Made by a program: the position numbers and the translations under genes. The notes under the pieces were generated by a model. It had not been told where the DNA came from. It did not search any database and saw nothing but the letters and a program-made list of their open reading frames with translations. A stretch of 64,000 bases of DNA from Vairimorpha necatrix (Eukaryota), in the NCBI GenBank assembly GCA_036630325.1, contig CP142730.1, positions 868,001 to 932,000 on the forward strand. Direction: 5' to 3'. Position 1 is the stretch's first letter; the number at the start of each line of letters is the position of its first letter. Positions 1 to 64,000 of this stretch are shown piece after piece.

Positions 1-1392
1 CTTTTAGATTTTTTCCATACAAATCCTCAAAAGATTTAAATAATTTATAATTGCAAATTTCATCATTCAAGAGAAGTTTTAGGTAAACTAAGAGAATTGG
101 GCATATCTTATGTTTTTTGCCTTCATATTCACCACAGCTTAATTCTATTAAAGAATTTTTTTCCATAATAAAATTGAGGTTTTGTGCTATACAAAAATCA
201 AATAATACTGTAGAAACTAATTTAGAACAAATGCTGAACAATGATTTTAGCTTATCGTGCAATAATTCTACACTAATATGGTAAGATGGCAAGGCAGAAA
301 AATGAGTTTGTCTAATTTTATGAGGTTGTTTATTATTTTACACATTATTCTATTAAAGGTTCATTATATTTCAAATTTTGGGTTTTTTGTTTTTTTTTTT
401 AAAAGTTGGTCTGTTAAAAAATGCAACCCCAATGTGAAATCACAAATGTATAATAGATTCACGAGTATGTCCTTGTAATATTAGCATTCTTTGTACAAAA
501 AACTTTGTTACATCGATTAAGATTCAAAAAAGCAAGAAAAGACAAATTGTTTAAACATTAATTGTTCGCAAAAAAAAATTAGTTGTATTCGATTTTCTTA
601 CTCGAAATTTCATTTTAAAATCTAAAAGCGGCAATGTACCATACCTTCTATATTATTTTGTCTTTTATGTTATCTTTTTATAATTTGTAAGACTTGTTAA
701 AAACCTTATATAATATTACATTTTGGTATTAACATTAAATGGTATAATAAGAGGTTGAGATTTGAATTATGTGAAATAAGTCCTTCCCCAATAATAAAGC
801 ATATAACTTAAATCTACAAATTTTAGATTAAATCATTTTGCCTTCTGTATCCTCATGGTTTAAAACTAAAATATAGAACTTATTTTCTATGTTCTACAGA
901 TGATAAATATTTTAATGTAAATGTATAAATATTATTGTTGTAAAAGCGCTTTATTTTGTTTTCGTCCTCTTCTCTTTGTATAAGATCGGGTTAATATATG
1001 TAGAAATAATCAAGCACTATAAATGCTCTGCATGAGTGCAAGGAACTACGACAAAATATTTTACAAATTGTTAATATTTTATTATTTATGTTTTACTAGG
1101 ATATCTTTATCTCTTTTAAAGTTGGATTTAGATTTTATAAATAATTATTGTTTACTAATGATTAAAATGTCTATGGGCTTTTAAGCAGAAACAGAGCCAA
1201 AACACAGACAAATCTTTGTGTTGCTTTTTACTGCGACCTCATAAATGGTTAGTTGAAACGAATATTGCTTAATGCTATCATATGCGAAGGGTCAAGGGAT
1301 GCAGTGCCCCTTTGAAGAAAAAGACTTGCTGCTGCCTTCTAACATATATTGACGATTAAGAGACTTTTAATTAACAAAAATAGAAAGGTTTA

Positions 1393-2240
1393 GGCTCTTT
1401 TTAAAAAATAGAGTAAAGAAATTAAGACAATAAAGAGAATATATATGAACTAGTAATGAAAAATCAAATTAAGCCCTGTAAAGCATGTAAATCTAAAATG
1501 AGATAACTAGTAAACATGGTTGTTTTTAACATTTTCGAAGAATAAATGCGAAAAGACATATTTCATTTGGCATGATACGTGCTTTGCTATTTCTAAACTC
1601 ATTCATATAACAATTTTACATGTACTTTATCTGTAAATTCCAAAATATCCCAGCAGGAATTTTTATAACTATATGAATATTAAAATAATTGAAAGAAATG
1701 AACATTTATGATAAGCATTTTTCTTCTGTGAAAAACACAGGCGGAAAAATAAAAGTGGGAATCGATACTAAATAATAGGAAAGAATGAGTAGGACAAACG
1801 TAAACTATTGAAAGGATTTTGTTGATTTGTTATTAGAACTTCATATGTAACGTAAAATAATACTAGTACATACAAAAATGGATTAAGCAACATTTTATTG
1901 TCTTTTCGAATATGTAAATCCATAAGGTATTAAACATAGAGATGATATGATGCTTATCGTCCTTTGGGTACAATATTTAACTAACTTCACATGATTAGCC
2001 AATTTTAAGTTTTAGATTCCAAAGACGGTAGTCTATATGTTTTATAGAAGATAATTGGCATTCCCTTAAAAATTCTATTACAAATATAAACAGTTCTGTC
2101 AATAGTTCATGATAAATTATTTAGGTACATGCTCCGTTATAATTTTCAACTTTGGTGTTTGACATCTTATTATTTATTTTATTCTACTTTTTATTTTTGT
2201 TCCTTCCTCAACATTTTCTTTACTCCATTTTTAAGGAGCC
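1393..2240 (+). mobile_element. Highly degenerate Merlin/ISXO2-like transposon relic
   Basis: Imperfect inverted ends: GGCTCTTTTTAAAAAATAGAGTAAAGAAA at 1393 versus reverse complement GGCTCCTTAAAAATGGAGTAAAGAAAA ending at 2240. Interior broken-frame segments resemble the 36334 element (tatgataagcattt, aaaggattttgttg, atagaagataattggcattccc = IEDNWHSL, compare IEGNWRSL). No TSD seen. Confidence 0.5.
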
Positions 2241-2527
2241 AAAAATCCATTTTTTAAATTTGTTAGCTATAATCTCTTTAGTCTAATAATTGGTATAGAC
2301 ATGACATCTAGTCGTTTTCCGATGGTATATTTACCCTTGTTTTTATGCTGTCTTTAAAGATAAATATTATTTGTAATTTTAAATATGTCTAAAGTTTATT
2401 AAAATAAATTTTATTATATGGTCTTCTTATTATATACTTCTCTGCTATATTTTGTCCTCCTTACTTGATTATCTTTCTTATTAAGTTGGTCTTATTTTTT
2501 TTATTATTTCCCCCCTTATAATAATAC

Positions 2528-3643
2528 ATGATTAATAATAAAAACATGTTTACATATAAAATCAGGAAGGTAGGAATACACAAAGATATGGAGAATATTG
2601 TACCAGTAGACCCTAGTAATATTTTCGAGTTTACTAGTAAGAAAAGAAAGATGATAAATTTTGATGAATTTATAAGTGGGCACAAGAGTAAAATAAACAA
2701 TAAGAAAAATGAACACAATAAAAACAATATCGGACTAAATATCAAGAATACTGGACTAAATATCAAGAATAATGGATTAAATATTATTAAGAGGAACAGT
2801 ACAAATAGTGAATTAGATATTATTAAAATTAGTAAGCCTAAGAGCAAATTAGACAAAAGCACCAGATCAACTAAGAGTCTTAAAACAGAAAAGAGTTCTA
2901 AATTAGACAAGCTTACCAAATTAACTAAAAGTCTCAATTTTACTAAGAGTCCTAAATTAGACAAAAGCATCAAAGTAGACAAGCTTATCAAATTAGATAA
3001 TAATAAATATGAACTAAATCTTAAGCCTAAGAAAATAAATAAACTAGATTTTACTAATACAAAATTAGACAAGATCAAAACAATTAGACAAAATTCGAGT
3101 AAACAAAATACTAACAAATTATGTATTGACAATTTAGATGAGTCCATTCCTATTAATGATAATAAGCCTGTAAAAGACAAGCCTTTTCTCGCTCTAAAAG
3201 ACTGTCAAAATGTCAATGATCTGATTCTCTATTTTACACTAAGAGACGACTCAGAATATTCCAAGAAATTAGCCAATATTTTAAAAGAAAACAAGACACT
3301 CTTCGTTGACACCTACGAGGAAGAAATAAAGAAAATAGAGACAGAAATAGAGAGAGTCGACACACAGAGAGACAAGTGGTGTAGAATGAAAGAGAAAGTA
3401 CTAAAAGAGAATGTTTACAATATCCCGACATATAATAAGGAAGAAGAAAAGGAAGAACAGAAAGAAGAAGAAGAATATGAAGAAATGAATAAGATTAAGT
3501 TTATAAAAGATAATATGAAGACTTATTTGTGTAATTTGACTGAGAGGATAAATGAGGCAGAGAAGAAGATCTTTAATTTGACTGCTAATGATCGAGAAAT
3601 GGACCCTTTAATTTTACTGAATGCTTTGACGAAATATAATTAG
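2528..3643 (+). CDS. Hypothetical Lys/Asn-rich protein with (S)KLDK repeats and C-terminal coiled coil; weak resemblance to kinetochore Dsn1/Mis13 C-terminus
   Basis: 371-aa ORF preceded by a C-run at 2510-2515. Repeats GLNIKN x3 and KLDK x5. C-terminal DPLILLNALTK. The family call is tentative. Confidence 0.8.
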   Translation: MINNKNMFTYKIRKVGIHKDMENIVPVDPSNIFEFTSKKRKMINFDEFISGHKSKINNKKNEHNKNNIGLNIKNTGLNIKNNGLNIIKRNSTNSELDIIKISKPKSKLDKSTRSTKSLKTEKSSKLDKLTKLTKSLNFTKSPKLDKSIKVDKLIKLDNNKYELNLKPKKINKLDFTNTKLDKIKTIRQNSSKQNTNKLCIDNLDESIPINDNKPVKDKPFLALKDCQNVNDLILYFTLRDDSEYSKKLANILKENKTLFVDTYEEEIKKIETEIERVDTQRDKWCRMKEKVLKENVYNIPTYNKEEEKEEQKEEEEYEEMNKIKFIKDNMKTYLCNLTERINEAEKKIFNLTANDREMDPLILLNALTKYN

Positions 3644-3864
3644 AATTTAAGAATAAATGTTTATGAATAAAAAATAATTTGTAAAGATATTTTCTAATAA
3701 AGTATTATATATTAGAGTAAACCATAAAAAAATATAATAATTATAATAAGATAAATTATATTTTAAAATACTTATTTATCACATCTTTACAACTTATTAA
3801 AATTATTTTTTGTTTATCTTGACTTTGTTTAGTTTTTGTTTGTCGTCTTTTGACCCCCCCCCAA

Positions 3865-4089
3865 ATGAATAATTCTAAGCAGAAAAAAGGCGGAATGTTT
3901 TCTTTCTTCACTCATGAAGTCTCTGGTGTAGTAAACTTCCTCCATAAATTATCATACCCGACTAAAGAGCAGTTTTTTACTTCTATCAAATTACAGGCTA
4001 TGGCTATAGGACTAGTGGGAGTAGTAGGCTATGTAATTAAGCTAGTACATATACCCATTAATAATATCTTAGTAAATAAACCCAATTAA
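3865..4089 (+). CDS. SEC61G: Protein transport protein Sec61 gamma subunit
   Basis: Motif P-x-K-E-Q-F ... AIGLVGVVGYVIKLVHIPINNILV is typical of Sec61-gamma/Sss1. True ATG at 3865 follows a C9 run. Confidence 0.93.
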   Translation: MNNSKQKKGGMFSFFTHEVSGVVNFLHKLSYPTKEQFFTSIKLQAMAIGLVGVVGYVIKLVHIPINNILVNKPN

Positions 4090-4194
4090 GATCAGAACAC
4101 AATCTTAAGATATAAAATAATATCAGAAATATAAATCTGACATATTTACTTTATTGTTTTATTCATTTTTTATTTGACTTATTCAATATTTTTG

Positions 4195-4797
4195 TTATTT
4201 TCTAAATTTGAGATATATTATAAGGAATATACTCACTACTCCTATGCTCTTCCATGACACCTCGTCTATAAATCCACTACAAACATCCCCAATAACTTCA
4301 AATATAACATTCGTATATTTAATGCTCCCATTATTAATCACACACTCCCATTTATTACAAATATCATTCAGCGCGGGAACCCTTGTGCTTTTACTGCACT
4401 TATTTATCTTATAATTAGTCAAGGCTTCTTCTATTAATTTATCTAACTCATATTTCTTTATACTGATCTTACGGAGAATATCCCTCTGGAGGAAGAAGAA
4501 CAACTGGAAGATCAAATATAAAATCAAGGAAGAAATAAAGACATCAGTAATACGGAACAAGTACTTATAGACCAAAAAGAAAGGCATACTCAAGGAGTAA
4601 GAAGGCTTACTAGTGTGAGTATGTAGAATATTAGTCTTCTCTGGCTCGGGAGTCTTGGGAATATATTTCATGATTTCTCTACAGTCCAAATCTACTCTGC
4701 TTCTCTTGTGGGGTGAAAGATATTCACACTGTCTCGGTCTCCTGGGCTGACTTACTTCCCACTTGAACTCATGTTCTACATCCATGGGAATATTCAT
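4195..4797 (-). CDS. Brr6/Brl1-family nuclear envelope protein
   Basis: Two TM segments flank YKINKC...RVPALNDICNKWEC, the Brr6-like cysteine domain signature. Start placed at CCCTT-ATG (4797) rather than 4830. Confidence 0.85.
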   Translation of the reverse strand: MNIPMDVEHEFKWEVSQPRRPRQCEYLSPHKRSRVDLDCREIMKYIPKTPEPEKTNILHTHTSKPSYSLSMPFFLVYKYLFRITDVFISSLILYLIFQLFFFLQRDILRKISIKKYELDKLIEEALTNYKINKCSKSTRVPALNDICNKWECVINNGSIKYTNVIFEVIGDVCSGFIDEVSWKSIGVVSIFLIIYLKFRK

Positions 4798-4833
4798 AAG
4801 GGTAAACAAATAACAAAAAAATAAAGACATCCC

Positions 4834-6534
4834 TTATAATTCCCTTAGTGCCATAGTGGCATAACAAGAAGAATTTAACTCAAAACTGATCACGAAGTCC
4901 GGGCCATCCTGCCAGCCTGTGACATTTCGCCCCTTCTCGAAGATCTTCCTTATTCCTCCCTTAAGGAGTTTATCATTCATTTTTCGTAACTCGAGTGTAT
5001 CTTTCAATAGGTCAATTTCACAACCTTGTAAACTTTGTTCTGCCTTTTTATTTTCTTTTGTACTTTGCTCAGTCACACTTTGTTCTTCGTCACATTCCTT
5101 TATACTTTGTTCAATTACATTTTGTTCAAATACACTTTGTTTGGTCTTGATTAATTCATTCACTTCTTTATTAAATAAATAACTCTGATAAGAATGTAAA
5201 TATATCATTCTTATTTCTCTTCTCATTCCAAATATAATCTTCTTATAATTCATTTCTTTCTGATTTATCAAATTCTTGAAGAAATATCTCTCCATATTAT
5301 CACATTTCTTGAGGCATTCCTCGTAATTTCCTTCTATAAAATCTTGATACCCCTTACTATTTCTCAATATCAAGTCTATTGCCTCTTTATACTCCTTATT
5401 GAGTATTTTCTCCCCGACTGCGTGGTTATTCCCGGCCTTGCCGAATCTCTGCTCCCCGTAATAATTTATAAATCCATTTTCAATATTTTTATATTTCAAA
5501 CTTGTTCTATTTTTTATTCTGATCGTAAATTTGTTGCCTTTTAAATCTCCTAATTTTATAGAGTGGCCTCTTGTTATATCGTATATTCCTATACCAGAAT
5601 GATTATAAGTAGATTTGTGTCTTTTAGTTTCTTCCTCGTCATTGTAGACTTGTAATTCTTCTTCATTTATTTCTATGCCTTCTATAAATTTGTATATCTT
5701 AATATTCTTGAGATCTTCCTGTGTGCAGTCTGTGTACTCATATGCGAAATCCAGGAGAGTGTTAATATTGCACTTACAGCTGACTTTTTGATATGTCACT
5801 GCCTTCTTGTCTTTATTACCTGCAAAAGACACAGATGTGCCGAGATTTCTCTCTATCATCTTGCAGGCGTCTACTGTGTTCATCATGACTTTCTTTAGAG
5901 TAAAGTTGTAAGTATTAGACAAGGATTTCTTGATGATTAATTTGTCGTCTATTGTTTTTGTAGTGACTGATAAATTAAAATTTAACTCTTTATGAATTTT
6001 AGTTCTTAGATCTTTAGACTTGATATTAAGAGGAGTAAACTTTAAATTTTCATATTCTGATTTAAGACTTTTTATATGATCTTCTATAATATACGTATTG
6101 TCATTTGTATTGTAGACTTTGTTTATATCGTGCATTTCAGTTGAAATGTGATTTGCATTGTACTCTTCATTTGTATTAATGTCTTCATTTGTATTGTGCA
6201 CTTTGTTGGTATTAAATTTCTTGCCGTTCAGCTGGCTCGTGTCAGTGTGTATATTGTCTTTTGGATTATCATTCGGCTTTTTCATATATTTATTTTCATA
6301 TTGGCGAATCCATTCTTCAATTTCTTCTTCTGTTCTCTCTTCTTTATATAAATATATGAGCATCCTTATTGATTTAATATACCTCTCCAAATTGATAATT
6401 GGTTCAACACCACATACATATCCATCACTAAAAATCTCTTGTACTATAAAATCTTCAGGAGAATCTTTAATTATTAATTCTTTGTCGTCCCTGTCATCAT
6501 TAAAAAAATATTTCATTTCTAATGGATAATTCAT
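4834..6534 (-). CDS. PUS7: tRNA pseudouridine synthase TruD/Pus7 family
   Basis: IK..PEDFIVQE, FAGNKDKKAVTYQ (catalytic Asp), LGDLKGNKFTI, GFINYYGEQRFG, YLHSYQSYLFN, YATMALREL. CCC-ATG start. Confidence 0.96.
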   Translation of the reverse strand: MNYPLEMKYFFNDDRDDKELIIKDSPEDFIVQEIFSDGYVCGVEPIINLERYIKSIRMLIYLYKEERTEEEIEEWIRQYENKYMKKPNDNPKDNIHTDTSQLNGKKFNTNKVHNTNEDINTNEEYNANHISTEMHDINKVYNTNDNTYIIEDHIKSLKSEYENLKFTPLNIKSKDLRTKIHKELNFNLSVTTKTIDDKLIIKKSLSNTYNFTLKKVMMNTVDACKMIERNLGTSVSFAGNKDKKAVTYQKVSCKCNINTLLDFAYEYTDCTQEDLKNIKIYKFIEGIEINEEELQVYNDEEETKRHKSTYNHSGIGIYDITRGHSIKLGDLKGNKFTIRIKNRTSLKYKNIENGFINYYGEQRFGKAGNNHAVGEKILNKEYKEAIDLILRNSKGYQDFIEGNYEECLKKCDNMERYFFKNLINQKEMNYKKIIFGMRREIRMIYLHSYQSYLFNKEVNELIKTKQSVFEQNVIEQSIKECDEEQSVTEQSTKENKKAEQSLQGCEIDLLKDTLELRKMNDKLLKGGIRKIFEKGRNVTGWQDGPDFVISFELNSSCYATMALREL

Positions 6535-6829
6535 GGGTTAATAAAATCATGTAAAAAATTGAAAAATGAGCGCTTAAATAGTTTTTTTTTGTAATTTGTT
6601 TGTAAAAACAAACAAACTCATAATACTTTAGAATTAACTTTAAATTTTTTTAAGAAGTAATTGGTAACAAGTCTGTTTATTAGAAATGCATTGATTTACT
6701 AAACATATAAAGAATTATTTTTAATAAGCTTATGTCTATTAAGATTATTATAGCATAAATAAAATAATATTTAACTATGAATGCTTTTTAGAAATAATAT
6801 TAAATTATGAATATTATAAAATATTTAAA

Positions 6830-7312
6830 TTAATAAACTTTAATAAATGGCTCATATCCTACTTTGACTGGTTTATTCTCATCTAAATTGAGTATAAATT
6901 CATCTCTTGGCCCTTCTTCTTTCTGTCTAATATATTCAGGCTTAATTCCCTTTTCTCTTGCTTCTTTCAATATCTCGTTATTTTTATTAACTCTCTCCAA
7001 AAATGCGTCTCTTCCTTTATATTTCTTCAAGTGTTCTACCCTGACGAAGATTGTTTTAACTGACAATCTTCCGTTTACTTTTTTATGTAAAACAACTCCT
7101 ACTGATTTAGGGTTAACAGTGAAGACTCTACCAGTTCTGCCATGGTAATATTTAAAAGGCATGCCTTTGTGGATAGATGGGTTTATACTGATAGTTACGT
7201 AGTCGCCTATTCTGTAAGTGGCTAGGTATACGCTTAATCCTGGTGTGCCGTGTTTACGAAAGGGTTGTTTTAAAAGTTGACGAGTTTTTCTTCTGTAACC
7301 ACCTGCAGACAT
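6830..7312 (-). CDS. RPL21: 60S ribosomal protein L21 (eL21)
   Basis: [34 protein letters not shown]-run before ATG. Confidence 0.97.
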
Positions 7313-7531
7313 TTTAGGGGGGAAAATTTTAAAAAATAAAAAAACAAGAAAATGACATTATTTTAAAGAGTAAATTTTATAAAATAGATTCGGCTTTTGT
7401 AAAATTAAATCTTTTTTAATAAAAATTGTTTGTTAATTATATAATTAATTCAACTTCTTAAAAATCAAATTTAAATAAAATAATTCTTCTTTTATTGTGG
7501 TCTTTAAATAATTTATTTTTCTTCCTTAGGG

Positions 7532-7726
7532 ATGAAATCCAGAGACATTCCAAATTTAAATAAATTATTAAATAAAAATATCTCAGTGCAGACCAGTCAA
7601 GATAAGAAATATGAAGGGATTTTAAAAGGACATGATGCTTTCATGAATGTAGTCATAGATGATGGGAACTACAGACATGTAATTATTAGAGGAGACAATA
7701 TCATAAATATTAAACCCAGAGAATAA
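7532..7726 (+). CDS. Sm-fold snRNP protein, most like SmG
   Basis: Sm1 motif GILKGHDAFMNVVID and Sm2 motif VIIRGDNI. P-x-L-x-K N-terminus as in SmG. GGG immediately before ATG. Confidence 0.85.
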   Translation: MKSRDIPNLNKLLNKNISVQTSQDKKYEGILKGHDAFMNVVIDDGNYRHVIIRGDNIINIKPRE

Positions 7727-7804
7727 ATTTCATATTTTATAAAATTGTGTGCTCAAATATTTTTTTGTTTTTTTAAGTGTGCTTTCTTTCTTAATTTTTT
7801 TTAT

Positions 7805-7811
7805 CCCCTAA
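7805..7811 (+). promoter_or_regulatory. Microsporidian CCC-type start-proximal motif (representative)
   Basis: CCC/GGG lies within ~15 bp upstream of the ATG of almost every gene in the window, after an AT-rich tract. This is an established microsporidian signal. Confidence 0.8.
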
Positions 7812-8381
7812 ATGGCCAACCAATTTTCCAAAAGATTAGTCCACAAGCCCCGTAATCCTTTTGAAAAGGACAGACTTATAAAAGAAATGCAAATAGTCGG
7901 CAAATTTGGGCTAAAAAATAAACATGAACTTAGACTTGTAGAGAAAAACTTCTCCAATGACAAGAAAGAAGCCCGTCTACTCTTAACTTCCAATAAAGTA
8001 GAAGACATCAGCATAAACTCAAGGAATCTCTTAGACAAATTATGCACTGCTGGTATTCTCAATGGTATCGACTTGACTTCTAAAGAAGAAATCCTTAATG
8101 GTCTTAACAGTATCTTAGACTTGACCATTGACAGTTACTTAGAGAGAACTTTACAATACAAAGTTTACTCTTCAGGATTGGCCAAGTCAGTTCATCATTC
8201 AAGATGGTTAATCACCAAGGGACAGATCAGTATACAAGGAGTAGTAATCAAGAGACCAAACTATGTAGTAAAAGCAGAAGAAGAAGCTTTTATAGAATTG
8301 ACTCCTTACTCATGGTCTAATAATACTAAAATAACTAAGAGTCAAAAGAAGAAAGCAGCTAAGACTGATGAAGAAGAATAA
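7812..8381 (+). CDS. RPS9: 40S ribosomal protein S9 (uS4)
   Basis: [11 protein letters not shown]....[15 protein letters not shown]...[15 protein letters not shown]4 domain. CCCC before ATG. Confidence 0.97.
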
Positions 8382-9119
8382 ACTAAATTTATGCTAAAAA
8401 AAAATTATTTATACTTTTAAAAAATAATTTGTTTGTTTTATATACAAAAAGAAACAAACTGTATTTAAAAATATACATTTATATAACAAAATTAAAATAA
8501 CAATTTATCATTCTTACTAATATTCTTTATTATGTAAAATTTTTAACTGCTCGATCTTAACGTTAGAGAAAAAAAAGGAAGATATAAAAAGAATTAATTA
8601 TTTATCATCTCCATCTTATTTGCAAGATTATAGTCTGATTTTCACTTTTATATTGATTTTATGGCTAAATTAGTTGTAAACTTTGTTTGCTTCTTTTGAA
8701 ACTATAATCGAACTTTACTCATATTTTTATGTTCGTTTCCAGCTGTAGTATATGTTTAAATGTGCAAAGTAAACTTAGCTACTTAAAAATTCCGAAAAAT
8801 TAAAAGAACTAAATTAAATGAGACATAATTAAGTCAAGGCCATTTAAGTCTAGTTCAATATGTACTCTGTCTACGGTAACATTTTACCACTTGTTTTATG
8901 TGTAGTTACATTTAAGCAAAAATATTTTACACAATATATTTTCTGAGCAGATTATCAACAAACTTTGTTTTTAATCAGAATAGTGTCCTCCATAATTATA
9001 TATTTTTCTACGACGATTACACTGTCATTTGTTTGTATAACATTTATTTGGCCTTATATTTCATTTGACAATGCTTTTACATTATTTTATTGAATAAATT
9101 TTTTTTTTCAATCGAGTAT

Positions 9120-9312
9120 ATATATTAATTCAAATATTAGTTTTTTTAAGACGCTAGAGAACATCTCCTTTGAGGACCGGGAGAGATTCGCCGAGGAGGT
9201 ATCTAAAACTAAGAACATAATAGAAGCAGCTAGAAGGTGGTGTGACCAGATATGATGCGCGGCAGTGGAGGTAAACTGAAGAAAAAAAATCAAATTGGAC
9301 CTTCAATAAATA
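9120..9312 (+). mobile_element. Possible 3' remnant of a restriction-like-endonuclease non-LTR retrotransposon
   Basis: GC-richer island reading YINSNISFFKTLENISFEDRER. This recalls the C-terminal YIQS.VLKKTLESISFDRR tail of microsporidian RLE-type LINE ORFs (from memory). AATAAA follows at ~9305. Confidence 0.35.
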
Positions 9313-10529
9313 ATTCTTTTAATTAGTTGCATTTCAATGGTAAATGGCCGTGACATAGATTTAAATTTGTACACAATATAAATATAAAAATTTATACTCG
9401 ATTCTCTTTAGGCATATGTCTTCAAATTTATTAACGTTTGCAAGTTAAAGAAACAAGAAAAAAATTTAAAAGTTTCGTGCCCAATAGAAATGCATTATTT
9501 ATTGTTTTAGATTACTGTGTAAATTTTTTATCCATTTTGTACAATTAATTGGATTAAAAAAATATAAAGCCACTCAATGGAAGCACGTAATTTTAATACC
9601 TCTATTTGGTTTGTTTTTTATTTTAACACAAAACTAAATCATTGGTTGTATGTTGATATTTTTAAGGCGTTGTTTATCTAAAATTCGTGTTTGTTTTTAT
9701 TCGCGTCTTTTGTTGCATAGGATTACCTTAAAGATACTTTACTTCTTTTAAGAGTTGTTAAATCTAAAATGCCTTTAAAATATAATAAAATTCCTAATAC
9801 CATATCAATGATAGAATAGATGCGAAATTATACAATTAGAAAATTTAAGAAAAGTACAAGAAAATACTTAATTATATTAGTAAAAGAAACGCTTTTTAGT
9901 AGCATTCATTAATAAAATATTTTAAATAAAATCTAATTGTTTTTTTGGCGTTTGATAAGTATTATATGTCTTTTACGTTTATTAGCTTGGCATTCTTAGA
10001 TCTAGCTATAAATAAAATTTTCATGTATTTATATATCTTGAGGGGCTCATAGTAGAATTTAAGCATGTTATATCTTCATGTGTTACTGATGTATTTTTGT
10101 AAGATTCTATAACTTTCAACTGCCAGTTTTTAATATAATTTTTTAAATTTACATAATTGTGATTTTTTAATGTTTATATTGATTTTCACGCCGGCGGTTT
10201 TTTTTAGATATGCCACAATATTTTAAAACAAAAATTAGAATTCTTTTTAACATTTGCAAATTAAAAATGTAGTTTACAACCTTTAAGTGCCATTTAAAAA
10301 CATACATAAATAGAAATTATTAATATTACACATGCAAACTATTTTACAACGCCATATTATTCAAATAATAAAAAATATCACAAATTATAACTGTGAGCAT
10401 ATTAATTTATGTCTACTATTCGAAATCTTAAATTAAAGTATAGCATTTGATTTAATATAGAATTATTACTACTCAGTCTTTTACTTTTTTGAGAAATTTA
10501 TTCTTCATTTAAAAATTTTCATTTTTACA

Positions 10530-10998
10530 GGGGTTTGAATCGTTATAGTGCCATGTTTGAATTTCTATATTGTCATAAAATTTAAATTGTTAAAATTAAT
10601 AAACAAGTTTATTGAATAAAGTCTTCTCTCGCTTTTGCCTTTTATAATCAGCCTATCATATTTATTAAATACACAGGACATATGCAGCTATAATCTAAAC
10701 TCAAAACATTATCATGACTTGCTCCAATTAAACTATTTGAAGAATGAAAAGATGAAAATCTTGCTCGAGAACTGAAAAGAATTCTTCGATGGGATTTAAT
10801 TGCGGAGAATAAGGAGGCAAAAATAAGATAGGCTTGTTAGAAAAAGCAGGAGCGAGAGTATCCTTTATTTAATAATTTTGTTACTTTATTTTAAAAATTT
10901 AAATTTTATAGCACTATAGAAATTTAAACATAGCACTATAAAAATTCATCATGGCACTATAACGATTCAAACGTGGCACTATTACGATTCAAAGCCCC
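10530..10998. mobile_element. Non-autonomous fold-back/MITE-like element
   Basis: GGGGTTTGAATCGTTATAGTGCCA at 10530 is inverted to TGGCACTATTACGATTCAAAGCCCC ending 10998. Imperfect arms extend ~130 bp. Four 21-22 bp tandem subterminal units (GCACTAT core) at ~10909-10994. Absent from the paralogous site near 26200. Confidence 0.7.
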
Positions 10999-11011
10999 AT
11001 ATAACAAAAAA

Positions 11012-11848
11012 GGCTAAACGGACCAATAAACCCCCCCCTCTGAGGGTGTTCACTTTATTTTTTCGAACCCCAAAATTGAAGTGCAAAATAAGGGAGGAGC
11101 AAAGAAGAGACAAAAATTACTAAGCACTTATGATATTAAAAATAAGAATTAAACACATTTTTATGTACATAATTATATTTTAATTTAAGTTTGTACATTC
11201 ATATTCATTGATAAGCATTTTTTACCCTTCTGATTTATTGGAATTGGGAACCAAAACGCTCTCCTCTGAGGGTGTTCACTTTATTATTTTGAACCCCAAA
11301 AACGAAGTGCAAAATAAAGGAGAAGCAATCATTAGTACTCAAATTACTTGCATCTATAAACAGTAAAAATACCAAATAAATATATATTCGTATACGAAAT
11401 TATATTTAAAAAAAGAATATAACCATAAAACTATATAATTCTAAATAACTTAACATATTTAAATTAAATTTTTTGATTTAACAATCTGTATAGATCGTTG
11501 AACATTTATTTATATTTTCTTATATAAATAATATTTATAATTTTAATTGTTGATTTATTATTAAAGTAGATTTTCTTCAAAAATCTACTTTCATAATAAA
11601 CCAACAATTAAAAAAAATTGAAAAAATAAGAAGGGCGAAAAAGACACAATACTTCAAATGATTATTATAACTACATTTAAAATTAATTTTTGTATACAAG
11701 CATATATTTATTTGTTATTTTTAATGTCATAAGTGCTTAGTAATTTTTGTCTCTTCTTTGCTCCTCCTTTATTTTGCACTTCAATTTTGGGGTTCGAAAA
11801 AATAAAGTGAACACCCTCAGAGGGGGGGGTCTTTCGGATCCCAGCTCC
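11012..11848. mobile_element. MITE with long inverted repeats, Merlin-type ends
   Basis: Near-perfect inverted arms ~11031-11145 and ~11715-11829 (CCCCCCCCTCTGAGGGTGTTCACTTTATT...). GG...CC termini. 8-bp direct repeat ACAAAAAA at 11004-11011 and 11849-11856. A third diverged arm copy starts ~11260. Confidence 0.8.
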
Positions 11849-13483
11849 ACAAAAAATATATTACGATAAATAGTATGCAAAAAATTTCTAGTTTGATCTG
11901 CCAAGGCTTATCTAATATATAGCATATATTTTGTTTACTTAAAGTAACAAAAAATCTACTGGCCTGATTGAAAGAAAAAAGAAATAAAAAGCTTTTTTAG
12001 ACGCATGATGATTGCATAGACGAGTTCCCTACCCGCGTAAACATGTGTTTTTCTTTTCAGGAATATTTATTTCTTAGTTTTTGTAATTTTTTTGTCTTCT
12101 TACATGAATGATGCTTACGTAGCTGTATATTATATTAATTGTTTTATTTTGAAACAAAATAACATATCAGCAATAGAGGAATTATTGTACCTCTAATATT
12201 ATAAATAATTTGTTTTAAAAATTAAATATAGTGTAGAAAAAGTGTATATATATTAAATACGGTATTTACTCGTAACGCTTTAAAGACTAAAGCAGAAGCA
12301 TTTTTTCTTAAGATGTATTATAATGACTTTTAAGACTAACTGTGTCAATCCGACATGCGGTTAATACTGTTAAGAAAGGAATTTAGGCTATTCAAAAATG
12401 TACGAAGAAACTCAAGGATTACTATTATTGGAATTAAACATAAAATATAAAAAGTAAAAAACGTAGAGGCAACGAAATTGAATAACTATCATTCATAATG
12501 ATATTATAAAGCTAACGATTATGTTTTACGAAAAATTCACAATAAGTTACAAAATATAAAGCTTTACGGGTAGTATTTTTTAACGTTTTATACATCAAAA
12601 AATCATACGAAAAAACTTAAAAACAAAGTCCTTGAGATATGAATATTCCTGCACTATATTTAATACAAGAGGTAGTGAGATCCCTATCTGTCAATCCCAA
12701 TAATGATAAATCATGCTTTAAGATTTAGCTTCTTTTGGATCTAATTTGTGGCATTTTCGACAAATTTTGTAGAGAATTTAAAATCGGATTTAAATTAGCG
12801 CAATAAAAAAATTAAAATTTAACATACACGTTCGTAAATTAAATATTATGTTTTTCAAAAAAATTTTATGTCATATTTTTTTTTGTGATAATAGCTATGA
12901 TATATTGTGTTAATTTATTTTAATATATTCCATGATATATGTTTTAAATGAAAATTGAATTTGTATACACGAATGTGATACAATATAAGTTATAGATCAT
13001 AAAAGAAAATACATTAATAAGAGGATTTTTTGATCTATATTATTTCATCCTCAATAATATATGCACAGTAATAATATAATTAAACACAAATACTAGAATT
13101 CCGAATATTTATAAATAAAAGTAAAAAAATTGATATTTCGAACCATTATGGCATTTATTAGATTTTAACCATCATGAAATTTTTTAATTCAATGTGGGCT
13201 TTCATTTTTTCTTGATAATAATAGCCTTTTAAAGTAGTCCTAGGAGGCATTCAAATGTATGCTGTCTAATGATTTGATGATACTTAGAACTAGCTTTTTA
13301 TAAATAGAAAAAAATGATTACTATAAATGGCTTATTTTATACCATACTATGATACTTCAAATTATTAGCTTACATTTAAAAAAAATAGTTTATTAAAATA
13401 AAAAATACAAATTTTTATCAATCAAAAAGAAACACAACTTGAAGTTGAAATAGGACTTTTTATTTATATTAATAAATAATTCT

Positions 13484-15790
13484 TTAATTAAAAATTTTAT
13501 CATCTTGATTTACGTAAATTTTCACCAGATCGTCATGAAAATTATCCTTTACTTCCGCAAAAAATTCTAAGATTTCCTCTTCGCTCAATACTTTTATTAT
13601 TTGGTTAATATACTTTTCGTATTTAAATTTTATATTTAATTCAGTCGTAAAAAAACTTTCAAATGCAATTTTTAAAACCTGCAATAATTCGCGCCTACAA
13701 CATATTCTTACATTTTTTTCAATATTAGTCAATAGTTTTATGCCTATTTTTTCTACTATCTCATTGTAAAGTTCATTTATTATGTTTTCATCACGATTAT
13801 TTATCATTATCACTAGATCTATTATCATGCTATCATGTTCGTATAAATTTTTTATGGCTATCTTTATACGTTCAAGTAGTTTATTTAAAAATTCAAATTT
13901 TACTTCTTGATCATATAAATGGTCTACTTTTATATTTAATGCATCAGTCATTATTTCATTTAGCGCTACACTTAACTTAAGTTTAAGAATTTTTTCAAAA
14001 TTATATTTTAATTCTTCTTTAGATATATTTTTCTCGGAGTTGTTTTCTAGCGAACATTTTATTTGGTAAAAATATTTCCTGTATTTTTTTTCGGCGTCCT
14101 CTTGTGAGTTTGATGCTAGTTTTTTTCTTATTGCCTCGTTATTAATATTTACTTCATTTATGTCAAATCCAAGAGTATTGATAACAGTATCTTTATGCGT
14201 AATTGATTGATAAGAATTTATTTCACACTTAGTTTTTTCAAGTCCTGTAAACAAAATCGATATTTCTAAGATACGAATCAAAATCTGTTTCCTGAGGATT
14301 TTAATATCTTTAAAATGAAGCTTCTCGAAATTTCGATAAATTTTTACTATATCGATTATATTTTTATTGTGGGGTAATTGAACTTCATTTATAGAGACTT
14401 TTTTTTCTATGTTTTCTTTGAGTTTAACTAATATTCCTATTTGTTTTAAAGTATTGAATATTGAATCATTCAAATCATCATTTTCGTTGATGTACCTTTC
14501 AGCCTCTAAAAACAAACAAATTTTTATGAAATATGTAAATAATATATCTACGCGCAGTATCAAATTTCTCAGAATTATTTCAATAATCTGTATTTTTCTT
14601 TCCCCGTTAAGTTTGTCCACGCCCAACATTTTGTTAAACTCATTTCTATCTATTAATTTTTGAATTAGCATAAGATGTGCACAAATAATGCATAAAGGAT
14701 TCTTTGAATTACTTATAATTCTGTCTAACAACAATTCTATTTTGTTTTTATTTTCGATTAATCTAAAAAACAATTCAACACTATCGTATTTAAAATCTAT
14801 AAGCCGAATCTTAATAAAAAGTTCTTTAAATTCCTCCAAGGTTTTTTTTTCAATGATGTTTTCATTGTCAACCTTGGTAGAATTATTATCTAAATTGTAA
14901 ACAAATTTTCCCAAGTTATGTGTAATCTGAATACTATTATTATTGATTGAGATTACAAAATTCAAATTATATAGTTCAATATTATCAATGTCGAAAGATA
15001 TGATATGTTTTTTATAATTTAAACTTAATCCCTCTAGGATAATAAACCTGTATAAATCATGGAATTTTTTACTAATTACCTTGTTAGTTTCATTAGTATC
15101 CGATGACTTTAATTCAACTCTGTTAAAAAATGTCTCTTCTTTGAGTTCTTTCAAATTTAATTCAAAAAAGTAATAAACATCATCTAAATAAATGCTGATA
15201 TTTAAATAACACTCATCGTTTCTTTCAACTATTGTAAGTGGTATTCTAAAATCTTTAGGATCTCCGTTATAAAACCTAAAATCAATTTTTATTCTACCTA
15301 CTATTCTATCCCACAGACAATAGTGATCATCAATAATATCATAAAAAATCTTAGAACACATGCTCAATTCTGTTCTTTTGGCATTTTCTTCTTTTAAATA
15401 ATTAATAATTTTTTTGTATATTGGATCTACTACATAAAAATTTGAGTTATATACTAAAATTATTGAGTCCGCTAGAATTTTTTCATATTCAAGCAATAAT
15501 ACTTCTTCAAATTCTTTAACAATAGTTTCAACAGACTTGCCTCTACAATTAATATTTATGTCTTCAAGACTCTTACTCTCATTCCATGGGAAAAATTCTA
15601 TCTCTAATTTTGCATTTAATTCGTGTATACTCAAAAACTTAAATTCTACTTTCAAATATCGCTTATTATTTACAATAACACAATAGTCTCGTTTGGCTAT
15701 TTTATTAGTTAAAATAGTATTAAGTCTATCATAGACACCTTTCCAAGAATGTATAAATACAAAAAAAATAATTAGTTTACTACTATTCAT
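13484..15790 (-). CDS. Lineage-specific ~770-aa protein with putative signal peptide (paralog A)
   Basis: 768-aa ORF, CCCT-ATG start, hydrophobic N-terminus. Clear full-length paralog at 29036-31351. No recognisable domain. Confidence 0.85.
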   Translation of the reverse strand: MNSSKLIIFFVFIHSWKGVYDRLNTILTNKIAKRDYCVIVNNKRYLKVEFKFLSIHELNAKLEIEFFPWNESKSLEDININCRGKSVETIVKEFEEVLLLEYEKILADSIILVYNSNFYVVDPIYKKIINYLKEENAKRTELSMCSKIFYDIIDDHYCLWDRIVGRIKIDFRFYNGDPKDFRIPLTIVERNDECYLNISIYLDDVYYFFELNLKELKEETFFNRVELKSSDTNETNKVISKKFHDLYRFIILEGLSLNYKKHIISFDIDNIELYNLNFVISINNNSIQITHNLGKFVYNLDNNSTKVDNENIIEKKTLEEFKELFIKIRLIDFKYDSVELFFRLIENKNKIELLLDRIISNSKNPLCIICAHLMLIQKLIDRNEFNKMLGVDKLNGERKIQIIEIILRNLILRVDILFTYFIKICLFLEAERYINENDDLNDSIFNTLKQIGILVKLKENIEKKVSINEVQLPHNKNIIDIVKIYRNFEKLHFKDIKILRKQILIRILEISILFTGLEKTKCEINSYQSITHKDTVINTLGFDINEVNINNEAIRKKLASNSQEDAEKKYRKYFYQIKCSLENNSEKNISKEELKYNFEKILKLKLSVALNEIMTDALNIKVDHLYDQEVKFEFLNKLLERIKIAIKNLYEHDSMIIDLVIMINNRDENIINELYNEIVEKIGIKLLTNIEKNVRICCRRELLQVLKIAFESFFTTELNIKFKYEKYINQIIKVLSEEEILEFFAEVKDNFHDDLVKIYVNQDDKIFN

Positions 15791-16078
15791 AGGGAGTAAA
15801 AAATATTTTTATTAATAAACTATTTCATATATTCAAAAAAAATAAATATTTTACTTACAAAGTAGCATAAATCTAGGATTAGTCTCTAGATTGTATTGTG
15901 ATAATAGTGAATACATCTCAATCTAGATGTCATAAAAATTCAACACCTGTCAAATATTTCCCAGCGCCTGTCAAACATAAAAAAAACAGAAAGAACATGT
16001 ATTTAATGTGTTTATGAAGACAAATCCCTTAAAATATAGTAAAATAATTGTACATAAGCTAAATCTACCTATCAATCA

Positions 16079-16597
16079 TCATATATATAAAAGAATTTTA
16101 TTTAATTTTTTACCCCTCTTTTTTGTGGTTTTGAAATTTTTAAACTATATATATATTAGGCTTTCTATGTTATTTAAATATCAAATATAGATTTATGGCG
16201 ATAATTTGACTATTCTAAGTGTGTATGTTATTAGTTAATACTTTTTAATTTTGATTATTATTTTTGTAAAACTCAGTTCCAAAATATCGTCAGAATCGTT
16301 TTTTAGAATTTATTTAACCCTTCTAGAAAAAATTCACAAAAACATTAACCAAAAAATAAGTAAAATATAAGTGTCAAAAATTGAGCTTAGAAGTTTCCAA
16401 AATTATCTCATTGTAATTATTAAATGTTTTTAGCTCAACTTTACTCCTTATATGTTACTAAAAAGTATTTTGTAAATTCATGTTTTTTCCTTATCAAATT
16501 TATTTTTCCCAAAATGGAAACTCAGAAAATAAAGTAGAAATAAATGCCATGAACAATAAATCAATCCCGTTTTCCAAAACGGGAAAGCATACGCTAG
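16079..16597 (+). mobile_element. Non-autonomous Helitron-like element, copy 1 (519 bp)
   Basis: A|TC 5' end. 3' hairpin CCCGTTTT-CC-AAAACGGG (16566-16583) lies 10 bp before CTAG|T. No TSD. Homologous copy at 20000-20518. Confidence 0.8.
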
Positions 16598-16779
16598 TTA
16601 TAAAATAAAAAATTTATTTAATTTTTTTTCTCTCATTTATATGATTTTGAAGTATCGAAGTAATTATTTTGCTATTGTTATATGTGAATTATATCAAATT
16701 TAAAGTTAATGCTTTGAATTAAATATCCATTGCGAGTATCTATATGTTAATGATTTTTATTAATTTAATTCATATTTTA

Positions 16780-16817
16780 TGTTAACCATTTATTTATTAA
16801 GGGTTCTAAACCCTACA
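16780..16817 (-). repeat. 3' micro-LTR of Gypsy 1
   Basis: TGTAGGGTTTAGAACCCTTAATAAATAAATGGTTAACA (minus strand), identical to 19817-19854. Confidence 0.93.
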
Positions 16818-19800
16818 TCCCCCCTCCAGACGGGTAGTCTCTCCATCTTCTAAACAACTCTTCCTTATCTCTTTCAAATCATAATGCCTCTTTTTAACAA
16901 TTTTACCATCCAGTAGTCTCACAATATATGAATCATTTTCACTTATAGCTACGATCCTTCCGCGACCCGTGAATCTTCCCTTGTCTGTTTTCGCACGTGT
17001 ACCTAAATTTTCTCTCCTAGCGATTCTTACCTCTTGGCCTACTGTAAATGTCTCTCTGTGTCTTCTCTTGAACCGACCAGCATATTTTCCATTTTCATCA
17101 TTTTCAATTATAACTTCAGCAGTTTGATCTCTCCACGCTTCCATCGGCGTACATTTTATTGCTGTATGTAGTGTATTATTATATCCTTTGATTGCTCTTT
17201 CTATCTTTTCAGAAATATTCCCATCATTTTGCTTTATCAATGTCTCTCTTATAGTTCTGATGCATCTCTCGATTCTACCATTACTCCTATGAGCTTCTAA
17301 GCCCACTTTCCTATGTTTAATATCATTAATACTACACCATTCTTTAAATCTATTACTTACAAACTCTTTTCCGTTGTCTGTCACATATTCCTCTGGAAAT
17401 CCATCTTCCCTTATCCACTTTTGTAATACCTCTATAACTTCACTACTCTCTTTACATCTCAAATTCGAACCCCACAACCTTCTAGTAAAGTAATCAATAC
17501 CCAGTAACACATACCTATTCTCTCCACCTATGTCCATTAAATCCAACGCCACTTTCTCCAATTTCTTTCTAGTTACTACGAAATCACATCCTCCTGTGTT
17601 TTTCCTATTGTTAATCCCACATATTTCACAATTCTTAATTACCTTATTAATATGATCTTTCATACCAGGCCAATACCATCTTTGTTTAATGTTATAATAA
17701 GTGCCTTTGACACCTCTATGGTTTAACTCCTCATGTACTCTTGTTATTTCATGTTCTCTACTATCTAGGCTCAATATCTCTTTCACCTCACCTGTGGAAA
17801 ATTCCCAATACTGTTTACCGTCCTTTTCTTTAATATGTTTCTGCTTTTTTCCCAAAATTTGTTTTTCGATCACTTCTTTTCTCTTGTTGTCCTTTTCTTT
17901 TTGTTCATCCGAAACTTCTACCTGATCATACTGCCTGCTTAACGCATCTGCATCTGTCATCAACTCCCCTTTCACATACTCTATTGTAAAGTCAAACTCT
18001 TGTATCTGTTCTACCCATCTGTTTATTCTGTTATTATTGAAGTATGGCTTATTTCTGATCTCTGCTAATGCTTTATGATCCGTCATCAAATGAAATTTCC
18101 TTCCTCTCAAATCACTTTCAAACTTCTTTATTCCAAAAAACACCGCCAACATCTCCTTCTCACTTATCGTATATCTTCGCTCGGTAGGAGTCAACATTTT
18201 CGATGCCCATTGTATCGGAATCCACTCACCCTCTTTATTTTCTTGTACTAGAATTGCTCCGATCCCCGTATCACACGCATCAGTTCTTACTCTAAATAGC
18301 TTTTTTCCGTCCGGAATCTTCAACTTTTTCATATCTCTCAAGCCTTGCTTCATATCCTCAAAAGCTCTTTCCATATCCTCCGTCCAATTCCACTTAACAT
18401 CTTTCTTTAAAGCCTCAGTAAGCCTTACTGTTCTATACGCATAGTTGGGAATAAAGTCTCTAAACCAACCAGTTAGTCCTAAAAATCTTCTTAACTCTCT
18501 AACATTCTCAGGTTTTCTATATTCCAATGTCTCCTGCTTTTTAATCTCATTCGGTCCCATGACCTCCCCATTAATTGTTACTCCCAGCAACATCACCTCA
18601 TCTTTTTTGTATTGTATCTTTGTTTGGTTTATTCTCAACCCACACTCTTTAAACTTTTTAATTACCCTCTCTAGTAACTCGTCATGCACTCTTACGTCTT
18701 TACCATGAATAACTATATCATCCATATATACTTCCACGCCTTTACCTCTGAATTCATCTAAAACTCTGTTCATTACTCTCTGCATTATATGAGGCGAATT
18801 CTTAAACCCCATAACCATACTATTCCATTCGTATACTCGACCATTCACTTCAAATGCTGTTTTGTGCTTATGGTGCTCCTCAATCTCAATATGATAAAAC
18901 CCTTCTTTTAAGTCGATAACCGTAAATACTTTTGACCCCTGTGTGGCTCTCATAATATCCTTAATTAACGGTAGTGAGTACGGGTCCTTGTCAACCAAAT
19001 CGTTTAACGCCATCAAATTGCTTACCAATCTTACGTCCCCATTTGGGTTTTCAAGTGCTCTTATTGGACTCCTCCACTCACTTTTGGAACGTCTTATAAC
19101 CCCTCTATTTTCCAACTTATTCAAGTACTCCTCAAATTTCACCCTAAGGTAGTATGGCACATTCTGCCCTCTTTTCACAACCTTTTCACCTTGCTTAGTA
19201 TTTATTGGACACTTCTCTCCTGTGAGATATTTTATCTTTTCTTCTGATTCTTTAAAAACTTCCGGATACTTTTCAATTAAATTTTCTAACTTATTTACTG
19301 TTTTACATCTTTTCCCTTCATTGTTGATAATTGGTTCTTTCTGTAAAACTTGTTCCTTTTTAATTTTATATTTTTCCCTACCAGCTACACTTTCATGACA
19401 TTCTCTAGCGTAATGCCCTTCTTTCTTACATATAAAACATTTTGTAGTTTCTCTGATTTCTCTTCTTTTCCTATACATCCTAAGATTTTCTTTTCTTTCT
19501 TCCCTAAACTCTTTCAACACTTTATCGATAATCTCTTTAATCATTTCTTGTCTTTCTTCTGACTCTCTCTCAAATTCTGCTCCTTTTTGTAAGCCTTTAT
19601 AAATTTCCTCCCAACTGCTCCTTCCGTCACAAAAATTTTCAAAAATATAATCCTGCAAGTTCGCAGATGCCAAATCCATAACATCTTTCCACTCAACTTT
19701 CTCAACTTTCAATATTAACTTTAGTCTCTTATCTATCCTAATTGCCTCTTTCTCTAATGTTCTAGCCTCTTGACTACGGGACTCTCTTGTTTCCCTGTTC

Positions 19801-19826
19801 ATCCTTGTGTTCGCCATGTTAACCAT
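16806..19826 (-). CDS. Gypsy polyprotein: short Gag + CCHC, RT, RNase H, integrase
   Basis: CFICKKEGHYAREC knuckle. RT motifs IDLKEGFYHI, KTAF, YMDDI. RNase H TDAC..GIGA, EKEMLA, TDH, ADALSR. Integrase HHCC, D..TDNGKEF, SNGRIER. Intact 1006 aa. Confidence 0.97.
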   Translation of the reverse strand: MVNMANTRMNRETRESRSQEARTLEKEAIRIDKRLKLILKVEKVEWKDVMDLASANLQDYIFENFCDGRSSWEEIYKGLQKGAEFERESEERQEMIKEIIDKVLKEFREERKENLRMYRKRREIRETTKCFICKKEGHYARECHESVAGREKYKIKKEQVLQKEPIINNEGKRCKTVNKLENLIEKYPEVFKESEEKIKYLTGEKCPINTKQGEKVVKRGQNVPYYLRVKFEEYLNKLENRGVIRRSKSEWRSPIRALENPNGDVRLVSNLMALNDLVDKDPYSLPLIKDIMRATQGSKVFTVIDLKEGFYHIEIEEHHKHKTAFEVNGRVYEWNSMVMGFKNSPHIMQRVMNRVLDEFRGKGVEVYMDDIVIHGKDVRVHDELLERVIKKFKECGLRINQTKIQYKKDEVMLLGVTINGEVMGPNEIKKQETLEYRKPENVRELRRFLGLTGWFRDFIPNYAYRTVRLTEALKKDVKWNWTEDMERAFEDMKQGLRDMKKLKIPDGKKLFRVRTDACDTGIGAILVQENKEGEWIPIQWASKMLTPTERRYTISEKEMLAVFFGIKKFESDLRGRKFHLMTDHKALAEIRNKPYFNNNRINRWVEQIQEFDFTIEYVKGELMTDADALSRQYDQVEVSDEQKEKDNKRKEVIEKQILGKKQKHIKEKDGKQYWEFSTGEVKEILSLDSREHEITRVHEELNHRGVKGTYYNIKQRWYWPGMKDHINKVIKNCEICGINNRKNTGGCDFVVTRKKLEKVALDLMDIGGENRYVLLGIDYFTRRLWGSNLRCKESSEVIEVLQKWIREDGFPEEYVTDNGKEFVSNRFKEWCSINDIKHRKVGLEAHRSNGRIERCIRTIRETLIKQNDGNISEKIERAIKGYNNTLHTAIKCTPMEAWRDQTAEVIIENDENGKYAGRFKRRHRETFTVGQEVRIARRENLGTRAKTDKGRFTGRGRIVAISENDSYIVRLLDGKIVKKRHYDLKEIRKSCLEDGETTRLEGGCRV

Positions 19827-19854
19827 TTATTTATTAAGGGTTCTAAACCCTACA
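19817..19854 (-). repeat. 5' micro-LTR of Gypsy 1
   Basis: Identical to 16780-16817. Contains CCC, AATAAA and the first ATG of the ORF. Confidence 0.93.
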
Positions 19855-19999
19855 TTTTATAAACCAAGTTTTAAAGTATCGTTAGAATCGTTTTTTAGAA
19901 TTCACTGTACACTTTCCACAAAAATTTTAAAAGCATTTAATTATAAATCTCGAATAAAATTGTCAAAATCGAACTTAAAGCATAAGAAAGTTATCCTAA

Positions 20000-20518
20000 T
20001 CATATATATAAAAGAATTTTATTTAATTTTTTACCCCTCTTTTTTGTGAATTTGAAATTTCTAAACGATACATTTTGAGCCTTTTACGTTAATATAATAT
20101 CATATATAGATTTAATGTTTCAATTTGATAATTATAGATGCGTATACTATATGTTAATACTTTTCGTTTTTAATAAAGTTTTTTGTAAAACTCAGTTCCA
20201 AAATATCGTCAGAATCGTTTTTTAGAATTAATTTAACCCTTCCACGAAAAATTGCAAATTAATTTATTAATAAAGATTTTGAATATAAATGTCAAAACTT
20301 GAGCTTAGAAAATCCCAAAATTATCTCATTATAATTATTAAATATTTTAGCTCAACTTTACTCCTTATATGTTACTAAAAAGTATTTTTTAAAATCATGT
20401 TTCCCCTTTCTAAATTCATTCATCCCCAAATGGAAACTTACCAAAATTTACCGAGGCGGGACATATAATAAAACAAAACATTTAAATCCCGTTTTCAAAA
20501 CGGGAAAGCATACGCTAG
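20000..20518 (+). mobile_element. Non-autonomous Helitron-like element, copy 2 (519 bp)
   Basis: A|TCATATATATAAAAG start. Hairpin CCCGTTTT-C-AAAACGGG (20488-20504), then AAAGCATACGCTAG|T. Colinear with 16079-16597. Confidence 0.8.
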
Positions 20519-20787
20519 TAATTTTATAATACATTTTTATTAATTACCAATATAGTTTTGAAAGAATAAGTTTTACTACTTAAAAATGTATGGGGAAAAG
20601 TCGCCAACGTATATAAGGTAATGCCAAAAATAGCCCTTAAAGGGTAAATTAAAATGTTTATATTTTTTTATGGTATCATCCTTAAAGTTATCAATGACTT
20701 TATTTCTTTAAGCACATACGAATAGTCATTGTCTTTTGTTTTTTTATTTTTAGCATAACTTTTGTTTTTCTTTCTTTTAATATTATG

Positions 20788-20836
20788 TGTGTTTATTTTC
20801 CATAATGAGGGGTAAAAATAATAAGGATATATAACA
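20788..20836 (-). repeat. 3' micro-LTR of Gypsy 2
   Basis: TGTTATATATCCTTATTATTTTTACCCCTCATTATGGAAAATAAACACA (minus strand), identical to 23923-23971. Confidence 0.93.
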
Positions 20837-20863
20837 TCCCCCCTCCAAGACGGTAGTCTCATA

Positions 20864-23800
20864 CTAGAACTCATTAATCTCAAGCAGACCTTTTAAATCA
20901 TAATGCCGCTTTTTCACGATCCTACCATTTTCCAAACTAACTAAGTACGAGTCACCTCCGCAAACTTCCTTGATAACACCATATCCTAAAAACCTTCCTT
21001 TCTCATACTTACTACAACCCGATAAGTTCTCTTTCTTCGCTACCCTAACTCTCTGACCTTTATAGAATTTCTCTCTTTTGCGAGCCACAAACCTCCTACT
21101 ATAAAATCCTTCAGGTCCATTCTCGATCATAACATGGCCCGTTTTGTCTCTTGAGGCCTCAAACGGTGTACATCTCAACCCTTCATGATAGCTGTTATTA
21201 TAACGCCATATACATCTATTAACCTTGGCTTCAAAATCCACAGCATCATCTTTCAATATTCCTTCTCTTATGGTTCCTATTACCCTTTCCACTCTTCCAT
21301 TACTTCTATGACTTTCTACGCTTACTTTCCTATGTAATACATTTTCCTCTGAACACCAATTCCTCATATATTCATTACTAAATTCTTTACCGTTGTCAGT
21401 AATTATTTCTACCGGTTTCATTCCTGATCCACACAACTGTTTTAAAAATCCTACAACCGAGCTTCCGCGTTTGTCCTCTATTACTTTTCCCCAAACGATC
21501 CTAGTATAATAATCAATCACGACCAACACATATTTCCCTAAATCTCTAAACTCAATCAAATCCAAAGCAACCTTTTCAAAATAAAATCTTGAACTAACAA
21601 AATCACAACCACCACTCTTTTTCCTATTATATATTTGGCAAACTTCACACTTCTTTAAAACATCCTCGATATCCTTCTTCATACCCGGCCAATAAAATTC
21701 AAACTTCATTGCATAGTACACTGATCCTAAACTTCTATGTCCCAAATTTTCATGAGCATTGACAATTAAACCTTCACGCAATTCTTTCTTTGGAATCTCC
21801 GCTTCTCTACCAGAGTCAAATACCCAAATTTCCTTCCCATCAACAACTTTAACATGCTTGTCCCATTTACCCTGTGCCTGTTTAATACTTCTCTCCTTAT
21901 TCATTAGCGTTTTCTCATTTTCATGTACCCTACTCAGTGCATCTGCTACAACCATGGTACTAGGCTCTCTATATTCAATGCTAAAGTCGAACTCTTGAAT
22001 CTTTTCAATCCACCTGTTAATTCTATTATTGTTAAATGCTGGTTTATTTCTAATCTCGATCAATGCCTTATGATCAGTTTCTACCCTAAATCTTCTTCCG
22101 CGTAGTTCATATTCAAACTTTTTAATTCCCCAAAAGACTGCATACATCTCCTTCTCACTGATTCCATATCTCGTTTCCGTAGGCGTAAACTTTTTTGATG
22201 CCCACTGTACTGGTACCCAATTACCTTGATCATCTTCCTGCATTAAAACAGCACCCATTCCAACATTACTCGCATCCGTGCGTAACAAAAATTCCTTATT
22301 ATAATTAACAATTGCTAAACCTTTTAAATCCCTAATCACTTCCCTTAAACTAATATATTCTTTTTCCATTTCTTCTGTCCATTTCCAATTACTTCCTCGT
22401 CCTTTAAGAGAATCCGTCAACGCCAATGTACGTTTTGCATAATTATCAATATGATTTCTAAACCATCCAGCCAGCCCAAGAAACTTCCTAACATCTGATA
22501 CACACTCCGGTTTGGGAAATTCTAACGCTTCATTTTGCTTTATTTCAGATGGCAGTATCTCCTTGCCATTAACTGTTACTCCTAACAACATCACCTCTCG
22601 TTTACATAATTGAACCTTAGCCAAATTAATTTTCATACTATTCTCCTCTAATATATCCACAGCCTCTTTCAACAATTTGTCGTGACCCTCTCTTGTCTTA
22701 CTATGAATCACAATATCGTCCATATAAATTTCGATTCCCTTACCAATAAATTTTTCAAAAATCCCATTCATTATTCTTTGTAATATCTGCGGTGAGTTTT
22801 TAAACCCCATGACCATCGAATTCCACTCGTATACCTTTTTATTAAACTCAAAAGCCGTCTTAAACCTATCCTTCTCTTCAATCTCAACACTATAAAACCC
22901 CTCCTTTAGATCTATCACGGTAAAAAATTCAGATCCCTGTGTACTTCTAATAACATCTCTTATCCTAGTTAACTCATAAGGATCCTTCTCTACAATGTCA
23001 TTAAGAGCAATTAAATTACTTACTAATCTTATATCACCATTCGGTTTCTCAATCGCTCTAATGGGATTTCTCCAATCAGATGTCGACCTTCTAATTATCT
23101 TTCTTCTTTCCAAACTATTAATATAATCTTCCGTCTTCTTCAACAAAGCCTGAGCTATAGCCTGCCCTTTTTTAACAACTTTCTTGCCTTCTTGAGTCTT
23201 GATAATACATTTTTCAACCTTACAAAAACTAATATCTTCATCCTCTCTTCCTCCTACCCGTGAAATAATCTCCTCTAAATACGCGATGCCTCTTACATCC
23301 CTTCTCAACAGAACTCTCTTATTATTGTCCCTTTTGCTATAATCTTGTATATCCCCAAAATTTTTCTTCTTACGTTTCCCACCATCAACATTATAATAAT
23401 CACATTTGTCCGAATTGGAATCGTCATCACATTTACCCTCTAAGTCTAATTGCACTTTACATTTACCAACATAATTAAAACTACTTTTATTTCTTCTGTC
23501 TTCAGAATCTCGCCTCATTCCCCTACAAAATCTAACACTATGGCCTAACTTCCCACAATTGTAGCAACGCATATTCTTTTTATTTTCCTCACGAGACAAC
23601 TTATTCTTCTCCTCAAATTTAGCCCATAACGCTAGGGACAACTCTTCAAATTCTTTTTTTCTCACTTGTTCCTTTTCCTCCTGAATAGCTAGCAACTCTA
23701 ATTTTTCCTCAATTTCCTTCCAACTACCCTCTTGCGAGATCCTCTCAACAATAAAATTTCTCAATAAAATAGAACCTCTCCTAAAAATTTCTAATTTAAA

Positions 23801-23938
23801 TCCACACTCATCAATTTTCTCTAAAAACAACTCATAAACAATCCTTTTAACCTCTTTTAATAATATTCTAGCCTCTTGGCCACGGTCCTCCTTTGTAGAC
23901 CCATTTTCTGGTATCGCCCCCATGTGTTTATTTTCCAT
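20864..23938 (-). CDS. Gypsy polyprotein: short Gag + CCHC, RT, RNase H, integrase
   Basis: CYNCGKLGHSVRFC, IDLKEGFY, YMDDI, TDASNVGMGA, ADALSR, H..LGH..C..C, TDNGKEF, SNGRVER. Intact 1024 aa. Confidence 0.97.
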   Translation of the reverse strand: MENKHMGAIPENGSTKEDRGQEARILLKEVKRIVYELFLEKIDECGFKLEIFRRGSILLRNFIVERISQEGSWKEIEEKLELLAIQEEKEQVRKKEFEELSLALWAKFEEKNKLSREENKKNMRCYNCGKLGHSVRFCRGMRRDSEDRRNKSSFNYVGKCKVQLDLEGKCDDDSNSDKCDYYNVDGGKRKKKNFGDIQDYSKRDNNKRVLLRRDVRGIAYLEEIISRVGGREDEDISFCKVEKCIIKTQEGKKVVKKGQAIAQALLKKTEDYINSLERRKIIRRSTSDWRNPIRAIEKPNGDIRLVSNLIALNDIVEKDPYELTRIRDVIRSTQGSEFFTVIDLKEGFYSVEIEEKDRFKTAFEFNKKVYEWNSMVMGFKNSPQILQRIMNGIFEKFIGKGIEIYMDDIVIHSKTREGHDKLLKEAVDILEENSMKINLAKVQLCKREVMLLGVTVNGKEILPSEIKQNEALEFPKPECVSDVRKFLGLAGWFRNHIDNYAKRTLALTDSLKGRGSNWKWTEEMEKEYISLREVIRDLKGLAIVNYNKEFLLRTDASNVGMGAVLMQEDDQGNWVPVQWASKKFTPTETRYGISEKEMYAVFWGIKKFEYELRGRRFRVETDHKALIEIRNKPAFNNNRINRWIEKIQEFDFSIEYREPSTMVVADALSRVHENEKTLMNKERSIKQAQGKWDKHVKVVDGKEIWVFDSGREAEIPKKELREGLIVNAHENLGHRSLGSVYYAMKFEFYWPGMKKDIEDVLKKCEVCQIYNRKKSGGCDFVSSRFYFEKVALDLIEFRDLGKYVLVVIDYYTRIVWGKVIEDKRGSSVVGFLKQLCGSGMKPVEIITDNGKEFSNEYMRNWCSEENVLHRKVSVESHRSNGRVERVIGTIREGILKDDAVDFEAKVNRCIWRYNNSYHEGLRCTPFEASRDKTGHVMIENGPEGFYSRRFVARKREKFYKGQRVRVAKKENLSGCSKYEKGRFLGYGVIKEVCGGDSYLVSLENGRIVKKRHYDLKGLLEINEF

Positions 23939-23971
23939 AATGAGGGGTAAAAATAATAAGGATATATAACA
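23923..23971 (-). repeat. 5' micro-LTR of Gypsy 2
   Basis: Identical to 20788-20836. Order on minus strand: TATATA, T-run, CCCC, ATG, AATAAA, CA. Confidence 0.93.
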
Positions 23972-24099
23972 TTATGTTTGTATATTTAAAATAATCGAGA
24001 TTTCCAAACACATATCAAGCTCAGTTAAGCTTGATATTGTAAACAAACCTTTTCTAATGAAGAGCTAAACTCTTTTGATCCATTATTTGTAAATTGTAT

Positions 24100-25165
24100 G
24101 TCAAGTACTATTTTTTTTCCATATCATTGGAATGTAATCGTCTTCTCGACTAATTCGTCATATAATAATAAGACTTCTTGAATTTTATTTAAATTATAAA
24201 CACTACATATTTACCTAACTAAATATTTAATTGTAATGTATTTTTTTTTGTCACTAATAAATATTAAACAAAGCGACGTTCAATGTAAAATCTATAATTG
24301 TATCATCCTTGATAATTTAAAAAATGCTAATGAATTAATTTTTTTTGAACCCGTGTGTTCTATTTAGAATACAAAAAAATTCTATCTTGGTGTCTGGATG
24401 AACAATTGTAATGCTTTGTGTAACCCAACTTACCATATATAATCATATTATTCATTTTTAAGATATTTGCCAAATCTAATAGTATTTAAAAGACTTCAAC
24501 ACATATTTCATGTTTTTTATTTGGTAGAAGAAAAAAAGCAAAAGGAATAAAAGTATATTCATATATAAAAATACTACTTAAGATTGCAAAAGAGCCGAGG
24601 CGAGACAATGTCCAATCCGTTTCAAATACATTTTTTACTTTTGTGGGTTAAACTTTTATCATCCCAGCATGCATTATTCTTTCTTCGGTGCTAAAATAAT
24701 TATCATGGTGTATAAAATTAAGGTCGGATCTTGTAATTAATTACACTTCGAACATCGAATTATTGGAATAATGATAATTTTAAAGTACGTCTTGTGTATT
24801 TTCAATTCCTTTTTTTTTGATACGTATGCTTAAATGTAATTGTCACTCTGAATCATTAAGCATTGATGTTTTGCACATACAATTATATTTTTAGTTTTTC
24901 TGCTTGTGAACCTTCTCTTTTTATATCTTTATTTACAAAATGGCTTTATATTGGAAATTGCTTAGATCTTTTTGATTATGTTGTTAAACGCATATTCCAA
25001 AAATAATGATATTAAAGCTTATATTATCAATGCAATTCTTAATAACAAGACCACTTTATAAATGAAATCTCGATGTATTTTTTTACAATATTAAAACTCC
25101 TTCTATAGCTTCATTTGTTTTCTTTTTATGACATATATTAACAGTTTTTTCTTTATGATCCATAA
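24100..25165 (-). pseudogene. Degenerate MULE (Mutator-like) transposase relic
   Basis: Broken-frame peptides YTFIPFAFFLLPNKKHE (~24557-24507; compare MULE fPlvyaLlpnK..e.Y) and GLHKA/ITIVHPDTKIEF (~24425-24375; compare al.nA...vfP.a.i.gC.fH). GGGTT-ATG at ~25163. Many stops. Boundaries approximate. Confidence 0.55.
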
Positions 25166-26965
25166 CCCTTTTTTATTTATCATTTAAAGGAGGTTCTTAA
25201 TAGAGTACAATCAAATTTTAGTAAAAAATCCATACAGTCTTAAAAGGTAAATAGATTGTATATAAAGTGTTGGTATATTTATTAAAATGTATTTTAAACA
25301 TTTTGTACCATATGGTTATAACTTTAAGTTTTTAGTTTGATGGGGGTCTTCCCAATGCTGTTTGTTTGCTTTAAATACATTTTGGGGGTATTTTTTTTTA
25401 ATTTTTCTTTTATACTTGGCAAGCTTTTCCTCTAACCATCTTATAACTATAATAAAAATTGATAAAACAAATTTAACAATAGAACATCTAACAAAATTAT
25501 ACGATTAAAATTTGAATAGAAAAATATATAAAATATATTAATTATATCGATAAAGAAAATTACTTTTTAGTAGCAACAATTAGAAAAATAACTTCAAAAA
25601 ATTGTTTGTTATTTTTATCAACGTATGAAATGTATTTATGTGTTTTGTGTTTTTCACTGAGACCTTCATAGATCTGGACATGAATAAACTTTTATATATT
25701 TACATACCTAAAAAGGCCCAAAATAGAATTTAAACATAACATATGTTTCTTTTCGCATTGGAGTATTTTTATAGATTTTGATAACTTTATCTAGTTTAGG
25801 TTTCAAAAAAAATTGAAAAAATTATTGATTTTATGTTTTTTGTTTTTTTAATGTTTATAACGATTTTTTTTAGATTTGCTATATTATTTTCAAACAAAAA
25901 TCAAGATAATAATTTAAATTATAAATGAAGTATATAAATAATGTGTTCTGGGACAAAGCATATCTTAATATAAAATTACGTTTATTATAAATATAAACTT
26001 TTTAGCAACAATTATTATAATTAAAACATATAAAAATTGATATAGACTAATTATTTGATCTTTATATTAGTTTATGCCGATTGGTCAAAAATAAAAATTT
26101 ATTGGGTAGTATTGTACTAGAACAAAGGATAATAGCCATATATATTCCGTTCTTTACTCTTTTTAAGAATTCTATTCCCTATCTTAAAAATTTACTTTTT
26201 ACAACAAAGATACAAATTTTTAATAAATTCGCTACATCGAATGACTTTTTTATCCAGCGATGTGTTTTACTAATATATAGCATAGATTTTATGTACTTAA
26301 AGTAACAAAAATTACTACCTGATTGATAGGTTAAAAAAAGTAATTATAAATGTTTTTTTCGACACAAGATGCATAGGCGAGTTAGATAATTGCGTAAACA
26401 TGTGTTTTTACTCTTTAAAAAGATTTATTTCATGATATTTGCACTATTTAATTTCTAATTTACGTGAATGATGTATTTTTAGACGTATATTATATTTAAT
26501 TTTTTATTTTGAAACAAAATGATATGCATCTTTCAAAATTAGCATGAAAGCATAAAAGAAGTAATATTGTATAGAAAATATAAAAATATATTTGTCTTTA
26601 AGACAAAATTTAGTGTAGAATAAAGATAATAATTATTTTGGCAGTAAGTATTTATCAGGAAAAAAAAAACTTTGATTAAACATAAAACAGAACCATTTTC
26701 TTGCAGAAATATTTAAAATGACTTTAAAATGCTAATTGTATCAAGACGACATGCGGTTTGCACCGATAAGTAAGGGGTTTTTAGACCAGTAAAGCGATTT
26801 CCATTGAAACTTAGCGCTGCTATTGAAAAGATGGAGTGTATAACGTGAAAAATAAAAAAACAGGTAGGTATTAAGTTCGAATAAAACAATTTGTTAATAA
26901 ATATAACAAAGCTTACAATATATGATTTACGTAGAATTCAAAAAAAACTTTTAAATGTAAAGTCT

Positions 26966-28000
26966 GGTGCTTCTCCGTTTTGCTGCCCCAATAAAAATGG
27001 GGCAGCAAAAAAAATAAATTTAATAAAATCAATTAGAACATCCATTTCCTCATTCTTCAATACATTATTAAAAAAAATTTCTAAAAGTAAATTCTTTGAG
27101 CCAAGATTCGATATTCACACGTTTTACTTCGTGCTGTTTAGTCATTTCAGATTTCATACCAGACGAAAAATTCTCAATATTATTAGTATGAAAACCTTCT
27201 TCATTAGTAAATCCTATCGAATGTTTTACAATAATGTGTTTGAGTTTTAGATTCGCTGCTACACCGGGATAACTAGGATGGCCATCCGAAATAAGAACTG
27301 ATCCCGGTAAGACTATATCTCAATTATATTTGTTAAAGTATTTATCTTTCGATCCGGAACTTGTACTATACAAATATTTTTTCTATCTACAGATTCTATT
27401 AACCCCAAAATCCATACAGTATCTTTAATTCCATCATCTGCTCTAGATGGAACTCTAATAGTTCCTCTTCTACACAGTACAGTTTCATCAACTTGAACTC
27501 CCGATCCACCGATTTTGCAATCGGTTTCCAATTTCTTTCTAATATATTCCCTCAATTTAAGCTTTATTTTTAAAATAGTGTCATTTGACACACACGTTAA
27601 ACATTTAATTAATCTATAATTGCTGTTACAAAGGACCAAGAACACAACAAAAAGATAAATTTCAAATGATAATTTAATGCCAGGTAAAAAGCTTTTTTTT
27701 GCCCTGCATTCTTCTCTCATACACCTATAAACTAATCTTTCCTTTCCCCTTTCCAATAATATTGTAAGCTTTGCAACAATATGATCACAAGAACCACATC
27801 GTCTAATCAAATTAATAATTCCAGTCTCTATCATGTAGTCTTTACATGAGGCAAGACTGGAAAACAAAGGATGTCTATAATTATAAAAGTTTATTTTTGT
27901 CATTTTTGGGGCTTTTTATAAAAAAATAAAAATTATTAAATTTTTGCTTTTCTCCGTTTTGCTGCCCCATTTTTTGGGGGCAGCAAAACGGAGAAGCGCC
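26966..28000 (-). mobile_element. Merlin (IS1595/ISXO2-like) DNA transposon A
   Basis: 24-bp TIR GG(T/C)GCTTCTCCGTTTTGCTGCCCC. 8-bp TSD TAAAGTCT (26958-26965, 28001-28008). Internal inverted TIR copies at both ends. Confidence 0.93.
27020..27903 (-). pseudogene. Frameshifted Merlin DDE transposase
   Basis: Zn-ribbon C..C...C....C, VQVDET, WILGLIE, VPDR. After a frameshift at ~27315 it continues VLPGSVLISDGHPSYP...GFHTNNIENF. 3' end approximate. Confidence 0.85.
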
Positions 28001-29035
28001 TAAAGTCTTGATTAATTTTTTATTGCGTTATATACATTTAAAAATAGGTCAAAATAACCACAGTTCTCATAAAATACTATGGTATATATATTTCTCTTTG
28101 TTTCAATACAAAGGGCAGTGCAGAATTTATCCGCCAATCACTTCTATATTAATCTTTGCATTGACACATAGTATCCTTATAGATCTGATTTTTTGTCATT
28201 TCCGGCGACTTTTGTATGACAATTTGAAAACGAAATCTAGACTAGCCTAATAAATGATTTAAAAATTTAACTTATATGTTCGTGAATTAAAGTGAAATTA
28301 CGTTAAATTTTTTAGCCTCATACATTTATATGAGATAATATTTATAATAAACTGTATTTAATTTCTTACTTAATTTATTATAAATTTCTTTGACTGAAAT
28401 ATAATTTGTGTACGTGAATGAAATATAATAATGGCATGTTTTCTTAATTCAAAAAAATTGTTTTTTTAACATTTTGATTGAAACCATTTATTTACACGGT
28501 GTTGCTTTGCGGGCTTTAACAGAAAAGAAACCGATAAAAATACTGACGCTAAACAATCATTGATCATTTTACGTATTGAATGTGTTTACAAAAATTTTAT
28601 CCATACATTTTTTTTATCCTAAATAATGAAAAACAAATCTCAAAATTGGAATATTATCAAACATTATGATCTAAAATAAAAAAATAAATAAATATCACAA
28701 TTATTATAGTATTTATTAGATTTCAAACAACGCGATATTTTTATTAAAATTTGTGCCTTTTTCGTTATTTCTCGTAAGAAAGAACTTTTCTGATGGGTCT
28801 TGTAGCTTTTAGTTTGTGCTTTCTGGTATTTAAATAATTACTAATTTTTTTTATTTGGGGGTTGCCACTAAATAATTATATGTGGAATTAAAAAATTACA
28901 GTGAATAAGATCTTTCTTGTCATCCCATAATATGTGGATATTGGTATCTTTTGTTTGAAAAAATATTTTTAAAATAACAATTATAAATATTATGAATGAT
29001 AATAGTAACAATTTATGCCATAAAAAGCTGATTTA

Positions 29036-31351
29036 TCAAATAAGTTTATTAAAATTCTCTTTTTCTTGGTCCTTGTAAATTTTCACCAAAACATCGTGCA
29101 AATTAATTTCCACTCCATTTAAAATTTCAAAAATTTCCTTATCACTTAAGACTTTAACTATTTGTTTAATATAATTTCCATAATTGCGGTCTATGTCTAA
29201 ATCAGACTCAAAATTATCTTCGTATTTTACTATTAAAACCTGCAATAATTCCCGTTTACAACATATTCTCGCATTTTTTTCGATATTAGTCCATAAACTT
29301 ATACGCACTTTTTCTACTATCTCATTAAAAAGTTCATTCATATATTCTTCATCCCAATTCCTTATCATTTTCGCCAATTCTTTCATTATGATATCATGTC
29401 TGTATACATTTTTTATAGCTTGATTTGCACGTTCGCTCAGTTCATTTAAAAATGCATTTTTTACTTCCTCATCATATAAATGGTCTATTTTTTCATTTAA
29501 TGCATTAGTCATTATTTCATTTAACGCTTCATTTAACTTAAATTTGTGAATTTTATCAAAAATATTTCTTAATTCTTCTTTTAATATACTTTTCTCGCTT
29601 TTGTTTTCTAGCAAATATTTTATCTGGTAAAAATATTTCCTGTATTCTTTTTCGGCGTCCTCTTGTAAATTTAAAGTTAATTTTTTTCTTATTGCCTCAT
29701 TATTTTTATCAACTTCATTTCTAAATAATCTAAACAAATCGAGAACTTTATTCTTTTGCGTAAAGCATTTATCAAATTCTAATTTATAGACACATCTTTC
29801 CAATCCTGTAAACAACGACAATAATTTTAGAATATAAGACCATATCTGCTTTCTAAACATTTTAATATCTTTAAAATGGAGCTCTATAAATTCTTGATAT
29901 ATTTTTCTTAAATCAATTATTTCTTTATTTTGCGATGAATGGAATGAATTTGCATGGACATTAATTTCGACCTGATTTTTGGTGTTAATAAAAATTCCTA
30001 TTTTCTTTAAAGCACTAAATATTGGATCATTAATAATAAAAATTTCGTTTAAGTATCTTTCGGCCTCTAAGAACAAACAATATTTTATGATATACGTATA
30101 TGATGAATATTCACGATGTACAAATTTGGTTAGAAATCGTTTTGTGATCTGTGTTTTTCTTTCCGCGCAAAGTTTATCTACGCTTAACAATATATTTAAT
30201 TCATTTTCATCTATTAATTCTTGATCTAACATAAGATAAGAAAATATGATGCAACAAGGGTTGTCTGGACTATTTAAAATGTTATTTACCAGATATTCTA
30301 CTTTGTTTTTATTTTTTATTAATCTAAAAAATAATTCAACTTTAGTAAAATCCAGCTCCAATAAACGAATTTTTTTAAAAAACTCCTTTAATATCATGAC
30401 AGTTTTTTTCTTTTTAAAATTTTTATTTCCAGTTGAACATGATATGCTATTCAAATGGCAAACATAATTTTCCTTATCGTTTGTAAATCGCAACGCGTTA
30501 CTTATCATAAATATCTCAAAGTTCTGAGAAAATAATATGATTCTATCAAGTTCGAAGGTTGTAGAGTGCAAATGACTATCTAAACTTATTCCCTCTAGGA
30601 TAATAAACCTGTATAAATCATAAAAACATCTACTGATAATCTTGTTTGTTTCATTAGTATCTGATGACTTAAATTCAACTATGTTAAAAAATGTCTCATC
30701 ATTAAGTTCTTTCAAATTAAATTCAAATAAATAATAAACATGATCCAAATAAATACTGAAATTCAAATAACACTCATCGTTTTTTTCAAATATTTCAAGT
30801 GGTATTATATAATAATTAGGATCTCTGCCTAAAAACTTTAATTTGTGTTTTATACTACATACTATTCTATTCCACAGACAATAATGATCATCAATAATAT
30901 CATAAAAAATTTTAGTACACACACTCAATTCTGTTCTTTTGGCATTTTCTTCTTTTAAATAATTAATAATTTTTTTGTATATTGGATCTACTACATAAAA
31001 ATTTGAGTTATATACTAAAATTATTGAGTCAGCTAGTATTTTTTCATATTCAAGCAATAATACTTCTTCAAATTCTTTTACAATACATCTAACAGATTTG
31101 CCTCTACAATTAATATTTATGTCTTTAACAATTTTACTCTCATCCCATGGAAAGGTTTCTATCATCAATTTTGCATTCAATTCCTGTAAATCTGTATATT
31201 TCAATTCTACTTTTAAATATCGCCTTTTAATGTCAATAACATAATAATCTCGTTTGGAAATTTTGTTGGTTAAAATAGTGTTAAGTCTATCATAGACACC
31301 TTTCCAAGAATGTATAAATATAAAAAAGCTCATTAATTTACAACTATTCAT
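29036..31351 (-). CDS. Lineage-specific ~770-aa protein with putative signal peptide (paralog B)
   Basis: 771-aa ORF, CCCA-ATG start. Aligns end to end with 13484-15790. Confidence 0.85.
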   Translation of the reverse strand: MNSCKLMSFFIFIHSWKGVYDRLNTILTNKISKRDYYVIDIKRRYLKVELKYTDLQELNAKLMIETFPWDESKIVKDININCRGKSVRCIVKEFEEVLLLEYEKILADSIILVYNSNFYVVDPIYKKIINYLKEENAKRTELSVCTKIFYDIIDDHYCLWNRIVCSIKHKLKFLGRDPNYYIIPLEIFEKNDECYLNFSIYLDHVYYLFEFNLKELNDETFFNIVEFKSSDTNETNKIISRCFYDLYRFIILEGISLDSHLHSTTFELDRIILFSQNFEIFMISNALRFTNDKENYVCHLNSISCSTGNKNFKKKKTVMILKEFFKKIRLLELDFTKVELFFRLIKNKNKVEYLVNNILNSPDNPCCIIFSYLMLDQELIDENELNILLSVDKLCAERKTQITKRFLTKFVHREYSSYTYIIKYCLFLEAERYLNEIFIINDPIFSALKKIGIFINTKNQVEINVHANSFHSSQNKEIIDLRKIYQEFIELHFKDIKMFRKQIWSYILKLLSLFTGLERCVYKLEFDKCFTQKNKVLDLFRLFRNEVDKNNEAIRKKLTLNLQEDAEKEYRKYFYQIKYLLENKSEKSILKEELRNIFDKIHKFKLNEALNEIMTNALNEKIDHLYDEEVKNAFLNELSERANQAIKNVYRHDIIMKELAKMIRNWDEEYMNELFNEIVEKVRISLWTNIEKNARICCKRELLQVLIVKYEDNFESDLDIDRNYGNYIKQIVKVLSDKEIFEILNGVEINLHDVLVKIYKDQEKENFNKLI

Positions 31352-31719
31352 TGGGTGTAAAAAATATTTTTTATTTAAAAAATAATTTTAAAAAAAATGT
31401 ATGCTAAAAAATGACTAAATAACAAAAATCTTTGAATTTCCAAAAACAAGTTTGACACCTTTCAATGAAAGAATTGGATGACGCCATCATAAAAGCAAAA
31501 TTACAAATATTTTGACATGTATATCTTAGAAAAGAATATATAAAATAACACATTAGTAAAAAGACGAAGATAATATTTATAATTTTAGTCTTTCGGTGCC
31601 ACAATAACAACTTTTCATTTATACTCCTTTATTGAGTTTTAAGAAAAAGCATGTTGAAATATAAAATACAAATTGCAATCTAACAAATTTTTCTTATTTA
31701 AACCTTTGTTCATATTATA

Positions 31720-34107
31720 TATCGCGAGCACAGCTGTTTGCCCGATTTTTTAGGTCAATTTTTTATTTTTAATTTAAATTCTATGATTTATACCAATATT
31801 TATTAGTAACTATTTTACAGTAAACTTTTTTCTTCATTTAAATTTTAGTATATGCGACTCGAATCAAATGTTTGCATGACAAAACCACTGAGCTAAACAA
31901 ATAGTGATAAAAAATATTAGAATATAAAATCCAAGTATAAGTTATTAAAATATAATTTGGTTATTAATTCAATAAATCGATCAAAACTTATAAAAGTATG
32001 ATCTTTTTGTTAAATTTTGCAAGAAGATGATTTGAATGCAATCATCAACAAATAAGAAAGGTAAGAGCTTAAAAAGTGCCGAAAAGTTACTTCTTGCAGA
32101 TAATATGCTCTTTCTGTGAAAATTTTCTGGCTTGCGCAAAAGGGTAATTGTTGAGAACGTGGCACAGTCCATGAAATTGGAAATCCAAACTTGACATAGT
32201 AAGTATCACTATGGACAATCCTTTATATGAGTTGTATCAGGAATTTTACTTCAATATCACAAGAAACCTTGTCTTAGAGGTTTGCAAAGAGTGCAAAGTT
32301 TATACACAGGCACAATCTCTAAAACCCCCAAAACCTACAAGCTTATATTAGATTACAGGCCCTTTAAGGTTATCGTCGACCTATAGATATGAAGGGTTAT
32401 GCCAACCATAACTTAGGACATAGGTTACTAACAGCTATAGATATTCATTTGAAGTATACATTTACTAGTGTTATGAAATCTAAAACGGCCTAGGAAGTTT
32501 TACTATATTTGAAATATAACTACAATCGGTATTGTTACATAGTAAACTTTAGTGTAGTAATGGTAAAAAATTTAAAGTATACTTCTATCTGAATTCTGCG
32601 AGCGGAATAAAATTTTACTCGTTTCTTTGGCAGACCCTGACATTCTCAGAATCAAGGTCAAGTTGAGAGATTAAATCAAACTTTTACTTGATACTTGCAA
32701 AAACATCTCTACGCAGAATTTGGTCCAAATAATATAAATGGGTCTTATAATTGACACTGTCGTTTTTTTAATACAGCATCGCAGTACTTCTGCAGCAGAA
32801 AATCTCCATTTGATTTTTTTATGGAAGAAAAGGAAAAAACTTGTAAAAGCAGTAACAACGACGCAGAAAACAACGAAGAAAACTTGAGTTTTGAGTTTAG
32901 GCAAAAAATCTCTTAAAAATGTACAAAAAAAGTATCCATAATTCCATTAGTTTTTTGTTTTAGGCGATAATGTGATATTTAAAATGATTTTGATGCTAAT
33001 TCTCAAACAAAAAGTTAAAATTAAAGTCTTTTTACTTTGAAACAAAAGAAATAATAGCGATTTTGTCTAATAATCGATTAAAAGTTAGTTTAATGATTCT
33101 GAAGAAATTGTATCAATGAATTTTGTAAAAAATAAAAAAAACGTAAAGCTTTGAAAAATTGGGTACTTGTTTTTTATTTTATGGTTAAATTCCAACTTAT
33201 TTTTTTTTCTTCAATACATTTTAACATTTTTTAACATTAAATTAATATACTAATGCCACAAGTATGTGGCATTAGTATATTAATTAAAAAAAACGATTGA
33301 ATTCATATGTAGATTGTCTATTTTTTTATTGTTCGAATAAATTGTTTAAGCTATCTAGATTGCAATCTTGGCATACATTGACCAAGACTAAACCTTGATA
33401 TTCTCCAATTTATTGCAAATAATATTTTTAATTTTCGACAATTACAAACTCTCTTAAAATATCCGTAAGCATAAAATTGGTACTTTTAAACAGGGTGTAT
33501 AATAATATATATAGTTTTGCTAATAAAATATTTAATTTATTACAAACAACTTATTAGATGAAAATATTAGTATAATTTTAAAATAGGTATTTAAATAAAT
33601 ATCAGTCGGAAATAAAGTTCAATAGAAAATTTGTAATTTTTTTTAATTCTAGTATATTCTATTAAAAGATAAATTTTTATAAATATTAGATAATAAAAGT
33701 AAAGAAAATTCTTAAGAATAATGTATTTTTATATATTTTATAATATTTTTTTTTAATAAATTCAAAAATCTTTGTTTTTGTGGTATCCATCGCTGAGAAA
33801 CATGTCTAATCATTACTGTTTATTTTATTATTGTTACCTGGAGTTTCTCTCGTTGTCATTATCGTGGCTACTTAGGATAAAATATTAAAATAATTTTAGG
33901 AGGTGAAACCGAGAAATTTGGAGGGAAATACCTAGAAATATATTTTATGATATTTGGAATATTATAGTTATTAACATAGGTTTTTGTAATAAACATTATA
34001 AGCAACTCTAATTAGCATTTTAGATTTTTTCTTTTAACATTTTTTTTAAAATAAAAATTTCATTTTCTGGTAACCAGTCGGCTCGGGTAACCAGCTGGAT
34101 CGCGACA
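31720..34107 (+). mobile_element. Degenerate Ginger-like (integrase-type DDE) DNA transposon
   Basis: Imperfect TIR: TATCGCGAGCACAGCTGTTTGCCCGA at 31720 versus TGTCGCGATCCAGCTGGTTACCCGA (reverse complement, ending 34107). TATA on both flanks. Decayed integrase: HSKYHYG..CKEC and GRP*HSQNQGQVERLNQT (~32630-32682). Confidence 0.7.
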
Positions 34108-34727
34108 TATAATGCTAAGATATGAGCTCTAAAATCATTTAATTGTTAATATTTTAAGTATAATTAGATTAAATTGTAAAAGATCCTGCGTTATTCGTCA
34201 AGTCGACAAAATAACGTCAGAATGATCTCAATGTAGGAGTTCGGAGATATTCCAGATATGGGTATAACTACAAACAAAAGATCTCACGAATCTCAACCTA
34301 TTTATAACAAACTTTAGAAAGATAAAATGTTTTTTTAGTTTTGTTTAAGGAAACAAACGAAGATATTTTGGACAATTCGATTACAAAACTTTGGCTCGAT
34401 ATAAAATTTATATAATGTCCAGATTCTGATAAGAAACATGATTTCTTTTCTTTTTCTTCTAATTAACAGATATATGAATTATAATACCACCTGTCTTTAT
34501 GTATTGAAAGATCCTTAAATAGCATACTTTTTATGTAACCACAGTGGTATAGTGTACATTTGAATAAAGATCAGATGTAAAAGAAGAGACTTTGGTAAGT
34601 AATAATTATTTCGTAACAAATGGTCTAGAAGTACATTTTCAATTAAACTGTTAAAATTAGATTTTCTATGTATATGTTATCAAAAAATTTTAAAAAAATA
34701 TTATTTTTTATTGTAGATGAACTTAGT

Positions 34728-35375
34728 TTAAACCTCTCTTAACAGCTTTATTCGTTCAAACAAAGATCCCGAAACATAATCTCCGAGAAGTATATACTTT
34801 TCTTCACCTTCGTGCATATATTTTATTTTATAATTGTAAAGTCTCTCTTTGATGTCTTCGCTACACGATTCTTCTGCTTCTATTCTTTTTGATATATATG
34901 GTTCTTTACTATATTCCTCAAATAATACCTTATATCCCTCTATATCTTTAATTGGAATTATTGCGTCTATTATAAGCTGAACACAAGAATTACGATACAG
35001 TATCTCATTATCAAATCCTGTTAACCCATTAATTAATTGATTTACTGAAATTTTTAAATCACTAAAATATTCATCTACGAAGCCTCTTTTTATTGGAAAA
35101 TCCGAGAAACCAACATGCAGCCAACTAGTTATTTCTTCAGTATATATTTCGAGAGCTATTAATATATTTTCCCATTGCTCTTTCGTAAAATCTTTGCCTT
35201 TCGCCTTTAATAATCTTAAAGATTTATCAAAATTTAGATTCTTAGAAGACTTTTCAGTAATCCTTTCATTTTTGCGTTTTAGAGAAAAATAAATATATAA
35301 GATTAAAAAAGTACCTAAAACTAAGAACGTACTTAAGATCAAAATGCCTAAACTAAGTATAGAAAGATTATTCAT
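34728..35375 (-). CDS. Hypothetical protein with N-terminal transmembrane anchor
   Basis: 215-aa ORF. ~28 hydrophobic residues followed by KRK. CCCTTGT-ATG start. Confidence 0.8.
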   Translation of the reverse strand: MNNLSILSLGILILSTFLVLGTFLILYIYFSLKRKNERITEKSSKNLNFDKSLRLLKAKGKDFTKEQWENILIALEIYTEEITSWLHVGFSDFPIKRGFVDEYFSDLKISVNQLINGLTGFDNEILYRNSCVQLIIDAIIPIKDIEGYKVLFEEYSKEPYISKRIEAEESCSEDIKERLYNYKIKYMHEGEEKYILLGDYVSGSLFERIKLLREV

Positions 35376-35620
35376 ACAAGGGTATTATAATTATTAATCA
35401 TTTTATAGAAAATTTTTTTTGTGGACTCCTTTTTTTAGACCCTTTCAATCAAACACATGTCAAAAGCAATTTTCATATTGATTTGTTTTGACAGTCTCCT
35501 ATAATGTATTGATGCCTGTCATCGAATGAATCGTCAAATGTATTTTTTTTCAAAAAAAATTGTATTTGCTTTTTTCCTAATATAAGTCGAAGGCGCACAT
35601 AATGACATGATAAATATTTC

Positions 35621-35623
<3 letters not shown>

Positions 35624-35658
<35 letters not shown>
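35624..35658. repeat. (TA)n microsatellite
   Basis: ~17 TA units. Confidence 0.95.
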
Positions 35659-35661
<3 letters not shown>

Positions 35662-36333
35662 AATTAATATTCTACTAAAATGCGTTTCAGCCTGTCATAT
35701 TAACGACATGTCAAATTACTATTTTCGTAAAGTTGTTTTTTTTCAAAAATTTTTAAAAAGTATAGGTCGATACTCAAAATGAGATTTTTTGTTTATAAGT
35801 AAACTTATCTTGTATAATATGTATAGATAATACATTACATCCTAGCGGCATACAGAATAATTAATTACGATTTTACATACAGGGGTAAAACACCCCTGTA
35901 TGTAAAATAAATAAAGAGTTCTAACAATAAAACATTTGAAAATCTCCTTTAAATTAGTTCTGCAATTAAAAAAGCAAAAGTGTAATATAATTATTAAATA
36001 AGAACTACAAGTTATAAAAGCTACATCTACAAATTATATGAGTACTTTTAAATTTGATTGGTCTAGGATTTTATTTTCATCATAAGATATAAACAAATTT
36101 TACATTTTAATTCATTATATTTAGATTCTATTTTATCCAAGGTAAATAATTTACTAAATTATAAAAAAAATTAATTAACACTTGACATTATTGCAAGAAA
36201 ATATAAATTTGAATATTTATAATCTATATGATGGTAAATTGTTTTATATTTTCTATTTTTATTATATCACTAAAATAAAAATGTCCATTAAATTTTAATT
36301 TGTTTCGTATTCTAAATTTTTGTTACATTTTTT

Positions 36334-37407
36334 GGCTAATATCAGCATCTGTGTAAAAAAACTGGGGGGGGGGGGTCAAAATTTTTAAAAAATTGCCCCT
36401 TTTTTAAAAAAACGAAGGGAATGATGAGCAATGAGGAAATTGAAGATTTTTATATATCTTTAACAAATAAGAAATACAATCAGAAATGTATTAAATGTGG
36501 TTGGGATACAGATATTGTATCAAATGAAACTGCTTACTTGAGGTGTAAGTCTTCAAATTGCAAACACAGATTTTCAATTTGGAAAAATTCTTTTTTTGAA
36601 AACACTAGACTAGAACATTTACTGATGTTAAAAATAGTAAATTTGTTGATATTAGGAATTAAAGTAATTCTCATATCAAAGATTTTGGGATGTAATGTAC
36701 AAAATGTAAGTTACACCCTAGAAAAATTAAATAAATTAAAAATTTATGATAAGTATTTGAACAAGCTGAAACAGAAGAGCGAAAAAAGATATCATTGTAG
36801 AAATATATGAAAGTAAAATTGGCAAAAATAATCATCATAGGGGAAGATTAGTTAAGGGGTTTTGGTACTTCGGTATGGTGGAACGAACCGAAGCAAAGAA
36901 GATTGTATTCGTAATTTTAAAAAATAGCACAGGGATACATTATTTCCAATCATGTTTAATCATGTAAATTTTGAATCCGTAACTCATTCGGATATGTGGA
37001 GGGCGTATGCAACGTTAAAAAATCATTATGCGGACCATAGAACTGTGAATCACAGTCAAACTTTTAGAGACAGAGAGACAGGTGTGCATACAAACACCAT
37101 AGAAGGGAATTGGAGGTCTTTAAAGCCTCTATACCTAATAGGTGTAGGACTTATGAACTTGCCGAAATATATTTAGTTCTATATATGATTAAAAGAAATG
37201 AGAGCGAAGACATCTTCAAAGCATTATTAAAATTATGTTTTTAATATATTTTATTTATTTTAAAGTTAATTTTCATGCATTTTTATATCTTAATTACATT
37301 TTTTGTTTTTTCTGAAGTTTTCTCTTCCCTTCGTTTTTTTAAAAAAGGGGCAATTTTTTAAAAATTTTGACCCCCCCAGTTTTTTTACACAGATGCTGAT
37401 ATTAGCC
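36334..37407 (+). mobile_element. Merlin DNA transposon B with long TIRs, disrupted transposase
   Basis: TIRs 36334-36420 and 37326-37407 (GGCTAATATCAGCATCTGTG..., differing in G-run length 12 vs 7). 8-bp TSD CATTTTTT. ORF pieces 36421-36810 (Zn ribbon) and 36952-37176 (HSDMWRAY, VNHS, TGVHTNTIEGNW). Confidence 0.93.
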
Positions 37408-37539
37408 CATTTTTTAAGATAAAGTAAAAAAATCGAGATCCTCATATGCAAAACTGTGTGTTATTTTGATAAAAAGGCAGGCAATATGTTTAATTATTAT
37501 AATTAAACATGTATTATGTGGAGAATCTATTTAAACTTA

Positions 37540-38835
37540 GGCGCTACTTAAAAATTCGCACCCCCCTAAAAAATACGTTCACTGAAAAAAAATTATTTGG
37601 TATAAAATGAGATAAAATCAAATTTTAAAGGATTTTTTTTCCGGGGGTGCGAATTTTTAAGTAATGGTATTTTGAACGTGAAATTTTTTTATTTTATCTA
37701 TCCCTTATAATGAACATGATGATGGATGAAATGCTTCAATTCAATCCATACAATCCTATTTTCACTGATAATGACAGGGCAATCGACTACGGATTGAAGA
37801 ACAACTTGTTATATCCTTGTATTCCCTGTACTAATGATCAGTGCAAAGGAATTATGTTTATTCAAAACATATCTTTGTTTTCTCAAGGAAAGGGGTACAA
37901 ATGTAGCAAAAAAATTTGTAAACGAAGATGTTCATAAAATAAAGGTTCTAAATTTAAATCTTTAGATATTGAATTTAAAAAAAATTCTTCGTTGCATTTA
38001 TTGTTGGTGTCTGTCATATACTAATTTTCAGGCCATCAACATGTGTGAAACTTCTAAACCAACATATATTTCTTGAAAAGAAATATTAATAGAAACAATT
38101 TCCAAGTGTTCTACTGTTGTTACAATGATAGGTGGAGTTGGTCAGAGGATACAAATAGACGAAACAGCTATTTGTAATGGAATTATAGTATCGAATCCGT
38201 CTAGTCGATTGGATTCTGAACCTGGAATTCAGTGGATAATAGGAGGTGTATTGGAAGGAAATTGTAGAGAGTTTTTTGTGGAACTAATACCCAATAGAAA
38301 ATGGGAAACGATTTTACAAATATTAAAAAAATATGTAAAAGTAGGCACGGATATAGTAACTGATGGTTATCCATCCTATCCACGTGCTATAAGTGAATTT
38401 GGTTCTCACCATAGTGTGGTAAATCACTCTATGGGATTTTGTAATGAAGAAGGACAAAATACAAATTATGTAGAAAATATGTGGTCGCATCTTAAGCATG
38501 ATTATAGAAAGCGTGGTGGAATAAATAAAATAAGAATTAAATGTTGGTTAGATGAGTTTAAATGGAAAAAAGAAAATATAGAATATTCAAAACCATTAAC
38601 AATCAAATTAGCCTTCGTAAAAATAATTGATATTAGTTCTATGTTAAAGTAATTAAATTTTTGAACTTATAATATGTTATAACTGTTTTTTTAAATATTT
38701 TAACTTTTGTAAATTCATATTTTCATAAAAATATTGTTTTAAATATAATTTTAAGGGTTAAAAATATTTTTTTTATATAAATTTAATTGGTCAATGTAAT
38801 TTTTTTTAGGGGGGTGCGAATTTTTAAGTAGCGCC
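37540..38835 (+). mobile_element. Merlin DNA transposon C, disrupted transposase
   Basis: TIR GGCGCTACTTAAAAATTCGCACCCCCCTAAAAAA. 8-bp TSD TAAACTTA (37532-37539, 38836-38843). ORF pieces 37710-37937 and 38125-38652 (IQIDET, VTDGYPSYP, VNHS, TNYVENMW). Internal inverted TIR copy at 37643-37663. Confidence 0.94.
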
Positions 38836-41800
38836 TAAACTTACACAATATGTATCGTTTCCCCTAGATGATAATATAATGACTGCTTAAAAATTTCAGA
38901 AAAGTTACATAATTGTACAATATCTTTAATGTTCTAATGTTTATAATATTAACAATAAAAACTTTAAAAGATGTTTAATTGATGCGTATAAAGACATAAT
39001 ATTAAATCTGCAACCCTTATGCTGGAATTATTGTCTGCGTATTAGTATTCATGATTTATCTAAAGTGAAAAATGCTTTACAAGATTTATTATCCTTAAAC
39101 CTTTCAGGCATACATATTTTTATCTTTTTTGATTTATCTGCCATTTTATCGTGCATTTTAATAAAACTATTTTTTGTTTACAATGTTTACTGACCAAACT
39201 CAAAACCATCGAGTTCATTGCCTTTTATTTATTTATCATATTTAGATATAAGCTTATAACAAGAAACTCGACGAAATATAAAATTATTCATTGAGAATTC
39301 TACATATCTAATTAGACATTTTATTTTTAAAATAACTATTTTTATAAATTTAGCATCGAAAATAACTTAAATCATTGCCTATAGTATATTCGTCCAATAG
39401 AGAGTTAGTTTTGCGTAATTCTATTCATTACACGTGCTCAATTTCAACAAAAATTAGACTTAAATGCATAAATCTATTTTTCATATTTTCAATGGCCACA
39501 CAAATTTGACAATAAAAATCCCAACTGTTATTGTAATGTCTTTATTTTTTTGTGTTTAAGTATGAAAAATATCGAATTTTCGTAACAACATGCTTGGATG
39601 TTTAATAACTTTCTATAAAATAAAACTATAATTGTCTTTACAAATAATGTATTATGTTGGATAGTATAAGAGCCATGAAAAATTTATTTTTATGTATTTA
39701 TTATATTAGTAAGCAGAATTTTATGTGAACTTCTAGCATTTTTCCGAAATTTTTTCGGCCCTAAAAAATTTCAAACGGCAGGTATTAATGCATAGAAACG
39801 CGTATAAATGTTTAAATTTTATGTTTTATATCTACACTTTTAGTAAAAAAATTTAAAAATGGATATATGCATCTTCAACTTCATTTTTTTTTTAAAAATT
39901 TTAAATTATTTTTATGTTTTATTATACTTTTAATATATCTAAAATGGATATATGCTCATTCGACTTCGTTTTTTTCGATTAATAAAATTTTTTTTATTTT
40001 TTTTTAAAAAATTGTAAATTATTTCTATATGTAATGTATCAAAAAATAACCATAAAAAATATTTATTGATATTTTAAAGGATTAGAATGAATTTTTTATA
40101 AAAATAATTTTTTTTACACATAGGATATGGCGTTTTGAAATTTTTTATTTTAAATATTCAAAAATCATTAGTTATTTCCACGATTGAGGACAAAATGAAA
40201 CATTACATAAATGTAAAAAGTTTGGTAAAGAAAATAATCTCCACTACGCTCATGATTTGAATGGTTAGACAAAACAAAACAAACTTTAAAGATAATATTT
40301 GATCTGTTTGGTTAACTAAATTTTTATATAATTGCTCCTGGCTGTTGAAAAGAGTCCTTGAGGCCGTTATTAAATTCCAAAAAAGAAATGCATTAAAATA
40401 TTTTTCACAGATTCCTTTTGCGGGTCAACGTATAGGGAAAACCTTTTAAGTATAACAAAAGCAATCAGCAGAAATTTAATATTAATAATTTAAACAAGTC
40501 GATTATATCATGCCTTTATATATAAACTTTAATGTTTCAAAACTTGATTAGATAAGCTTAAAATGGTTGTGGATAAATATGTAAATATTAACTATAATGA
40601 GTTGCTATGATCAAGTGACAGAATTATTGATTAAAATACGCAGAATAATTTTTTTCAAATAAAAAAGTAGTGTCGCATCGAAGAAAGCGTCAACAATCAA
40701 TGTACAACATTGAGCTTTAATCTAAGCTCCATGGTTTCGTTGACAAGCAAGCTTGTGTTGCTTATTTATATTGTAAATTTGTTTTTAGCATAAATTATTA
40801 TGTTTATAACATATTATTAAAGTAAAAAACTTTTATTGAATGTTTTAATATATAATTGAGATTTTTAAAGTGAATTTTACTAAATAATTTCCGCTAATAT
40901 CAAAACACGTTCTAAGATATTGTAGTATATGCTCTTAATATTACTAAATAATTATGTTTTAAGCTGTAACTACTTTCTCTAGAGCACCAAGGATATGCGC
41001 CAAATCCTTTTATCACTAAAGTAACTTAAAGACAAACAAGAATCGCATTAAATGTCTCATTTTTAATTTAGACTTCTTTGTCTTTAAGATATTATGAATA
41101 TCATTAGTTGTAAAAAAATAAGTATATCTAATTACCGTAGAGCATCATCTCTGTGGTATCTTTTAGAGACTAAAAACCCATAAATAAGAAATTACAGCAT
41201 AGTATTATCTTATAAATAAAAAAAAAGAGGAATCTATTGAAGTGTTAAATTTTTTGCGCATAATAAACAACCTTATATGAAGTTAGGTATTAACTTTTAA
41301 TTACTAATTACGTTATACAAAATCTCTTTTCGGATTTCATTTAAATTTAAATTTTAAAAATAAAATCGTCTTATGTATTGTAAATATACTATAAAAAAAT
41401 GCCTAGCTATTTTTAATGAGGAATGAAAATTTTTTTAACTTTTTTTTTTTCTGTCAAAAAACAATATTTTTTTTTCAACATACAGCTTGATGTAATATGA
41501 CAACCATAAATACCAAAAAGCTTTAATTTCTACAGATACTGCTATATTTGAGTTCTATTGTTATAAAATCAACTATTCAACAAATTTTTTAAATGTTTAC
41601 GATTTAGTATATCTTCATGTACAAAAATCTAAGTATCGAAAGTGGTTCTCTTTCACGAAGTTTTAGGAATTTGACATATAGGACTTAGGATTTTGTACTT
41701 TTAAACAATATTTATTCACTTATTCTAAAATATAACATAGGAAAAATTTTTAGGCCTCAATATTTAACTCGAAGTTAATTTTAAAAATTACAATGAAAGT

Positions 41801-42634
41801 TTAAACTTTCGAATTGATAGAATCCAATTAAGACAAAAGGGCGTATATCATCTTCTTATAACAAAAGAAGATGATATATCTTAAAAAGTGCTTGGTAGGA
41901 GGTATAAAAATAAGATAACTCCATGTTTCAAATAATATTAACACTTGAAGAGGAAGATGTATTCTAAGAATGTTTTGAAATTAACATGATAGATTATATT
42001 TTTCATTATAGCTTTCCTTCGCTTGTTGCTTTGAATCTATTTATAAAGTCTTTAATCATTATGTTATTAGTGCTATCATGTTTATAATATATATATCGAT
42101 ACTATGCTAAGATCAAGTAATATTGAAGATTGAATTATAAGATTTTCCTGTGAAGTCCTAACTAGAAAATGTCGTACCCAATCATTTTTCGACAATTGCG
42201 TATTTGCATTGGCCACTAAAACTATTTAAAAACATTTCCAAAAGGGGGAATGGAAAGTAAAAATATCCAACTTGACAGAAAACTAAATAGGGTAGCAAGT
42301 TGCATTATTTATAGCTAAAAAATGTTCTTTTTTTTGTATCTGTGATTTTGAATTTAAGAAGCGTCAACCCTTTACAAGTTTATGTTTGTCATTGCCAGAT
42401 TTAAAAAGTCTTATAAGATGCTCCTCCCTGCAATAGAGATGGAAGATTATTGTTTATGTCTTTATTGTAGTGGCGTGTGTAATAATCATGCGAAGAAACA
42501 ATGCTTCTTCCATTTATTTGCGCTTGATTTTTTTGTCTATGTTCTGCTCGTTCATGCGGGTATTAAAAAATAAAATAATGTATAAATTTTTTGCCTTCTG
42601 TTAAAAACACTTGTTTATTTTAAATTTGTTTCCT

Positions 42635-43243
42635 TTAATTGAATATCTCGTGTTCTAATTTATCTAATTCTGTTAGGTTGGTATTCTTCCATTCTTCTTT
42701 TGTCCTCATTATTATATGATGATGTTCTATGAGTTCTTTCTTCATATCTTTCGCTATCTCATGGGCTATCCACCCCATCATCCAATTATTTATTTCTATA
42801 TCCACTTTTTTAAATATTTTTATGCTTTCTTCTCCATTACTAAGATCTTGTACTTCCACTTCTTGTCCCGGAAAAGGGTTCTCATTTGTCAAATGTGTCT
42901 CCACTGTTATTTGAAATATTTCTTCATCAAAATGGTTATTTTTATATGAAGTATGAATTAATGAGTCATTATAATGAGATATTTCTGTCAATATACATGC
43001 TGCATCTGGTATACATTGTCGTACTATGTAAGGAATCTTAGAATGAAGATGAAGATGTTTAGTCGTAGACTCAACATCTCCCATTACATTATGGGTCAAT
43101 GATTCTTTCTTGATCAATTTGATTCTGAAGCCTGAAGATTTGTCAGTTTTGTATTTGTGGAGAATGGCGAATCTGTTGGCAAGGTTGAATTCGTCTTTGT
43201 TGAGTGGTAAGAGAAATTCGAAGATGTGTGTTACCTTTGTCAT
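42635..43243 (-). CDS. Phosphatidylinositol transfer protein (START-like PITP family)
   Basis: EFLLPL..DEF.LA, TTKHLHLHSKIP..VR..IP..A..LTE and T.Y.N match the PITP N-terminal pattern. CCC-ATG. Confidence 0.8.
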   Translation of the reverse strand: MTKVTHIFEFLLPLNKDEFNLANRFAILHKYKTDKSSGFRIKLIKKESLTHNVMGDVESTTKHLHLHSKIPYIVRQCIPDAACILTEISHYNDSLIHTSYKNNHFDEEIFQITVETHLTNENPFPGQEVEVQDLSNGEESIKIFKKVDIEINNWMMGWIAHEIAKDMKKELIEHHHIIMRTKEEWKNTNLTELDKLEHEIFN

Positions 43244-43644
43244 GGGAAAATAAATTTGGTTTATTTTGATCGATGAGTTATTTTGTTTGTTTGCTAATAA
43301 ACAAAACTTAAATAGACTTAAAAACCTAAAATAAAGAATATAAGAATAAATTCAATTTTTACATTTAATATATGCACAGATAATTTATACTTATTGAACG
43401 ATATAAACGATAATTATAGTTAATATGTGCATATTTTAATTTATTCTTAAAAAACTCTTTATGCAGATATTTATAATTAATTTAAGTATATAATATGAAT
43501 TATTTTATATTATAAGTAAGTATATCTTAATTTATGCATAAAAACTATAAATATTATATATATTTTTAATTTAAAACATAATAAATTGAAATAATATTTA
43601 TGCATAAACTTAATTATAAATAAATTAAAATTATCTTTATTTTT

Positions 43645-46600
43645 TTATGCAAATATAGACTTAAATTTCGGGTCAAATATCCCATAAAATATGCTCAGTT
43701 TTCTGCTCATCTCACTATCCCCATCATATTTATTATACCACTTCATCATACTAGTCAATACACAGTGTATGACACTCAGAGATTTAAATAAATCCACAGA
43801 CCTTATTTTATTCTCATTCACTATTTTCTGGACATTTTTCCCATTATAAAAGTCCAGTAAGTACGAGTTCTTAGGCGAGTCAAGACAAGGCACTTGTAAG
43901 AAAGACAAGATAGTGTGGATATTCCTCTTAGAATACATTTGTAGTCCCTTGAGTACGGGGCTGTACAAAGAAGAAGACGAGATTATTGACTGGTTGTTTA
44001 TATTTTTGATAAAAGCGTAGACTGAAGAATCAAGAGGAGGAAGGACATGCTCAGACTCGAGAAGAAGAGGCCTGATCTCGAAGAGATGAGAAAGAGTGTT
44101 CATGAAGACTGAGGGCTCTAAGTTCACGAGGTTGTTTTCTAAAAGAAGGGCCAAAATGAAGATTGGGGGATCAGAGTCCCTGTTTGAGATTATGAGGTCA
44201 TTCAAGTAGCTTTCCTTATGGAAATATTCCTCAAGGATTTTCATCTGTGAGTCCACGAGGTTTCTTCTAAGATCTTCACTGGTAAAAATATTCGCCAGGT
44301 CGTAATTTATTTTATTAATAGACAGTCCTTTTATATTTTCCTCTATATTTCTCATATCTTGTTCACCTCCGCTTACTTCTTTTTCTTCGTGGGAGAATGT
44401 CTGCTCTAAAAGAGGGTATTTTATCAAAGATTCCTTTATATCAAATCCTATGAAGCTTGTATTTGTGTACGTATACACCCCTTTTATATTTGGCAACTGA
44501 GACACCATAAGATTCTGCACTCTTCTCTGAGGGATCCCCATAAACACCACATTTCCTATAGTGTCAAATCCTCGTCTTCCTGCTCGTCCGGCCATCTGCT
44601 TAAAATTCAAAGGGTCCAATAAAAGACTGTCCCCTGCGAAGACCACTGTCCTACAAGGCATATTTATCCCAAGTGCCAGGGTGTCTGTCGCAAACAAGAC
44701 CCTTAAATGTTTATGCCTAAATAATATCTCTGCTACATTCCTATATTTCTTATTTAATTGTTCATGATGCACTCCTATGCCCCTGTAAAACATGTCTACA
44801 AATTCATGCTTAGTATTCTTTATATATTTCGTCTCTTCTTCTAATTCGTAGTCTGTCACTTTTGTCATTGGATCTAAATATGAGAACTTTATATTTTTCT
44901 TGTCTGTTTTGTATTCAAAATTCTTCTCTGCTTCTAGTGACTCATTAATCCACGAATCTTTAGATTTTTCCTGGTCTCTGGTCCTTTTGTGTTCCTTTTT
45001 TATTTTATTAATTTCCTTGTCTTTTTTTATTTCTTTATCTTTTGTTTCTAAATTTTTATAAACTTTCAAGGCCATTTTGTTTATAAAATCCCTGTCTGTA
45101 TTGAAAATTATACAGGGCAACATGTCTTTATCTTTTAAGTCATCCAGTAGGGTGTTTATATTTTCCAAAATGTAAGATTCAGAATATTCCGGGATATTTT
45201 CAAAGGCCTTTTTAGATTCCTTAGTTTGTAGTTTGTAGATCTTTTTTACTTGTTTTTCTCCTAATTCATTATTTTTTATTAATTCTTCAAAATATTTCAG
45301 AAGATAATTCTGGTACTCTTTTATATTTTTCCTTGTTAATATGTTTGATTTGAAGAATCTTTCTGGTACCAAAGGGTACAGTAATTCCTTCTGTTTCTGG
45401 TTTAGTACTAGACATAAGGAATCAAATAAAGATAATAATTCCTCAGGCAGGAAGTTTATATCGTTTCCAAATCCGAATTTCTTAATATGATCGTAAGAAT
45501 AAGAAAAGAGGTTATTAATTGGGACTATCTTCTCAGAGTAAACAAAAGGCTTTAGATCTGCGTATCTCGTAGAATGCGACACAAGTTCGCATTCTCGATT
45601 TTTAGATTTTTCTATTCTTGAGACCCAGTCATAAAACCCTTCTAAATTTCCCAATGTAGCACTGAGCACTAGTAAAGGACAAGGGCTTAAATGGATTATT
45701 CTTTCTATAGGACTTCCCATTTCTTCTGAGCTTATTTTGTGTACTTCGTCAATAATAATATATTTAATCTTAGGCAATAAATTCTCAGGCGGGGAATTTA
45801 GAAGGGATTCTAAAAGAGACGGGATTGTTATGAGGACTTGACAATTATAAGGATTTGTAATGAAATCTTTCATTAATAATCCCTGTATGTGAGTCTTGAC
45901 ATTTAATTTAGGCGCGAATCGCGCGTAAATATCTGCCGAGACTTGATTGGCCAGTGCCTTCGTAGGGAGGCAGAAGATGACCATGTCTTTGTCACTGGTC
46001 CTTAATATTTTCTCTATGGCGTAAAAACAGATGAATGTTTTCCCCGAACTTGTAGGGGCTGCAATGATCGCACTCTTGTTCTCGTCGACTAGATCGAGAA
46101 GGCGTCTCTGCCAGGCGTCTGGCTCAAATAAAACACGGGGGTCTTTTTTAGATCCTAAATTTCTCTTGAGTTTGTCTCCTGTGTATTTTAATTGGAAACA
46201 AATGTCGTAGTCACTTGGTTTGGAGGTGTCCTCAGTAAAGAATTCCAAATTTAACTTATATTCTTCATTATTAATATCTTTTGTATTATGTTTGAATATT
46301 TTGTCTTGTTTGGTTATTTTCTTGTCCTCTGTTTTTTTCTTGGTTTTTGCTTTGTCTACACTACTAGTCTTTTCTTTGTCATCCTCTAATTCTTCACTCA
46401 AATCTTCTTTAGATTCTTCATTCAAATCTTCACTGGATTTTTCTAGTTTTGTCTCAATGATCTCGTGTACTGTCGCCTCAAATCCACAATCTATAAGTTT
46501 CTGCAGTACAAATTCCGTCTCTTCATTTTTGTCCAAATATTTCTCGCAATATTCTAAACATGCCAAATAACAGGGTACAATTTTCTTCTCGTCGCAATCT

Positions 46601-47904
46601 TCGCTTCTCTTCTCTAAATTCCATATATCTGAGTAATACTCTATTTTTAATAATAAAATCCTCTTATAAATCGACTCATTATTTGTTACTACATTTTCTA
46701 ATAAAAACTTCTTATTCTGGGAATCAGAATTTCTATATTTTATATAGAAATTTCTAAGCCATAAATTGTCTTGTTCTTTCTGTTTCTCTTCTAATCTGAT
46801 TTTATTTTGATTTATTATTTCTTGTTGTTTTTTGGAAATCTTGGATATTTTAGAAGGTTTGGATTTTATAATTGGGGCGAAAAGAAGTTTACCATTAAAA
46901 AGGGATTCAGCGGATTTCTGAATATTTTTTAAATGGATTAAATTTGACTTTTCGTTTAAAGATTTCGCGGAGACGAGAAAATCAAGTTCAACTTTCTCAG
47001 GAATAAATTTCTTTAAGCCAGTGGGATTTAACTTATTATTGTCTGAAACTGTATTATTCTTAGTAGATAACATATTGTTGAGATTTACACTATTTATATC
47101 AGTACTAGCACCAAGAAGCAATCGACCATCAAATTTGAAAATAAAGTCTTCTTGACTTTGTTTGCTTTGTACAACAAATTCGTACAATAATTCAACAAAC
47201 TCGACACTAAGATATTTCTCATTAACTGAGAAAATCTTATCATCCATTTCAAAATCAAACATCTCTTCTATTTTTTGAAGATCGAGAGACTTACTAAAAT
47301 TCAGAATTTCATGCTGAATTTTCTCCTTCACTTTGTTTATGCTAAATTTAAAATTTTCATTTAATAAATAATTATTAAAAATATCTTCATCATTATTTCT
47401 AATACTTAAAGGATTAAAAACAAATGTATAAATAAACGGAATTCTAATTTCTAAATTATCTAAAACTCCTACGTATAAATTTTTAAAAGCACATTTGTAT
47501 AAAAAATCAAGACTTTTTAGAGAACTGTCGCCTAAAACTAGGGCAACTCTCTCATTTTTTATAAAATCATTTAGTTCTGAAATTTGTTTGCAAACAAACA
47601 AACTCTTAATAAACTCTATGCAAATTTTAGAAAAACAGTCTAAATCTGTATAATCAAAGAAAATAGAAATATCTTCAAACCCACTAGATCTTAAATTTGA
47701 TATTAAAAAATTGAAACCATGAAATATGGTGTGTAGAGGTAAAGTTCTTATATCTAAATTGTATGTGGTACAGATGTAGGAAATCAAGCCATTGCCGTGG
47801 ATTACTAAGTGGCCGATACCAGTAAATTGTAAGGTAATGTTTGTAAAAGAAGGGATTTCTGATTTGAAATATTTTAAAAAATCTTTATCATTTTCAGCTA
47901 CCAT
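43645..47904 (-). CDS. Ski2-like DEVH-box RNA helicase, DDX60-like
   Basis: F.PDAWQ..LLD, APTSSGKTF, PTKALANQ, DEVH, SAT, GIGVHH, AT.TLALGINMPC, QMAGRAGRRGFD. Long N-terminal extension as in the DDX60 family. Confidence 0.92.
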   Translation of the reverse strand: MVAENDKDFLKYFKSEIPSFTNITLQFTGIGHLVIHGNGLISYICTTYNLDIRTLPLHTIFHGFNFLISNLRSSGFEDISIFFDYTDLDCFSKICIEFIKSLFVCKQISELNDFIKNERVALVLGDSSLKSLDFLYKCAFKNLYVGVLDNLEIRIPFIYTFVFNPLSIRNNDEDIFNNYLLNENFKFSINKVKEKIQHEILNFSKSLDLQKIEEMFDFEMDDKIFSVNEKYLSVEFVELLYEFVVQSKQSQEDFIFKFDGRLLLGASTDINSVNLNNMLSTKNNTVSDNNKLNPTGLKKFIPEKVELDFLVSAKSLNEKSNLIHLKNIQKSAESLFNGKLLFAPIIKSKPSKISKISKKQQEIINQNKIRLEEKQKEQDNLWLRNFYIKYRNSDSQNKKFLLENVVTNNESIYKRILLLKIEYYSDIWNLEKRSEDCDEKKIVPCYLACLEYCEKYLDKNEETEFVLQKLIDCGFEATVHEIIETKLEKSSEDLNEESKEDLSEELEDDKEKTSSVDKAKTKKKTEDKKITKQDKIFKHNTKDINNEEYKLNLEFFTEDTSKPSDYDICFQLKYTGDKLKRNLGSKKDPRVLFEPDAWQRRLLDLVDENKSAIIAAPTSSGKTFICFYAIEKILRTSDKDMVIFCLPTKALANQVSADIYARFAPKLNVKTHIQGLLMKDFITNPYNCQVLITIPSLLESLLNSPPENLLPKIKYIIIDEVHKISSEEMGSPIERIIHLSPCPLLVLSATLGNLEGFYDWVSRIEKSKNRECELVSHSTRYADLKPFVYSEKIVPINNLFSYSYDHIKKFGFGNDINFLPEELLSLFDSLCLVLNQKQKELLYPLVPERFFKSNILTRKNIKEYQNYLLKYFEELIKNNELGEKQVKKIYKLQTKESKKAFENIPEYSESYILENINTLLDDLKDKDMLPCIIFNTDRDFINKMALKVYKNLETKDKEIKKDKEINKIKKEHKRTRDQEKSKDSWINESLEAEKNFEYKTDKKNIKFSYLDPMTKVTDYELEEETKYIKNTKHEFVDMFYRGIGVHHEQLNKKYRNVAEILFRHKHLRVLFATDTLALGINMPCRTVVFAGDSLLLDPLNFKQMAGRAGRRGFDTIGNVVFMGIPQRRVQNLMVSQLPNIKGVYTYTNTSFIGFDIKESLIKYPLLEQTFSHEEKEVSGGEQDMRNIEENIKGLSINKINYDLANIFTSEDLRRNLVDSQMKILEEYFHKESYLNDLIISNRDSDPPIFILALLLENNLVNLEPSVFMNTLSHLFEIRPLLLESEHVLPPLDSSVYAFIKNINNQSIISSSSLYSPVLKGLQMYSKRNIHTILSFLQVPCLDSPKNSYLLDFYNGKNVQKIVNENKIRSVDLFKSLSVIHCVLTSMMKWYNKYDGDSEMSRKLSIFYGIFDPKFKSIFA

Positions 47905-48243
47905 TTTGGGGGTAAAAAAATGTGCATAAATTTACAAAATGAAGATCCAATGAAAAAAGATTTGAAAATTTATTTATGATTTTTGAGAAATGTCAGAGAA
48001 AATATGAAAAAGAAAACATTGTATTTTCAATAAAGAGTATATAATGAGACAAAAAATTAGAAATTTAGAAATAAGTTCTTCACATGACATATTTTATCTA
48101 GACTTGCTCATTTTAATATTTTTTAATTAGTCTTCTATTTTTAAATTAAAAAATGTCATTTTATTAATTTATTTTCTATTTATTATTGTTTTGTGTCAAT
48201 TTGTTTATTTTTAATATGTGAAAAAAACAATAATATTACTATA

Positions 48244-49275
48244 ATGATATTTTTTCCTCTACTCTTCATTACTGCCGAAATATTCAAAGTAAAATACCTA
48301 AATATGGACGATAACCCTCTTAGTAAATTTAAATTTGATAGACGGAAGTTTAAATTAAATGTAGATAATAAAAAATTTATCTTTACTAATGGATCAAAAA
48401 ACTACATAACAAATCCATGTGTTTTCACGCTAGAACAAGAAGATTCTTTTGGATATTTGCGTATTTGCGATGAATATTTAGGTCTAATCTGTACACTAAA
48501 AGAATGTTGGAAACTTGAAAGTACCAAAGATACAGATCCTTATAGTGTAAAAATCGACAAATATTCATTAAATAAAGTGACAGCTAATTTCGAAAACTTT
48601 TATAAGTCAGAAATAACTAATATTAGTAAAAAACTGAGTGATGACGGGCTTATTATAAAAAATGAACTAAGGCTTGTCGATAAAAAAATTTTACAACTAA
48701 AAATAGCACTAATAAATGATTACGATAGATACAAAAGTCTAAATAAAAAGGCAAATGACGAAACATTAGAAATATTTGATATGACGAGAAAAATTTTAAA
48801 CAGTTTAAAATTCAAAGATTTTATGGTCGACATCTTCTTGTCGATAAATCTTAACAGGACGACATCAAATTTAATATCCAGCAAGTTAAAAGATCCACTT
48901 ACAACTCTTGAGTCTAAAATATCAAAAATAAAAAGTATAAATAATAAATTGTACGATAGTGATTTGATTATCTTAATAACAAATGATAAATTTAATGATA
49001 GAGAAGGAATGAGTTATTTAAATGGATTAGAAGACAGAGAGACAAAATACATAATTGTAAACCTTGATCAGGAAGATACAATATTTTATAAAGCCAAAGT
49101 TTTAGTACATGAGATTTTACACACACTTGGAAGTTCACATGATGAAGAAGGAGATGGATTTTTGATGGATAAAAATTTTTTAGATAAAAATGATAAAAAA
49201 GTCTTGTTGAGTGAGAAGTCTGTAAAAGATATTGAGAAATTTGTGATTAAAAACAAAAAACGATTATTTAAATAA
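48244..49275 (+). CDS. Secreted zinc metalloprotease, metzincin (reprolysin/ADAM M12B-like)
   Basis: HEILHTLGSSHD zinc motif, followed by a Met-turn (GFLM). Hydrophobic N-terminus from ATG 48244. Confidence 0.88.
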   Translation: MIFFPLLFITAEIFKVKYLNMDDNPLSKFKFDRRKFKLNVDNKKFIFTNGSKNYITNPCVFTLEQEDSFGYLRICDEYLGLICTLKECWKLESTKDTDPYSVKIDKYSLNKVTANFENFYKSEITNISKKLSDDGLIIKNELRLVDKKILQLKIALINDYDRYKSLNKKANDETLEIFDMTRKILNSLKFKDFMVDIFLSINLNRTTSNLISSKLKDPLTTLESKISKIKSINNKLYDSDLIILITNDKFNDREGMSYLNGLEDRETKYIIVNLDQEDTIFYKAKVLVHEILHTLGSSHDEEGDGFLMDKNFLDKNDKKVLLSEKSVKDIEKFVIKNKKRLFK

Positions 49276-50598
49276 AATATGATATATTAATAAAAAAACT
49301 AATTTATAATAAATCTCAAAAAATTTTAATTTTTTTTCCAAAATATAATTGTTTAAAGATAAGCAGCTTAAATTAAATGTAAAATCTTTTTATGAATACA
49401 TTAAAAAATATATTTAACGAATTTAGGTAACAATAATTTTAATTAGTCACGCCATTTTAGACATGCGAAGAAATCATAATAGAACTTTTATATAAAAAAT
49501 ATTATGTGTGTGGCTGTAAAAATGAAATGTCAAGATAAATATGATTTGAACACTTTGTCGTTGTAAGTCTTATATCTTGTCTTTAGTTTGAATAAACATG
49601 AAGGTATCAAAGAAAACTAAACCCAAAAAAATTAGAAATTTAATTAATAAATCATTATTAGGACATTCGCATAAATTTTACATTTCCCATGTCGTATTGT
49701 TGTTTATGTGATCCATAAATATCTATCTAAAATAAAACAAGCCAAATTTGTTAGAAATCTTAAACGCATTTATTGAGTTTTTGCCAAATGTTGATATTTT
49801 TTTATTAATTTTATCAAGCAAAAAAAATATGTTATTGGGCATAGAAAAAGGATCAATAGTTAATTTCTTAATTTTTAAAAAAATTTATAAAAACATTCAA
49901 TGGTTTTTTATACTAAAAATCATTTTTTGTTTTCACAAAATCAAGAAAACATAGCATGTATTATCCAAAAAACTAAATCGTATAAATAATTTTTTTTTCA
50001 TTTCAAAAATTCGGCATCGCAGTAGCTTCAAATCTTAAGGTACTTTTTTTGATATGATTTGATTTACAGAAAGAATATATAAATTATTCTGTTTGATACC
50101 ATTACGCAGGACTTTGTTTGGTATAAGAGAACCAAGATCAAAAATTTGTTTTATCTGTGTCGCACAAAACATGACTTTTCCCGATCTGACGTAGAACATG
50201 TCAAAATATTTTTAATCAAATATGAAAATACGATCGCAATTGCACAAATCGAGTTGTTAAATTGGAAGTTTTGTTGTGTCACATTAAAATCTATAAATTT
50301 TTATTATTTTAAACAGATGTTATATTTTAATATTTGAGGCTAAAAAATTTAACTAGTTTTCATCGTAAAAGTTTTAATAGTAAAGTATAATTTCAATCTA
50401 TGTGGTGTAAAACAACCACGTATAAACATTTAATTTTTTTATTTTCAATCGGCTTTAGTAATTAACTTGTTAAAAAATAATTTTAAAACTTTTTACTATT
50501 ACATTTAGAAATTTTACATTATAATTTTTTTACTATTACAAAGATAATTTTTATATTGTAATTTTTGTATATCGTTAACAATTTTATAGTTTCTTAAA

Positions 50599-51330
50599 TT
50601 AATAATACAAAATTTTATTTAAACCCCAAATTACAACAATAAAACCCATTATTATTGAACTCATCATAAACATCGTAGTATATTTATAGTCAAGCATTTT
50701 GTCTACAATACTATTATTATTATTCTTTCCTTGTATTTCATAAATGTGTTTTATATTATCAAGAAGTAATTCATATTCACCATTTCTAATAATTTGATCG
50801 AGCAATAGATCGTTTTTTTCATTTGTTTTAGTATTCACTAATTTATAAATTGTTTGTTTAACATCATTTTGATTGAGTTCCTTTACGCAAAAATGTACAA
50901 AAATCAACGCTTTCCAGAGATTTCTAACACGATTACCAAGATCATATACTAAGATATAAGCCGCAATTTCCTTGCCAAAGCGCTTTCTTTTGTCATAAAT
51001 TTCATACAGAACATCCAAAAATGACTCAAAGGTCATATCGTCTCTATATATTTCATATTCAACCCCATAAGTCTCTTCCGACCCTATTGATTTCATTTTT
51101 ATTGGAAAAGTCATTTTGTCTAACAAACTCTCAAACATCATTTTTATCAAATTTACTTCTTCTCCCAGATTAAATTTTTTAGAATTGTATTGTACATTGT
51201 CTTTTAAAGCCAATTTGCCGAAATTCGTTAAAACTTTATGAATTTCTTCAGTGGATATTCCCATATTATTTGTATTGCTTGCTTTCGTTTTTTGCACATA
51301 CCAAATAAATATTAAAGAAATCAATAACAT
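50599..51330 (-). CDS. Hypothetical protein with signal peptide and C-terminal TM segment
   Basis: 243-aa ORF, CCCC before ATG, hydrophobic termini. Confidence 0.8.
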   Translation of the reverse strand: MLLISLIFIWYVQKTKASNTNNMGISTEEIHKVLTNFGKLALKDNVQYNSKKFNLGEEVNLIKMMFESLLDKMTFPIKMKSIGSEETYGVEYEIYRDDMTFESFLDVLYEIYDKRKRFGKEIAAYILVYDLGNRVRNLWKALIFVHFCVKELNQNDVKQTIYKLVNTKTNEKNDLLLDQIIRNGEYELLLDNIKHIYEIQGKNNNNSIVDKMLDYKYTTMFMMSSIIMGFIVVIWGLNKILYY

Positions 51331-53436
51331 ATTATGGGGTCATAATTTTTTTTATTATTAGTCTGATAATATATTTTTTGCTTTATTTATGAAATTTGCA
51401 GTTTAGGTTTTTTTGGTAAATCTGTATATTATTTGTTTACAAAACAATATACCCCTCGTTATATTAAAAACCTTTAGTATCAAATATTATAAATTTGGGA
51501 ATTTCTTAATCATTAGCAGTTATTATAAGAAAAAATATTTGACGTGTATGTAATTTTGGTTTTGTTTATTTTATAATATCGATTACACGGTGGATTATTA
51601 TATTTTTTTTCTCATCGACACTATCAAACATGCCGTCTCCTCTTTTCAACACCAAAAGATGTTCTCTAGCAATTCATGAATCGTAATCTCTTTAATATAA
51701 GATTCATTTGTCTAGAATCTCCAAAGATATCTTGTAATTTGCTACATCGCTCAATTTGGACATGTGGAATAATCATATAATGTTTATCCATGCAACGCCC
51801 AATTTCTATCAGCAATTGTTTTGTTTTTTCGATAATGTGATATTAATATGAAATCATGTATTTTTGCTATTTCAAATGACCAAGTTTAGCTTTGTACATA
51901 GTATTTTAAGCTATAGGTCATTGTAGTTTTATTCCTAATATGAAGAATTAGTATGAGTATTTTTCAATATAAAGCTTGCATCAAAAAATTAACTTTTTTA
52001 TGGACGATAATCGACATACACAATTTTTTTTTAGAAGAAGGAACTGTATAAAAAAATTTCCAATAGTGAACATTAGAAAAAATAATATTTACATCAACAA
52101 AAACTTTTTTACGCAGTTGAAAACTTTTAAAAGAACATTAAAATCCATTTAATGTATTTATGAATCATAAACAAATTTAATCATGTCGTAGTAATAAAAT
52201 TCTATAAAATAAAATATTAATAAAAATATAATATGTATTATTAAATATTGTATTACTCAGATTATTTTAAATAGCAGGTTATTTTGAATTAGTTGATTTA
52301 TGATATCTTAGATATTTTTAGCCTAACGTTTTAAAGTATATTTTGATATTTATGTATAAGCTCTAAAACTATAATGCCTCAATTTCTTGCGCAAAACTTT
52401 TAGAAGTCGACATCTCAGTGTTTGCAATTTAGATAGCCAAGTCCTCCAACTCAAAGGTCTTTAATTTGAAAAATATAAATTCTCGAGTCTTCTAATTCTA
52501 AATTATGAACGGCAAGAGATTTAGTTTCTTAAATATATCATGTATTTTGTATTTATTCATAAAACATGTTTCTATGCAATTCTTTTTTTTTAATAAAATT
52601 GAAAAAAATTTGCAAAAAAAAATCATACTTATGTAATGATATTATTTTTAATGTAAAAATACAAGCAAATAAAAGAACAATTTATATTATAAAAATAAAG
52701 AGAATACAGTATTAAAAATCTAATTTATTTTTCAAACACAAAATTTTCTAGAGCATATTAATCGCCAATTAAGTTTTATAAAAGTCTTAAAATACAAAGA
52801 TGTATTAGTGACGAAGGCGTAATTATGTCGAGGGGCGAATATTCGAAGTATTAACACAATAATTATAAACACACAGAGATGATGCAAGAGATAACTAATC
52901 TATAAATTTTTATATTATGCGAGATACAACTCAAAATCGAAAAAAAAGACTCTAACACAAATAGTAATATGTCAATAGGTTCAAAAAATTTCAATTCCAT
53001 AATATAATACTCTCATATTGTAAATTATTTTTTACATAAAGCGAAATCCCTTTGATTTGAAGTAGATTTGTTGTCGTAATAAACCGATTAAAAAAGTGTA
53101 TTAGGCAAATCAACTGGGTCTTAATCCTATTATATAATATGCATGATTGATAATGTAAGTTACTTATTTTTATTATTATAAATTTATCAAAAATATATGC
53201 CGTTAAACAAATTGTTTCCCGCATACACACCAACCTCCTGGCAAGGACAATAAGTTTTTTTTATATAATTCAAATGAAGTTCTCAAATAAGTTTTTTATG
53301 TATATGGATTTTATTTTTAATTTTTATTATTGAATTTTTATTTTAATATGAATTAATAGAAAACCGTTATTAATTTATTTTTTAACGGTATTAGTTATTT
53401 TTCTTATTTATTTAATTTTTTAATACCCCCTTTAAA

Positions 53437-55473
53437 ATGATAAACTCATTAGTCTACAAATATTACAGATCTTTAAACTGTAAAATCCAGAATGATTTTT
53501 TAATTGACAAACTTGGATCTACTAATATTTTCATTCTTCAAACTGACAATTCTTTTGCTATTTACGACATAGAGAAACTTAACACTCTTTTTATTGGTCC
53601 ATACATTTCAGAAATGAATGATATGTATTTTTATGGTGATATCTTATACATTACTAGTAACGAGAAGCTTTTATTGTACAAAAGAGGAGTTTTAATTTAC
53701 ACACTAAAATATGAAGAAAAGATCAAATATGTGCGGAGGTTAGGAAATATTTTATTTGTAGTCTTTTTAAGTGGCCAAATGAATATTTACGACATATTAC
53801 TGACTTATTCAGAAGACATGGCACTAAATTGTCATACTGAAGAAATAGGTAGGTTAGAAGATGTCATAAATATCCACCACCCTATGACATATATCAACAA
53901 ATTTGTAGTAGAACAAAAAGATCAAATAATTATTTACAACTTTATAAAGAAAAAGATCGTGTATCAGCTCAAAAATATACAGCCCGGGTACATTAAAATC
54001 ATAGATACTAAAACTATCGACCTTATAGGAGTTTTATATGAAGATAAAATCGATATAATAAATTTAAAACAAGATAAAATTCTGTACACACTTGACATTT
54101 CAACTGAGCTAAAAAATCAAAAAAATTTTATAAATCTTGATTTCTCCGATGATAAACTTTTATATGTGAAAGATGAAACACTTCATGTCTTTGACTTGAT
54201 GAACAAATACAAAATCCTTAGTAAAGACGGTGTACAAAATGCGAAATTTATAGACAATCAATATTTATTAGTTAGTACTGGTACTGAAATATCAATATGT
54301 GATATAAACAACTCTAAAATCAATATAATAAAAAATAAAATCCTCAATGTACCAGAAATTAGAGGACTAGATGTTATTAATAATAAGAACATTGTCATAA
54401 TATCTGATAATTCGGTGATTAGATACAATTTATACAATGATAATGACACTATGAAAATAGAAATTAATAAACATTCTACAATTCTAGATAAATTTAATGA
54501 TAATAAAAATTCGACGAAACTTGAGAAATTTTCTGTAGATAAAAATAATGTAGTCTGTTATAAATATAATACATTGTACAGAGTAGATTTATTAAATAAT
54601 AGATCTGAGACACTTTTAAGACATAAAATAGGGAATATGAGTTTATATAGAGATAGAGTTCTATTTTTGACTGAAAAATGTAATATAATGAACATTAACA
54701 GTAAACTTATACATTATAAATTGGATAAAAGATATGAAAATGTGCGATATCACAAAGATTATGTAATTTCTTACACAGATAACAAAGTCAATGTACTAAA
54801 CTACATTACTAAAAAAGAATATGAGATTGAAATATCTGATATTATAAAAATAGATATAAAAGAAGAGTTTGTTTGTATACAAACAAAATCTTCTTTGCTA
54901 TTTTATAATTTTGATGAGACAGTATATTTTAGAAAATATTCCATATCTAATATTTTAGACTGGGATATCAATAATAAAACTCTCTGTATATTACAAGAGT
55001 CCAAAGTTCTAATATACGAAATTATAAGTAATCTTCTTATAGATGAAATTTCTACTAAATCTAAAATGAAGTTTATTAGATTTAGTAGAGACAACTTTTT
55101 TATTGTTTTAGTGTCAGAAATCGATGAGATTTTGCTACTGTGCACTAAAGTCTACCAAGTTGACCAATATGATCATTTTGAAGATAATATCAATCTTGAT
55201 ATGTTAAATTTAGAATCAAATCCAGTATCAGCAAATTGGAATATTAATGAAATATTCAATATTAAATATAATGAATTTAGTATTAACGACTTGTTAGATG
55301 ATATAATCTTTAACTTAGAGGATGATTATATAAGATATAATTTACTTCTTAATAAAGTTCTTAAGAAATATTATAAGGAAATAGACAAAGGCAAGCTAAG
55401 GGAGATATATGAAAAATATATAGTAATTAGTGATAAATACACTGAGAATTATATAAGATGCATTAAATATTAA
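53437..55473 (+). CDS. Divergent WD40 beta-propeller protein, Utp21/WDR36-like
   Basis: HPMTYINK matches the Utp21 HP.TY.NK motif. N-terminal F.IYD..KLN.LF. Beta-rich repeats. CCCCC before ATG. Confidence 0.75.
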   Translation: MINSLVYKYYRSLNCKIQNDFLIDKLGSTNIFILQTDNSFAIYDIEKLNTLFIGPYISEMNDMYFYGDILYITSNEKLLLYKRGVLIYTLKYEEKIKYVRRLGNILFVVFLSGQMNIYDILLTYSEDMALNCHTEEIGRLEDVINIHHPMTYINKFVVEQKDQIIIYNFIKKKIVYQLKNIQPGYIKIIDTKTIDLIGVLYEDKIDIINLKQDKILYTLDISTELKNQKNFINLDFSDDKLLYVKDETLHVFDLMNKYKILSKDGVQNAKFIDNQYLLVSTGTEISICDINNSKINIIKNKILNVPEIRGLDVINNKNIVIISDNSVIRYNLYNDNDTMKIEINKHSTILDKFNDNKNSTKLEKFSVDKNNVVCYKYNTLYRVDLLNNRSETLLRHKIGNMSLYRDRVLFLTEKCNIMNINSKLIHYKLDKRYENVRYHKDYVISYTDNKVNVLNYITKKEYEIEISDIIKIDIKEEFVCIQTKSSLLFYNFDETVYFRKYSISNILDWDINNKTLCILQESKVLIYEIISNLLIDEISTKSKMKFIRFSRDNFFIVLVSEIDEILLLCTKVYQVDQYDHFEDNINLDMLNLESNPVSANWNINEIFNIKYNEFSINDLLDDIIFNLEDDYIRYNLLLNKVLKKYYKEIDKGKLREIYEKYIVISDKYTENYIRCIKY

Positions 55474-55655
55474 AAAAATGCGTTATTAATTCATAAACTA
55501 AAATAAATTTAAGTTTAAAAGTCGTTATTAATTTATTTAAAATGAATTTAAAAAAGTAATAAACAAATTTTATATATTTTTTTATGATTAAATGAAATTT
55601 GATAAATTTATTTTTTTCCCCTACTTGTTTTTAAATCTCTTATTTTTCTTAGCCC

Positions 55656-56312
55656 ATGTCCGATCTCGGCTATAATCCATCATCTCCCAAGAAAGAATAC
55701 ACTGGTATAAAAACTATAAGATCTCTGACTATTAAACAATTACAATCTGCTGAACACGAAGAAGGCTCTACTGTCATGTACGTAGACAATAAAGAATTGA
55801 CAACATTCAGACTTATAGGATGGACTTGTAGTGTCAAAACCACTAACACTGGCAAAGTCTTTATATTAGAAGACGGGACTAGTGAAATTGAGTGCACAAT
55901 GTGGTCAAATAAAACATACGAAGAATATCTTGCAAATCTTATAGAAGATGGCTTATTTATCAAAGTGACTGGTACTCTGAAAGAATATTTAGGCAAGAAA
56001 AGTGTAAATGTCACTAGTCTTTATGTTATCGAGGATTATAATGAAATGTTGTACCACATGGCTTCATCTGTGAAGGAGCATCTTATGAAAAAAGACGTGC
56101 CTGTGACAAATGACTTGCTGAAAATACAGAAAGATATTCTTGAATGTATAAGAAATAATCAAGACGATGACACAGGACTGCCTATAAACATTATACTTAA
56201 ATGTCTACAGAACGAATATAATGAAAGAATGATAAGAGAAAATATTGATTTTTTAGTTGATAATTGCCACCTTATCATGGCCGACGACGGAGGATATAAA
56301 ACTGTTAATTAA
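55656..56312 (+). CDS. RPA2: Replication protein A 32-kDa subunit
   Basis: IRSLTIKQL, OB-fold LEDGTSEIEC..W, V.G.LK, DYNEM.YH, C-terminal winged helix. CCC-ATG. Confidence 0.93.
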   Translation: MSDLGYNPSSPKKEYTGIKTIRSLTIKQLQSAEHEEGSTVMYVDNKELTTFRLIGWTCSVKTTNTGKVFILEDGTSEIECTMWSNKTYEEYLANLIEDGLFIKVTGTLKEYLGKKSVNVTSLYVIEDYNEMLYHMASSVKEHLMKKDVPVTNDLLKIQKDILECIRNNQDDDTGLPINIILKCLQNEYNERMIRENIDFLVDNCHLIMADDGGYKTVN

Positions 56313-57106
56313 ATAAAACTAGTTTATAATTTTTACAAAATACACATCTTTTATAATCTCAATGTTTTTTGAGATTTTATTTCATTGGATTCTTCAATAA
56401 ACTTTTGATCAATAACAGCCCATTATTGTTTAATTAGTTGAACTTTATTATGTTATTTTAAAAACTCTTTTTTGTAAATATTTCATTGTTTTGGGTTTAT
56501 ATCTAAGCTTTATATGTGCCCGGTAAAAATTAGTTCCAATTACATCCTAGGCACATAGGAAAAAAATAGGTTTTTATTCGTAATGAGAACTAACAGTACG
56601 ATGTATTTATGTTCAAACTGCTATTTAAAACCTTTTATTTTAAAAAATTAAAATTTAATTATATACAATATAAACATTAAATTCGCAATTATTTGCCAAG
56701 GAGTATTTTTCTTACGCTTACTACTTTGATTTATTTAATTTTTTTATAGTCGAAAAATATTCTCTTGAGGTTTTCTAAAAAACATTGAGCAAATATAAGT
56801 AGAATTGTTTTTGACTTTTCATTTTTTCGTGGTCTAATTACAAAGCATTACGCAATGATTTGTGAAAAAAATTCTTTATTTTTACAAAGCATATTTTTTC
56901 GTTTTAGCCGCCCTGTGATAACTAAAGCATCATGACACATGTCTTTTAAAATTTTTTAATGTGTTGCCACATTGACCACTTTTCCTATATAAATATCCTA
57001 AACATCATGAATTCTGACGAATAAAATTTTTAAAAAAAAACCTTTTGAAATTTTTTTATATAATAAAACAACTAATGTAAACAATAAGAATTTAATTTTG
57101 TTTACA

Positions 57107-58150
57107 TCAGACATTCATCATATTGCGCCTGGCTTGGTTAAGGCTTTTTCTGTAACACATGTATCCTAAAATCACAGAAACAAAAACGATTATTAAACAA
57201 CATACAAAAAGAACCACAACAGAAAAGCCATTCTCTCGACCAACTAGACGATCGTATTTAATATCTTCATTTATATCAATATAATCGCTGTAATTATCGT
57301 AAATAAAACCACTGTCTGTTGAAGGATATTTGTACCTATTTTTACAATCGGGAACAGTGTCATAAAACTCTGACAGATTATCAAGTACACTAACATATTT
57401 AGGTGTAGTTTCAGGAGATATATTATTATAATATGGTATGTTATCAATTATACTATTATAATCAGGAGTAACTGCCGGCATCCGACTAAAATGTTTTTCG
57501 GGGGAGCATTTGGCATTTATCAACTGCTCGTGTATTTTAAACGATTCTTCTTGTAAGTATTGCGTTCCATTTTTACCATAACATGCTTTAAAATGTGGAA
57601 TAAGACCTCTACACATTTTATAAACAGGAGAAGGTAGATTAACACTTATATCAATTGGTACAAAGCATGTGTGTAGATTAATTATGCCTTCAATTGTCTT
57701 TATAACCGAGGTACTGCTATTTATTATATCCTTATAACAAAGTCGCAACATATCATGATATTCAAATATTCCGAGTATAATTTTATCAATAAAAGTTTTT
57801 TCTTTTCTTGACAGTGATCTCATTAATTTATTATCCCATTTCTTAAGACTCAACGTTTCCAAATATCCGTCGTATAATTGCGAACTTCTTCTAGTGAAGC
57901 TGTTTTTTGAAGTATCATCTTGTATCATTTTTTGAAAAATGTCATGGTTAGTTATTGTGTCCCATATAAGTTTAGTAAACACACGTACATGACATTCTGA
58001 TAATTTATAAGTAACAATTCTGTAATCTAATTCTTCACAAATTTCATCGTTATTGATAATTTCTTTTAATACAGTTTCGACATTATCACTAGTATTTATA
58101 ATACCAAACATAATTATACTTATATTAGTAAAAAATAATAAGAATTTCAT
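57107..58150 (-). CDS. Hypothetical type-I membrane/surface protein
   Basis: Start at CCCCCA-ATG (58150). Signal-like N-terminus, C-terminal TM with a short basic tail. Three degenerate P.T.P.Y..i.DN...Y repeats before the TM. Confidence 0.8.
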   Translation of the reverse strand: MKFLLFFTNISIIMFGIINTSDNVETVLKEIINNDEICEELDYRIVTYKLSECHVRVFTKLIWDTITNHDIFQKMIQDDTSKNSFTRRSSQLYDGYLETLSLKKWDNKLMRSLSRKEKTFIDKIILGIFEYHDMLRLCYKDIINSSTSVIKTIEGIINLHTCFVPIDISVNLPSPVYKMCRGLIPHFKACYGKNGTQYLQEESFKIHEQLINAKCSPEKHFSRMPAVTPDYNSIIDNIPYYNNISPETTPKYVSVLDNLSEFYDTVPDCKNRYKYPSTDSGFIYDNYSDYIDINEDIKYDRLVGRENGFSVVVLFVCCLIIVFVSVILGYMCYRKSLNQARRNMMNV

Positions 58151-61100
58151 TGGGGGCATAAAAATTTTTTATCAATATATAAAAAAATAAGATAAACTTA
58201 ATTTTTTTGCAAAATAATCTGGAATTAAACACAAGACTGTATTATTTGAAATATTTAAGGAAATATATAAGCTATAAGTTTAATAAACATTGCAATTTTG
58301 ACATATGTACATTTTGGCAAAAAACAATGTTAACTAAAAAAGAATCTTTTAGTAATATCCGTCGATTTAGTAAAATAAACATGTTAATGTGCGGGATAAA
58401 TTTTGTATAAGTGCAATAGTTTTACATTTTTAAAATGAGTATAATCAAAGGTCATTTCAATGTAATTATAAGGTTAGGTAAATGAGATAAATCTTCACAG
58501 TTTTCGTTAAGAAATTCATATATAAGCAGTAACTTAAAATAAAGTATTATTGAACCAATATAAAAATATCAATCCAAAATTTGGAAGTAATATATTCTTA
58601 AAGTTTACATATCTGTATATATTGTGATTTATTAATAAATTTAGAATGCTTAATATAATTTTTTGATAATAACATCGTTAACTAGAAAATAGGAGCCTGA
58701 GTGTTAAGTTTTATAATATAAGATTACATAAACTAATATTATACACTAGAAATCAGTTTTGACTTCAAAATATTATGAATAATATACCCTTATGACTCAA
58801 TTATATTGGTTGGCAACAATAAAAAAAATTTTTTTTGAGTAAGATTGAGTAAAAATTTTTACTATGAAATTAAAATAGAACCTGCAAAGAATATCGAAAA
58901 GGAGATTTGGGTTGAAATTAATCCGTAGTTTTCTAAGCATAGACAATCTACTATGATTAGTCTATTTTAACCTAGGCTTGCAAGATGCCCTAAAAATTAT
59001 TTTCATATGTAATTTACATATTTAATGTCGACATCATAAAAAAAAATATCTAACCCCGATAAAAACTTATTTTTAGCATATCATTGATTACCGCAATTAA
59101 ATCTAGATAATAATTTTTTAAATTTTATAATTTATAAAAATCGACAAAATTGTTTTTAGTAAGAGTTTCGACTTAATATATAAAAAACATTTTTTCAATT
59201 AATAATAACATCTTTGGCAGTTTAAAGTAAATAAAACAAATTTCCTTAAATTTAAAGAGTTATTGTAAATTTTACATGCTTGTAAAAGTATAGTCAAGAT
59301 TATAAAATTGTGACAATTATGAATATTTTTAAAAATAAAATATGTGGTAACTATCAAACGTCAAATATAAAGTTTCAATTATTTTTTATTTAAATCTGTG
59401 AAAATTTTTTATTTTACAATCATTTTAATATTTTAAGTTTTAAACTTAGTTCTTGTAAATAGACGATATAGGTATGTAAAATCGTTCGTATGACAATTTT
59501 TAAGTGTTTTTAAAAAATGATTTAATGTTGTTAGATTTTTTGATATCTAGTTCTGTTTGATGGAAAAATCAGTCGGAATATAAATTATTGGTAAAGTCTC
59601 TAAAAAAATCTTTAGAAGATTTACTTTGAATTTTTGGCCAACATTATTGAAATCTGAGGCTATTTATTGACTATTATTAAAAATTAACAAAGTTTGACGA
59701 ATATTTGATTTGTAGAAACTTCAATGATAAACCTTGCCGTTAAAAACATATTCATAAAATATATGTAAAGCATGGAACATAATTAAATTCAATTCCGTTT
59801 AGAAAATATCATATAAAGCACACACTCTATTTTTATTGAATATCTATTAAATCGAATATTATTTGTAAACTCAACTGTTATTTTAAATAATTTAAAATAA
59901 AGCGTTACAGGAGCATAGTATCGCAGAACAAACCGATAAACTAAACCTCAGGAATTTGAACTATCTATATAATCTTTCAAAAAAAAAAATTCTGACTTAA
60001 AAAAAGGGTTTTTATTTGTTATATATGATATATGTAACAATTATAGCACCGATTCTACAATAGTATTGCAACTTTACCTTAAGTTAACCGTAATTTTAGT
60101 ATCTACATCCCTCTGTACATCTTAAAACAGGGTAAATGTTAGTTTTGGAGCATAGTAGCTACAAATTGGATTAAGAGCAAGCTTTATGGTGAATCTTTTC
60201 CAATTCTTTTATGCCATCGGCTGTAGATAATTGCTAAAGAAATTACAAATATTATTTACATGTAATTATAATATACTCGGTTCGTGAATTTAATATTTTT
60301 CTATCGCTCTCATTTATAAACGTTTTATTTCGATGAACCAAAATAAACTAGAATTTTTCCATAAAAATCCTTATAAAGGTATGATTAACATGCAAGTTAT
60401 ATTAATTCTTGCGAGTTTCATTCATAATTAAAAAAAAACAAATAAACATTTCTTATTATAGCTAAATCCGTTTGTCTCATATTGATCTTTTTATCAAAAA
60501 TGACTGAAAATTTATATTTTTTATTGCGAAAGGCACCCCTCTCAAAAAACTGGAAAAAAAATCTATGTTTTGTGGTACGTTTGTTGCTAATTTTTGTGTT
60601 TCCAATTTGTATTAAAATATTTTAAAGTTGATTTTATAGATCAGAATAACGTTTTTTAAGTAAGTTAAAAATTGTAAAGTTATGTAAAAACGTCTATAAT
60701 CTAATACTTGTCTTCAAAATCCTTATGTACATTTTTAATACCCATTTACTGTAAAATTAGCAGCTTTTTCGTTTTCTCGTTTTTTTGTGCAAATCTAAAT
60801 TATTCCAAACCGTTTTTTACGACATATTGATACTAAGTTTAACAAAATAAAAATTTAAAAACGATATGGACCTAAAAATTTAAATTGAAGCATAAAATCT
60901 GTATTTGACATTACTTTAATATACTAAGGATAAAATAAATAGATTGAAGATTTTTAAAGCACGAAAAGAGGGGCAAAAAATTAAATTAAATTCTTTTAAT
61001 AGTATAGTAGACAGATTTAAAAACTATGCATCAAATAATACAAATTATTGTCAGTTTAGACATAAATAAATATTGTTATAAATCATGATAAAATTAAACT

Positions 61101-61151
61101 AAGCAATATTTTTATAAATAGCAAATAAAGAAAATATAGAAAAGTTATTGT

Positions 61152-61658
61152 TTAATCTCTTATATATTTGTGAACTTTTAACACTTGTTCAAACTTTTGT
61201 TTGCACACTTTATAAAATCGTGTGAATGCCTTGTAACGCATTTTTGTATGTTTATAACACCATGATAACGTATTAGTAGCCAAGTACGATATTTTGGATC
61301 TGAATTTAGAAAATATACGAGAAATTCTTGACCAAATATTTCCTAATGATGAAGAAATTATTTCTCTCGATCTCATTATATTCTCATAGACGATTTTTTT
61401 GAATCTTTTGAAGAGCCCGGGCAATGGTTCTGAAACTTTTTTCTTTGTCTTAATGTTCTTCCAATCTAATGGAGAATTACTTAGAAGTACATAGATTTGA
61501 TCTTCCAATCTTACCACACACACTTCTTCGTTCTTTTCTTCTTGTATCTTTTGTAAAAGAGTTATTCCCAAATCCATCTTTGTAGGAGAATACAAAAGCT
61601 TCCTTATGCTGACTGTTTTAATTAAGAACAGGACTGCAAATAACAGGTTTATTTACAT
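61152..61658 (-). pseudogene. Putative secreted-protein gene with nonsense codon at position 2
   Basis: In frame with ORF 61152-61595, the upstream sequence reads ATG TAA ATA AAC CTG..., i.e. M*INLLFAVLFLIKTVS (signal-peptide-like). Confidence 0.5.
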
Positions 61659-64000
61659 AAAATTTTATATTTATATTTATTTCTGAAACAAATTTTTTGA
61701 AAAAAGAAAAGTAAATTTTAAAAAATTCTTATTAATGATTATATTAGTGATTTATCAAATTTAATTTTTCATTTTTCTATTGCATTGTTTCATTGTTTCA
61801 GATGTGTTTTGGTCTAAACATAAAAAAAGAACTTGAAAAAATATGGTTAACAATTGAATTTATGTACTTTTGTTACTAATTTTTTTTAATTTAAAGCTGT
61901 TAAACTGATTTGATATGCTTGATATCAAAGTTCTTATCAATCAAATATATTTTCAACCTTCTTTTAAAACGTATAGTGTATTTTGGACAATGTGTTTGGT
62001 GAATCAACAAACAAAAAAACACTCATTTTTAATGAAATTGATTTATAGACTATATTTCACAATTATGTATAAAATTAATGCCCTGTCAATGTTTTACAAA
62101 TACCATATATTACTTATATGATTTTTTATAATTTTATAAGTTATGATTCGGGCTATATTCTAAAAGTCGATTATAATGAAAAATAATTAGAAACATCTTG
62201 TTTCAATATGGCGAAAACATCATGCAAAAACAATTCAAGATTTTAGCAAATGCTATAACACGAAGCAGTAAAAAGACATGATGTTATGTGTGTTATAAAA
62301 AAATAGCTTTTTTTAGTCGGTAAAATATAAATACATTTACAATCAATTTATTCTAAAAATAGACCCTATAAATCTATGATAATAGTTTAAATGTAATCAA
62401 TAATATTTTTTTTTTTAAAAATGATTTCTGGTTTTTTTTTAAATAATAAAATGTTTTTTTGCACGTAAATTTTCTCCTTTGTCATTATAGCTATTCTTAT
62501 ATTAATTTAATATTTATCATCAAAAGATATTTATCATTGAGTAAGTTAAATGAACAGACAGAAATGATATAATTTATGATCTGAATAAATTATAAAGCAT
62601 ATTCAGAAATTTATCATAATTTTGTAAATATTTTCTAAAATGTACCGGGTTATTCATTATTTTCTAGTAACTAAAAGCCTAATGCATTGTTTTGAAAAAT
62701 TAGAAACTTTGTTTTTTTACGAACAAACTCCTCAAGTTTACTATTATATGAAGAGATTTTATCATTATAAACAGTAAATTCTGTGCACGGCAATTTTAAA
62801 GATTACATTAGAAGAGTTTTATTTTTAGTCCAAAAAGACTTTATTTAGTAAAAATATCTCGTGCGACATACAGTTGCTTAGCGAGTTTTAATGGACAAAA
62901 AGACAATATGTGCATATAATCCCTAGGATCATACATTATAGAAATATGAGATATTTGACACTTAAAAAATAGTTTATGGAATATATTATATAAGATTTTT
63001 GCATCTATGTGTCTTTATCAAATTTTTGGGCGACGTTCCATAATTGAAATTATGGCTATAGCGAGACAGGGCGATTCTACGGAAAGACAATAGTAAAAAA
63101 CATTCCTTTTCTCAAATTATGCCACACATCTTGTAAAAAAGTTTTTAATGATATTGTCTTGTGTTTTTTTTTACTATGGTATAAAACATTTCAGTCCAGA
63201 TAGAACTAAATTATTGTTACGGCCTAATTAATTATGTTAAGCTAAATGAGCAGACTTTATAAATCGAAGTTTACGCAAACAAATTGACAAAAATCACGTA
63301 TATGAAGTGCAATATGCATTTATCTGAAGGATCAAAAATAAATTTATATTGTTCAAACAATTATAATTATTTTTGTTAAATCTAATATATACAAAATGAC
63401 TGCAAGATACTTCAAAACATTTTCTGTTATTATTTGTATTAAAATCTTTAAAACTATTATTTTTCACTGTAGATAAATTAAAAATAATTTTGATAGTATT
63501 ATTATGCAATTAAACAATAAAATTTATCGTTCCCAAAAGGATAAAACTCATGAATTGCCCATATTATACATCAATTGCCTATAAAACCATGTAAATCGAG
63601 ATAAACATTTTGATTTGTTACGCATTGTTTTTTGATAATCACATTGGTTGAATTGCTACAAAATTACTACAAACTATGTATCGTTAAAAAACTTTTTATT
63701 TAAAGTAACACAACAATTACTTTTTTTCAGGATTATTTATTTCATAATATTAGAGATTTTTCTTATATTATGTTTAAAATTTAAAAAATCAATCAATTGT
63801 GCAAAATGCATATAATGTAAAGACGAGTTTCTTTTATTCTTCGTAAATTTTTAAAATCATTTCTTTCTCTTGTCGTTTTTTAAAAATTAAGAAATTATAC
63901 GTTCATCATTTTTATGTATTTTTGCTAACAAGGCCCGTTACAAAACAGTATATACAAAAAAGAATCTAAAATATCGATAGCAGCGAAACGTTTTTTAAGA

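Follow-up and report, generated by a model that had tools for sequence, protein, structure and literature searches.

Two gypsy-type LTR retrotransposons with terminal repeats of 38 and 49 bp in a Nosema/Vairimorpha-like microsporidian, and their short-LTR relatives

Two LTR retrotransposons occupy the minus strand of the window (the whole 64-kb stretch of DNA analysed here), each bounded by a short direct repeat and almost filled by a single reading frame. Their features, and the repeat unit in which the first is inserted, are as follows:

16599-16769, plus strand: left part of the truncated 521-bp repeat unit hosting the element 1 insertion (context only; right part at 19861-20019)
16775-16779 and 19855-19859, no strand: target site duplication (TSD) TTTTA of element 1, a perfect 5-bp duplication
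16780-19854, minus strand: element 1, LTR retrotransposon, 3075 bp, with perfect 38-bp repeats, 5-bp TSD and a single 1006-aa ORF
16780-16817, minus strand: element 1 3′ LTR, 38 bp, 100% identical to the 5′ LTR
16806-19826, minus strand: element 1 ORF (P0001), 1006 aa, with a short Gag-like N-terminus carrying a CCHC knuckle, reverse transcriptase (RT), RNase H and integrase, without protease
16818-16827, minus strand: element 1 polypurine tract (PPT) GGAGGGGGGA, directly before the TGT of the 3′ LTR
19803-19816, minus strand: element 1 PBS-like site (TGG...), adjoining the 5′ LTR, within the coding sequence
19817-19854, minus strand: element 1 5′ LTR, 38 bp, TGT...ACA, identical to the 3′ LTR
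20783-20787 and 23972-23976, no strand: TSD TTATG of element 2, perfect, one copy kept in the empty-site contig of run X2
20788-23971, minus strand: element 2, LTR retrotransposon, 3184 bp, with perfect 49-bp repeats and 5-bp TSD, its site empty in run X2
20788-20836, minus strand: element 2 3′ LTR, 49 bp, 100% identical to the 5′ LTR
20837-20846, minus strand: element 2 PPT GGAGGGGGGA, adjoining the 3′ LTR
20864-23938, minus strand: element 2 ORF (P0002), 1024 aa, same domain set as P0001, without protease
23908-23922, minus strand: element 2 PBS-like site (TGG...), within the coding sequence, adjoining the 5′ LTR
23923-23971, minus strand: element 2 5′ LTR, 49 bp, TGT...ACA, identical to the 3′ LTR

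A 521-bp repeat of very high copy number abounds around the elements.

An initial annotation of this DNA had described identical terminal repeats of 38 bp (16780-16817/19817-19854) and 49 bp (20788-20836/23923-23971), a perfect TSD proper to each element (TTTTA and TTATG) and ORFs filling ~97–98% of each, and all of this holds: the reading frames are open over 3021 of 3075 nt (98%) in element 1 and 3075 of 3184 nt (97%) in element 2. When up to 3 mismatches are allowed, each LTR pattern occurs exactly twice in the 64-kb window, whereas 100 shuffles give an expectation of none, and at the same threshold the window holds no solo LTR of either element. Six short LTRs were examined, those of the two elements and of four relatives introduced below (loci L037, L038, L039 and L004); all six start with TGT and end with ACA, and five contain A[AT]TAAA. 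The PPT is likewise where it had been placed, with GGAGGGGGGA directly before TGT in both elements; the 27-nt block containing it is 85% identical between them (repeat family D16), and similar tracts occur in L037 and L038 and, in weaker form, in L039. As for the TGG-initiated PBS-like site claimed at the 5′ LTR, what stands is its position and its TGG, which directly follows the 5′ LTR in elements 1 and 2, L038, L039 and L004. The 64-kb window contains no tRNA gene or Rfam match, and the complement of each PBS-like site matches only itself, plus one chance match with a single mismatch at 47811; nor did inspection by eye reveal any LTR sequence complementary to the TGG site, as in Tf1-like self-priming.

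Comparison of empty sites and element edges with contigs of other public runs (X2, X4, X15 and X17) bears out the proposal that both elements integrated as complete units. In run X2, a contig of 1751 nt at depth 78 passes from 20781 straight to 23971, thereby skipping 3189 nt, or element 2 plus one TSD copy, with 7 letters at the joint that fit both sides. For element 1 the empty site is a paralogous one: other 521-bp units have TTTT[A/G] just once at its insertion point. Contigs of X4 and X15 enter unlike sequence exactly at 20788, 20837/20838 and 23922, representing other insertion sites, while in X17 a contig of 3165 nt, 97.3% identical, covers precisely 20788-23952 and is probably a collapsed unit, its length being as expected if two LTR copies of at least 31 nt collapse. 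Elements 1 and 2 are complete, recently inserted gypsy-type units of ~3.1 kb with LTRs of 38 and 49 bp.

The order RT–RNase H–integrase in both ORFs confirms their earlier assignment to Ty3/Gypsy. P0001 matches RVT_1 (261-418), RT_RNaseH (508-611), Integrase_H2C2 (690-741) and rve (766-839), with the same order in P0002; its integrase has both HHCC and DDE motifs, and the YxDD, HHCC and D,D35E columns are invariant in 21/21 aligned relatives. Further upstream the proteins are less readily classified: a region of ~125 aa at the N-terminus is poorly conserved, the ORFs have no match to a capsid family, and the CCHC knuckle lies near the Pfam cut-off (20.8 bits with the N-terminal piece; matched in 13 of 21 clade members), with RT homology starting ~40 aa past it. 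In the N-terminal 260/300 aa of P0001 and P0002, no aspartyl protease family is matched even when E is relaxed to 10, nor is one matched in any of the 21 clade members at E up to 0.01. The two elements had been called ‘intact’, which is true of their open ORFs and perfect ends but not of their coding content, as neither encodes a protease. Since L038, L039 and L004 do retain protease matches, the elements might be real but non-autonomous, borrowing protease or whole particles from protease-bearing relatives of the L038/L039 type or from the host. We regard this as unlikely: long, intact, protease-less ORFs occur in many assemblies and at least three named genera, which argues for long-term self-sufficiency, and the 64-kb window lacks any protease-bearing element. 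The polyprotein would either function uncleaved or be cut by a protease supplied from elsewhere.

The LTRs, small as they are, overlap both ends of the reading frame. The 5′ LTR of element 1, in element orientation, has CCC at LTR position 15, AATAAA at 20 and 24 and an in-frame ATG at 29, with a second ATG across the LTR/TGG junction, and the stop codon (TAG) falls within the 3′ LTR, where the ORF ends at 16806. That of element 2 has a T-run plus CCCC at LTR positions 25-28, ATG at 34 and AATAAA at 40, again with an additional ATG at the junction. In 13 of the 17 host ORFs in the window the ATG is preceded by CCC at a distance of no more than 15 nt, as against 4.3% of all ATG triplets, and in four of the six short LTRs (elements 1 and 2, L037 and L038) the motif lies 2–10 nt before the in-LTR ATG; L039 lacks an in-LTR ATG and has CCC 19 nt before its junction ATG, and the L004 LTR lacks CCC. 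According to the available text of the respective sources, start codons in N. ceranae have a T-run plus CCC no more than 15 bp away (PMC2685015), and in E. cuniculi 5′UTRs are shorter than 7 nt, AAUAAA lies ~20 nt before cleavage and overrun is frequent (PMC2803860).

We picture such an LTR, from its motifs, as what could be a maximally overlapped control module. U3 would be its first part, where the integrase end motif is joined by a stretch rich in A/T and by the CCC motif that lies close to starts in microsporidia, and transcription would start a few nucleotides upstream of the in-LTR ATG, so that the repeated part of the RNA, from start site to LTR end, would give a terminal redundancy that we infer to be ~10–22 nt. 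The in-LTR AATAAA may direct cleavage at or just past the outer LTR end, in which case the 3′ LTR would be present in full in the RNA, leaving practically no U5. Priming of the minus strand at the TGG site would yield a very short strong-stop product, transferred via the short redundancy, and both this product and R would measure only tens of nucleotides; plus-strand synthesis would be primed at the GGAGGGGGGA tract, and integrase would act on the TGT/ACA ends, generating the 5-bp duplication. It is also conceivable, if quite improbable, that the micro-LTR is not the promoter at all, its role being confined to supplying integrase ends and homology for transfer, with the elements copied from read-through transcripts that start in flanking host DNA. 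A U3 of ~14–45 nt is very small for a promoter, and the available text of PMC2803860 reports transcriptional overrun and multi-gene transcripts in microsporidia; yet a host-type CCC lies 2–10 nt before an in-frame ATG in 4/6 LTRs, as it does in 13/17 host genes, and a start outside the 5′ LTR would presumably fail to restore correct ends under the standard two-jump scheme.

The initial annotation had suggested a ‘stable lineage’ of minimal LTRs, and the relatives L037, L038, L039 and L004, with LTRs of 38–67 bp and grouped in one clade with the two elements, agree with this. Perfect TG..CA repeats, followed by TGG and preceded by a purine tract, measure 67 bp in L038 and 58 bp in L039, while L004 has 53-bp LTRs and a perfect TSD, GATGT. 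No matching TSDs were seen at L038 and L039, both of which are metagenome assemblies of repeated DNA, so their flanks may be chimeric. L037 has a PPT and a 38-nt 3′ LTR that is identical to the LTR of element 1 at 29/38 positions, with CCC, AATAAA and ATG at the same positions; the proteins of the two are 67% identical, the LTR length nonetheless being 38 nt in both. Three of ten close-relative loci were long enough to hold both ends, and two of these three have LTR pairs; the third, L003, is degraded, and no repeat pair was seen in it. The named proteins closest to the two ORFs come from N. granulosis (P0005 at 73% and P0031 at 70% identity to element 1; P0019 at 80% over aligned columns to element 2), V. 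necatrix and E. breve, and a near-identical protein, P0015, lies on a JGI contig of 3797 nt outside the metagenome loci analysed.

In the tree, built by FastTree only, all five elements (5/5) for which both copies of a short LTR were measured belong to a single clade of 33 rows (SH-like support 95) that also includes proteins of N. granulosis, V. necatrix and E. breve, while the four rows with LTRs of at least 91 bp are placed outside it; the placement of L004 is unsure because of its long branch (1.86). The elements are nested among gypsy-type polyproteins, with a sister clade that contains ‘K02A2.6-like’ animal sequences in this FastTree analysis, which used no curated reference set. Shortness of the LTRs is a trait of the lineage. 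That they are instead remnants, the copies being deletion derivatives of families with functional LTRs of hundreds of bp, is very improbable. LTRs below ~80 bp are admittedly unusual, the smallest that we met in print being the 85 bp of the non-autonomous FRetro129 (available text of PMC3281118), but the LTR pairs here are identical, end in TGT...ACA and are directly flanked by TSD, TGG and PPT, the LTR edges of element 2 are also the break points of further family members in X4, X15 and X17, four further families have LTRs of 38–67 bp, and L037 matches the 38-nt length of element 1 despite only 67% protein identity. That a collapsed or chimeric assembly join produced the repeats is hardly credible, for all that repeated DNA misassembles easily and the surroundings abound in the 521-bp unit, since independent contigs from four other runs reproduce the termini and interior of element 2, one of them reproduces its exact empty site, and independent assemblies of L037, L038, L039 and L004 have the same architecture. 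The best explanation, to which we assign a probability of roughly 0.8, is that both are genuine LTR retrotransposons of Ty3/gypsy type, mobile until recently in a Nosema/Vairimorpha-like microsporidian and members of a clade in which LTRs have been reduced to 38–67 bp.

Several features of these elements recur in known systems. Ty1 of yeast has its Gag start codon in the 5′ LTR and its PBS inside the coding sequence, comparable to the in-LTR ATG and PBS-like site of elements 1 and 2, but Ty1 is copia-type with LTRs of ~330 bp and a protease, whereas the present elements are gypsy-type with LTRs of 38/49 bp and lack a protease. The Mag element of Bombyx may have LTRs of ~77 bp. The LTR ends described here fit the general Metaviridae plan, in which the end motifs TGTTRNR...YNYAACA and AATAAA are conserved modules (Benachenhou et al., 2013, PMC3601003, available text); in contrast to that plan, the short-LTR elements pack all modules into 38–67 nt, overlapping the coding sequence. 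Plant SMART/FRetro129 and TRIM elements likewise have very short LTRs, TGT...ACA ends and a 5-bp TSD, FRetro129 being reported as the smallest LTR retrotransposon, non-autonomous and with 85-bp LTRs, about twice the length of those of elements 1 and 2; such elements are, however, non-coding and non-autonomous, from 292 bp upward, whereas elements 1 and 2 encode RT, RNase H and integrase (all from the available text of PMC3281118).

Closest in superfamily and host phylum are the Nbr elements of Nosema bombycis (Xu et al., 2006) and the Anncaliia algerae families (Parisot et al., 2014, PMC4202319, available text), and a later paper describes Gag and Pol of microsporidian Ty3/gypsy elements as merged in a single polyprotein (PMC13174016, available text). 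We found no LTR lengths for microsporidian elements in print, in a search that covered literature other than the first description (Xu et al., 2006) and supplements: none is stated in the available text of PMC4202319, PMC3486916, PMC13174016, PMC3614468, PMC2685015, PMC2387174, PMC3281118, PMC3601003 or PMC2803860, and a term search of PMC11592040 gave no hit. Nor does the available text of the microsporidian literature examined describe the absence of a protease, or an in-LTR overlap of start and stop codons and signals. The difference from described microsporidian elements may thus lie in description only; the elements are real and of a kind already known, and the novelty of their features is uncertain.

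It is tempting to go further and see a phylum-wide microsporidian lineage with the shortest known LTRs (38–67 bp), overlapping signals, a redundancy of ~10–22 nt and a protease-less subclade, undescribed in print and missed by standard finders, a reading that we offer tentatively and with somewhat less than even confidence. If it is true, integrase ends, core promoter, transcription start, start codon, stop codon and poly(A) signal would all overlap in the LTR, and the protease-less subclade of 3.1 kb would possibly comprise the smallest protein-coding LTR retrotransposons. LTR finders have a default minimum LTR of ~100 bp, so elements with LTRs of 38/49 bp would be skipped, and in public records the ORFs of these elements are labelled ‘endonuclease’ or ‘reverse transcriptase’, or placed in bacterial genome bins; microsporidian transposon content and activity are therefore probably under-counted. 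Two complete 3.1-kb elements, together with relatives that also have tiny LTRs, suggest that the repeat required for element copying can be far below what is usually assumed. The working limit for LTR content would be lowered accordingly, with promoter, strand-transfer repeat and both integrase ends fitting in 38 nt, and the elements would offer a natural system both for the minimum terminal redundancy in reverse transcription and for the question whether a Gag-Pol fusion can function in the absence of a protease of its own.

The window carries two gypsy-type retrotransposons, both on the minus strand and each enclosed by short identical direct repeats, amid copies of a 521-bp repeat, as follows.

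16780-19854, minus strand: element 1, 3075 bp, between identical 38-nt direct repeats
16775-16779 and 19855-19859: target-site duplication of element 1, TTTTA, perfect 5 bp
20788-23971, minus strand: element 2, 3184 bp, between identical 49-nt direct repeats
20783-20787 and 23972-23976: target-site duplication of element 2, TTATG, perfect 5 bp
16078-16598 and 19999-20519: full copies of the 521-bp repeat
16599-16769, 19861-20019 and 60882-60998: partial copies of the 521-bp repeat

All four copies of the direct repeats start with TGT and end with ACA, and across the 64-kb window the 38-nt and 49-nt repeats occur twice each at up to three mismatches (none expected from 100 shuffles). In element orientation, TGG directly follows the 5′ repeat of both elements and GGAGGGGGGA directly precedes the 3′ repeat, this purine tract being part of a 27-nt block with 85% identity between elements 1 and 2. 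The TGG marks, by its position, a putative primer-binding site that falls within coding sequence. One open frame occupies 98% of element 1 (P0001, 1006 aa) and 97% of element 2 (P0002, 1024 aa). The initial annotation, made from the sequence alone, had described the short repeats, duplications, TGG and purine tract in both elements as well as frames filling ~97–98% of each, and every one of these features was recovered where it had been placed. Both proteins have the gypsy order of Pfam domains (a CCHC knuckle near the cut-off, RVT_1, RT_RNaseH, Integrase_H2C2, rve), and the YxDD box, the HHCC residues of the integrase and its D,D35E residues do not vary among 21 aligned relatives. P0001 and P0002 are only 47–48% identical and therefore represent two families, as had been proposed. 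No aspartyl-protease family matched the N-terminal 260/300 aa of P0001/P0002 at E up to 10, nor any of the 21 aligned relatives at E up to 0.01, and reverse transcriptase homology begins ~40 aa past the knuckle.

That both elements integrated as complete units, another claim of the initial annotation, is borne out for element 2 by Logan contigs from four public sequencing runs aligned to 16500-24200 of the window, and for element 1 by paralogous repeat units. Run X2 has a 1751-nt contig, at depth 78, in which 20519-20781 is joined directly to 23971-24200 with no letters between, seven letters fitting both sides; the contig omits 3189 nt, the 3184-nt element 2 plus one copy of its duplication, and is the precise unoccupied site of this element, where TTATG occurs once. 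Copies of element 2 on contigs of runs X4 and X15 give way to unlike sequence precisely at 20788, 20837/20838 and 23922; these breaks coincide with the LTR edges and therefore mark additional insertion sites whose ends are the same. A 3165-nt contig of run X17 spans exactly 20788-23952 at 97.3% identity, the length expected from a word-31 graph when two LTR copies collapse (3184 – 49 + 30). Element 1, in turn, splits a truncated copy of the 521-bp repeat into halves (16599-16769 and 19861-20019), while the two full copies, 16078-16598 and 19999-20519, cross the insertion point with one TTTT[A/G] and are thus its paralogous empty site.

This 521-bp repeat is itself very abundant and partly tandem: in X2 its summed contig depth is 24,000–90,000 versus about 78 for single-copy flank, and head-to-tail joints (20519 to 19999, 16598 to 19999) have C/CATC-type linkers. 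Its two full copies are 80% identical; element 1 lies within one copy and element 2 is 268 bp from another. Also in X2, with depth summed over all aligned contigs, the ends of both elements (20788-21183 and 23223-23971 in element 2; 16757-17527 and 19327-19840 in element 1) are 10–40 times deeper than the interiors, and a contig at depth 1193 connects 21183 to 23223. As a lead only, this pattern points to abundant non-coding derivatives with internal deletions, in which the micro-LTRs are retained.

Scans of metagenome and genome-bin contigs yielded 36 and 39 loci, and among ten close relatives (L001, L002, L003, L006, L009, L037, L038, L039, L062, L063) only L003, L038 and L039 were long enough for both ends. 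L003 is degraded and no repeat pair was found in it. The relatives with short repeats measured as pairs are these.

L038: perfect 67-bp TG..CA repeats with a 1114-aa ORF between
L039: 58-bp repeats with a 1095-aa ORF between
L004, 959-5637 of a metagenome contig: 4680 bp, gag–protease–RT–RNase H–integrase, 53-bp LTRs

L038 and L039 both have TGG behind the 5′ repeat and purine-rich sequence ahead of the 3′ repeat; their flanks lack a matching target-site duplication, possibly due to chimeric flanks in metagenome assemblies. L037, whose 5′ end is cut off, encodes a protein 67% identical to that of element 1, and at its 3′ end the same polypurine block leads into 38 nt with TGT...ACA ends, which agree with the LTR of element 1 at 29 of 38 positions and have CCC, AATAAA and ATG in the corresponding places. 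The distant L004 (27% identity to the window proteins) has a perfect 5-bp duplication (GATGT) and TGG behind the 5′ LTR, and in loci still further removed the repeats measure 91, 142, at least 98 and at least 116 bp. These independent relatives (L037, L038, L039, L004) extend the short-LTR lineage beyond the two elements. As an indirect hint, 15 Logan-only relatives of 976–1031 aa lie on contigs of 3035–3192 nt, and 14 of them have at most 100 nt of non-coding sequence, as would be expected of collapsed unit-length elements with short LTRs. In a FastTree phylogeny of 52 rows, the five elements with short LTRs measured as pairs fall into one 33-row clade (SH-like support 95) that includes named microsporidian proteins, with the four rows whose LTRs are at least 91 bp outside it; L004 sits on a long branch and its placement is unsure. 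Since L038, L039 and L004, members of this clade, retain protease matches, the protease appears to have been lost within the clade, later than the shortening of the LTRs.

Xu et al. (2006) reportedly described gypsy elements in microsporidia. Such elements are already known from other work as well (PMC2387174; PMC3614468; Parisot et al., 2014), and a single merged polyprotein is attributed to Parisot in a later paper (PMC13174016). The shortest LTR that we found in print, 85 bp, belongs to FRetro129 (PMC3281118), which is non-coding, whereas elements 1 and 2 are coding and have LTRs of 38 and 49 bp. The text passages covered in the literature held no statement on LTR length or protease loss in microsporidian elements; given this scope, and since short LTRs could well be documented among the 50 complete consensus elements of Parisot, it is uncertain whether the finding is new. 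The initial reading of two intact ~3.1-kb gypsy elements with micro-LTRs holds, backed by the empty site, the other insertion sites and the independent relatives, and to it we add that both lack a protease.

The host belongs to the Nosema/Vairimorpha group of microsporidia: named best matches of the element ORFs come from Nosema granulosis (P0005 and P0031, 73% and 70% identity to element 1; P0019, 53%), Vairimorpha necatrix and Enteropsectra breve, the window's housekeeping gene TruD is closest to that of Vairimorpha apis (41% identity), and the window has 27% G+C. Copies of element 2 at 97–99% identity without the window flanks occur in runs of many organism labels and a bat gut metagenome (X3–X20; 20 rows, 15 studies; contigs of X4, X15 and X17 aligned), and of the four runs aligned, X2 alone yielded element 1. 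The explanation is either a wide distribution of the host or movement of the element 2 family between genomes. Five loci (L037, L038, L039, L062, L063) are AT-rich contigs with these eukaryotic retroelements inside bacterial bins (Clostridium sp., Erysipelotrichales, Turicibacter), which looks like mis-binned microsporidian DNA from gut metagenomes. Elsewhere in the window, ORFs of 768 and 771 aa without a Pfam match (13484-15790 and 29036-31351, both minus strand) may form one gene family because both start ATGAATAGT and have near-identical T-run/CCC sequence upstream, and a 343-aa ORF (48244-49275, plus strand) weakly matches M12B reprolysin-type zinc metalloproteases (E about 2e-6) in this microsporidian context.

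In the window, a T-rich run and CCC stand just ahead of the start codon of host genes. CCC lies no more than 15 nt before the ATG in 13 of the 17 ORFs, compared with 4.3% for ATG triplets overall (binomial p = 3e-15), and this motif is the one described in N. ceranae (PMC2685015). The LTRs of elements 1 and 2, L037 and L038 likewise have CCC 2–10 nt upstream of an in-frame ATG within the LTR and a second ATG across the ACA|TGG junction, and most aligned relatives share an N-terminus of M, a few residues, then H/Y/N/D-M-A/G. The 38-nt LTR of element 1 holds a stop codon (10–12), CCC (15–17), AATAAA (20–29), a start codon (29–31) and both integrase ends. In its subfamily (window 16806-16830; L037:2690-2740) the ORF extends across the polypurine tract to a stop codon in the 3′ LTR, so that the conserved C-terminal tail GETTRLE.G is probably maintained by a nucleic-acid signal rather than protein function. 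RACE in E. cuniculi revealed 5′UTRs of <7 nt, cleavage about 20 nt beyond AAUAAA and frequent overrun (PMC2803860). On this basis, U3 would comprise about the first 14–45 nt of the LTR, and transcription would start a few nt upstream of the in-LTR ATG. The RNA would include the entire 3′ LTR, since cleavage ~20 nt past AATAAA lies at or beyond the LTR edge, and these elements may replicate with a terminal redundancy of ~10–22 nt and an equally short minus-strand strong-stop DNA.

Follow-up and report, generated by a model that had tools for sequence, protein, structure and literature searches.

Can a long terminal repeat (LTR) of 38–49 bp, inside which the polyprotein already begins, supply the signals for the expression of a retrotransposon? 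The question is raised by two elements lying in tandem on the minus strand of a 64,000-nt stretch of the Vairimorpha necatrix genome (CP142730.1, 868001–932000; hereafter the window). The genome comprises 15 Mb in 12 contigs and is AT-rich with compact genes. The initial annotation concerned positions 23905–23971, which correspond to the 5' LTR of element 2 plus 18 nt of the region of the primer-binding site (PBS), and read such LTRs as a host-style promoter, start codon and poly(A) signal in one. This interpretation is supported in part: the observation on the LTRs is real, and it proved to be general in the genome. We argue here that the recently mobile, single-ORF Ty3/gypsy elements of this parasite are probably expressed like an ordinary microsporidian gene.

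The two elements and their polyproteins

Both elements possess TG..CA repeats, a 5-bp target site duplication (TSD), a tRNA-complementary PBS and an abutting polypurine tract (PPT), and both ORFs encode reverse transcriptase (RT), RNase H and integrase in this order, all of which are characteristic of the Ty3/gypsy superfamily (Table 1). Membership in the Ty1/copia superfamily was rejected, as the integrase follows RNase H instead of preceding RT.

Table 1. Features of the two retrotransposons, in window positions.
Element	Feature	Position	Strand	Remark
2	Intact Pro-primed Ty3/gypsy retrotransposon	20788..23971	-	Family P1, 3184 bp
2	TSD CATAA	23972..23976 (upstream copy); 20783-20787 (downstream copy)	-
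2	5' LTR, TG..CA	23923..23971	-	49 bp, identical to 3' LTR
2	TATATA in 5' LTR	23963..23968	-	Sequence present, role as TATA box unsupported
2	T-run in 5' LTR	23949-23953	-	Precedes CCCC
2	CCCC in 5' LTR	23944..23947	-	Host-type core-promoter motif
2	LTR-internal ATG	23936..23938	-	First in-frame polyprotein start
2	AATAAA in 5' LTR	23927..23932	-	4 nt short of LTR end, in coding frame (N-K)
2	Junction ATG	23921..23923	-	Final LTR A + PBS TG, in frame
2	PBS, coding	23910..23922	-	13 nt complementary to 3' end of tRNA-Pro(AGG)
2	Single ORF	20864..23938	-	1024 aa: mini-Gag, zinc knuckle, RT, RNase H, integrase
2	N-terminal Gag domain	23624..23893	-	Four predicted helices, pLDDT 91, 36 sequences
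2	CCHC zinc knuckle	23525..23566	-	aa 125-138
2	Internal AATAAA directly after knuckle	23486..23491	-	Candidate Gag poly(A) signal
2	In-frame Tyr codon	23471..23473	-	TA ends 14 nt past hexamer; candidate site of a poly(A)-completed UAA
2	RT core	22571..23053	-	PF00078, E 2e-31 (Pfam)
2	RNase H	21989..22381	-	PF17917/PF17919 (Pfam)
2	Integrase zinc finger and core	21329..21790	-	PF17921, PF00665 (Pfam)
2	PPT	20837..20846	-
2	3' LTR	20788..20836	-	49 bp
1	Intact Arg-primed Ty3/gypsy retrotransposon	16780..19854	-	Family A, 3075 bp
1	TSD TAAAA	19855..19859 (upstream copy); 16775-16779 (downstream copy)	-
1	5' LTR, ends CA	19817..19854	-	38 bp, identical to 3' LTR
1	LTR hairpin AGGGTT/AACCCT	19837-19851	-	CCC at 19838-19840
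1	Two overlapping AATAAA in 5' LTR	19826-19835	-
1	LTR-internal ATG	19824-19826	-
1	Junction ATG	19815..19817	-	In frame
1	PBS, coding	19804..19816	-	13 nt complementary to 3' end of tRNA-Arg(TCG), 12 nt to Arg(ACG)
1	Single ORF	16806..19826	-	1006 aa, through PPT, stop 12 nt into 3' LTR
1	TATAAA and ATTAAA hexamer variants after knuckle	19359..19370	-	No Tyr at +14
1	PPT, coding LEGG	16818..16827	-
1	3' LTR	16780..16817	-	38 bp

The features listed in the initial annotation are all present in the stated order, that is, TATATA, T-run, CCCC, ATG, AATAAA and CA in the LTR of element 2, and the CCC-containing AGGGTT/AACCCT pair, AATAAA, ATG and CA in that of element 1. The ATG inside each LTR is indeed in the polyprotein frame; counted from the second ATG, at the junction of LTR and PBS, the products would be of 1019 and 1003 aa in elements 2 and 1, respectively. 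This second ATG is in frame in both elements as claimed, but it is partly automatic wherever an LTR ending in A meets the TGG of the PBS. The CCCC of element 2 does not adjoin the ATG, as 5 nt separate the two; 3 nt lie between ATG and AATAAA, and the latter is followed by CACA. In family A the CCC lies 11 nt from the ATG, leaving the position of the transcription start site loose. The hairpin of element 1 was dismissed as a functional structure, since it does not exceed shuffled sequences (z -1.6) and is family-specific.

The PBS is protein-coding, as had been proposed, because it lies within both ORFs. Among 50 distinct tRNA genes of 68–110 nt, condensed from 63 genome matches and compared with CCA added, the 13-nt matches are to the genome's own tRNA-Pro(AGG) and tRNA-Arg(TCG), and the best match to a tRNA for any other amino acid is 7 nt. 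The ORF of element 1 runs through the PPT and ends inside the 3' LTR as described, but this holds for family A alone: the ORFs of the five Pro-primed families stop 16–27 nt before the 3' LTR. All protease-less families share a GAGACT..CGTC stretch directly before the PPT (20847-20861 and 16828-16843), which belongs to the ORF in family A but not in the P families. It may act in cis in the priming of the plus strand or in the pairing of RNA ends. One copy of family A (L035) has three LTRs, which fits a partial tandem duplication. Family P1 is represented by at least 25 copies with both LTRs among the sampled loci.

In both ORFs, a helical domain of ~125 aa is followed by a zinc knuckle and the RT, RNase H and integrase domains. 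No aspartic protease was matched between Gag and RT in the ORF of either window element (Pfam). The same search matched a protease family in 0/6 short families, against 8/8 longer ORFs, and the linker between knuckle and RT (~40 aa in element 1) is unconserved. Because of these two results, we read both elements, at the level of sequence, as derived, protease-less members of Ty3/gypsy and not as canonical ones. The model of the N-terminal domain aligned with the Arc C-lobe (Z 5.4–5.8, rmsd 2.5–2.6, 64 aligned residues), tied with unrelated helical bundles, and Foldseek returned no match to it at E<=0.001; the domain is possibly a single capsid lobe. The same Gag type was found in named proteins of Vairimorpha apis and Nosema granulosis, and, as the Gag type is shared with these species, the protease-less lineage appears to be old and under selection; together with the gene content, these homologues also point to a microsporidian host.

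Several further observations were made around the elements. Each element is followed on its 3' side by a copy of a non-coding repeat of ~600 bp (15997-16714 and 19861-20545, offset ~3.9 kb; 73–93% alike), which may be either a non-autonomous element or the result of a local duplication. Two paralogous genes of 770 aa (13484-15790 and 29036-31351; 72–84% DNA identity) encode a signal-peptide-like N-terminus, the first having no Pfam match. Positions 38125-38652 carry a Merlin/ISXO2-like transposase fragment (PF12762), and positions 27313-27903 a second probable transposase fragment with no Pfam match. Element 2 (20788-23952) recurs at ~97% identity in sequencing runs X1, X3, X7 and X9, which belong to four studies and four organism codes and in which element 1 and the nearby ribosomal protein genes were not found at 90%; JGI protein P0157 is 97% identical to the N-terminus of the ORF of element 2. 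These matches suggest that another organism also has the family of element 2, perhaps through horizontal transfer.

Host gene signals inside the LTRs

Genes of Encephalitozoon cuniculi have 5' UTRs of 1–7 nt and a CCC-like motif, and their AAUAAA is recognised in a leaky or stochastic manner (PMC2803860). For V. necatrix, we assembled 66 host ORFs of >=150 aa without a match to the retroelement set (window and sampled loci), at least two retrotransposon fragments being included. In 38 of them a CCC ends no more than 20 nt upstream of the ATG, leaving 28/66 without it; an equal window farther upstream has one in 3/66. AATAAA occurs near the stop codon in 30/66, versus 7 and 10 in control windows, and its peak overlaps the stop codon in 14/66. 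The 66 ORFs gave no positional peak for TATA, and LTR1 has no such box; TATATA as a TATA box was therefore rejected, whereas CCC and AATAAA stand as host gene signals. The microsporidian unit of CCC/GGG near the start and AATAAA near the 3' end is found in both window LTRs. This exceeds chance expectation: of 10,132 intergenic 49-nt windows taken from the 64-kb window, 0.26% contain 'CCC..ATG plus AATAAA'.

We surveyed the genome by pattern search with PPT and RT motifs; among the matches listed (100/169 PPT and 100/198 RT places), 40 each were examined. These 80 regions yielded at least 21 PBS-bearing families with Arg, Pro, Ala, Lys, Ser or Leu tRNAs as primers, and the 21 sampled have LTRs of 38–352 bp with no spacer before the PBS. 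CCC/GGG lies within 20 nt before the polyprotein ATG in 21/21, where shuffles predict 1.45; these families are related and amount to about five lineages, not to 21 independent events, and for two of the 21 (Leu228 and Lys61) the second in-frame ATG was taken, the first being without the motif. AATAAA starts within the last 35 nt of the LTR in 14/21 families (2.29 expected), to be compared with the 30/66 host ORFs, and in short-LTR families it ends 1–13 nt ahead of the LTR end. The hexamer precedes the ATG in four families, follows it in ten and is absent from the last 35 nt in seven, so that the order CCC-ATG-AATAAA, whose conservation the initial annotation suggested checking, is not conserved.

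A tree of RT and RNase H (24 rows; Ser198 is left out, its open stretch being too short) resolved five lineages: protease-less (A, P1-P5), Ala, Lys, Ser124 and long-LTR. Because the ORF starts inside the LTR in all five, including families with LTRs of 124–352 bp, the coding LTR is, judging from this tree, ancestral and independent of LTR length. The layout is a host constraint, not a product of shrinkage, and the earlier idea that compact host signals allowed the LTR to shrink this far is not borne out, since the same layout occurs in the LTRs of 124–352 bp. What shrinks is U3, which before the ATG measures 28–33 nt in the smallest families and 96–260 nt in the longest. In two Ser-primed copies with 124-bp LTRs (L191, L208), GGGG directly precedes the ATG, matching the host's alternative motif, and U3 carries an inverted repeat.

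Mobility appears to be recent. Among 91 sampled copies with LTRs <=80 bp, 79 have an exact TSD, 68 have identical LTRs and 88 keep both ATGs in one frame, in line with the frame conservation expected at the outset; an ORF of >=990 aa is kept in 48, and both ATGs are in frame in 48/48 of these. The 79 exact-TSD copies reveal a palindromic target preference, TA-[T..A]-TA, with A at -6 in 75/79 and T at +6 in 77/79. Some LTRs end in TA, not CA (L124-L129 of family P2; L177 and L190), yet are identical within the copy and flanked by exact TSDs.

Two readings would deprive the LTR signals of their role. According to the first, the motifs are a coincidence of base composition, and full-length RNA arises by read-through from outside. 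AATAAA alone is indeed found in 11–15% of intergenic windows of 35–49 nt (15% at 49 nt), and transcription in microsporidia is known to overlap and read through (PMC2803860; PMC3629993). Nevertheless, CCC/GGG occurs in 10% of intergenic 23-nt windows as opposed to all of the families, and the dozens of unrelated positions into which copies with intact TSDs have inserted cannot each supply a promoter upstream; we regard this reading as highly improbable. The second supposes that micro-LTRs arose together with the loss of the protease in degenerate, non-autonomous passengers, the signals being a by-product of deletion. The shortest LTRs (38–49 bp) are confined to the protease-less clade, as it would predict, but LTRs of 52–79 bp with the same layout are found in the protease-bearing Ala and Lys lineages. 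More than half of the short-LTR copies retain a long ORF as noted above, and the occurrence of the Gag type in V. apis and N. granulosis argues for an old lineage under selection, making this reading very unlikely as well.

We thus favour expression through the LTR itself, which supplies the host A/T-run and CCC, then the polyprotein ATG and usually AATAAA. RNA polymerase II would start a few bases upstream of the ATG, as on host genes. Given an RNA start upstream of the PBS and a host start codon near the cap, the ATG would come to lie inside the LTR; with the ATG there, the LTR end and the PBS are coding, and the PBS would both pair with a host tRNA and be translated. A U3 of ~28–33 bp would suffice. 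Were transcription to start between CCC and ATG, the stretch copied ahead of the first strand transfer would amount to ~17–21 nt in element 2 and 11–21 nt in element 1, the underlying 5' UTR figures coming from another microsporidian species (E. cuniculi). Because the hexamer ends so close to the LTR end, cleavage is predicted to occur at the terminal CA or shortly beyond it, and almost the whole transcribed LTR would then be R, with little or no U5. An R of 11–21 nt, which is at or below the shortest quoted retroviral R (16 nt), is feasible only if the 3' end of the RNA reaches the LTR end. DNA past the 3' LTR is predictably A/T-rich owing to the target preference, and may supply the cleavage context. 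Full-length RNA would pass the hexamer of the 5' LTR through leaky host poly(A) recognition.

The junction ATG could, however, be the main start, the LTR ATG being too near the cap and skipped. It is in frame in 17/21 sampled families, one further copy having an in-frame GTG in its place and a 3' LTR of its own ending in A; Ala57 (L185), with a 57-bp LTR, has no ATG inside, so that the junction ATG is its first in-frame start; and very short 5' UTRs promote leaky scanning elsewhere (PMC13219423). As the LTR ends in A before TGG in 20/21 families, which creates the ATG automatically, its presence is no evidence of function. The junction ATG is out of frame in 3/3 families of the long-LTR clade and in that clade only, and these families depend on the LTR ATG. 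In 20/21 families an in-frame ATG is retained upstream (spacing 6–45 nt where both are in frame), and E. cuniculi genes start 1–7 nt from the cap (PMC2803860). We consider it rather unlikely that the junction ATG is the principal start, and prefer to view it as a by-product of zero spacing that may act as a back-up start, or as the first start in one family; its use is plausible. Among database relatives of the Gag, 11/30 begin with M-x(2-7)-M-A/G and nine at the junction-type Met (counted by eye on gene-caller starts).

A candidate poly(A) signal at the Gag/Pol border

Of the 18 families whose frame is intact, 11 carry AATAAA followed by the TA of an in-frame Tyr codon at +13 to +15 within a 40-codon interval at the Gag/Pol border, where the remainder of the ORFs would predict 0.31; the interval was chosen after the fact and the families belong to three clades. 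In 10 of the 11, the Tyr TA is at +14. At the protein level, [N/I/Y]-K-x4-Y follows the knuckle in 13/21 proteins of the protease-less lineage excluding the A-type branch, against a background of 0.6% in 8,979 windows and 0/5 A-type proteins; this motif was defined after seeing the data, with four short-tailed proteins left out. The protease-bearing families place the same arrangement upstream of the catalytic motif, by 15 codons in the Ala clade and 31–33 in the Ser124 clade. It is absent from element 1, P2, P5, Lys61 and the long-LTR clade.

These patterns could reflect either the protein or the RNA. If the former is the case, N-K-x4-Y would be a protease site or the first protease strand, and Gag would be freed by a protease acting in trans, for which the protease-bearing families of the same genome offer a source. 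The element 2 border reads S-F-N-Y/V, resembling retropepsin sites with an aromatic P1, and the Tyr of the Ala clade lies in the first protease strand. Moreover, host 3' ends have no TA peak at +14 after AATAAA (3/30; the highest is at +8, 12/30), and the motif is missing from the families named above. Other observations fit poorly with a protein feature: (i) a codon-blind search for N-K-x4-Y in 30 loci gave 20 matches near the border, and all 15 judged positionally homologous use AAT-AAA, as do 1/5 incidental matches and 81/141 N-K pairs overall (~2e-4 if independent); (ii) Ser124b retains the hexamer outside the N-K frame (K-I-N), the Tyr TA being at +15; (iii) the distance to the catalytic motif differs by clade; and (iv) the motif persists where the protease has been deleted, its four intervening residues being unconserved. 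We hold the protein explanation to be improbable, albeit not negligible. Because the homologous sites are all AAT-AAA and Ser124b keeps an out-of-frame hexamer, the codon and frame usage points to a nucleotide signal.

With somewhat better than even confidence, we propose that the border AATAAA and a poly(A)-completed UAA set the Gag:Pol ratio with no frameshift, no intron and, in one clade, no protease. Cleavage of part of the transcripts 14–15 nt past the border AATAAA, behind the UA of an in-frame Tyr codon, would let polyadenylation complete UAA and generate a Gag-only mRNA that lacks the catalytic Asp or RT. Read-through of the border site would give the genomic RNA and the Gag-Pol fusion, the same poly(A) leakiness acting at the hexamers of the LTR and the border.

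Contigs of 4/22 runs (X1, X3, X7, X9) were compared at this site; the origin from RNA is a guess, and contigs do not show RNA ends. X7 and X9 each have a deeper Gag contig (ending at 23496, depth 77, and 23520, depth 21) and then a shallow one (starting at 23467 and 23464, depth ~3). The predicted site at 23472 lies between the two contigs in each case, a weak hint that led us to look for the hexamer and that does not amount to evidence; in X1 and X3 the site is not resolved. A 3165-nt contig of X3 was not taken to mark transcript ends, since a k=31 assembly graph that closes on the LTR would produce this length. Likewise, L186 was rejected as a case of AATAAA replaced by ATTAAA, as this copy is decayed and carries a stop at the position concerned. 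A degraded protease-less element from a metagenome (L213) carries AATAAA after the knuckle and TAG where its relatives have Tyr.

Implications and comparison with known systems

The LTRs illustrate how far such repeats can shrink where host genes need almost no untranslated sequence, and the predicted strong-stop DNA of ~11–21 nt offers a test of the minimum repeat for strand transfer. Elements of this kind may be under-annotated in parasite genomes, as repeats this short are probably below the length settings of common LTR finders. Relatives were found in 0 of 60 pattern matches in IMG/VR, and metagenomes gave three loci from 64 matches, none with a recognisable LTR pair; in two metagenomic loci (L211/L212), with no LTR visible, a protease-less ORF continues in frame into an RNase H fragment that stems from a different element.

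If the proposed border mechanism is genuine, an internal poly(A) signal would explain the excess of free Gag in single-ORF and protease-less elements, and would make the loss of the protease in the lineage of element 2 understandable. Poly(A)-completed stops, known from mitochondria and Blastocystis, would then also have a regulated use in a mobile element, and it is attractive to envisage an LTR retrotransposon run nearly wholly on leaky host mRNA signals, with a promoter of ~30 bp and an R of less than ~21 nt.

The closest precedent for the LTR is Ty1 of Saccharomyces cerevisiae, with a 53-nt 5' UTR, a PBS at nt 95–104 inside the GAG coding sequence (PMC5454406) and only 10 contiguous nt of PBS (PMC3592414). 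As in Ty1, the PBS of the window elements lies within the Gag reading frame. Ty1 has the copia domain order, a frameshift, its own protease and an LTR of ~330 bp, whereas the window elements combine the gypsy order with a 38–49-bp LTR, one ORF, no protease and, presumably, a 5' UTR of a few nt. Among microsporidia, Ty3/gypsy elements include the Nbr elements of Nosema bombycis. Microsporidia-specific single-polyprotein Ty3/gypsy groups were described by Parisot et al. (2014; PMC4202319), in whose main text the word 'protease' is absent; no statement on LTR length, start codon position, protease loss or Gag expression was found there.

The plant Ty1/copia element EVD obtains excess Gag from a single ORF through a prematurely ended subgenomic mRNA, shGAG (Oberlin et al. 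2017, PMC5580714). In EVD the stop codon arises by splicing, whereas no intron is invoked for the window elements, in which a poly(A) tail added at a Tyr codon would complete it. In some mitochondria and in Blastocystis nuclear genes (~15% of the latter), the poly(A) tail provides one or both As of UAA (PMC4159000). Those are ordinary gene ends, in contrast to an internal, partly used site that would set the Gag:Pol ratio in element 2. As to strand transfer, mouse mammary tumor virus manages with an R of 16 nt (PMC6088434), and a similarly short R is predicted here. Retroviruses with a very short R have LTRs of hundreds of bases and a non-coding PBS.

Searches of the open-access literature turned up neither LTRs of 38–49 bp in such elements nor a Gag stop completed by polyadenylation. 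The coding PBS is already known, and the LTR layout is an extreme variant of that of Ty1; the new component is the candidate poly(A) signal at the border, which is well supported in sequence and the most surprising element of the system.
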